A stretch of 64,000 nt of DNA from Ylistrum balloti (lineage: Eukaryota), in contig NW_026782147.1 of NCBI RefSeq assembly GCF_031769215.1, forward strand, positions 558,001 through 622,000, given 5' to 3'. Positions 1 to 64,000 of this stretch are shown one piece after another (position 1 is the stretch's first letter; every line of letters begins with the position of its first letter). The notes beneath the pieces were generated by a model. It was not told where the DNA came from. It saw only the letters and a list, made by a program, of their open reading frames with translations, and ran no database searches. A program made the translations under genes and the position numbers.

Positions 1-12500: not shown

Positions 12501-15500
12501 ACTATCCCAGTATTGCTAAATGATGTTGAAATTTGAGGACTATCCCAATGATGTTGAAATTTGAGGACTATCCCAGTATTGCTAAATGATGTTGAAATTT
12601 GAGGACTATCCCAATGATGTTGAAATTTGAGGACTATCCCAGTATTGCTAAATGATGTTGAAATTTGAGGACTATCCCAATGATGTTGAAATTTGAGGAC
12701 TATCCCAGTATCCCTATAAGTGTTGAAATTTGGATTATCCGAGTTTCCCTATCAGGAGTAGATGTGATACATACTTGAAAGGTCATCATAGAGCTCACTG
12801 GTGGGTCGGTCAGATTCACTGTCTGACCCTGCTGTAGAGGATCGTGAGGCCAGACTCCGTCGCTGCTGAGGAGGCGTTGGAAGCACATACTTGTTGGGTT
12901 TTCTTCCAGACTGTTTTGTTTTTATGCCTGCCTTCCGTGCTGTCTTTATCAAAGTTTTCTTTGCAAAATGTCTGAAGGAAAACGATTTTGTACATTAAGT
13001 AAGAAAAAACGCCGGATAGAACAGTAAAGAATTATTCTGAAATAGGTGATTAAAAACTTTTAATTTCCTAAATTTTGTCCAGTTCTGATCAACCCTGATG
13101 TCAAGAGCTTTTGACAGCATTTATATATGGTGTACTATAAGAAACATTTAACTTCTCATGTCTTCAAATAAATGTTTAAGTATCTGTATCTGTCAAAGTT
13201 TTGTTCCATTGACAGACTTGACCTCCAAGTGTAATATAAATTAGATGTTTGTTTTTATGGTGTATGCTTGACATAATGCTAACATATTACTAAGATTTAG
13301 CCACTCTAGATGTAATCTAACCTATGACCCCAACTATAGGATCTTTGGCTGAAAGCATCTCTTACTTGAGAGAGGCATTTTTTTCCTTGTGTTTGTGTAA
13401 AGGCGTTGGTTGTAGGATTGTCTGGCCAGAGAAGGCGAAGGTGTTGAACACATTGTTAGGGTTGCGGTATTTGTTAGAGAGTTTTCTGAAGGCATCAACG
13501 TCCTCTGGATTCACTTCTTCATCAAAGGCGATCTTCATCAGCTACAGTCACACATTAACATGTTAAAAAGGTTTTATCTCAATTCAAATAATAATATTGA
13601 CATCTGGTGATCAGCATGTTAACATAACAACAGAATAAATATATGAAATGCATGAAATCAGCTGAAGAATGTTTAATTTTAGCAAGGTGCTGGCAAGCTA
13701 AAAACAAACAAGATTTCTTTGGGGCAGAACAATCTACACCCAGCCCATGCCAAAGAGAAATACCTTATCAAATTGAAATGAATATAAATGTGGAAATGAA
13801 ACATTAATTGAAGAATGTTAAACAAATGTTTAATTTGTAATTAATCTTGAAACAGAGGAACAGTTCCCTGTCTTACTAGTGGTATTGTTGTCAGTGTAAG
13901 TCACTATACCTGAAATATATTCGATCTCAGCTGGATGCCATCCTTTGGGAGCTGGTCAATATGGGGAGTGTATTGCAACTTGATCTGTTTCTCCTTGGTG
14001 AGGGTGGACACTGGGAAGTATCGCACTACCACTTGCTCACAAGCTATAACAAGGGAGATAACTCAATTTCTACATCAAAGCAAAATCCATAACAATAAAA
14101 ACGATCAAGATATTCAATGTGAAGCATCTCAAACAAGGTTTATTAAAAATATTTTACAAATTCATCTCTTATTTTAATAAAAATTATAGTAAAACAATTC
14201 CACTTTGTTATAAGCAAGAACTTTATCAATTTTATTAAGAAAATTCCCACAAGTCATGAATGACCCCCTTCAGTACAAACCAAAATCTAATCAGGTGTAG
14301 AAGTTGATGTTACAACACTATGGGATGAATGTGAATCAAATCCAATGAGGAGAGGCTCTTAAAATGTAACAATTATTTAGAATGGGGTTGATAACATTAA
14401 ATGCTCACGAACCCAACAAAATAGCATAAAATTCATTCTACAAAGCATCGTACCCAGAGGATCACAGGGAATGCCCTTAAATATGATTCTGTAGTTAGTG
14501 AGGAAAATGGCTCCCTCGGCTGGCAGTAGACTAGGTCCTCCCATGTTACTTCCCATACCCTCCTCTCGACCATCAGGGAGAAGGTACACTCTCAAACCAT
14601 CCATTACCACCTCTTCTCCTGATAGCAGGGTCGGCTTCAGGATCTTTGGCTGAAAGCATCATACACCTCTTCTTAGACATTTTTTGTTTTTAGTACATAT
14701 GCTTATCAAGTATGACACAAAAGCAAATTTTAAATTCATGTCTGATGTTTTCATCTAATGACGGCAGGGAAAGAGAGGTATTGTGAAACTTTTCATATAC
14801 ATAACTATGAACTCATATCTACAAGATACAAAAAGTGATACAGCTTGGAGTTAATGTCCTGTACAGTCTTTATTTTCAATGGTTCAAATTTTCAAAAACA
14901 CTCAAAAAAACCCATATCTTTCTCAAAAGTCAAGAAAAAGACTTTACTTTTGTCAGTTAATTCTATTTTTTTGAGTTCTATTTGTCATAATTTATTCCAT
15001 TCTCTACAATTACAAGAAAACCAGAACCCTCTAAAAAAGACAACATACACAGTGCCCTGTCTCTGCCTTCTTACCTTCTGTATGGGAGGTAGACGCTTGC
15101 TCTCCCTGTGGACTGCCTCCAGTGTTTCAATATGCATGGCCACCACACCTGTAGGAAAACAATGGGTTTTGTTTAAGACGTTTCTACTTAGATTGTTCTG
15201 ATGTTATTTGTCTTCTGTGATATTTGCTGTTTCAGATTTGTTTTCACATTGAACATCTCTATTGAAAAAAGTGGTAAGATAAATAAAAATATGAGGACAA
15301 GTAATCATACAGACTTTATATCAGATATTTCTGAAGTAACAGCTGTCCAACTACTTGGTAACCATAATAAGATTTTATCAAGCAAGTATACGATAATCTA
15401 TTTCTCAAAAACTGTCCTTCCCTAAATTCCTAACCCCAAGTATTCATTGTCTTCCTTTGGCTAATTTGTGTCATCCTTAAAACCCATAGCCCCAAACCAA

Positions 15501-18500
15501 TATAATATGATGTGTCTACCTGGAACCATCTGGTGCAGAGCCTTAATGTGGTCTTGAGTCACGCCACTATCATTGCACACTTTGTCGACAAATCTTGTCA
15601 CAAATCGCACCACAGTCGCTCCAACATCAGAAATCTCTGTCTCGTCAAATCCACTCTCGGCATCAATACTGTCACTCTCCGCCAGACTGAAAATTCAATT
15701 TCTTCTGGTAAATATTTACCTCATTATACAGCTTGGACATTTTTTTACAGCAAAGAGAAAAGTAGCATAACACGGAATACATGTATGGTACAATTCATCT
15801 TCCAGGAAAAAAAATGTAGAAAACACAGATGTTCAGTGTAACATGTAATGACCTATCATCTCCATTGCTGCTGTGAAGTAAGTGTCATCTCCATTGCTGC
15901 TGTGAAGTAAGTGTAAGTTTGAATGTTTTTTTGACACTCAAGAGAATTTAGTAAGTAGCATAACATGTAATAGCTTTTTACTATTGTATAATGCATGGTT
16001 CTTATTTAATAAACCATTACCTACATAATGGTGTCCTTAGGGATTTTTCTGAATATTCTGTGAAATTGTATGTTTTGACATCCAAGCTTTCACTCAAGAC
16101 CATTTCAGGATCCTTTTAAGCAAGTTTGAGTTGGATTCCATAAGTGGAGTTTGAAAAAGGATTTTTGTCGTAAAAAATCATGTTAGTCCAATCATCAAAA
16201 TGGCTGCCTATTTTTTATCAGCAAACCACTTATCTGACAGTGACACATGTATCTCTGTTGACAGTACTAAGCTGACAGTGATACATGTATCTCTGTTGAC
16301 AGTACAAACCTGACAGTGATACATGTATCTCTGTTGACAGTACAAACCTGGCAGTGATACATGTATCTCTGTTGACAGTACAAACCTGACAGTGATACAT
16401 GCATCTCTGTTGACAGTACTAACCTGACAGTGATACATGTATTACTGTTGACAGTACTAACCTGGCAGTGATACATGTATTACTGTTGACAGTACTAACC
16501 TGGCAGTGATACATGTATTACTGTTGACAGAACTAACCTGGCAGTGATACATGTATTATTGTTGACAGTACAAACCTGACAGTGAAACATGTATTACTGT
16601 TGACAGTACAAACATGACAGTGACACAAGTATCTCTGCTGACAGTACAAACCTGGCAGTGATACATGCATTACTGTTGACAGTACTAACCTTAAAGTGAT
16701 ACATGTATTGCTGTTGACAGTACTAACCTGACAGTGATACATGTATCTCTGTTGACAGTACAAACCTGGTGGTAATACATGTATCTCTGTTGACAGTACT
16801 AGCCTGGCAGTGATACATGTATTACTGTTGACAGTACTAGCCTGGCAGTGATACATGTATTACTGTTGACAGTACTAACCTGTTGGTAATACATGTATCT
16901 CTGTTGACAGTACTAACCTGGCAGTGATACATGTATTACTGTTGACAGTACTAACCTGACAGTGATACATGTATTACTGTTGACAGTACTAACCTGACAG
17001 TGATACATGTATTACTGTTGACAGTACTAACCTGGCAGTGATGTTGCTATTACTGTTGCTCTCCCAGTCGTGTGGTGAGAGGGTTTTGATGGGTTTGGTT
17101 GTCTCTAAGGGAACTCTCATGTACACCATCCTATTGCTGTAGTGGATAGCTTGACTATACACTGTTGACTCTTCGTTATTTGTCATCTCAAGCTGCTGCT
17201 CGGGGCTCAGGGTCGGCCATATTCTTAGCTGCAATATAAAGATGTTTGAGAAATCAGTTCTGTAATATAAAAATGTAGCATAATTTAAGACCCACTGAAC
17301 CGTTCTAACCAGGTTACATGAAAAAATCTCAAGTGTCATTCCACAGTGCTGATATAATGGTAAGGCCAATTGTAAGATCTTTCAGTTCACAATCACATGA
17401 TTAAATTAAAATAAAAATTACAATTGTGAAATCATGTGGTCATGAACCACAAGTTTTGATCTTGCTTTAGGGAGCTATGGACTGAAAACACTAAAGCACA
17501 ATAGATAAATGGAACATTCACCTGTTCAGCAGCAATCTCCAGTGCCCCAATCTGTCTGGGTTTGAAGCCTGAGAGTCGTCTCTGTGCATCTGGTGTTGTA
17601 GATGAGCCACGATAAGATGGTACATTCAATTCATCATCCTGAAAGAAATGAGGAAAACCCAGATGTAGAGCCTTACGTAGGTGTAATGACCTATCATCGC
17701 CATTGATGCTGTGACATGAGTGTATGGCCAACTTACTATTTTCATATCAAAGGGCCAGAGGCACTGAAGAGCATTAGATTACAATTGCTTATCTGGATTT
17801 AAATTGGTCACCAATTAAACAAAACAAGGTATGCCGGGGCTTACATAGATGTTACCCCTACCCCCAAATTCCATCTATTTATTTCCCGAAAAATAAAGTG
17901 TCCCTTTGACCCTCTATACAGCAGAGGTATACAGTACATACATTTCTGTACTGGGGCGGGCTGTAAGAACTGTCACGTTTCTTTTCCATTATCATGTGTT
18001 CTTCGTACTGGGGTAGATACAGCTGTTTAATCTGTTTCTGGACGTCCTGGTAGAAGGCAGCCTCCCAGAATTGCTGATTCGACCAGACTGGATGCTCCTG
18101 TACCAGTGTGTAGGCAAACTGGATCACCCCTGTACAAAGTTTCTGTAAAACACAGCATCGTTAGACATTAACGTGAAACACCACATCTATCATTGGTAAT
18201 ATTGAGACCATTTCTGTCTGTTTTAATTGAGTGTAAAACACAGCACCGCTGGACATTAACGTGAAACACCACATCTATCATTGGTAATATTGAGACCATT
18301 TCTGTCTGTTTTAATCAAGGTGAACATTTGTTGTTCACAGATTATATAATAAATTATACTGAATGAGAACAACCTACTTATCTTTGACCGGTCCTCCACA
18401 ATGATTAACAACTATACTTCAAAGTTTGAGACTACAAATGTGATCAAGGAAACGTTCACAAGCTATTAAAATAAATCATGAACCACCGACATTCAGCACT

Positions 18501-21500
18501 GGGGCTGAACTACTACGACTGGACAAGAAGTCTTTGAAGACATATTTGGCAGTTTTCATTGGACATCTTTATACTGAATTAGACAGGATGTCAGAACATT
18601 TAGGAGCTTGATATGTCACATTTCAGGACCATAACATGTAGTTTAAACCAAGCTGAACTGTAGGTGTTTTTTAAAAGTTAAAAGAGGAGAGGTAGCTAAA
18701 GTAAGGATTGTACAATCGTATTTAGAGGATGTTATGCCTCCAACAGTAGGAGACAGCTAATCAGACTTTATACTTACCCGACAAAAGGAGGTAGCTAGAG
18801 GAAGGATGGCTGCTGCAATTCCATTTTCATCCATGCTAGAGTCATTCTGGTGTCCAAAAGAAACAAAAACACATAAATGTAATGCTATGTAAAAATAACA
18901 CATGATCAACTGCTTCTGGTTATACTGAGAGATCATCAATTTTTGTGGGGTTTTTATTTTTGTCATTTCATGTGTACTCTATATCAACAAATTCATAAGT
19001 CCACAAACTCTTAAAATTTGTATAAGCAGATTTATTGAGATATATCTTTGTCCACAAATTACAGTATTTTTTTGAAAACCACAAAATTGAGCCTCAAGAA
19101 ATAGATGATTTTACAGTATATATGTAATTCATACCAACACGTCAAAGTTCAAAGACCAAATACCAAACTACAAGTCAAAGTTCAAAGACCAAATACCAAA
19201 CTACAAGTCAAAGTTCAAAGACCAAATACCAAACTACAAGTCAAAGTTCAAAGACCAAATACCAAACTACAAGTCAAAGTTCAAAGACCAAATACCAAAC
19301 TACAAGTCAAAGTTCAAAGACCAAATACCAAACTACAAGTCAAAGTTCAAAGACCAAACTACAAGTCAAAGTTCAAAGACCAAATACCAAACTACAAGTC
19401 AAAGTTCAAAGACCAAATACCAAACTACAAGTCAAAGTTCAAAGACCAAATATCAAACTACAAGTCAAAGTTCAAAGACCAAATACCAATCTACAAGTCA
19501 AAGTTCAAAGACCAAATACCAATCTACAAGTCAAAGTTCAAAGACCAAATACCAAACTACAAGTCAAAGTTCAAAGACCAAATACCCAACTATGTTGAGA
19601 TCTGTAGTACAGTGTTGAGGGAGCATACTGACCTGTAGAGCACAGTTGAGGAGTTTTACGACTAGATCAAACTGTTGGTGCTCCAGCATGGCTCTGTTGC
19701 TGCGTATGTGGTAGCTCAGTTCCTGTGTTAGACTTAGACGAGCCACTCGGCTCTTCAGGGCACGCAGCACTGCTGGGAATATCTGTAACAAGGGTATCAG
19801 TAAAACTGATGAATGCTCTCCGACAGAAGGGTGGATGGACAGACACACAAAGCAGCAAGTATATGTTTTACTCAAAAATTTTCGGGGAGCATAAAAAATT
19901 AACAGAGCTTAGAAAGTATAAATATGTTCTAGACTTTTGTCTGAATTATCAGATGTATTAAACTTGCGAAATTATTTTAATTATGCAGCTAGTGCACCTC
20001 CCCATATAATTTTTGACATTTCTTTTGATCAATTTTAATTTTGCCCAAATTGCTTAAATTTCAAATTTTAGGCCCTTAGCATTTCTGAGGAGTCCTAGAG
20101 GGATGAAACTGCTGTATGTTGCAGTTCAGTCCTTAATTTGGCTCTACTGAATCCGATTCTAAATACTTATTGAAAGGTGCAATTCGCTTGTGTATCTTTC
20201 ATAAGATCTTGAGCTAATAAACTCAGCAAGCTAAAGATAATATATATGTATGTTCACTTTAATTTTGTTTTTCTCAAAAAGTATTGAAATTTATCTACAT
20301 TAATCAAAATCCATACACACTGCCAATGACCAGGAGATTTTAATAGATCTGATAATTTATGAAATAGGCGAAGATTGTTGTGAGGTAAGTACAAATATCT
20401 TGTTGTAAACATCATAGATAGGATATCACTTACAATTCTTGCATCTGTGATTTTATTCTCAAAGATGAAGGTGACACAATTGCGTAGGACCTCGAGACGT
20501 CGGGCATTGTTGTCCACAATTCTGAGTCTGTCAGTGATGAGGGTAATGGTTGGACCTATCGGTACTATTCTCAGCTGTGGTGGCCGTAAGTTATTGAACC
20601 TGTGTGAAAGAAGAACATCAACTATCACAGGGATGGGTCAGACGGTGTGAAGTTAGTCAAAATGGTGTGTATTGGTTGGAATGGTATAATGTACAAGGAT
20701 GGCGTGTCATTGGTTGGAAATTTATAGCTTAAACAGAATTGGGTACGGTTGGATGGTATGGTGTATTGTTTGTTAGGATGGGTGTGGTTGGATGGTGTGG
20801 TATATTGTCAGGATGGGTGTGGTTGGATGGTATGGTATATTGTTTGTCAGGATGGGTGTGGTTGGATGGTATGGTATATTGTTTGTCAGGATGGGTGTGG
20901 TTGGATGGTATGGTATATTGTTTGTCAGGATGGGTGTGGTTGGATGGTATGCTATATTGTCACGATGGGTGTGGTTGGTAGGAAAGATATATTAGTTGTC
21001 AGGATGGGTGTGGTTGGTGAGAATGATATATTATTTGTCAGGATAGAAGTTGTTTGTTTGGATGGTATATTGTTTTTGCGACAAATGTGCTTGGTTGGGT
21101 TGGTATATTATTTGTCGACCAATTGAACTAAAAATGCAGCTAACCACGGTCTTGGAATCATAAATTAACTGAAAATTAGCAGTCTAAGAATTAATTTTTT
21201 CAAAAACAAATCATCAAAACTTTCGACAAAAAATAGATATCAGTACATTTCAATATGATCTATTCGAACAAATGTCTGTCTGATACTAATTTCTACCAAA
21301 AGTAGATACATACTTGGTCTTGACAGGTTGTTTGTGTACACCTTCATCAATGATCTTCTGTACATGTGCCCAGTCCAGATAAGGAAATGGAGGCTGATGT
21401 ATACGTGAATATGCTCCCTCAGTGGGCTTGGGTACCTTCTGTACGTATGGTTGTGGGTTAGGACACTCCTGCAAAACAAAGTGCAAAGTCCAATTAAAAT

Positions 21501-24500
21501 AGTTTTTACAGACGCATGTTACAAAAATCCACATCATCATGTTTCAACGAAGACATTTGGACATAGGATATTGACTGAAATAAGAAGAAGCTGCCAAAAG
21601 GCCTTAACAGTCACACAAGTCCTGATACACTGTCAAAAGGCCTTAACAGTCACACAAGTCCTGATACACTGTCAAAAGGCCTTAACAGTCACACAAGTCC
21701 TGATACACTGTCAAAAGGCCTTAACAGTCACACAAGTCCTGATACACTGTCAAAAGGCCTTAACAGTCACACAAGTCCTGATACACTGTCAAAAGGCCTT
21801 AACAGTCACACAAGTCCTGATACACTCAAGGTTTTTATATTCAATGGTCAAATTTCTACAATTGTCACAAAAGTTTGAAGCCAAATGGATGTATTTTTCA
21901 CTTGAGCATTTATGGAACATGGATATAGTGTTTATTTTTTAATCTTATTCAATCCTTTAATACAGCAGAAATAAAACCCATAAAAATAACAATTATGACA
22001 GCAATGTCTTATATGATGTAATATGATTATTTTGTAGATGAGTGAAGACTATCAATACTAAAGCTCATATCAAAGGCAAATAGAAAGAAAGACCCTGCTA
22101 GCCACCAAACTAATGATGTAAATATTTCTAAATCTGCTTGAATCATTACCAATTGAAACTTGATAAAATGTATCTGAGAGTGTTATTTTCCTTTATAAAC
22201 TAAGGTACAGTTTACTTAACCCAGGACCCCCTCTACCCTCAACCCCATCCCCATCCCAAACCTTATGAACTTTTGGTGTCGGTTGGAGTATTTTATGTAG
22301 TGATGTCAAACCACCATCTTGTTACAAAGTATAGACTGCTGTTTGTACTTCAGGTTCTTTTCAAATATAAACTGATGATGGCACTCTTTGTTGAAATATG
22401 TCAACCTTACTATAAATTTGCTAATAACTCCACTAAAATCAACAGATGCTACCTACTGTTAATCGAGTACTGTAAACCAACTTATTTTCACAACCATTTA
22501 ATTTCACAACATACAGTCATAAATCTGGATGTTACGAAGCGTAAATTATCATTAATATATTAAATCATTATTATTTTACTACATGTATTATACATCAGTC
22601 ATCCGTCAGTCGACTAGAAACATAAACCCAAATTTACATGTAAAAGGCCTACTGTACCTGTGATGGAAACTATTTTGTGAATTTTAATCCCAACCACCCC
22701 CACAAAATAATACACAAATTTAATTGCGTGCGAAATTAAGGTCCACAGTATTTGTTACGTATTTATCCAACTCTCTCCCATTTAACCGCATGTTTATCTT
22801 ACATTGGTATGAAGCTGTTTGGCGATTTCCTTGATGTTACTCATTGTTTTTTCTGGGTCATTCACTTCTTCCTTCAGCTGTTCCTGTAGAACGGCATACA
22901 CCTACCAAACAACAAGCAAGTGTCAATATGGCTGCCTTGTACACATGCCAGTAAAACATATGGGGCAGTAGAACTAAAAAGATTTGTTTTCATTTTCAGT
23001 CGCAGTTTCATCTTTTCTTTCTTTCCTTTCAAACAAAATATTTCAAGTATTACCTATATTCTTCCAAGGATAGCAAACATTTCAAAGAAAGAAAGAAAGT
23101 AAAAAAAAACATCAAATTAATTCTATTCAACAGCATTGTTTCTAGAATTGTGTATGTTAAGTTTTGTAATACTGGAATATTCCTAATTTCAAATGAAAAA
23201 TGAAGAAAAAAAAATTATACTAGTAAGAATGACAGATTTTGACTGACCTCATCAAATATGTCACAGACTCGGTATGGCGGTCCACGCTCTGCTACAAAGC
23301 CTCCAAACGCCATGGCATCCAGAACACGAATTAGGAAATCATCTTCCACCATCCCTTTGTGACCTAGGAAGTTTGCCTAAACCCAAGAAATTTCAGGGGA
23401 TGATTTCCATACGACTTTATTAATGCAAGGAAATGTCTAAGGAATCAAATAGATAAATGAATGTTGTTAAGGTTTTACGATTTTATTGTAATTTTTGCAT
23501 TTTTATCAAAAACTGATAAATTTTCATCACCAAAGTCATGAAATGGGCAATGGCTTCATGCTTCAAGGAATCTATCTTTTGTTTGTTTTTTGTGTCCTAA
23601 AAGACAGTAAAAATAGAAGCCTTTTAATAAACAGAGATGAGATATACTATACCTTATGAAAGGTTATAAATGCTTCAGGATGAATGCGAATCAGTGTGAG
23701 GCAAGTTCTGTATCCAGCAAAAACTTCAGCAAACATACGAATGAATATTGCACGGATTTCTTTGTCCTGAAAAGTATCAGATCGACAAAATACAATACAT
23801 GATTTTCTCCTCCTCTTCTGAGAGTCGAGCATCTCTCGGGGTAGACATTCAATCAGTTATGTTCACTGCAATCTGTCAGTTTGTGGGATAAGTTTAATGT
23901 CACTATATAGTTGTTGTAAGATAATTTCAACTTTTGAGTTTATATTTCCAATGTTTGTTAGTGTTAATGTGTGAAAGTATAATCAACTTGTTTAGCTTGA
24001 CACTACCTACGCTACATGTGACAATCCTAACAGTAACAAAAATTTTGTAATTAGCAGAGGGACAGAATGAGTTAACTCACCTTTTGTTCTAATGAGGCAG
24101 GCTTCTTCGGAGATGGGGCAGGAAATGCATGGTCAGCCATGAGTAGGTCTGGGTTCAAAACCTGTTGTTTATAAGCACAAAAACATCATTAATCAACACT
24201 TGTTATTTACAATTAACACTTGTCGTTCAGAGTCAACATTTGTTTACAGACAACACTTGTCATTCAGAGTTAACACTTGTTTACAGACAACACTTGTCGT
24301 TCAGAGTTAACACTTGTTTACAGACAACACTTGTCATTCAGAGTCAACACTTGTTTACAGACAACACTTGTCATTCAGAGTCAACACTTGTTTACAGACA
24401 ACACTTGTCATTCAGAGTTAACACTTGTTTACAGACAACACTTGTCATTCAGAGTTAACACTTGTTTACAGACAACACTTGTCATTCAGAGTTAACACTT

Positions 24501-27500
24501 GTTTACAGACAACACTTGTCATTCAGAGTTATCACTTGTTTACAGACAACACTTGTCATTCAGAGTTAACACTTGTTTACAGACAACACTTGTCATTCAG
24601 AGTTAACACTTGTTTACAGACAACACTTGTCATTCAGAGTTAACACTTGTTTACAGACAACACTTGTCATTCAGAGTTAACACTTGTTTACAGACAACAC
24701 TTGTCATTCAGAGTTAACACTTGTTTACAGACAACACTTGTCATTCAGAGTTAACACTTGTTTACAGACAACACTTGTCATTCAGAGTTAACACTTGTTT
24801 ACAGACAACACTTGTCATTCAGAGTTAACACTTGTTTACAGACAACACTTGTCATTCAGAGTTAACACTTGTTTACAGACAACACTTGTCATTCAGAGTT
24901 AACACTTGTTTACAGACAACACTTGTCATTCAGAGTTAACACTTGTTTACAGACAACACTTGTCATTCAGAGTTAACACTTGTTTACAGACAACACTTGT
25001 CATTCAGAGTTAACACTTGTTTACAGACAACACTTGTCATTCAGAGTTAACACTTGTTTACAGACAACACTTGTCATTCAGAGTTAACACTTGTTTACAG
25101 AAAACACTTGTTGTTTACAAGTTCAGAACATGTTACTAACCAAAGATCACCAATATGAACAATCAGTGATAACATTTATCTAACTACATAGAACACTGGG
25201 AAGAGGACTTCCATAGGGTTGTTTGATTGCTGGATTTATCATTAACTGCATTCTTCTTGTAGTACTTGGTGGCTGCCTCTATGAACAGTATATGGGAGGC
25301 CCATCACATGTCATCCAGAGCAACTGGGTTAAAGTGTCTTGCTAAGTGTCATGACAGTACAGACCAGTCTATTTTTCAATTTCCTGAGAGGAGAAAATGG
25401 TCATGGTTTGGGAGTACTGAGCAACATGTAAGATTTTCAGCTGAAATTTTGTCAGCCCAACACTCTATCAAATGAGCTATTGTGGATATTAACAGTGTAA
25501 ATTAATATGAGTTCAGCTGTGAAGAGCTGGTCTGAGAAACTACTGTAATAAAATTTTCTAAGTTATCTGAATAATTTTCTATGTAAGCTACTAAATGTTT
25601 ACCATCTTGAGGGATGTCTTTGTCCGTGTGAGTACTGGTTCAGGAATCATGGGCAGATTAATACATTCAGGAATAAATACACTTCCTCCGTCTAAGTCTA
25701 CAATGATTACATCTAACTGAAAACAAAAGTAAAGCAGGGATAGATAATACTATCATAAAGTAAGTCTGGACAATAAGTTCACAATGACCATCTTACAAAT
25801 AGGAGATCCCAAAGCGATCTTAGTATCCATCATTAAATGATCTTTATTAAGTCTTTATTTACTAGAGATCTGCAAGGGATCTTGTACCCAATATACTGTA
25901 AAATCATTCATATTTGTGGGGGATATATTTTGGTTGCTTTCTGGGATATTCTAAATCCATATGTAATTACATAATCTCATTTGGCCATTCTAACTATGTA
26001 TGCTAAAAATTCATCAATATCTTTTATAGATAAAAATAAAAATTTGGGGAAAAAATAACCTTGTACACACATACAAGATCTGTAGAAAAATCAGTTGGAT
26101 TTCAGATTAAAACGTGCCTTTCAGAACAAATATCCATGCAAAACTCCAATTCTTTTTATGACAGGGTTTCTTCACTTGATTTAATTTTTTTAATTTTCAG
26201 TATTAGAGATACATTAGGCTGTCATGTTTTTAATCCTGAGCCTAAAGGCAAGGAGATACTCACGAGATCAGAGGCCTCATCCATGAGAGATGAATGAATA
26301 CCGGCCAGGAATGGGGTTGGAGTGTTGAGCACTTCTATCAGGGGTGCCGGTAGGATAGGAATATATACATAGCTGTAATGAAAGAATCTTTCAGTCAATC
26401 TACAAACATCAATCAAGACACTACAATATTTGTCATGGCAATACTTTCACTTTTTTTCGACAAGTTTTCAATTTTTAAACAGAAGCAGATGCAGTACTCA
26501 TGATCTAGGGAAGTTTACCCAAAATCCTACATATAAAACTCAACTACTTTATCTGTGAAATGTTTTTTTTTCTAAACTGATTCAATCTTAAGAAATTTGA
26601 TGCAATGTCAACATCCATGATTTATTTAAATGGAAAACCAAGCTTAAATGTACTCTCCAGTCAGGCCTGTTTTGAGGGCTTTTTGGGGGTAATAATGGGC
26701 CCCATTCCCAACTGAAATTATTTCATATTAAAGCCAATTTCCCAAAATCTGCAATTTACTCCTAATTCACTATTTTTCTTCCCAAAAGGAGACAAAAATG
26801 TCCAAACTCAAACCGGTGAAAAAAACCTTGACAGTGAAAGTGAAAGTTACATGGTCAGAGAAAAGTAAATGCCTTATTGTAAAGCAAGAAGCCTGCTTTA
26901 CCATATTATCAGATATCATTTGAGTAAAGCAATTTCTTATCAGAAATCTAATGATAAAAAAAATCTTGTGTTTCAATTATTTAGAAGGACTAAGGAAATC
27001 ATTTATCATTTTACCTGTACTTGAAGGGATAAAAAAGAACAGTGAGGGCTCGACAGGCATCTGTCAGACGAGAGTTACTCTGAGAGTGGAACAAAATCTT
27101 GTGGTCCGTCAATGCTGCACAGAAAAGCACCAAGGTATTCTGAATACCTGAAAAAAGAAGTCCAAACAGAATTAGACAAGTAAACAAAACAACCTTTGTT
27201 CTCGACCCAGACAAGTAAAAAAAACAACCTTTGTTCTCGACCCATCTTAAGATATTCTACTCTCTCACAGGCAGTCACTTTATACAGGCAACAGATGCCA
27301 CATACTTTCGCAGAAACAAAACAGACATTGTAAAGTACAAAAGTAATGCTTAGCAGTTTAATTAGTAGCAATGATGTCAATAGCCGTGATTGAAAGTATT
27401 GTAGGTATGTAGTTGTGTCTGTATTTACCCAGCTGTTTGAAGAGGAGGGCCACTGTATTGCCAGATACAGGGATGCTTGAACTAAGTGGAGGCTGTAAAG

Positions 27501-30500
27501 CCTGGCGGTCACCAGCCCCGATGGTGAACCGTACCTGGGGTCCACCTACAAAAAATTTACATATTACTTTAGTAATATAGCACTTTACTGGAAGTCCTCT
27601 GCACATCAAAATTTAACAATAGTATAACAAAGATGGGGCATGCTGTCTCAATGCACAGATCTATAATTATGACTCAACAGACCTGACCTGCACATATAAG
27701 ATAAATTCATTGTTTTGTTGCTTTATATGAGGAATTAAATCTCCTCTTTAGAAAATATTCAGATACTAGTATCTTGTGTATAGGTAACACTCACCTGTAG
27801 GAGGTATCTAGATACTGGTATCTATAGGTAACACCCACATATAGGAGGTATATACAGGTAACACTCACCTGTAGGAGGTATCTAGATACTGGTATCTATA
27901 GGTAACACTCACCTGTAGGAGGTATCTAGATACTGGTCTCTATAGGTAACACTCACCTCTAGGAGGTATCTAGATACTGGTATCTGTAGGTAACACCCAC
28001 ATATAGGAGGTATATACAGGTAACACTCACCTGTAGGAGGTATCTAGATACTGGTATCTATAGGTAACACTCACCTGTAGGAGGTATCTAGATACTGGTC
28101 TCTATAGGTAACACTCACCTCTAGGAGGTATCTAGATACTGGTATCTAGATACTGGTATCTATAGGTAACACTCACCTGTAGGAGGTATCTAGATACTGG
28201 TATCTATAGGTAACACTCACCTGTAGGAGGTATCTATATACTGGTCTCTATAAGTAACACTCACCTGTAGGAGGTATCTATATACTGGTCTCTATAAGTA
28301 ACACTCACCTGTAGGAGGTATCTATATACTGGTCTCTATAGGTAACACCCACCTGTAGGAGGTATCTAGATACTGGTCTCTATAAGTAACACTCACCTGT
28401 AGGAGGTATCTATATACTGGTCTCTATAAGTAACACTCACCTGTAGGAGGTATCTAGATACTGGTATCTATAGGTAACACTCACCTGTAGGAGGTATCTA
28501 TATACTGGTCTCTATAGGTAACACCCACCTGTAGGAGGTATCTAGTAACATACTGGTCTAGATACTGGTATCTAGGTAACACTCACCTGTAGGAGGTATC
28601 TAGATACTGGTATCTATAGGTAACACCCACCTGTAGGAGGTATCTATATACTGGTCTCTATAGGTAACACTCACCTGTAGGAGGTATCTAGATACTGGTA
28701 TCTATAGGTAACACCCACATATAGGAGGTATATACAGGTAACACTCACCTGTAGGAGGTATCTAGATACTGGTATCTATAGGTAACACCCACATATAGGA
28801 GGTATATACAGGTAACACCCACCTGTAGGAGGTATTTATATACTGGTCTCTATAAGTAACACTCACCTGTAGGAGGTATCTATATACTGGTCTCTATAGG
28901 TAACACTCACCTGTAGGAGGTATCTAGATACTGGTATCTATAGGTAACACCCACATATAGGAGGTATATACAGGTAACACTCACCTGTAGGAGGTATCTA
29001 GATACTGGTATCTATAGGTAACACTCACCTGTAGGAGGTATCTATATACTGGTCTCTATAGGTAACACCCACCTGTAGGAGGTATCTATATACTGGTCTC
29101 TATAGGTAACACCCACCTGTAGGAGGTATCTAGATACTGGTCTCTATAAGTAACACTCACCTGTAGGAGGTATCTATATACTTGTATTTATAGGTAACAC
29201 TTACATGTAGGAAGTATATTCAGGTAACACCCACATGTAGGAAGTATATACAGGTAACAGCCACCTGTAGGAGGTATATACATGTAACACTCACCTGTAG
29301 GAGGTATCTAGATACTGGTCTCTATAGGTAAAACCCACCTGTAAGAGATATATACAGGTAACACCCACCTGTACAAGGAACACTTACCTATAGGCGGTAC
29401 TTGAATACAGCCTAGTATGTTGCCCACCAGAGACTCCAACTGATAGTCCAGCTTATCAACATAGGTGGAGTAAATAATTCCGAGGCAGTTCTGGAACCAA
29501 TGTAAAATCTGATGAGTTATCCATACATAGAAAGTGAACTGACTAATGATGACATTTTTTTCTCATGTACAATATTTCATTTTTTCAGACGAAAAAAACC
29601 CCCATATGAATGCTGTAAAATCTGTGATCCTGGGTTTAGCAATATATAAAATTAGTTATATGGAGGCCTGTGTTACAGAAACAAAATTGTACTATACATC
29701 TATTAATTATACATGTATCTACACACTATTTTCAATGATCATTTTTATTGCACCTACCCTGAACACATCAAAGTAGTCAAGTCTTGAAACAAGGACGAGG
29801 GACTTCGGGGCGAACATGAGAGAGCTGTGAATCCCCGAAGGCTCATCCCCATCTGGGTCATCTCCCTTGGTACTCGTGATAGCGATTGTCTCGCTGAATG
29901 TCAGACATGTGCAGAAGTGCCGGTCTGCATCGATGTCTGTCAACACTGCCACGAAAAATTGTGGTGGCTCCCGGCGACTTGACAGCGACCATCCTACTGG
30001 TTGACAAAACTGGAAAAATGAAGGTGATGAATTTTGACATATATAAGCAATGTTTTGTGTCAACACTCCTCTCCAATCAGCCAGCCCACTGTTACTCTCA
30101 TTTAGTAATATATGTGGTATACTTTTGTATCAAAGTCCAAAATCTGTTATCATGCATGTAATCTTATGGGTAAAATAGCGAAAAAAATGACAATGGCAAA
30201 AAAAACTGTCTGTTGCTGTAAACTAATAGGCAATACACAAAGTAATTGGCTAATTACTTCCATGAATTCTGAACCACTGTTAAAAAACTTGAAGTGCAAG
30301 ATCTTCATTACGAACCCAGCGTGGGCTGCACATTCAATTAATTAGTCGACGACAGGTGAGCTAGCTTGCCAGAGAGCCTCTGAGAAACATGGATCAGTAA
30401 TGACATATTCACAGACCAAAACAACTTTTAATTCATCGAATGTGGTACAATACCCCGACAAAGAGCATTGTTTCCATAGCAACATGAAGGTCAATCCCAG

Positions 30501-33500
30501 TTATTTAAAAGCATGGCTTCACATACAGGTGACAAAGGCACTGATTGGATTCAAACATGTTTTTAAGTTTCATGTACCAAACATGGACTCCGCAGACTAA
30601 AACATTTAAGGAAATAAAATGTCTCCAATGCTAAAATCAACAGCATGTGTCCAATTTCACGAAAAAATGCAAGTCAAGTCAATAGCACATAATGTTAACT
30701 GAAAGTCATTATCTCTCGTGTAATTTGCTACGATAATTTTTTTGTGATTGCGTAATTCATGAAGTAAACAACACAAGAAAGAAAGTAAGTAGATAGTATC
30801 TACAGTGTCTTCCTTCCAGGTTCCACTATAACCAGAAAGAGCAGTATGGTATCCATGTTCCTGTTCCCTCCAAGGTACCACTAAATAAAGTTGTAGGACT
30901 AATAGGAAGTGTAAATATATCTCCAAATTGGCGCAAATTAGATTTTCAACTAAATTGTACATGTATTTACTGGTGGACTATGTGTAAGATTAAACTTGTG
31001 TGTGATATCTTAATTTGTCATCTTAGCAAGTTTGAAAAGTCAGACACAGATGCCTTCTTTTGTGTAGACATAAATACCCAATAATTACACAATAATAAAC
31101 ATGCTGCCAGAACAAGGACATTCAACAGTGAGATGATTCCTGGACACAATAGTAGTCACGAAGACGGAAAACCTGTCAACCAACCAACTAAGCAACCAAA
31201 GTTGCCAGAACACTGACGTTTGTGCGTGACACAATACCCAAACACAAGAGGAGTCAAGGAGACGGAAAACCTGTCAATCAACCAACCAAAAATAATAAAA
31301 AATGAATGGATAAAGAAGTGGCTGGTTCGACATTTTTCAAATTTTATTTTGACTAATTGCAGTACCCGGAGTGAAGTTACTCTATTTCCAAAATTAACAC
31401 TGGGGGGTGGGGGTAGCGGGAAGGAGACACAACGTCCCGCAAACATTAAAATCAGGAAGGTCCTTCCGGGAACAGCCGTGGATCCAAAAGGATACTGAGT
31501 ACCCACTCCTGACGTCTATTTCCAAAATTATGAGAATCCTGAATCCTGATTTGGAGACACCCGGAGGTCATTTGTATAAAACTGCAGATCAAAAACACAG
31601 AACTGTAGCAGATGATATGAATTTACAATTCATGAAGTGAAATAACTGGTGTACCCCAGTCAGCAACTATGTATGTATTATTCCCTTTCCATTAATAAAG
31701 GGGAACTCACCAGTTCTATCCCTTGTGTAAAAGGGCAGTTTTCCCAGTCCATTAATTAAGGGGAACTCACCAGTTCTATCCCTTGTGTAAAAGGGCAGTT
31801 TTCCCAGTCGGTTAATTAAGGGGAACTCACCAGTTCTATCCCTTGTGTAAAAGGGCAGTTTTCCCAGTCGGTTAATTAAGGGGAACTCACCAGTTCTATC
31901 CCTTGTGTAAAAGGGCAGTTTTCCCAGTCTGTTAATTAAGGGGAACTCACCAGTTCTATCCCTTGTGTAAAAGGGCAGTTTTCCCAGTCCGTTAATTAAG
32001 GGGAACTCACCAGTTCTATCCCTTGTGTAAAAGGGCAGTTTTCCCAGTCGGTTAATTAAGGGGAACTCACCAGTTCTATCCCTTGTGTAAAAGGGCAGTT
32101 TTCCCAGTCGGTTAATTAAGGGGAACTCACCAGTTCTATCCCTTGTGTAAAAGGGCAGTTTTCCCAGTCCATTAAATAAGGGGAACTCACCAGTTCTATC
32201 CCTTGTGTAAAAGGGCAGTTTTCTAAGTCCATTAATTAAGGGGAACTCACCAGTTCTATCCCTTGTGTAAAAGGGCAGTTTTCCCAGTCGGTGTCTGGAA
32301 ATCTCTGGATTATCTTTCCGCTGCTGGTGCCGCCTCCTGAAATAACGATAAATGAAAAACATAATGAAACAAAGTCTTGTACAAACGACTGTCAAGTTAA
32401 GTCTGTTAATTAGAATTATCAGTCAAGGAACTGCCAGTGCAGGGTCTTCAGAGTTGTGGCAACCTCACTGAACAACATGCAGGAGTCCCATCATATTGAA
32501 CAATTAGAGTAAAGTGTTTTGCCAAAGGACACATTCATTACAGTGCAGCATATCACTGATTTCAAGCTTCCTGAAAAACACAAAGTGGAGGGGATCAAAC
32601 CACACACTGCGGATTTTGAGAATCATTACAGTCCCTTAGTCAAGTTTATAGTTTGTATATGTAATCATTATGTAGAATGGGCATACATGCTAAATAATCA
32701 AATTCACATTCAGTAATATCTGTGTGCTGATTTGGGATGTCAAGACTCCTATATCTTTTCATTCCATTTCAACTTCAATATTATGTGACTTTCTAACCTC
32801 ACAATTTGATTTTTGCTGAAATTCAATAAATCCTTGATCTGGAGACCTCCTTTCACTCGGCTTTTCAATGTTACTGATTGCAATTATGCTTAACAGCTTT
32901 TCATTGAAGAACAATTGTTTCCATGCATCCTCTTTTTAATACACTACACAAAACAGCCAAAATATTCAAATCAACCAAATTGTTATGTTGACATTTTTGA
33001 TATTGTGCCTTTTATATGGCGCCTCAATAGTTCAAGAAAGACAATTGTTTTCGGCTAATTCATGGATATATCAGGGGTTTTTTCCACTGGTTAAAGATGG
33101 GGTATTTAAGCCTCGTTTTGGGAAGAAAATGGTTAAATTGGTGTTTCAGAGGTCCTTATTATTTTGATGCCTCTGCTAGCTTTCAAACCCAGTCCTCTGA
33201 TTTACTAATCTTTTGCTCAGCTGATTAAGGTAACGAGGAGATCTCTCCAAAACCTAGTTAATTGCAGCTAGTATTTTACCAGGATTTCACTAGGAAAGAA
33301 AATATCAGGAGTGAATTAATAGCAAATTGGAAATTTGAAATGGATACAAAATAATTTCAATTGGAAAAAGGTTATACCTAAACGTACCTATTTGTCTGTT
33401 AATAAAAGGCTTACTGAACTGAAGAATGGGATTGACTAGAAGCTTTTGTACTTTTTATACCTAAGAAAAGTTAATACATTTTGTACCTTTTCATAACTTT

Positions 33501-36500
33501 TTAGTACTAGATTGGAATCCTGGTCAAAAAATGGTTCCAATCTAGTATTAAAAGTTATTAATTTTTTGTACCAAAATAAATAACTATATGTCAAATGCTC
33601 AATAAAATGAAATGAAGGCATATTGGAGAATTCAATATGAATGGAAAAACTATATTGAATTTTCTAATATACTTTCATTTGATTTTATTGAGCATTTGAC
33701 TTTAATTAATAAGTTGGAACAGAAGTGGAGGATAGAATTGAGACAAGCAGCAGAAAATGGTAACACTATTACACCTATTAAACAAAAGGACACCTTTTCC
33801 TTAATTATAATTAAAAAAGACATGAAGTGTGTTTATAAAATGTTCATTGAAGAAATAGTTATTGGGCCATTAAAGTGTCAGGAAAAATGGAAGACAAAAA
33901 TAAATTTCTATGAAAGCATGAAATTTGATGATAGATACAATAATTCTTTTATATGTAATAGAGAAACCAAACTTCAAGCATTTCAACATAAAATCTGTCG
34001 TAGAATTCTTCCCACAAACTCTACTTTAGTATAAATGAGGATAACATCAAGCCAGCTTGGTACATTTTGTGAATTTATTGCTTGATATGCACTTTACAAA
34101 AATCAATTCAATTTTATATCCTTTCAAGATTTTTTGACATTTTGTTTGGAAATTCAAAGTTTGGGCCTTTTTAAATAATTGATTTTATTGTTAAAACATC
34201 ACTTTCACTATTGCAGCATGAAAGACAATGGAAATCAAGAAAGGCTAGCCATAAAAAATAATAATATACCCTGGTAACAGATTTTCAGACAAAATGGGGA
34301 TGATTTGAAGATGAATTGAACACATAAAAATCTTGTTCTGCTCTCCTTCCCACCACCTTCAATTATATTGTTTTTTAATCACCAAGTATGTGAAAATGTA
34401 ATAAATATTTGCAAAGATGATAGTTTGGTCACGCCATCTGACCAAGCTCCCCCCACCCCACCCTGGGTACCCTTTCGCACAAAGGTTAGGGTTAGACCCT
34501 ATATATCTTTGTGTATCTGTGTGTAAAAAGTAGAAGTTTATCTTGTATGCAAGTTATAAAACTGTTTGTGAAATAATAAAGGTAATACAGTTTGAATAGG
34601 GTTAATTAACTTTTATAGTAATTAATATTACGGTAAGGTAAAATTCTACAGGAGTGAGAGTTATGTTGTGTTTAGATTTTTGGTTTGTTTACTTTGTTTT
34701 ACTTTCTTTTTTGTGTGTTTGTGTGTGTCTTGAAAAACACTGTTTACTATGCTAGTAGATAACTGTAATTGCGTCTTAGTCAAGAAAATAATTAAAATTC
34801 ACTCTTTGGTTGGAAATATGAACATGACTGTAAAACTGAAAGTGTATGTGTATATGTGTGTACATGTATTTCATATTCTGGAATATGACAAGAGTGAATG
34901 ATGTGAGCAAGTATGAGAGACCTCCTGTGTGAGTACATGTATGTAATGTTACGTACATCTTGTCTTGGTCGATAAAATGTTTGCAGTAAAAAAAAAAGTA
35001 TAAAGTTTTGTACCTGTTTTTTGGTAAGGGGCCTGGGCTCATTTTTAGCCTGAAGATGTTATATTTACAATTAGATAAGTTATTATTGTACATACTTCCA
35101 ATAAAGGTAATCGTAAAGATGATTCTTGTTTACTGTTGCCGACATATATGTTAAATGTATTGTACATTGTACCAATGCAGCATAAGAAAAAACATGGTAT
35201 GGACAATGTTAAGTAATTATAAATACGTCATTGACAAAGTCAAGTACACATGTTATAATAAGAGAACAGTTGTAAGAGGTTTTTCATTTGATACGAGGAA
35301 TATCCTCTTGTCCTATCAACAGATCAAGTGCTTCATTAGGCAACTGACATTTAGGTTCACGTGACACCTCCAACTCTCGGTCCTGAAACAATACTGACAC
35401 ATACCATGAGCTAGTCACATTTCAGCACGAAATGGCACTGCCAGGATGACAGACGCTACAACAGCCCTTGAGAAATTTGCTGAAAAGGCATGTTTTTAAG
35501 TATGGAATCTTTAGTTCCAGAATGACTGACCTATTTCTAACAACGAGATCCTGTTACCTTTAGTCCTTTATATAACGGCTACATATCTATTGTGTACAAA
35601 TTTTGTTGTAATCCAGAATTACAAATTGTACAGTTGAATTGAACATGTACTAATATTTAAGGTGAATTCAATAGACTTCCAAACTTTAGTTAGGTGCTGA
35701 CAAAGACCTGACAATTCCTAACTTTAGACAGTTGCTGACATAGACCTGACAATGGACTGTTCCAAACTTTAGACAGGTGCTGACATTAAGCCGACATTGG
35801 ACTGTTCCAAACTTTAAACAAGTGATGACATATAGCTGGCAATGGACTGTTCCAAACTCTAAGGTTTCTGACTATAGAAATATCAAGGAGTAAAACATCA
35901 GGAGCACAGTGATTGGAATATCTTACCTGTCTGTGTTTTACCTGTAGAGGACCAACCAAATGACCATAAATAAAATGTAAGGACCAATGAAATTTGAAAA
36001 AAAAAAAAAAAATTATTTTCCTCAGAGTCCAAAAATGACCATTGATTTTCAGATTGTCCCAAAGTAAATTAGGCATAGTCTAACTTTATGCAAATACCGT
36101 GTCCTATGATGGTAGTTTGATACCGTTCTATTTCGTCTAACCCTACACCAGTAACGTAGCCCACATAGTGGTAGTATTCTCTATATTGCAATAATTTTGG
36201 GACTCGTACTTGTGGAACTCTACAAAATTTTGGGAAGCCAGAACATCTCTATATCTGTATGGTATCAAAAGCAGTAATAGTTCTAAACCGATCTTTCTAA
36301 CCTTACTCAGCACCAGTATGGTAATCCATGCAGTGGTAATTCTCTTCATATCATAGACATATTTATATCATCTAACTCTACACCTGTACGAGGTCCCACA
36401 CAGTAAGAGTTTTACACCTATATTTAGATATAACTCGGCACCAGTATGGTGTCCTATACAGTGGTAGTTCTCTCTATAACATAATATCTTCATATAGTAC

Positions 36501-39500
36501 AACTTTGCAGCAGCATGGTGTCCCACACAGTGGTAAGAGTTCTGGTAATCTGATTACACATTTTCTACATTCTTGACATTCTGGAGGCTGCCTTATCCCC
36601 AGACCTATAATGCTTCCGACCTAGATTGACCAAAGCGTGGTGATTATCATCTCTTTCCTTAGAATAAAAAACATGAAATAATTAGCTGTTAATAACAGCT
36701 AATTGATGATGCTCAACATTTTCTGCTGTGATCCAACACAAGATAACTTTATATTGTGATCCTGTACATTCATTTTTTTTTCTTTTTGGGAGGAGCTACT
36801 TCTAACGAAATATACAGATTAAGGATTGAGTGGAGTTTGTGTATTCTACACACATGTCTCACACCTGGCGAAGTGGTAACCAGGAGACCTACTGGGGAAA
36901 ACATGCACTCTGATCTATCCTGAGGGAGGCAAAATATTACTGTCTATCTATTTCCATATCTAACTGCTACCCAATGATACACATCTAATTACATTCCATT
37001 AAATTTACATATAATTGCAGGTGTATCGATACAACTGGCATATGTTGAACATAAAATCTCTTCATGTACCAATCGCCTGACAAAAACTTGGATAAATTAA
37101 TTTCCATATCCAACAATGACATAAGAGTATTTATTTTCTAAATATAGTATAAATGCTTATTTCTAGACTGGCCAGGCCCCAGGTTCAAAAGTTAAACTGA
37201 ATGTCACTACAAAATTCTGGAAAAATTCTTCTAACTTAAAGTTACCCTTAAATTCAATAACACATAGATTTGAATTCTACAGAATTTCTGAAGTTTACAA
37301 AAATCTTAGCTAAAGTTAAGAGAAAGTGATCAGGTTGTTATCAGAAGATATATGACTGGTTTTTTTTTTGCATTTATTTTTGTTTTTGTTTTTAGTTGTA
37401 ATTCTTAATTACTTCAGAATGAACCTATATTGTTCACTGGTAGCACTTATACAGGAACCAATGAATAGAAACATGAAGTTAAGCATTCCATACCACATAC
37501 AGCTGCCCACAATACAGATCCCACTTCAGTTTGCAGACTTACAGACATGTACAGCATCAGCTATACAGTGTAAAGCACCCCCTGGTCTGAAAGGATGAAC
37601 AGACAAGGAGCACAATTACTCCAAATCAATGCCTTCTCTACATAATACAGCCCTCCTTTACCAGTACTGACGCCAGCCACAGCACTCTAGTTATTTTTAT
37701 CTCAGGTTAACTCTTAATTGCGACATGTCAGGAAGTCCAAAGCTATAAATATATCCCATGTATAGATTAACATTTTTTGGCTGGACTGCCATTTACTGAT
37801 ATCTAACGGATTTCCTTTGAAATCAACTCACTTTATATGTATACACACCTTAGGATGCTGACATCAACCTTAATTTCTTATCTGATGGGTTTTTTCTTTT
37901 AATTAAAGTACACAGAAAATGGATTTGTTCACTTTAATCTAGACGTAAAGTTGAAGTGTGGTCGTCACACCTCTGACTAGGACAATCAGTCGTAAATTCT
38001 ACAATCAATCTCAAATTGACTCTGATTGGTTTTTTTTTCTACCTGAATTTACAATTGAGAGGTAATCTGAACTTTTTCTTCATTTTTGAGAAAACAGTCA
38101 AGTAGAAAACAGCCTGTTTTCTGCTGTAGAACTAAACGAAAATATCACTTTCATTTGAAAAATTTCAACAATTAGGAAGATTTCCATGAGACATAGATAT
38201 CTTATTAAACATAGCGTTTTTTAAGTGATCATTGTAATGATCAACCATCAATTTTGGAAACAATCATAACTCCCAAAACTTTTAATAATTAATACCATGA
38301 TCTAAAAATGTTTAGAGCTGGGTTTCTTTTGTAAGTTTAACAATAAAACTTGTCCTTTTTATCTGTTGATTCAAATGACTTTCGAAATCATACTTATTAA
38401 TTAAATTAAGAACTTCGCTTTACTTTTAAACTCTCTAGTGTACAGCTTTATGTTAACAAAGAACTTCGCTTTACTTTTAAAGTCTCTAGTGTACAGCTTT
38501 ATGTTAACAAAGAACTTCGCTTTACTTTTAAAGTCTCTAGTGTACAGCTTTATGTTAACAGTGAAATTGTTAGGACAAACAAAAAGGTAGCATTATTTAA
38601 AACTCTCGGTACAGCTTTATGTTAACAAAGAAATTACAGCTTTATGTTAACAAAGAACTTCGCTTTACTTTTAAAGTCGGTAGTTAGAGGTGGTGTGATG
38701 AAAGAACATACAGTAATTGGTAAACTAATCACTTTTGTGAATGTTGAAAAACCCTGAAAAATTTTTAAGGGACCAAATTATCACTTTAGACAGTCAGTTT
38801 AATTGGGAGTCGGTTCTAAGGAAAACCATGTATCAATGTAATGACTTCAACTGAGACAACGATTTAAGTAATTTTTCAAAGTCAATCATCTCTACCCTGA
38901 TAGTTTCCTATATAAACTGGTAGAAGCAATTGTAACATATTCAAACATCACCTGTAAATTTGATACTGGACTTAATTGTCAATTAGTTTCGTCTCTCTGG
39001 TAGAGGTTTCTTCAGGACCAAACTCAGGTATTGTAGCTTAGGTACCTACTGAACAACCCATGGCCAACCTTTGAACTGGCATTGGCTGTGTTTTCTTGTT
39101 TCATATGATTCTGTTTTCATAACCTATAATAAAGAATGCATTTGCAGACACATTTTATTCTTACTCAACTTCCAGTCAGCAGAGATAATCCAACTTCTGA
39201 GCAACTAATCTTACTGGAGAATTTCAATGAGATTTTCAGCAAAACACAGGTAAAATCTATGTATCTTGCTCCGAGAGATCCCAAAGTGAGATATCAAAGA
39301 TTAAAGTTACATAAAATTAAGTATTACTGCAGTGGGTAATGCATTCACTTTCAGTTCTATCAATATTGAACATACAGTCAGCCCATTATGTAATCAATTA
39401 ACTACCTCGGGAAGCCTATCGGATTCAAATGGTAAACCGATGATAAATTATGGATGTGTAAGCAATTTTCCGTTGCTGTATTGGCTAGCTTTCATTACAC

Positions 39501-42500
39501 CATAATGGGCCATGAACCAAACAGAGATTTTGCCAGTTATTTTTGGAATGGAACCCTGCACTGAAAATGGAGAAACCTGTCGAAAGTTTACAACAAATTT
39601 GAAAAAAAGCATCAGTGGCATTTCTGTTTTATTCAATTGGCAAAATGTCAAACTCCATAAATACAAGCAATTTTAAAGTTATGTTTTATAGGATCTTTTC
39701 TCATTCACCAAGACTAATCTATCCACCACTATACACATCGGAGATATCTCTACTCCTATAGATCATCTCTTATTTTTTTTCTTCTGAAAGTGATCAATGA
39801 AATTGGGACTGATATTATTATTGTAAGATCTAGGCTAGTCAGAATACTCCTGCACTCATTACATAGTAAATGTAGATCTATGACTTAAGTGCACTCGTAG
39901 TACCTGTTCTTTTTTCATTCAATTGCCACGGGACTAACTGACAGAAAATTAGAAGTCTTTAAAATTTTTCACACAAAGAATTAGCAGATTGGGAAAATTC
40001 AGGTTAAAGTGGGGAAACAAAACACTATTTTCAATTGGGAATGGGTCTATAACACATGGTACAAAATGTCTAGAAGAAGAGTACTGCGGGACTGAAAAAA
40101 AAACATATCTGTCGCATGCAAAAGAGAAATATATTTTGCATCAAAATGAGTACAAATAAAGAACTGAAACAATACCAGTCTAATGCCAGTGGAAAAATAC
40201 AACTTTATGTCAGTATATCACAGCCTTACACAAATCGGTCCCAGACAGTATAAAAATGCCAAAATGAGTCAAGGGGAATGACTCTTCCAAAACTTGTCAA
40301 GCCAACAATCCAATCAAAACGTACTCAGGACAACACAACCTCACGCCATGGTTATAAAGCCTACCAAGATGGAAAGAGATTGATTGAAAACTGTGGGAAG
40401 AGGTCTGCGGTTAATCAAAATTTTTCAGAGATGAACAAAGGACAATGCAATACTATAATAGTCCATAAAAATTTTTTGAGAGGCAAAATACAGGATGAAA
40501 TAATGAAACATATATTGAAAGTGTACATACCTAGGGCAACCCTGCTGGTCTACATAATACACAAATCTGTGTGCACCATGCATGTGAAAATAGCAATTTG
40601 TTTCTACAATTATTGTTTGAATGCTGACTTATGCATCAGCAGCTTAACCAACGCCAGACTGATATAAGAATTCAGAAAAAGTTTATTATAAAACACAAAA
40701 ATATCTCAGACAAGTCACCAATTTGTTGGTCATTAGTATCCTGATACCTAAAAATAATAGCAATATACTGTTTACCTCCCTTGATTCATGCAGGAAAAAA
40801 AAAGAGAAAGCATGGTTGATCATGAATGACCAATGCGAGTAGCAAATAAATAAGCAGTTTAGTTGAAAACCAATTTTATGTAAATAGTCAATCAAACACA
40901 GCTCCTGCAGTTTAAATTGCACTGAAAAAATTAACTGAAGATACTAAAATTTGTATAAAAGCTACACAGTCAACTACTCCACAATAAATCCTGACCACCC
41001 CATCAGGGCCCAACAGATTTAGTACTTCATATATCAATACTACAACTTCAAAATAGTCAAAAGCTTCTTGAGGTTGGTTAACTACATGAAACAACCTGCT
41101 CAAACACTTTTTTAAGGGAAGACCTTCCCAAAAATTTCAAACAAAGTCAGTCTAAAGTATCCCTTTTGGTCTACATATGTGATTTGAACAGCATATTGAT
41201 AACATTTCACATAAATGCTGTTAAACACTTTCTTGAAAGTAGTGTTCATGATATGATCTTTTTGTTTGAAAGACTTAAACCTGAAGAAAGATGCCACTGA
41301 CAACAGCCTCCTTATTCTTCAAATATGTATACCAAAACATCTGAAAATATAGCATTTCATAGGCAGTGTGATCGGTCCGTGGCAGGGTACAAGTCCTAGC
41401 TGATACTGTCAGTGTGACTACTAGAAAGAGGTCACTTGTATGTGATGTCACAAGTCAATCAGACTTGCTATAGTTACCACCCAGAAACCATCAGAGGTGA
41501 CCGAGTCAAGTAGTTGTTGGTAGAGGCAGTGTCATAGGGCAAAAATGGGGAAAATATGAAATTTTGAAAAACAATTTCCTAAACCTTCAATGATTTGATT
41601 TTAGGGTGGCTGATTTTTACAGCATACATTTGAAATTCTCCCATACCATTAAAAACATGTCCAAAGTTTCTATCACCTATAGATTTTTGACAGGTTATTA
41701 TTGCTTTACATCCTATCACCTGAAAGGGGGAGCATTAGTAATATAATGTACCAGTAAAGCAATTCACAATGATCATGGTGAGATATTTTCCCCCCAACTT
41801 AATTATATTTTCATATCTTTTTTCAAAACCAACTTGTGAAGACCCTGGCTAAGCTCTTGTAAATTCATCCAGCAACATTTATTGAAAAATTCATGAATCA
41901 AAACTTAAACAGTTTGTGTAGAAACTATGGTTAACATATACATTGACTGAGAACTTAGGATGCTGAAATGGGCCACATGATACACAGACCAATAATTACT
42001 CCATGGCAGCTGTTCATATAGAAATACAGTTCCAAATTTCAACTGATGCAATGAATGGCAGTTTTGTATCTTTTTCAAAATTATCTCATTTAACACTGAA
42101 AAGAAAATCTCTTCTAATAATTAACATTTAATTAAAAGTTAATCATACCATATTTACTCTATTAATCACCCTGTACCTAATAAATGCTTCTTCCTTTAAA
42201 AGAATAATTTTTTCTCACTCAAGTAATAAATTTGACAAGATGTTAAACAATCTCTGTGCATGTACAAAAGCCCACAATTTTCACAATATGTACATGGCAA
42301 CATGGAACATGTTTGATTTAATCACAATGAACACAGCATTTACAAACGCTTTTGTCTTCAGTTGAAAAAGTAATGATGGGATTGTTGTATAAGCAGTAAT
42401 CAATATCAATGCTCCCACTTTTGGTTTCACTTTCCCTTGTCATTACATTTCTACAGCAAGTGCTAAGCTTCCAGAAAATATTTTGAGTACCATGCAGGCC

Positions 42501-43808
42501 TCTCAGTACTTTAGAATTTTTTTCTTCTTTTTGACACCAATCCTTCACTGGTTACCAGCAGAATCATGTTTACCTTTCACTTCTGGATATGTTATCACTT
42601 TCACTATTATTTTGTTTTACTTCTGACATGATTTTTTGGTAATCTTGATATTTTGAAATTGCCTGATTAAATTTTGATGATATTTTGAATTGTTATGAAA
42701 TACAAGTATGTAGAGAGGCAGATGGGTCACTGGTAATGGGTGTTGGCCTGACTGTTTTGTAACCTGATACACTCTCAACCTCATGTCAAGAGTATATTAT
42801 ACGTATGTAAGCACAAATGACAATGTTTAATTGCAATTTCATACACAAGGGCCAAAATGTTTAATTGCAATTTCATACACAAGGGCCAAATTAAAATGCT
42901 TGTTGATTTGTTTACAATGTGTCACACATATACACACAACTAGGCTAACTATAGCCTGTTTCATTTATCATTACCAGGTCCATTCATGCATCTGACAATC
43001 TACTGACTCCAAAATGTTATGTTCTATTAAGTGCCCTCTCTTTGAAGAATTTCTCAGCCCAGGGCATTTATTGGAATAAATATAATATCTTTAAAAACAT
43101 TATTCGAATCACTGTGGAATACAGATAAACATATTTGTGACAATTGCATTCCGACAGAGACAGTTTCAGGATGAATAGAGGTTATGTTGACACTGGTATA
43201 ACATTAAACCCAAAGTACTTATGTGAGACGGAAGGGTATAGAATGACGGAAGCTTGAACTGATACCGAACAGACTGGCCCACCAGTCAGTGTCATTGACA
43301 AAATAATCAATTTTTCATTTAAATCAATGATACATCATGATTGCTATGACTGTTGTCAATCTTTATATCAGGTATAACTATTTCAGTATGTCATTAAAGA
43401 CATACCATGCACATTTATTGTTAAAATTACCCTAAATAGTCTGAAACCTGACCGACTATGTTGCCTCGTGTCTGGCGAAGTTTGTTTACATAGGTTTAGT
43501 GATCTAGTTCGTCTGGTAACAATATCGAATGTTGGAAATAACAATCAAAGGCCCCTTCAGTAGGAGTAAATAAGTTCTTCATCAGAGAAGTAGTTTTATG
43601 TGTAGATATTCACAATATTATAATCACTACTTCATCCGTAATCAAGGTAAATGTTATACGAGTTCGTCATCCCCCCCTTTCCTTCCTCACTAAAAACATG
43701 CATGCATATTGGCAAGAGTATCATTAAATGCAATTTATGAATAATAAACCTACTTTCTTTCTCGTGGTCATATCCTACCACGACAAAGTAGTCGGCCAAG
43801 CGAGACAT
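6473..43808 (-). CDS. SBF2: SET-binding factor / myotubularin-related protein 13-like (SBF1/SBF2), multi-exon, 3' part outside window
   Basis: Spliced translation begins [32 protein letters not shown]...FCQPVGW...[17 protein letters not shown], matching the SBF1/SBF2 N-terminus as I recall it. All 29 traced exons have GT-AG ends and join in phase. Invertebrates typically have a single Sbf co-orthologue, so the symbol is approximate. Confidence 0.95.
9661..9897 (-). CDS. SBF2: SBF exon 29 ([16 protein letters not shown]...SMVKPKTT)
   Basis: 237 nt, open, phase 1/1; SSSL.QE.Y motif. Confidence 0.88.
10296..10405 (-). CDS. SBF2: SBF exon 28 ([36 protein letters not shown])
   Basis: 110 nt; myotubularin R.PV..W...LLR motif. 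Confidence 0.93.
10622..10793. repeat. Direct tandem duplication, about 86 bp x2
   Basis: tatgtacatgtaatcaaactgtcaccctacagtagtaa...ggaaattaaacaaa occurs twice. Confidence 0.92.
11298..11378 (-). CDS. SBF2: SBF exon 27 ([26 protein letters not shown])
   Basis: 81 nt; completes SYP..L.VP. Confidence 0.93.
11512..11745. repeat. Tandem repeat of about 96 bp, about 2.4 copies
   Basis: ctgaaaggagaaggaatattatcaatacagagtctctgtctgttaagacagg... recurs at about 11514, 11612 and 11711. Confidence 0.9.
11772..12054 (-). mobile_element. tRNA-derived SINE, CORE-like
   Basis: The minus strand starts GGGGCTGTGATAGCTCTGTCAGTAGAGC (tRNA-like head with A-box) and has a degenerate B-box. It contains GTGTCTTTTGACAAGGCACTT, resembling the CORE-SINE GTG(A/T)CCTTGGGCAAG(T/G)CACTT, and ends in a CAAA-like tail. 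Confidence 0.65.
12156..12351 (-). CDS. SBF2: SBF exon 26 ([10 protein letters not shown]...DYKRLGFG...[14 protein letters not shown]), start of myotubularin region
   Basis: 196 nt; myotubularin-type DY.RLG and RI...N..YSVCR motifs. Confidence 0.94.
12488..12740. repeat. Alternating 38/28-bp tandem array (66-bp higher-order unit)
   Basis: gttgaaatttgaggactatcccagtattgctaaatgat alternates with gttgaaatttgaggactatcccaatgat. Confidence 0.92.
12775..12971 (-). CDS. SBF2: SBF exon 25 ([15 protein letters not shown]...SELYDDLS)
   Basis: 197 nt, phase 2/1. Confidence 0.9.
13366..13541 (-). CDS. SBF2: SBF exon 24 ([13 protein letters not shown]...[10 protein letters not shown]...EKNASL)
   Basis: 176 nt, phase 0/2. 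Confidence 0.93.
13910..14043 (-). CDS. SBF2: SBF exon 23 ([19 protein letters not shown]...[10 protein letters not shown])
   Basis: 134 nt, phase 1/0. Confidence 0.93.
14454..14649 (-). CDS. SBF2: SBF exon 22 ([13 protein letters not shown]...[19 protein letters not shown]...), PH-GRAM
   Basis: 196 nt; [14 protein letters not shown] motif. Confidence 0.95.
15075..15148 (-). CDS. SBF2: SBF exon 21 ([24 protein letters not shown])
   Basis: 74 nt; highly conserved SBF motif. Confidence 0.95.
15520..15686 (-). CDS. SBF2: SBF exon 20 ([15 protein letters not shown]...[31 protein letters not shown])
   Basis: 167 nt, phase 2/1. Confidence 0.94.
16232..17058. repeat. 38-bp tandem array, about 21 copies, derived from the SBF exon 19 donor junction
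   Basis: Minus-strand unit CAACAGTAATACATGTATCACTGCCAG|GTTAGTACTGT versus the exon end CAACAGTAATAGCAACATCACTGCCAG|GTTAGTACTGT. Confidence 0.95.
17032..17228 (-). CDS. SBF2: SBF exon 19 ([12 protein letters not shown]...[12 protein letters not shown]...[12 protein letters not shown])
   Basis: 197 nt; donor CAG|GTTAGT is the first unit of the 38-bp array. Confidence 0.92.
17522..17638 (-). CDS. SBF2: SBF exon 18 (DDELNVPSY...GALEIAAEQ)
   Basis: 117 nt, phase 0/0. Confidence 0.9.
17942..18142 (-). CDS. SBF2: SBF exon 17 ([35 protein letters not shown]...)
   Basis: 201 nt; SBF2 domain. Confidence 0.94.
18145..18315. repeat. 88-bp direct duplication abutting the SBF exon 17 acceptor
   Basis: gtaaaacacagca...tctgtctgttttaat occurs twice. 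Confidence 0.92.
18778..18846 (-). CDS. SBF2: SBF exon 16 ([23 protein letters not shown])
   Basis: 69 nt; SBF2 domain. Confidence 0.92.
19141..19590. repeat. 33-bp tandem array, about 13 copies (caagtcaaagttcaaagaccaaataccaaacta)
   Basis: Visible periodicity. One 9-bp deletion shifts the apparent ORF 19105..19638. Confidence 0.96.
19633..19782 (-). CDS. SBF2: SBF exon 15 ([10 protein letters not shown]...[18 protein letters not shown])
   Basis: 150 nt, phase 0/0. Confidence 0.94.
20434..20599 (-). CDS. SBF2: SBF exon 14 ([13 protein letters not shown]...[26 protein letters not shown])
   Basis: 166 nt; ARRLEV.RNC motif. Confidence 0.93.
20742..21065. repeat. 39-bp G/T-rich tandem array (gtcaggatgggtgtggttggatggtatggtatattgttt), about 8 copies, degenerating outward
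   Basis: Visible periodicity. Confidence 0.92.
21314..21468 (-). CDS. SBF2: SBF exon 13 ([29 protein letters not shown]...)
   Basis: 155 nt, phase 0/2. Confidence 0.92.
21593..21826. repeat. 39-bp tandem array, about 6 near-identical copies (ctgtcaaaaggccttaacagtcacacaagtcctgataca)
   Basis: Visible periodicity. Confidence 0.96.
22803..22901 (-). CDS. SBF2: SBF exon 12 ([33 protein letters not shown])
   Basis: 99 nt, phase 0/0. Confidence 0.9.
23248..23376 (-). CDS. SBF2: SBF exon 11 ([14 protein letters not shown]...[14 protein letters not shown])
   Basis: 129 nt; ERGPPYR motif. Confidence 0.95.
23653..23766 (-). CDS. SBF2: SBF exon 10 ([38 protein letters not shown])
   Basis: 114 nt; dDENN. 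Confidence 0.95.
24081..24161 (-). CDS. SBF2: SBF exon 9 ([27 protein letters not shown])
   Basis: 81 nt; ADHAFP motif; donor AAG|GTGAGT. Confidence 0.92.
24200..25110. repeat. 37-bp tandem array, about 24 copies (acacttgtttacagacaacacttgtcattcagagtta)
   Basis: Visible periodicity. Confidence 0.97.
25603..25716 (-). CDS. SBF2: SBF exon 8 ([38 protein letters not shown])
   Basis: 114 nt; DENN DV..VDLD motif. Confidence 0.93.
26264..26372 (-). CDS. SBF2: SBF exon 7 ([28 protein letters not shown]...)
   Basis: 109 nt; DENN YIPILP/PTPF motifs. Confidence 0.95.
27015..27147 (-). CDS. SBF2: SBF exon 6 ([21 protein letters not shown]...FYPFKY)
   Basis: 133 nt, phase 1/2; cDENN core. Confidence 0.95.
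27429..27545 (-). CDS. SBF2: SBF exon 5 ([19 protein letters not shown]...LFKQL)
   Basis: 117 nt, phase 1/1; cDENN motif GAGDRQ. Confidence 0.93.
27783..29400. repeat. 44/30-bp tandem array, about 39 copies, derived from the SBF exon 4 donor junction
   Basis: Minus-strand unit ...TATCTAGATACCTCCTACAG|GTGAGTGTTACC versus the exon end ATTCAAGTACCGCCTATAG|GTAAGTGTTCC. Confidence 0.93.
29388..29490 (-). CDS. SBF2: SBF exon 4 ([34 protein letters not shown])
   Basis: 103 nt, ccag|AAC...ATAG|GTAAGT. Confidence 0.92.
29758..30009 (-). CDS. SBF2: SBF exon 3 (FCQPVGW...RLDYFDVFR)
   Basis: 252 nt, phase 0/0, within ORF 29719..30066. Confidence 0.95.
31689..32290. repeat. 60-bp tandem array, 10 copies, made of the last 39 nt of SBF exon 2 plus 21 nt of intron
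   Basis: Ten consecutive 60-nt lines carry an identical gggaactcac|cagttctatcccttgtgtaaaagggcagtt. Confidence 0.97.
32251..32336 (-). CDS. SBF2: SBF exon 2 ([28 protein letters not shown]), uDENN
   Basis: 86 nt, tcag|GA...CTG|GTGAGT. Not shown in the ORF track, which reads another frame. Its 3' end is the first unit of the 60-bp array. Confidence 0.93.
33330..34600 (+). mobile_element. Degenerate 3' fragment of an L1/Tx1-clade non-LTR retrotransposon ORF2
   Basis: ORF 33612..34034 ends KCQEKW...[22 protein letters not shown], followed by a stop and a degraded CxxC-like segment (LGTFCEF). This is typical of the zf-RVT region C-terminal to RT. It is interrupted by stops and the boundaries are approximate. 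Confidence 0.75.
35675..35860. repeat. Degenerate tandem repeat of about 45 bp, about 4 copies (ttccaaactttagacaggtgctgacatagacctgacaatggactg)
   Basis: Visible periodicity. Confidence 0.85.
38408..38676. repeat. 52-bp tandem repeat, about 3 full copies plus partial copies (aagaacttcgctttacttttaaagtctctagtgtacagctttatgttaacaa)
   Basis: Visible periodicity. Confidence 0.9.
43754..43808 (-). CDS. SBF2: SBF exon 1 ([18 protein letters not shown])
   Basis: 55 nt from ATG to donor A|GTAGG; typical SBF N-terminus. Confidence 0.93.
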
Positions 43809-45068
43809 CGCACAAAGTACCGGGAAATCGCTTCGAGGTTTCCCGATTCCATTACACAGTCGCCATCTTTGTTTTTCAATAACTGTCAGCACAGCTGCCG
43901 CACGTTATTCACATTTCCGGAATAATTGGACGAAGGGAAATAACCCTTACATTTACCGGTGTTCATAGCAAGTTTCTTGAAATCACAGTTTATGTTCAAG
44001 ATGTTTGCTATATGAATTAACTACACACTCATTCTCAGTAAAATACAGTTCTCAGAAAATTAATTTCACATCTTCTAAGCTTTAATGGAGAATATGATTT
44101 TTGAATTCAGTATCATGTCTCTGGTGCTCTGCACGGAACTCAGAAACTATGTGATAAAGAAAAAAATTCGGAGATCTTCTGGGGCAAAGTCGTTTCGGTA
44201 CCAGGTTGTTTCGGTACTTCCAAAAGGAGTAGTTTCGACACTTTCAATCATGTTTTTATTTATGTATTTAAATTGGGGGTTTACGGTGTTTTGTTGTTAA
44301 TAAATATTGCTAATTCCGTTCCTGAAAAACTGTCCACTCAAAATGACACTCTAATTGTGTAAAATTAGTTTGTATGTAACGAAACTACTGTGTAACGAAA
44401 TGACTAGCCCAAGACTAGAATACAAGTTGCTTAAAAATGCTTATCCAGACATATAATTTTAATCTAACCGACTTTTAAACAAATTGATAGTTGTTGCTGA
44501 AATTGCAATTCTGATAAATTGTTCTATATTACATTTCTGTTATTACAGTGGCTTCACACAGAGCAAAAACTATAGTTTTAGTTCTCTGTCCGGCTATGTG
44601 TTCTGGCTTCCTTTCAACAATCTGATATAAAACCGCCGTCTTACTGTCACAAATATTACTTTTATTCAGAGAGACAGAGTGAGATATATATATATATATA
44701 TCAATATAATTACTCATATACGCCTGGTTGATATCATGATGTCTATGACACATTAATCACCTGTAAGTTGGGCCAAATCTTGTTAATAACTTCTGGGCTG
44801 GATTTTCATTTTATCAACAGTCTTTATAATAAAATTTGACTTCTATCAACGTTTTAGGTACACCGAAATCTTTATGCTAACATTGATGATGACTAATTTC
44901 CAAGCTATTCTTCCAACCCCACCCTTCCCTCACCGAAAAACTTAATCGTGACGTCATTGTTATGGTGACGTCATAATTCAACGGTATCTCAAGCGAGGCA
45001 AAGGAATCGCTGTGGAATCTTTTCAACCGCAATAATAATGGATCTTACATAACTAGTCAGATTTCATC
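43809..45068. promoter_or_regulatory. Divergent intergenic region containing both promoters
   Basis: 1260 nt between oppositely oriented start codons. Transcription start sites cannot be placed from sequence alone. Confidence 0.6.
44949..44973. promoter_or_regulatory. Two full CRE palindromes (TGACGTCA at 44949 and 44966) overlapping an RFX X-box-like motif
   Basis: Plus strand reads gTGACGTCAttgttatggTGACGTCAt. The minus strand of 44956-44969 is GTCACCATAACAAT, 13/14 to GTHNYYATRRNAAC. It lies 96-120 nt upstream of the FSIP2-like ATG. Confidence 0.55.
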
Positions 45069-45239
45069 ATGGACCGATTGTCACTGTCAAGACGTCCAAA
45101 AATAGTGGAAAAGGAGACATGTTTACCGGCAGGAGACGGCTTGCCGTCCTGGACAACCCTACCACTGGATGCCAAATTTCCAATGGTCCCTAATCCAAAA
45201 GGATCTATGGTGTTTTGTTCTACTAATCTCTGTCAAACG
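45069..45239 (+). CDS. FSIP2: FSIP2-like exon 1 (MDRLSLSRRP...TLPLDAKFPMVP...VFCSTNLCQT)
   Basis: ATG at 45069, donor ACG|GTAAGA; LPL..K.P motif. Confidence 0.82.
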
Positions 45240-48200
45240 GTAAGAAATCGGAAGTTATCCAGTATTATGCGGCATGAATCTCTTCCATTGAAACAACCAA
45301 TTAATTTCTGTCATTTAGTGTTGTGAGTAAAGCATTTCGGATTGTTAGTTCAAATTTTCGTAAATTTAGCATTTATAATATCTGTTTCTTTAGTCATCTC
45401 CCAAATACTTTAACCTACAATAAAACTTCTGTTTCTAGCCTGTGAATGAAATAGGAAACTGCATCTTCGAACCTCTTGCTATCACCACCTGTACCTGACG
45501 AGGTCCCAAAATGTAAACCTCTAACCCTGACCGAACCTTGCCTTCATGTCCTCTGTCCTCAGCCTGTACATGGGGGGGGGGTACATTGCTATAAAACACT
45601 GTAATACACTAACCAGATTCTCAACCCAATATCCCCTGTCACCAAGCCTTATTTGACAGGGGGCGACTGAGAAACATACATACTTGTTGATTTAAATGTC
45701 AAACACCGGATAGGTGGGAGGCGCACTAACGCAAAATGATTACATTTCGAAATTTTTAATATTTTCTTAAGAATGCAAACTATGTCTGTATATTCTGAAC
45801 CGTGCCATGATTAGCATGAATCAAAACGTGGCATTCATGATATAGCAAACATCGGGAACTTAAAATTACCATAAGCAGCGTTTACCGCCTGCAATCTCGA
45901 AGATTGTCCAAAAACATAGATAAATAGCACATTTCTATTAAGTTTACAATTATTTCCAGGTGGTCTCCTATTAAAAAAAGAAATATTGTCTATACCTGCT
46001 GTTTAGAAACTCTTTCCAACTTTCATCATAGCTTTTTACTTTCATCGAAAACATGTTTTTTTTTTCTGATTATAAGAATTTAAGAAGTGTCTGTACTTAT
46101 GCCTTTTAGCTATCTATCCCATTTTCTTCAACTTCTTCATACTTCTTTGAACTAATAAATGTACCATCTCTTATATCTGTTAAAAATAGTAAGTCTTGAT
46201 ATGTAAATTTTATCTATCTTTTATTGTCTTCTGTTTCTTCTGATATTCCAGAAACACAAATCCTCTCGCCACTATGACTTTGACCTCAGTGACCCGTATT
46301 GTCACGTGTTCTCTAACGACTATCATCCACTTCATGACCGCCACCTCCGGAACCACTTCAATCAGCCCCAGATGAGGCGTCATCTGCTGAAGAATGATTT
46401 CCTTACTGACGACAACAAAGTAGTTTGTACTCTTAAGGAATTCAACAGGTACCGCCAGTACCTCCGGAGGGTCTGTCTCATGGAGTTGGCAAGGGAGCAG
46501 AGAATCGAGGTATATCTAGCTGCATTTATAATTAAGTTACCTCAGTGACATCACTATTATCGTGCACATANNNNNNNNNNNNNNNNNNNNNNNNNNNNNN
46601 NNNNNNNNNNNNNNNNNNNNNNNNNNNNNNNNNNNNNNNNNNNNNNNNNNNNNNNNNNNNNNNNNNNNNNNNNNNNNNNNNNNNNNNNNNNNNNNNNNNN
46701 NNNNNNNNNNNNNNNNNNNNNNNNNNNNNNNNNNGGATGATTTTACGTTTTTATTTTTGTATTCATAGAAAGAGGAATATCTAAACGCCCAAAAGGAAAC
46801 TACCGACAGCACAGAGGAGAAACCAACAGACCTCCGTATACGCCAGGTCCAAGAGAATCTAGATAAGCAAAGAACGAGGACACGGCAGAGGTAGGATATT
46901 CTGATGTTTGGAAATCAAAACCATTGGGAGAAATTGAGGTATAAGTATTGGTGTATTGGATTGGTAACAGGTTATAAAGACATCTATAGATGTTGCTGTG
47001 AAACCGATAACTCCCGAGTTCAGCGGATATTTGATAACTGGGAGCTTGGTATGTGTATTAAACAATTCTCTCCTTATTCAAACCTAGATGCGTCATTGGA
47101 GAGATTTTTTCAGTAATAATAGCAAATTCTCAAATTTTACTTGACTTGACTTAACTTCATGTACTTTCAAATTTGAATACTCCTGCTAACTCCTCACATG
47201 TATCCTAATAATGATGGGGTGTTCTGACTGTTCTTACTCATGGCTTTTCTTGCCTGCAGGATTGAGCAGTTATTGAAGGAGAAGGCGGATCGATTGCAGC
47301 GCCGTCTGGGAGAGATGCAGGAAGCGAACACAAGACGCGACCTGTTACGTCAACAGGACGAAAGCAAGCGTCATGCTGCCATCGCCCAACATCAATTACA
47401 GGTATGACGTCATACCTGTCAGATTTATTATAAGTGAGAGCAACATCAATCTGTTATTTTCATTATTTTTTCGTTGTAAGAAGTCCATCTGTAACAATCT
47501 TATTGTCAGGAAACCAAATATCTATTAACAAATTGTTAGAATGTTTACAAGATATTTCACCGTCTTATATCATCGAGTAAATTCTAATTTGATTTGCCGT
47601 AAAAGAATAAAAGAATGATTGTAAATGTTTTCTGTAACCTTGACAATATAATTCTTATATACTGTTGATTGATAAGCATTTTTTTCTCTCGCATAAATTC
47701 CCAAGATTAAAATTGCTGCGAATCTCATTAAAGGAGAAAAAACGCAATCGAAGATTAATTCAGCGTTGGAAGATTCGTGAACGACAACATATCAAACGCA
47801 TGGATGAGAAGAAAAAACAACGAATGTTTGATCAGAAAAAGAAGGTAATTAGAAAAAAAAACCAAAACAAAAGGTCAGAACAAAAAATGGCGAGTGTTTG
47901 TTCAGGAAAACGTGATTTTGAAAAATATATATATGACTAGTAGCAAGCGGAAAAAAAATAAATAAATAAAAATAATAAAATTGAGAACCGCGTTGAGACA
48001 CATCATAACTTCCAGTTATTTTGGATGAAAATTATTGAATGATAATTAGTTTTTAGTGAGTAGCATATTCGCCACAATCTTCCTGCAGCTGTAGGTGTTG
48101 TCGCGTCGCTGCTTCCTGGTCGCAGAGATACGACCGCATCAACACTCAGTATCGATAAATAGCAATATCAAGAAAGTAAAAAAAAAATAACAGAGCAGTC

Positions 48201-51200
48201 AATCATGTAGATGATGACAGGGATATCCTCTTACATTTAAGTATGTATACTTTTTCGTGAAAGTGTTTGGAAACAAATTACCGTAGAAATATAACAACTT
48301 CAATAATGCATCTACATCTTAGGAACAAGACACACTAATTGACTACAGCAGCGATTTGGGTCAGTGTATTGTGGAGAATAACCAGTAAAGATTGTACTTC
48401 ACGTTTTCAGAGCTTTGAGATGTGGGAAACTCGTAAACAGATACAGAGGGAACGCATTAAGCGTGAAGCTGAAATCCTGCGACGTGAAAATGAACGCCGG
48501 GACAGAAATATATCCGTGAGAGAACGCTTGCTGGCGGAACAACGGAATCGTATTACAGGTGATGACCGAGTGCATGAAGCAGAATTCATTGTGTCATATA
48601 ACAAGGTATCAGAAAACTACGTTCATCAGGTGATGTCCACCATAATATGTTATATTATGCTGCAGCATTCGAGCAAAGCTCTGTATGGCCGTAGACACGC
48701 CATCTCCCGTCCAGTATGTGTTACCTTGACGAAATATTATATAAACTATATTTCATCGCGTTTCCCCCACTTGTCTGGTTCACCCCGTCGCTTTTCACTT
48801 TCAAGGGCCTGGTTTAAGGAGATTTTCCTCCATTGGAGTAACGCTTCCGGTTTTCGGACCATCAAAAACTAAAGTCAATTCATTTGGGAGAGGAGGTAAC
48901 TCTGTCCAGTCTCTGTAATTCTCTAACTCTCCAGCACATAAAAAAGATGGCGTCGCAATAAATATACTTACTGGACCGTGAGAAATATAAATGTAACGCA
49001 TCTTCATATCTAACGTGACATATAAACTGTACGTAAAAACACTTTATCTCGACAGTCCGTTCGATTTGTATTTCTTCAGCACGTGTACAGCCTTAACTTA
49101 TCTAGGATGGTAGCCAGTAACGCACTGTGTGTAACAGGGAAGGGGGCTATGAAAATACGACAGATTAAGGTTTAGCTTGTTTCCTTATAAACATATGCCC
49201 TGTAGGTGCTTGATACCCTCCGATTGTTTGCCACGACCTGACCTCCGGTATTGTATACAACAATTTTGCAAAAGGAATGAACAATCATCTGTGCATTTTG
49301 CAGCTATTTTTGATGTAGGTTTTGTTTTGCAAGTATATGTCTTTTGAAATACCAGGTGCATGATATTTCCGCAGAATTTTGAATGCCGTCAAGAAGGTTT
49401 TGATATTTTACAAATCTACATTTTTCAACGAATCGGAAGGAAAGTTTGTTGACCTTAACAGTCAAAGATTTACAATATAAGGCTCTGGCTTTCAAAGATA
49501 ATTTCCACATGCAGAAAAAGTCTCCTTCGGTCTTTCTTTGGTGACGTAATAATTTACATTTTAAACAATTGGTACCTCCAGCCAATCGTGACTCCGCTTG
49601 GTGCATGTTATGTACGTATTGGGTGTCATTACATTTGAAACAGGATAGTTACTGCAGGTACAAAATTGTAAAAACTGTTCATTGATGTTGCAGCATAATT
49701 CGAAAACAGGCGATTTAATATTTTCAGCACAGTTAAACGCCATGAAGGAGACTATGAGGAAGCAGAAGGCGGAAAGCGAGGAAAAGTGTGCCCGTCGTTT
49801 GGAAAAAAAACTTGCTCTGGCAGAGTTGAGAGCTTGGGCGCGGCATCAGGGTTAGTACAACATAAGTTGATATTTGTAAAGTAACAATGGTCTTCAGAGA
49901 TAAAAAAAAAAAAGTAAGATTTACTGATATAGGGAACGAACCGTGTCCACTGGCGGATCCAGAGGGGGCCCGGCCATTTTTGCTATAATACTGAACTGAA
50001 GTATAGCACTTTAATAACAGACGGACTTGGGACAATATATGTAATTCATGAAAGCGGGGCTTGGCCCGAATCAGACTCTGTAAATTGGCTACATTGTAAA
50101 TTCACGGACAGATGTCGTTAATTTTGCTACTCAAATACGCTCTTAACTTCTCATTTTTTTCAATTTCGAAGGAATGTACCTGGAGGGAGGGTATTGTATC
50201 ATTCATATGAAACACGATCCTATACTTTTTTTTTCAAAAGTTCGAATTTGAAATAGTTATTTTTTTTAATCGGTCTCAAATCTAAACATGGATAAGACAG
50301 CATCAATGAAAATCTACAAGTGAAATTTGGTTAAATATTTCGTCAAAATCTTAAATGTCCCCTGTAGCATTTCTGTAGAATGACAGTAACGTGATTTTAT
50401 ATATACACGTGTTTACATTTAATTACTAATGTTTTGACTTCTACATCTCGATTTTCATATACAGTGTGTGATGTCTGCTCTATTTACACATCTCGAAAAG
50501 CAAACATATTGCCATTATTTCTAAAACTGGTGATTAGACGAAAGACTACCACTAGCAGCGTTGGAAAGAAACTTTTGAAATAAAATAAAGTTGATATGTC
50601 GGTCCTTAATCCGAAATATTTTGGCGTTTTTATCGACTTTGAGTCGGTAAAACTCCAAGCCGATACATAAAAGTCGATAAAACGTCAGAATAAATCGGAC
50701 TAGTCGGTCCTGTAGATTCTTTACAATGTCTTTTCAACACCACGTTCCTTACAAATTCCATTCCAAACCAAAGCAAGTTTCAGCCCTCTTTCCAGGTTTG
50801 AGTATAATTTTTGTTGTAGGCAAGAGGAGACGAGCAAGAAGAGCTCGGTTCAGAAGTATGTGGAATCTGGGGGATACTATGAACAGACTCATTTTCAGAA
50901 TGGACGGCAGTAATGTTCTTCGAGGTAATGCCACACTCTCCGCTGTATCAAACGACACCATATTGTTTATCACCGAGAAAGTAATACTGGGCGATATTAC
51001 CGAAGCAGCATTCCCGGCCCTTATCGGAGGGTGGTAACTCTAGCTGAAACATGTAATGAAAGACAACGCATGTTCTGTTTGTACCTTTTTTCCAGGAGTA
51101 TCCATTTAAATCTTTCAGTTGTTCATATTTTGACATAGTTTCATCGAATTCGAGTTAAAAAGATTCTGTTGACATGTTGGTACTTTCTTTTTTGTTTTTG

Positions 51201-54200
51201 TGAGAGTAACACATTATTTCTATATAATAAATGTGACCTGCCGGATGTAATAACGCGTACAGAACTTACGATGATGTTTTCAGGGAGAAAATCTGCATCT
51301 GGCTTCCTGCAAATGCTTAATGAAGCTGTAGACGATTTACACGAAACGCCGGAAGAGGTGAGAAGTCATATTATCAGTCACACTTTCATACCAGCATTAA
51401 AGTTTTTAATAAATCCTATCAAAGGTTATAATTAATTTCTTAGAAAGGTTTCAAAAACAAGAATGGCACACAATGTCTAAATTTGAGAATTTCATCAAGG
51501 ATTATTTTATAACAAATCCCTACGCATAACAGCTGGCGTGACATGACGTGACATCGTTGACAACTAACTCGCGCCATTTTCAGTCATTACAAAATAAAAC
51601 CCCCACCCCTCCTAGATGTTTTTTTTTCATAGAGAAATTAAAAGAAGAACTTATGCGAATCAGAAATTTGAATTTTGCGTACAAAAAAGAAAGATACTAT
51701 TCTCCTCTGTTTTTGTATATTCAAACATTTAAGAATATTTTTATGAAAGTGTTCCTACTACAAAATGTTGTGTGCATTGTCTTCATATTATTACCATTAC
51801 GTAAATTTAAGTTTTGATTGGTTTCTAATTGAAAGCTGTTTGGAGGAGACAGCAAACAAGCCAGACAGGATGATGATGTCCTCATCAGGGAACAGGCGAG
51901 ACAAATAGTGGACTCGGTGATTACTAAAGTCCGGACGGTAAGGGGTTTATTCTGACGAGGATCTTGATGCAGTAAATCAGTACGAGATGACTGCCATCTG
52001 TATGCTGGCCAACTCGCGTCACCTCGTAATCGTTAAGACACCGACGGAACGAGGGATCATGAGCGCGACGGCGAGGGAGAGAGATCACAACAGCGCGATA
52101 GAANNNNNNNNNNNNNNNNNNNNNNNNNNNNNNNNNNNNNNNNNNNNNNNNNNNNNNNNNNNNNNNNNNNNNNNNNNNNNNNNNNNNNNNNNNNNNNNNN
52201 NNNNNNNNNNNNNNNNNNNNNNNNNNNNNNNNNNNNNNNNNNNNNNNNNNNNNNNNNNNNNNNNNNNNNNNNNNNNNNNNNNNNNNNNNNNNNNNNNNNN
52301 NNNNNNNNNNNNNNNNNNNNNNNNNNNNNNNNNNNNNNNNNNNNNNNNNNNNNNNNNNNNNNNNNNNNNNNNNNNNNNNNNNNNNNNNNNNNNNNNNNNN
52401 NNNNNNNNNNNNNNNNNNNNNNNNNNNNNNNNNNNNNNNNNNNNNNNNNNNNNNNNNNNNNNNNNNNNNNNNNNNNNNNNNNNNNNNNNNNNNNNNNNNN
52501 NNNNNNNNNNNNNNNNNNNNNNNNNNNNNNNNNNNNNNNNNNNNNNNNNNNNNNNNNNNNNNNNNNNNNNNNNNNNNNNNNNNNNNNNNNNNNNNNNNNN
52601 NNNNNNNNNNNNNNNNNNNNNNNNNNNNNNNNNNNNNNNNNNNNNNNNNNNNNNNNNNNNNNNNNACAGCGAGCGATTGAGCACGCGGCGGCGAGGGAGT
52701 GATATTACAACAGCAGGAGAGTGAGAACGCAATGATGAGAGAGTGAGATAACAACAGCGAGAGAGTGAGAACGCGATGATGAAGGAGTGTGATCACAACA
52801 GCGCGAGAGTGAGAAAGTGACGGCGAGGGAGTGAGATTACAACAACGAAGGAGCGAGAACGCGACGACGAGGGAATGTGAACACAACAGCGCGAGGATGA
52901 GGGAGTGAGATTACAACAGCGCGAGAGTGAGAACACGACGGCGAGGAAGTGAGATCACAACAGCTCGAGGATGAGAGAGTGAGATCACAACAGCGCGAGA
53001 GTGAGAACACAACAGCAAGAGAGTGAGAACACGACGGCGAGGGAGTGAGATTACAACAGCGAGAGAGTGAGAACACAACAGCAAGAGAGTGAGAACACGA
53101 CGGCGAGGGAGTGAGATTACAACAGCGAGAGAGTGAGAACACGACAGCAAGGGAGTGTGATCACAACAGCGAGAGAGTGAGAACACGACGGCGAGGGAGT
53201 GTGATCACAACAGCGAGAGAGTGAGAACACGACGGCGAGGGAGTGTGATCACAACAGCGAGAGAGTGAGAACACGACGGCGAGGGAGTGTGATCACAACA
53301 GCGAGAGAGTGAGAACACGACGGCGAGGGAGTGTGATCACAACAGCGAGAGAGTGAGAACACGACGGAGAGGGAGTGTGATCACAACAGCGAGAGAGTGA
53401 GAACACGACGGCGAGGGAGTGTGATCACAACAGCGAGAGAGTGAGAACACGACGGCGAGGGAGTGTGATCACAACAGCGAGAGAGTGAGAACGCGATGAT
53501 GAGAAAGTGAGATTACAACAGCGCGAGAGAGAGAACGCGACGATGAGGGAATGAAATAACTACAGCGAAAGAGTGAGAACGCGACTTATTTAGTGTACAA
53601 GCTATTCCTGTCGCAGTTTCGGATGGTGTTATGGTTCTAATGGTTTACAATCAAGTATAAAGATCTTCTGATAACAGTATATAACATTACTTCCTTTGTA
53701 AACATATGTTATACCGCAAGCTTTTGGTGAAACCCTGAAAATTAGAACTTTCAATAATAAAACGCTTCACAGTAACTTATTATCCTGATGTGTAGGAGTA
53801 CATTTACTTAAGGACGAACTTATACTGTTTTTAAAGATTTATTCTATCAGTGATTTCTAAAGTACAGACAACACATTTTTGTACACTGTGCATATAACTT
53901 TTTAAACGATATTTCTTGTTTTAGGAACTTTATCCTGAATACTTACGGTCACTGGAACAGGCCAACCAAGACGGTAATTTATCCTAGTTTTGTATATTAT
54001 TTAAGTGTAATTTCCTAATGTCCAGTGAGTCACGTGCATGTTTTCTTCTTTCTGTATTTGGTATCTTTGTTTCTTTTTTTTTGTTTTATTCTAACATGAT
54101 ATCAGTTCATAACGTACATTTTTTGTTATTGTGATATATGGCTGAGTGTTCAATGAAGTTAACACATACAATCCCAATAATGTTATGATATCATAACACA

Positions 54201-57200
54201 CAATCCCCTTCGTGTTATGTTATCATAACACACAATCCCCAACGTGTTATGTTATCATAACACACAATCCCCAACGTGTTATGTTATCATAACACACAAT
54301 TCTCCTTCGTGTTATGTTATCATAACACACAATTCTCCTTCGTGTTATGTTATCATAACACACAATTCTCCTTCGTGTTATGTTATCATAACACACAATT
54401 CACTACCGTGTAATGTTATCATAACACCCAATTCCCTACCGTGTTATTGTATCATGGCACCTAATTCACTACCGTGTAATGTTATTATAACACCCAATTC
54501 CCTATCGTGTTATGTTATCATGGCACCCACTTTCCTACCGTGTAATGTTATCATAACACCCCATTCCCCTTCGTGTTATGTTAACTTAACACCCAATTCC
54601 CTACCGTGTTATGTTATCATAACATACAATTCCCTACCGTGTTATGTTATCATGACACCCAATTCATTTGAAGAATATTCAAGAATTTCAATATCATCTG
54701 TTTCGTCGACGTGTTATGTTATCATAACATCCATTTAACCAGCCTGATATGTTGTTGTAACATCCATTTCGTCGGGGTGTTATATCATCATACACTTGTT
54801 TCACCACCGTGTTATTTTGTTATAAAAATTATTTATTTCGCATTTAATGGCTGCTGTATACATGACAGGTCCAGAATCACAAGGAAAAGCGGTCAAGTTT
54901 GGAAAGCGAATCATTACTACCTATGCACGCCCGTCCATCGATGTGGATAACCTCCGCCCAGTCCAGGAACACGTCCTGACGCCCGTACCTTCTGTGAATA
55001 TGACACCTTCTGTCGGAGGCGAGGAAAGCTCCGAACATGCAATCGTAGAAAAAATATTAAATCGTCTTCTTGTTGATCTTAATGATAAAAAGTTTTCAAA
55101 AGAAGACTTGGTAAAACTGACATCATACTCGCTGCAATTACTCAGCTCAACAGATAATTCCTCATCGAATGATAACGACCTATCGGAGCTTGAGACAGGA
55201 GAGGTGTACGAGACTGCTGTTGCCAACGATCTGGTGCGTTTCACTCTCAGCAAGATTGTAGACGAAGTGAAGTCAGGTCAAGTGAGCAGTGAAGAAATGA
55301 CAGGACTGGCACTGTCTGCTTGGGAAATGGATTCTCCGTCTTTCACGGAGGACGGGGTCGTGGACTCACTCATAGAAGACACAATACAGCAAATCATCTC
55401 AGATAAAAGTTTCGACAGGGTGTCCTCGGTGCACGACTTCATGCTGGACGATTTCATTGTAAATACTCTGAACGAGATGAGCAATGATCTCCAGTCTGGC
55501 AATTTGCCAATGGGCGTGATATCACAAATTCTTGAACAAATGTCGGACATTGTGGAGGATATCCCCATTGGTGGTGTCGACAACCAGCCTGAGATGTTCA
55601 GGCGTCTGCTGGCACGCGTTATCGATGACGTCATATCTGAAAGCAGCGACACGCTCTACAAAGTCGTTAACATCATCATTACCTCATACCATACCTTCAG
55701 AGAATCGTCTACACAGGCTTTCTCGGAGCTGGTGGCAGAAACATGTCGGTGTATCTCTATATATCTCGGCAACGGGGAAGTCCATGATTCAGATGTGAAT
55801 TTTGGAGCGTTATGCGGTATTGCGACCAAAATTTGGCCAACAACAACATCTTCACAACAAGTGTACGAGATGACAACAAGGATCGCTAATATTCTTCAAA
55901 TTCAGACAGACGTGCAGAACATGGATGTTGATCACATTATACAAATGTCGAAAAGTCGTCTCAGCGAAGCTGGTGTTGATAATCTAACTAAAGTGGCACG
56001 TGTCATATTAGAGTCATGCAAGAACATTGTCGACACACTTCAGACTGAAGAACACCCTGAAGGAGAAACAAAACAAATCTTCCTTGACGACGTGACCCAA
56101 TTCGTAGTGGACATCCTGAAGCTTGTATCAAAAAGTATTGATCGAGGAAACTTCTCCGAGTCTGATATAGAGGAAATGACAGAGCTTCTCCAACACGTAA
56201 GTCGGGGTAATTCGTTAGCCCCTACACCGGTACCGGACAAAAAGGTCATTCTTATCAACACTTTAGCTTCGATACTGAATGACGTGGAAAACGGTCGATT
56301 AACTGAGGAGGAGATGCATGAACTTGGCAATCATTTGAGATCATGCGGAGAACGACTATTAGGCCCGTCCCCTAGTGCGTCAGTGGAAACAACGAGTCGT
56401 ATAGCATCTTTCACCAGCACTGCTGTGGCAGAGAATGTCGTTTCGCATGTATTATCTTCTATTCAGCCTGACATTGAAAAGGGCGTGGTGAATACGGAGT
56501 CACTAAAAGAGTTTGCTGTATGCATACTGAAAACAAGGGTGTCCAAAGAGAAGCTGGGGAGTGACGAATGCTTAGTACAGGCAGTCAATTCTAGCCATAC
56601 TCACCCTTCCCCTTGTGAGTCCAGATTGGCAGAAGATGTCGTCTTTGCAACAATCGACAATATCGTCAAGGACTTGAATGAAGGCAAACTTTATCCCGAC
56701 AAAGTAGCGTCATTAGCTATAGGGTTTGCTAAAGCTGGGGATGAGGAAAGATTGGACCATGCAATGAACAAAATATTGGACTGTCTTCGTGAAGATACCA
56801 TAGACAGAGAAGAAGCAAAGCGAATGTTCGTTACGATACTTGAACACTACAAATCCAACTGGAGTACAATGCCGGAGAGTCACGATGTATCAGCCCTTTC
56901 ATCGGCATCTCAATTAGCGGAATCTGTAATTCGTGCAACTTTAAAGAAAATTGAACGGGATATACGAAGTGGAGCTTATACTGAAACAGAACTGCTGTCT
57001 CTGATGGGAAGTACATGCGAAGAGGAAGGTCCTGCAGTTGCAGAGGATGTAGTCAACTTGATATCTGCCATTATTAAAGAAATACTACACAGTATAGAAT
57101 CGGAATCAATGTCGATTGAATCCCTGTCGAATTTCCTTTCTCTTTTCAAATCGCAAAAACAGGTAAACCTTGAAGAGCTTACGATGGAAATGGCAAAGAA

Positions 57201-60003
57201 TCAATGCCAAGAAGCTGTTAGCGACATTGCTAAACACGGCGGAAGAAGCATATTTATAAAAGACGTAATAAAATGTATTGTCAACAGCAAGAGAGATTCA
57301 AGTACTGGTCCAGTGGCTGTACTTCAACGTCTACTGCAGGTTGTTGATTCTAACATTTTAACCAACTTCATTCGTGTCACTCTGCAAAGAGTTTTGTCAG
57401 ACATTGGCAGTGCAACTAGGACCGGTCAGCTACAACACGAGACCTCGTTTTATGTTAGATCAGATGTGCACTTACAGTCTGTCACTTCTCTCATAGCTCA
57501 CAATGTCGTAAGAAACTTGATGGCGAGAATTGATCACACACTTGTTGTGCAAGGAAAGTTATCGTCGGATGAAGAGCTTCTTCCAGTTCGGTTAGACTCC
57601 AATGATTATGACTACATACAAAGCCTTTATGACAAAGAACCTGACAAGTGCGTATCTTACTCCTCAAATGAGGTCGGCGGTCTTATACTGGACACACTTA
57701 ACAATATTGTTTCTAATCTACGTCTCGAAAGGTCAATGTCTCTATCAGCTGACAACGTATCGTCTGAAATTTTGCACGATTTTGTTTTGGAAAAACTTCA
57801 AATCATTGTTGAGAATATGCAAGATCAGATGGCTCTGGGCCACCAATGGCAGCCTAGTGGATTGATTGACCTAGAGACGCAGGATTCCAAATCAAAAGTT
57901 GCATCTTTTCTTGATATGGATAACAAGCAAGCCACCGACTTTGTAGCCCAGGTATTGCAAGAAGTCGTGCATGACATGTCGTCCGAAGTAACAGCTGTTG
58001 CACATCAACAAACTATGGACGGAACTGTCGAGGAGCAAACATCCACTCTGACCTTGGAGGTAGAAAACATTGTCGTCGCAACCCTGCAAGATATCATTGA
58101 CGACTTCAACGATGCAAAACGTGCATGTTCAGCAAAAATTCAACAAGAGATTTCTAAACGGAAAACATTGGATGCATTGGTGCAGATAAAACGAGATGTT
58201 GTAGAGGGTCAAGATGCATTTGTGAGAGAGGCGGTGTTGCGTATCATGGAATCTTCTGTGAAACCGGGATCAAACGAACTTGAAAACGACTTCGTTGAAA
58301 ATACGATCAATCTAATTATCAACAACATTGAAGTGGACAACATAAAGGTATCAGATTTATACCAAGTAGACTCCTTCACAGAAATTGCGAGTGACCCTAT
58401 CAAAATAGACTTTCAGTCTACAGTCAGTGCAGCGTCTCTTAGTCCAAGTGAAGAGAGAGGCAGAGTTCTTGATCGACCGTCTATGAGTCTCCAAAAGATG
58501 ATTTCTATGACAAACAGGATGCTTAAATTTCACGAAGAGGAAACACATAGAAGTCATAACTCTCTGGGTGTGTCTTCGTGCACTATACCGAAGCTTCAGA
58601 GGAGCTCTACTTTGGTTAACATTGCGAGCGCGATCCATCACTCCATTGATATGACAATCGATAGAGTTAAAGAAGGCACACTCAGCGATGACGAGATTGT
58701 AACACTGGCCACAGCTCTTTCACAGAGCATGCTAGATGGTGGTGCTGAGCAAGTTCTCAACTCTGCCTCAGTTGACGCGTCCATTGAAGATTTCATTGTT
58801 GTGATGCTAGAAGAAAAGAGGCGCGAAATTGAGCAGAATGGGTTGGATTCTAAGAGTATCATTACTGTCACAGATCACATGCTCGGAATACATGCAAGGG
58901 AAAACGCTTCAAAAGACAGAGCTGAAAAAAGTCCAAGTGTTTCCTCCATCTCATCGGATAAGATTGCTGGTTTTGTTCACAACATTTTGCAAAATATCGC
59001 TAACAGCCTTTCTCAAATGGATATAGAGAATGGTAATACTCCAATAGGTGCTGTCGATAATATTGAAAAAAGTGATTCCGTCGAAACACAGAATTCAGGG
59101 ACAGAAAGTATAAGTAAACAAAATATAAACCCAAATGCAGTTCTGCCGAGGATCAATAAGGCATCCAGTAGCTCCCATATCATCCCAACACAGATAGATT
59201 GTTTTACCGAAGTTGGAAATGCAATGATACCGGCGTCATTAAAAGATGGCCAGCTAGCGAAGAGGCCGCAAGAGCAGTGCCTTCAAAAGGAGAGACGTTC
59301 TTCGAGCAAAAAACATTTAAAAACTGAAAATACGAAACAAAAATCCAAACAACCAGATCATACTAACGCTTCAAAGAAAATTACTGGATACCATTCATCA
59401 GATCGAGGAAGAAAACAAACTAGTAAAGTAGTTTTAACCCCTCCTATAAATAAGCGACCTTTGATTCCACAATGTCGTTCTTCACAGACGACACCACTGA
59501 GCAAGTGCGGGCAGCATATGTCTCAGACAAAGGCGTCACTGGAAAAGACGATGAATCATTCACAAAACGTTACACCAAAACAACTGGTTCCTACGTTGTC
59601 TCCGGTGTCTCAACTACAACATATTTTACCGTCATCTCTTAAAAAGAAAAAGACACGCACAGACGAGAAGTCGAACTATAATATACCCAAAGTTCATTCT
59701 CAAGATTGCATGAAACCACAGAGAGACGTGCAACCGATTCGAGCGCAAGCGAAAGACAACAAACCCTGCATGAGCAGCAGACCAGCTCACAAGAAAAAGG
59801 TCTCGGAGGATACCATTGGGCGGGGTAAGGGAAGTGAGGAGGAAAAGATCAAAGTACCTGGAATGTTACCTGTTCGAGCACCACTGAATCTGGTCCCTAG
59901 TTGTCCCCCTGTCGATAAGAGGCCCATCCCTACGGAGATCAAGTCAATTTGTGGTTCACATAAGACAAGGATCAGAGTCATCAAGGATAACAATGATGAG
60001 TAA
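45069..60003 (+). CDS. FSIP2: Fibrous sheath-interacting protein 2-like, 12 exons, about 2193 aa
   Basis: Exon 2 encodes FDLSDPYCHVFSNDYHPLHDRHL...FLTDDNKVVCTLKEFNRYRQYL, matching the FSIP2 N-terminal signature as I recall it (NLTDPYC...Y..LHDPHL...NNKVVCTLRELNKYRQYL). The exon lengths sum to 6582 nt, divisible by 3. A giant internal-type exon is also FSIP2-like. Confidence 0.8.
46252..46509 (+). CDS. FSIP2: FSIP2-like exon 2 (conserved DPYC/LHD/NKVVCTLKE domain)
   Basis: 258 nt, ttccag|AAA...GAG|GTATAT. Confidence 0.9.
46571..46734. other. Assembly gap (N run)
   Basis: Run of N in FSIP2-like intron 2. Confidence 0.99.
46769..46890 (+). CDS. FSIP2: FSIP2-like exon 3 (KEEYLNAQKE...KQRTRTRQ)
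   Basis: 122 nt, phase 0/2; bridges exons 2 and 4. Confidence 0.8.
47260..47401 (+). CDS. FSIP2: FSIP2-like exon 4, coiled coil (IEQLLKEKADRLQRR...AQHQLQ)
   Basis: 142 nt, phase 2/0. Confidence 0.85.
47734..47844 (+). CDS. FSIP2: FSIP2-like exon 5 (EKKRNRRLIQRWKIRE...FDQKKK)
   Basis: 111 nt, donor AAG|GTAATT. The acceptor taaag was chosen because it preserves phase, so it is less certain. Confidence 0.65.
48411..48605 (+). CDS. FSIP2: FSIP2-like exon 6 (SFEMWETRKQIQRE...IVSYNK)
   Basis: 195 nt, phase 0/0; charged coiled coil. Confidence 0.82.
49733..49850 (+). CDS. FSIP2: FSIP2-like exon 7 (LNAMKETMRKQ...RAWARHQ)
   Basis: 118 nt. Tandem acceptor ttttcagcacag: only the distal AG keeps the frame open. 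Confidence 0.75.
50820..50924 (+). CDS. FSIP2: FSIP2-like exon 8 (KRRRARRARFRSMW...SNVLR)
   Basis: 105 nt, phase 1/1; donor CGAG|GTAATG. Confidence 0.78.
51284..51357 (+). CDS. FSIP2: FSIP2-like exon 9 (RKSASGFLQMLNEAVDDLHETPEE)
   Basis: 74 nt, phase 1/0. Confidence 0.78.
51836..51937 (+). CDS. FSIP2: FSIP2-like exon 10 (LFGGDSKQARQDDDVLIREQARQIVDSVITKVRT)
   Basis: 102 nt, phase 0/0; donor ACG|GTAAGG. Confidence 0.8.
52050..53585. repeat. 42-bp purine- and CpG-rich tandem array (gagagtgagaacacgacggcgagggagtgtgatcacaacagc), interrupted by a gap at 52104-52665
   Basis: Visible periodicity on both sides of the N run; true length is unknown. Confidence 0.95.
53925..53973 (+). CDS. FSIP2: FSIP2-like exon 11 (ELYPEYLRSLEQANQD)
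   Basis: 49 nt, phase 0/1; supplies the phase needed for the giant exon. Confidence 0.75.
54170..54815. repeat. 33-bp tandem array with hairpin core (GTGTTATGttatCATAACACacaattctccttc), about 16-19 copies
   Basis: Visible periodicity; explains ORF 54244..54738. Confidence 0.93.
54869..60003 (+). CDS. FSIP2: FSIP2-like giant exon 12 (about 1710 codons; acidic helical repeats followed by a basic low-complexity tail)
   Basis: 1718-aa uninterrupted ORF in the track. The acceptor catgacag|GT at 54868/9 is in phase with exon 11, so the track start at 54847 is probably intronic. Confidence 0.88.
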
Positions 60004-60058
60004 AGCGAAAGTAAGTAGTTTTACCTATCTCATACGTGTCTTTGTAAACAAAATCATG

Positions 60059-61945
60059 TCGGGGTCCTGTATACAGTTGATTTGGTGTATCGGGTCCTGT
60101 ATACAGTTGATTTGGTGTATCGGGTCCTGTATACAGTTGATTTGGTGTATCGGGTCCTGTATACAGTTGATTTGGTGTATAGGGTCCTGTATACAGTTGA
60201 TTTGGTGTACCGGGTCCTGTATACAGTTGATTTGGTGTATCGGGTCCTGTATACAGTTGATTTGGTGTATCAGATCCTGTATACAGTTGATTTGGTGTAT
60301 CGGGTCCTGTATACAGTTGATTTGGTGTATCGGGTCCTGTATACAGTTGATTTGGTGTATCGGGTCCAGTATACAGTTGATTTGGTGTATCGGGTCCTGT
60401 ATACAGTATATTTGGTGTATTGGGTCCTGTATACAGTTGATTTGGTGTATCGGATCCTGTATACAGTTGATTTGGTGTATCGGGTCCTGTATACAGTATA
60501 TTTGGTGTATTGGGTCCTGTATACAGTTGATTTGGTGTATCGGATCCTGTATACAGTTGATTTGGTGTATCGGGTCCTGTATACAGTATATTTGGTGTAT
60601 TGGGTCCTGTATACTGTTGATTTGGTGTATCGGATCCTGTATACAGTTGATTTGGTGTATCGGATCCTGTATACAGTTGATTTGGTGTATCGGGTCCTGT
60701 ATACAGTTGATTTGGTGTATCGGGTCCTGTGTACAGTTGATTTGGTGTATTGGGTCCTGTATACAGTTGATTTGGTGTATCAGATCCTGTATACAGTTGA
60801 TTTGGTGTATCGGGTCCTGTATACAGAAGATTTGGTGTATCGGGTCCTGTATACAGTTGATTTGGTATATCGGGTCCTGTATACAATATATTTGGTGTAT
60901 CGGGTCCTGTATACAGTATATTTAGTGTATCGGGTCCTGTATACAGTATATTTGGTGTGTCGGGTCCTGTATACAGTAGATTTAGTATATCAGGTCCTGT
61001 ATACAGAAGATTTGATGTATCGGGTCCTGTATACGGTTGATTTGGTGTATCGGGTCCTGTATACAGTTGATTTGGTGTATCGGGTCCTGTATACAGTCGA
61101 TTCCGTGTATCGGGTCCTGTATACAGTTTATTCCGTGTATCGGGTCCTGTATACTGTATATTTGGTGTATCGGGTCCTGTATACAGTTGATTTGGTGTAT
61201 CGGGTCCTGTATACAGTTTATTCCGTGTATCGGGTCCTGTATACAGAAGATTTGGTGTATCGGGTCCTGTATACAGTATATTTGGTGTGTCGGGTCCTGT
61301 ATACAGTTGATTTGGTGTATCGGGTCCTGTATACAGTAGATTTGGTGTATCGGGTCCTGTATATAGAAAATTTGGTGTATCGGGTCCTGTATACAGTTGA
61401 TTTGGTGTATCGGGTCCTGTATACAGTTGATTCCGAGTATCGGGTCCTTTATACAGTTTATTCCGTGTATCGGGTCCTGTATACAGTTGATTTGGTGTAT
61501 CGGGTCCTGTATGCAGTTGATTTGGTGTATCGAGTCCTGTATACAGTTGATTTGGTGTATCGGGTCCTGTATACAGTTGATTTGGTGTATCGGGTCCTGT
61601 ATGCAGTTGATTTGGTGTATCGAGTCCTGTATACAGTTGATTTGGTGTATCGGGTCCTGTATACAGTTGATTTGGTGAATCGGGTCCTGCATACAGTTGA
61701 TTTGGTGTGTCGGGTCCTGTATACAGTTGATTTGGTGTATCAGGTCCTGTATACAGTTGATTTGGTGTATCGGGTCCTGTATACAGTCGATGCCGTGTAT
61801 CGGGTCCTGTATACAGTAGTCCTGTATACAGTTTATTTGGTTATCGGGTCCTGTATACAGTTGATTTGGTGTATCAGGTCCTGTATACAGAAGATTTGGT
61901 GTATCAGGTCCAGTATACAGTTGATTTGGTGTATCAGATCCAGTT
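60059..61945. repeat. 30-bp tandem array, about 62 copies (cgggtcCTGTATACAGttgatttggtgtat)
   Basis: Visible periodicity. The unit is a multiple of 3 and mostly stop-free, which produces the spurious 301-637 aa ORFs. Confidence 0.98.
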
Positions 61946-64000
61946 TTATAGCATTTGTAGTTGTTTTCATGTATCGTCATTGGGTATTCGGTTAGGAACA
62001 AACGTTGACAAATAAATGTAGGAATTACTGGATATCATTTACCTATGAATCGATCTCATCAAGTCCAGAACCCTTGTTTCACTTTGTTTTCGGTTCTTTG
62101 TTACGTGGAGGTCTGACGGAGCCTTGTTACACGGAAGCACAGAGGGGACATATTCTATATTTTCTATTACGCTAGCACGTAATGAAAAATGTGAAATGTT
62201 TCCCTAACACATGCGCACGTACATGTAATAACTTTAGTTAGTGTATAGTATTCTATGTCGTGCGCACGTATTAAAAGTAGCTATACAAGTTGTATATTAT
62301 TTAATTATGTGCCCACGTGAGTTATTATACGCACAGGTAATAAAAAATCCATTACTTTTGTGAGTCTGTTCGACAACTGTCGAAAGCATGCGTGGTAACT
62401 TCAAACTTTTAGTAGTGTAAAATTTGAAATAGGATTCCAACAGGTCACTTTTCCGATTTATGTAGATACGATTTAACATCAGTTTCCTCTCATATGAGGT
62501 TGATGATACGAGTCTCTGAATCTCTCGTGAGCTCCTGACGAGATAAAATGGTCAACTCGTTACGATTTTCAAAAAAATCCTATGAAAAGGAAGGACATGT
62601 AACACACTATTATTACATCTGCTTTTGTAAACATTTGCAACGACTGATAATATTGACAATCTAATCTGGCGAAATTCCAACTATATACATGTACTTCTTT
62701 ATCTAATTATCAACCTCACAATGCATATGACGTCATGGATCTAGAGATATCAAGGCACACGGGGAATAACTGGAACCTTTGTCCAGTCACATGGGCCTTG
62801 TCACACTCATAAGAGAGAAGTTAAGCGACAAATAACTAGCGATCATAACAAAACACTCGATTGGTTTAAATTGAGAAAATATTTTCAGTAAGATAATATT
62901 CATGATGTAGTGAGCCTCTGTAAATGTTGGCTTGGAATATTAACTTTGTTATAACGTTTACATTATTTAATATCTGAAGAGTATATCAAATGTAGATGAA
63001 GAGTGACTATATAACGATATATAGACCATTGGTCGGTAGTTTGTACCAAATCCATGCCTGAAGAATATTTAACACAGCAAACTTTGTCTTAAGCCTTAAT
63101 ATTTGGTTTCCTTTTTATTGCAGATTCGAAGCGAGGAAAAAGAAAATGATTATTTAGTGAAAAATAAAAATATTTTTAAACAAAATTTGTTAATGCTTTT
63201 GTAATAATTCTCAATAAATTTTTTTTTTTACAAAAGGAAGGCAAAATCATTACCTATGAAACACTTAAGTGGGACAAGTATTTTTATATCTTAAACACTC
63301 GACTGTGGCTTATCTATTTGTTATACACGTCAACGGTCATGTATTAAACCGGAAGCAGTAGGTTACACCACTTGGGCGTCATTGACAACGCCAACGCCAA
63401 TGAAATAAGTTCCGAGAACTACTTACAGATAACATTTTTATTTACTTTCTGAAAGTATATACGTGTATATCTTGTCCCATTACATTTCAATTTCTTAAAT
63501 ATTTCCTGGAAACATTCATATTTTACAAGTTTTAAGGACAAACATTCACAATACTCTGTTACTTTTGATCCTAGTATATATAGTGTAGAATATTACAGAC
63601 GTGGCTTCTCCATCTTTGGTCTCTGTAAGGTTCAGAAAAGATAAGATTTAATTCTAACTATGTTTTCCAGACAGATTGAGGCGAGAGCGATACAGTGTCT
63701 AGCTACATATACATATGAGGACACTTCTAGTTCATTAAAGACCTAAGCTTACTTCAGAGTCCACACGAACAACACTTTACTGCTGTTTGGTCAGGTCCCC
63801 CCCCATCCCCCCTCTCCCCTCCCAAGTTAGATTTCTACTACCATTCAAATTAAAGTTTAAGTCTTACGGTGGTATTGCTTACTCCAGAAATGGAATGATT
63901 GAGATGTGGATTTTGACCAATCTTGATCATTTGCCCGTAAAAGACGTCTCTTCTGTAAGAACAGATTTCTCGCCTTCCTATTCAAACTCAAGGAACGCTA

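What the first reader, a model, noticed from the sequence alone, without database searches (positions are those of the whole stretch)
15687..32336. Recurrent tandem amplification of exon/5'-splice-donor junctions within one gene
Seen: in three separate SBF introns (after exons 2, 4 and 19) the tandem array starts inside the exon, and its unit is exon 3' end plus donor (39+21 nt, about 32+12 nt, 27+11 nt). The three units are unrelated to each other and differ in divergence (near-identical, moderate, high), so these are three independent events. They leave about 10, 39 and 21 donor-like sites in tandem. Inference: splice-donor junctions may be hotspots that seed minisatellites here. Alternatively, such arrays are tolerated only because the first donor wins. 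Either way this is a route to intron growth, decoy-donor arrays that could tune productive splicing through NMD, and raw material for intron sliding. I do not know of this being described as a systematic process.
Basis: partly seen in the sequence, partly recalled or inferred. Interest (0 to 1): 0.82.

Follow-up and report, generated by a model that had tools for sequence, protein, structure and literature searches.

The report
Splice-donor minisatellites in SBF gene
Three introns of one SBF/myotubularin-related gene are partly filled by tandem repeats copied from the preceding exon end plus its splice donor. This is a real and locally frequent example of a repeat type already described (amphioxus "mirages", the human F7 intron 7 repeat).

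Summary
On the minus strand lies an SBF/MTMR5-13-like gene. Three intronic arrays (60 nt x10, 44/30 nt x about 35, 38 nt x22) each begin inside the upstream exon and repeat its 5' splice site. The units are unrelated, so these are three separate events. Splicing from the first donor keeps the frame in all three cases.

Independent short-read assemblies support the arrays, so they are not assembly artefacts. No RNA run was found, so donor use could not be tested.

The kind is known: amphioxus "mirages", and human F7, IFI6, CBS, LMNB2 and PDGF, where the most upstream donor is used. This scan has also noted the pattern many times on other DNA of this genome, which earlier agents called a scallop.

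In an unselected 200-kb sample, 22% of the sequence is minisatellite.
- Donor-spanning arrays: 6 seen against 1.2 expected.
- Acceptor-spanning arrays: 0 seen against 1.6 expected.
- Arrays merely near donors show no excess.

A genome-wide word count looked striking (16x) but failed against permuted control words.

Verdict: these are new members of a known kind, and I read them as tolerated local duplications. A donor-specific bias is suggested but not proven.

The parts
32251..32336 (-). SBF exon '2' (86 nt, encodes ...[21 protein letters not shown]). Its last 39 nt are the exon part of the A1 unit.
   Evidence: Weak uDENN match over profile positions 1-23. The acceptor, donor and frame were read.
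31681..32289 (-). Array A1: 60-nt unit x10.1, 97% identical. The unit is 39 nt of exon plus 21 nt of intron. It holds ten identical CTG|GTGAGT sites, and each intronic copy has an in-frame TAA.
   Evidence: The unit is unique in the genome. Independent short-read contigs stop at its edges, and a collapsed 90-nt unit contig has about 14-25 times the depth of unique contigs.
29758..30009 (-). SBF exon '3' (begins FCQPVGW...). It is the in-frame partner of the first donor of exon 2.
   Evidence: uDENN match with E=6e-13 over profile positions 19-57. Junctions.
29388..29490 (-). SBF exon '4' ([35 protein letters not shown]). It ends TATAG|gtaagt in phase 1.
   Evidence: DENN match with E=0.0027. 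Junction and frame.
27779..29387 (-). Array A2: 44-nt and 30-nt unit variants in 74/162-nt higher-order repeats. It fills 87% of the 1842-nt intron and holds 32-40 CAG|GTGAGT or CAG|GTGGGT sites. The exon-derived part is diverged (19 of 32 bases in register).
   Evidence: Its only other genome matches are unrelated donor-bearing arrays at about 70% identity.
27429..27545 (-). SBF exon '5' ([20 protein letters not shown]...). It completes the phase-1 codon left by exon 4.
17032..17228 (-). SBF exon '19' (end of the SBF2 domain, then ...[16 protein letters not shown]). It ends CCAG|gttagt in phase 2. Its last 27 nt are the exon part of the A3 unit.
   Evidence: SBF2 match with E=6.5e-10 over profile positions 190-227. 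Junctions.
16234..17058 (-). Array A3: 38-nt unit x21.7, 90% identical. The unit is 27 nt of exon plus 11 nt of intron. It holds 11 CAG|GTTAGT sites plus weaker GTTTGT variants.
   Evidence: There is no true relative elsewhere in the genome.
15464..15686 (-). Start of SBF exon '20' ([16 protein letters not shown]...), the in-frame partner of the first donor of exon 19. The low end given here is only the end of the open frame.

Best explanation
The three arrays are 'mirage'-type minisatellites.

How they arose (inferred): in each case a short local tandem duplication happened to include the exon's last 27-39 bases and the 5' splice site. It probably arose by slippage or unequal exchange between short direct repeats. 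It was then expanded by unequal exchange.

Why they persist (inferred from the literature): the spliceosome uses the most upstream donor, so every later copy is simply intron. Rare use of a later copy gives a premature stop, which is expected to be removed by NMD. The mirror-image event at an acceptor would put repeat copies into the mRNA and would be purged.

The genome makes minisatellites at a very high rate, so such arrays are common and can hit one gene three times.

Shown here: the anatomy, the independence of the three events, frame-keeping from the first donor, the reality of the arrays in other individuals, and the donor-over-acceptor asymmetry in a sample.

Inferred: the duplication mechanism, first-donor use in this species, and NMD of aberrant products.
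For: - Anatomy and frames.
- Exon origin of the units: in-register identity of 32, 19 and 21 out of 32, against a control maximum of 18. The A1 exon part encodes conserved uDENN sequence, so the exon is the source and not the product.
- Local origin: A1 is unique in 648 Mb. A2 and A3 have only weak matches to other, unrelated arrays.
- Microhomology: GGGAA lies at the start of the A1 unit and again just after the array, 60 nt apart in the inferred ancestor.
- The junction lies at varied fractions of the unit in about ten arrays (my reading). This fits random local duplications, not breaks at the donor.
- High background: 55 arrays cover 22% of an unselected 200 kb.
- Asymmetry: 6 donor-spanning arrays seen against 1.2 expected, and 0 acceptor-spanning against 1.6 expected.
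- Precedent: in human F7 the pseudo-sites are functional but silent because the most upstream site is chosen. The same structure is listed for IFI6, CBS, LMNB2 and PDGF, and amphioxus mirages do not disturb splicing.
- Independent assemblies support the arrays.
Against: - Pure tolerance predicts donor-spanning arrays at the random-placement rate, not above it. The 200-kb sample shows about a 5-fold excess (Poisson P about 0.002), and arrays merely near donors show no excess. Unit consensus sequences also carry strong donor motifs more often than dinucleotide shuffles do (13 against 6.5). Something donor-specific may therefore be added.
- No RNA data exist here to show that the first donor is the one used.
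- The exon calls in the 200-kb sample rest on open frames and splice signals. Only two have weak, sub-threshold Pfam support.
Confidence: 0.6

Rival explanations
1. Donor junctions are favoured sites. Either the DNA at 5' splice sites is prone to tandem duplication (for example through transcription- or splicing-linked damage), or arrays of donors are selected. Selection could act because repeated U1 binding sites protect long AT-rich introns, strengthen exon definition, or tune output through NMD.
For: - In the 200-kb sample, donor-spanning arrays number 6 against 1.2 expected, while non-spanning arrays are not enriched within 50-2000 nt of donors.
- Donor motifs in unit consensus sequences are 2-fold above shuffles and 3.7-fold above random genomic segments.
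- About 30% of all exact CAGGTRAGT copies in the genome lie in tandem runs.
- Three events occurred in one gene.
Against: - The genome-wide word test is not specific. The permuted words GATGRCTGA and AGTCRGTAG have 19% and 31% of their copies in tandem runs, against 30% for the donor word. The striking 16-fold ratio holds only against the tool's reversed word.
- The junction lies anywhere within the unit, and A1 shows ordinary microhomology.
- The sample counts are small and the exon calls are heuristic.
- No expression data are available.
Confidence: 0.28
2. The exon ends were derived from the arrays, not the arrays from the exons. A pre-existing intronic repeat supplied a new donor, and part of a unit was taken into the exon (intron sliding).
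For: The last 25 or so residues of exon 19 (…[16 protein letters not shown]) lie beyond the end of the SBF2 Pfam match and are of low complexity. The exon 4 similarity to its unit is only 19 of 32.
Against: - The A1 exon part is conserved uDENN coding sequence that continues in exon 3.
- Unit lengths of 38 and 44 nt are not multiples of three, so taking in a whole unit would shift the frame.
- All array copies share differences from the exon copy. This is the usual picture of an edge copy left out of homogenisation.
Confidence: 0.07
3. The arrays are assembly artefacts, or inserted mobile or satellite DNA that resembles the exon end by chance.
For: A2's unit has about 70% matches to arrays on two other contigs. 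Short-read contigs cannot span the arrays.
Against: - Four runs from two studies give unique contigs that run into the array edges. A collapsed A1 unit contig has about 14-25 times unique depth.
- The other contigs' arrays have different units. At least one of them starts at the donor of its own, different exon, and they share with A2 little more than the donor consensus.
- A1 has no other copy in the genome.
- The in-register exon identity exceeds all 332 controls.
Confidence: 0.03

Closest known systems
Amphioxus 'mirage' minisatellites (Adh3, troponin C, globins BflGb6/9, PGBD5; PMC3087553, PMC3902484)
   Same: They are tandem repeats of 10-160 bp whose units duplicate an exon-intron boundary and its splice signal. 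They lie in introns of ordinary genes, vary in length, and are reported not to disturb splicing. They have been proposed as raw material for intron gain or sliding.
   Different: Mirages were described in a cephalochordate and at both 5' and 3' boundaries. Here the host is a different phylum (a scallop according to earlier notes, which I did not verify). Only donor boundaries are involved, three arrays lie in one gene, and copy numbers are higher (10 to about 35).
Human F7 intron 7 37-bp VNTR and the similar repeats in IFI6 (6-16), CBS, LMNB2 and PDGF (PMC1557585)
   Same: The first monomer spans the exon-donor boundary, so identical 5' pseudo-sites follow the authentic donor. Experiments show that the most upstream site is used.
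   Different: In F7 only 4 exon bases are in the unit, against 27-39 here. Splicing behaviour has been tested in human cells but not in this species.
Intron gain by tandem duplication of an AGGT-containing exon segment (model recalled from my own knowledge, not checked here)
   Same: A local tandem duplication creates extra splice signals.
   Different: That model duplicates sequence inside an exon and creates a new intron. Here an existing intron is lengthened and no new intron position is created.

Membership tests
Mirage / F7-type exon-boundary minisatellite | Head-to-tail array of a 10-160 bp unit within an intron | tested here: met
   TRF periods of 60, 44 (with 30) and 38, with 10 to about 35 copies.
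Mirage / F7-type exon-boundary minisatellite | The first monomer spans the exon-intron boundary and contains real exon sequence | tested here: met
   The exons are placed by Pfam domains and frame-keeping junctions. In-register identity is 32, 19 and 21 of 32, against a control maximum of 18. A2 is the weakest of the three.
Mirage / F7-type exon-boundary minisatellite | The splice signal is repeated in the intronic copies | tested here: met
   10, 32-40 and 11-17 donor-like sites.
Mirage / F7-type exon-boundary minisatellite | Normal mRNA is made from the authentic (most upstream) site | not testable with these tools
   No RNA run holds this stretch. What can be shown is that the first donor keeps the frame and that a later one gives a stop or a frameshift.
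Mirage / F7-type exon-boundary minisatellite | Copy number varies between individuals | tested here: inconclusive
   The collapsed A1 unit contig has about 14, 22 and 22 times unique depth in three runs, against 10 copies in the assembly. The tool warns that contig depth is not a copy number.
Dispersed satellite or transposon-borne repeat (including introner-like elements) | The same unit occurs at many unrelated places in the genome | tested here: not met
   A1 matches only itself. A2 and A3 match only other arrays with different units, at 66-72% identity.

The most novel reading that the evidence does not exclude
In this genome, 5' splice junctions are truly preferred places for minisatellite birth or growth, through a mutational bias or through selection for repeated U1-binding decoy donors. 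Donor arrays would then be a regular route of intron expansion, and not only a tolerated accident.
Probability: 0.28. Interest if true: 0.65.

Novelty: new member of a known kind. Interest (0 to 1): 0.35.

Why it matters
These arrays show how introns can grow quickly in a genome that is about one fifth minisatellite. They give natural series of 10-40 identical donors, which could be used to test how the spliceosome picks the first site outside vertebrates. If the donor-over-acceptor bias and the excess over random placement hold genome-wide, the pattern would link splicing signals to repeat birth or retention. As it stands, it extends a phenomenon known from amphioxus and a few human genes to another phylum and shows that it can be frequent.

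Tried and rejected
- RNA evidence: the look-up of sequencing runs found only DNA-type runs kept as contigs. Use of downstream donors could therefore not be tested, and read laying served only to check that the arrays exist.
- Genome-wide word test: tandem triplets of CAGGTRAGT gave 4053 against 250 for the tool's reversed word, which looked like strong enrichment. Permuted words of the same composition then gave 1218 and 1502 triplets. Their shares of copies in tandem runs were 19% and 31%, against 30% for the donor word. I therefore reject this test as evidence of a donor-specific effect. Triplet and run counts are dominated by long arrays and dispersed satellite families. What remains from it is that the acceptor-like word TTTTYCAGG is rare in arrays (239 triplets out of 23,133 copies). 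Many of those hits are in fact CAG|GT donors.
- Similar arrays on C789, C176, C704 and C367: I considered these as evidence of a dispersed family. The units differ, and the C789 array sits at its own exon junction.
- The original mirage paper (PMC117041) is not held. The C. elegans minisatellite paper (PMC4039745) proved irrelevant to donors.
- No scallop paper on this topic was found in the library.
- Exons were scanned singly by reference.
- The large protein searches were not used, because Pfam settled the gene's identity.
- The N runs (46571-46734 and 52104-52665) were left alone.
Full report
WHAT IS THERE

The window is G000:C290:558001-622000 of a 648.5-Mb assembly. It has about 36% G+C and holds many minisatellites. 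Earlier notes of this scan call the organism a scallop. I did not verify that.

On the minus strand lies an SBF/MTMR5-13-like gene. In descending coordinates, Pfam finds:
- uDENN at 32239-32391 (weak) and at 29722-30129 (E=6e-13)
- DENN at 29311-29562
- dDENN at 23218-23376
- SBF2 at 20257-20637, 19567-19908 and 16992-17381
- GRAM at 14380-14658

I scanned exons one by one by reference.

THE THREE ARRAYS

TRF reports three arrays:
- A1 at 31681-32289: period 60, 10.1 copies, 97% matches.
- A2 at 27779-29351: period 44, with 30-nt variants and 74/162-nt higher-order units, 83% matches.
- A3 at 16234-17058: period 38, 21.7 copies, 90% matches.

I read the minus strand and fixed the coordinates by string search:
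- Exon '2' is 32336-32251 and ends GAACTG|gtgagt.
- Exon '4' is 29490-29388 and ends CCTATAG|gtaagt.
- Exon '19' is 17228-17032 and ends CTGCCAG|gttagt.

The first donor joins in frame to the next exon in each case: FCQPVGW at 30009, G-GPQVRF at 27545 and S-LAESDS at 15686.

For A2 the exon part has diverged.

Over the last 32 exon bases, in-register identity to the unit is 32, 19 and 21. At 332 AG|GT control sites outside arrays the mean is about 10, the sd 2.5 and the maximum 18. My first version of this control was contaminated by the arrays themselves and was redone.

The three units are unrelated to each other. Donor-like sites number 10 in A1, 32-40 in A2 and 11-17 in A3. The arrays make up 25%, 87% and 59% of their introns. 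Use of the second A1 donor would add 60 nt that read VSSP-stop.

REAL OR ARTEFACT, LOCAL OR IMPORTED

A1 has no other copy in the genome. A2 and A3 hit only other arrays, at 66-72% identity. Those arrays have different units.

One of them, on C789, is 78 copies of a 44-nt unit. It begins 12 nt upstream of the donor of its own exon, after a 60-residue open frame with an acceptor. It shares with A2 little more than the donor consensus.

No RNA run holds the stretch. Four DNA-type runs from two studies were laid as contigs. Unique contigs run up to the array edges (27808/27823, 29302, 32263). A collapsed 90-nt A1 unit contig has about 14-25 times the depth of neighbouring unique contigs. So the arrays exist in other data sets, and the copy number may exceed the 10 assembled. 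The tool warns that contig depth is not a copy number.

IS IT KNOWN?

Yes.

PMC1557585 describes the 37-bp VNTR in human F7 intron 7, whose first element spans the exon 7/intron 7 boundary. It states that several genes (IFI6/6-16, CBS, LMNB2, PDGF) have minisatellites with the first monomer spanning an exon-intron boundary. It shows experimentally that the pseudo-sites are functional but that the most upstream one is chosen.

PMC3087553 and PMC3902484 describe amphioxus 'mirages'. These are minisatellite-like duplications of exon-intron boundaries in Adh3, troponin C, globins and PGBD5. [quoted passage not shown]

I found no paper on this in scallops in the held library. After I had found these papers, the scan's own notes showed that the same pattern had been reported many times on other DNA of this genome, with the same filing. 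Those notes are not independent evidence.

IS IT MORE THAN CHANCE PLACEMENT?

Within the gene alone the case is modest. Between exons 2 and 20 there are 18 donors, about 9 kb of non-array intron and 7 arrays. By my own estimate this gives about 0.6 expected donor-spanning arrays against 3 seen, a nominal P of about 0.02, and the gene was picked post hoc.

Other arrays in the gene are intron-internal or begin 22-40 nt after a donor. One 88-nt duplication ends exactly at an acceptor, and its upstream copy lacks the AG.

For an unselected sample I fetched C367:200001-400000. The sample holds 55 arrays covering 22% of the sequence.

Unit consensus sequences carry a 5' splice-site PWM score of 8 or more in 13 arrays. 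Random genomic segments gave 3.5 +/- 1.7 and dinucleotide shuffles gave 6.5 +/- 2.2. The PWM uses approximate textbook frequencies from my own knowledge.

By eye, at least seven arrays begin inside an open frame that is preceded by an acceptor and include its donor. Two of those frames have weak Pfam support that ends at the donor: WD40_2 with E=0.0014 and AtuA_ferredoxin with E=2e-4.

I then applied one rule to arrays and to background alike. The rule requires a donor score of 7 or more, an open frame of 60 nt or more, and a pyrimidine-rich AG upstream. The results were:
- Donor-spanning arrays: 6 seen against 1.2 expected (7 against 2.0 at threshold 6; 3 against 0.7 at threshold 8).
- Acceptor-spanning arrays under the mirror rule: 0 seen against 1.6 expected.
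- Arrays that do not span a donor are not enriched within 50-2000 nt downstream of donors.

So the sample suggests an excess that is specific to spanning the donor, and a clear donor-over-acceptor asymmetry. The numbers are small and the exon calls are heuristic.

A TEST THAT FAILED ITS CONTROLS

Tandem triplets of CAGGTRAGT, spaced 12-42 nt, occur 4053 times. The tool's reversed word occurs 250 times. Single copies number 23,396 and 7,184. This looked like a 16-fold effect.

Two permuted words of the same composition gave 1218 and 1502 triplets from 13,079 and 8,326 copies. Using pairs minus triplets as a count of runs, the share of all copies lying in tandem runs is:
- 30% for the donor word
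- 8% for its reverse
- 19% and 31% for the two permuted words

The word test is therefore not specific. Long arrays and dispersed satellite families dominate such counts. One example is three arrays on C30 with the same unit.

Two things remain from it. In absolute terms, about 7,000 exact consensus donors sit in tandem runs. The first 100 listed triplets belong to about nine arrays with nine different units. And the acceptor-like word TTTTYCAGG is the rarest in arrays, with 239 triplets out of 23,133 copies. Many of those hits are CAG|GT donors.

HOW IT MOST LIKELY WORKS

The junction lies at varied fractions of the unit. By eye, the exon part is about 0.15 to 0.95 of the unit in about ten arrays. 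A1 also shows a GGGAA microhomology at the unit start and again just past the array.

This fits ordinary local duplication by slippage or unequal exchange, followed by expansion. It does not fit a break at the donor.

Persistence is explained by first-donor choice, as shown for F7, and by the unproductive nature of later donors. Acceptor-spanning arrays are expected to be harmful, which fits their absence.

I put this tolerated by-product reading at about 0.6. A real donor-specific bias, whether mutational or selected (for example repeated U1 sites), is at about 0.28, because of the sample excess. Origin of the exon ends from the arrays is at about 0.07. It is excluded for A1 by the conserved uDENN sequence. 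Artefact or imported repeat is at about 0.03.

VERDICT

The finding is a real and neat case, with three independent arrays in one gene, of a repeat type that is already described. It is frequent in this genome and has been noted repeatedly by this scan. The systematic 'hotspot' claim is suggested by a small unbiased sample, but it is not established, and one attractive genome-wide statistic does not survive proper controls.

Noticed in passing
window 18144-18315 (minus strand; next exon starts at 18142): An 88-nt x2 duplication (96% identical) ends at the acceptor of the next SBF exon (…TGTTTTACAG|AAACTT). The upstream copy reads TTTTACAC, so it lacks the AG and no competing acceptor is created.
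   Followed up: partly
window 12486-12752 and 19137-19592: Two further SBF intron arrays (66/28-nt and 33-nt units) begin 22 and 40 nt downstream of a donor without including it.
   Followed up: partly
window 31007-31507 and 32343-32500: In four short-read data sets these stretches have contig depth of 350-1500, against 11-16 for the neighbouring unique sequence, with many loose ends. This points to a dispersed high-copy element in intron 2 and just upstream of exon 2.
   Followed up: no
window 27779-29351: The 44-nt A2 unit contains a 12-nt perfect palindrome (GTATCTAGATAC). It looks like the 30-nt variant plus an internal 14-nt duplication. The two variants alternate in 74- and 162-nt higher-order units.
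   Followed up: partly
L014 1098-4543 (G000:C789:501597-505042): 78 copies of a 44-nt unit begin 12 nt upstream of the donor of a 60-residue open frame that has its own acceptor. The next exon-like frame follows the array. This is another donor-spanning array in an unrelated gene.
   Followed up: partly
L017-L036 (G000:C367:200001-400000): 22% of this unselected 200 kb is minisatellite: 55 arrays, with periods mostly 20-77 nt and up to 85 copies.
   Followed up: yes
window 52104-52665 and 52666-53585: A 562-base N run directly abuts a 44-nt x20 array whose unit contains GAGA|GTGAGA.
   Followed up: no
window 15856-15914: A perfect 29-nt x2 duplication lies in the intron after exon 19, about 170 nt upstream of exon 20. 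It contains GAA|GTAAGT on the plus strand, which is the non-coding strand for SBF.
   Followed up: no
whole genome G000: A point of method: the reversed-word control built into the pattern search can be far from typical. Words of identical composition differed 4-fold in the share of their copies that lie in tandem runs.
   Followed up: yes
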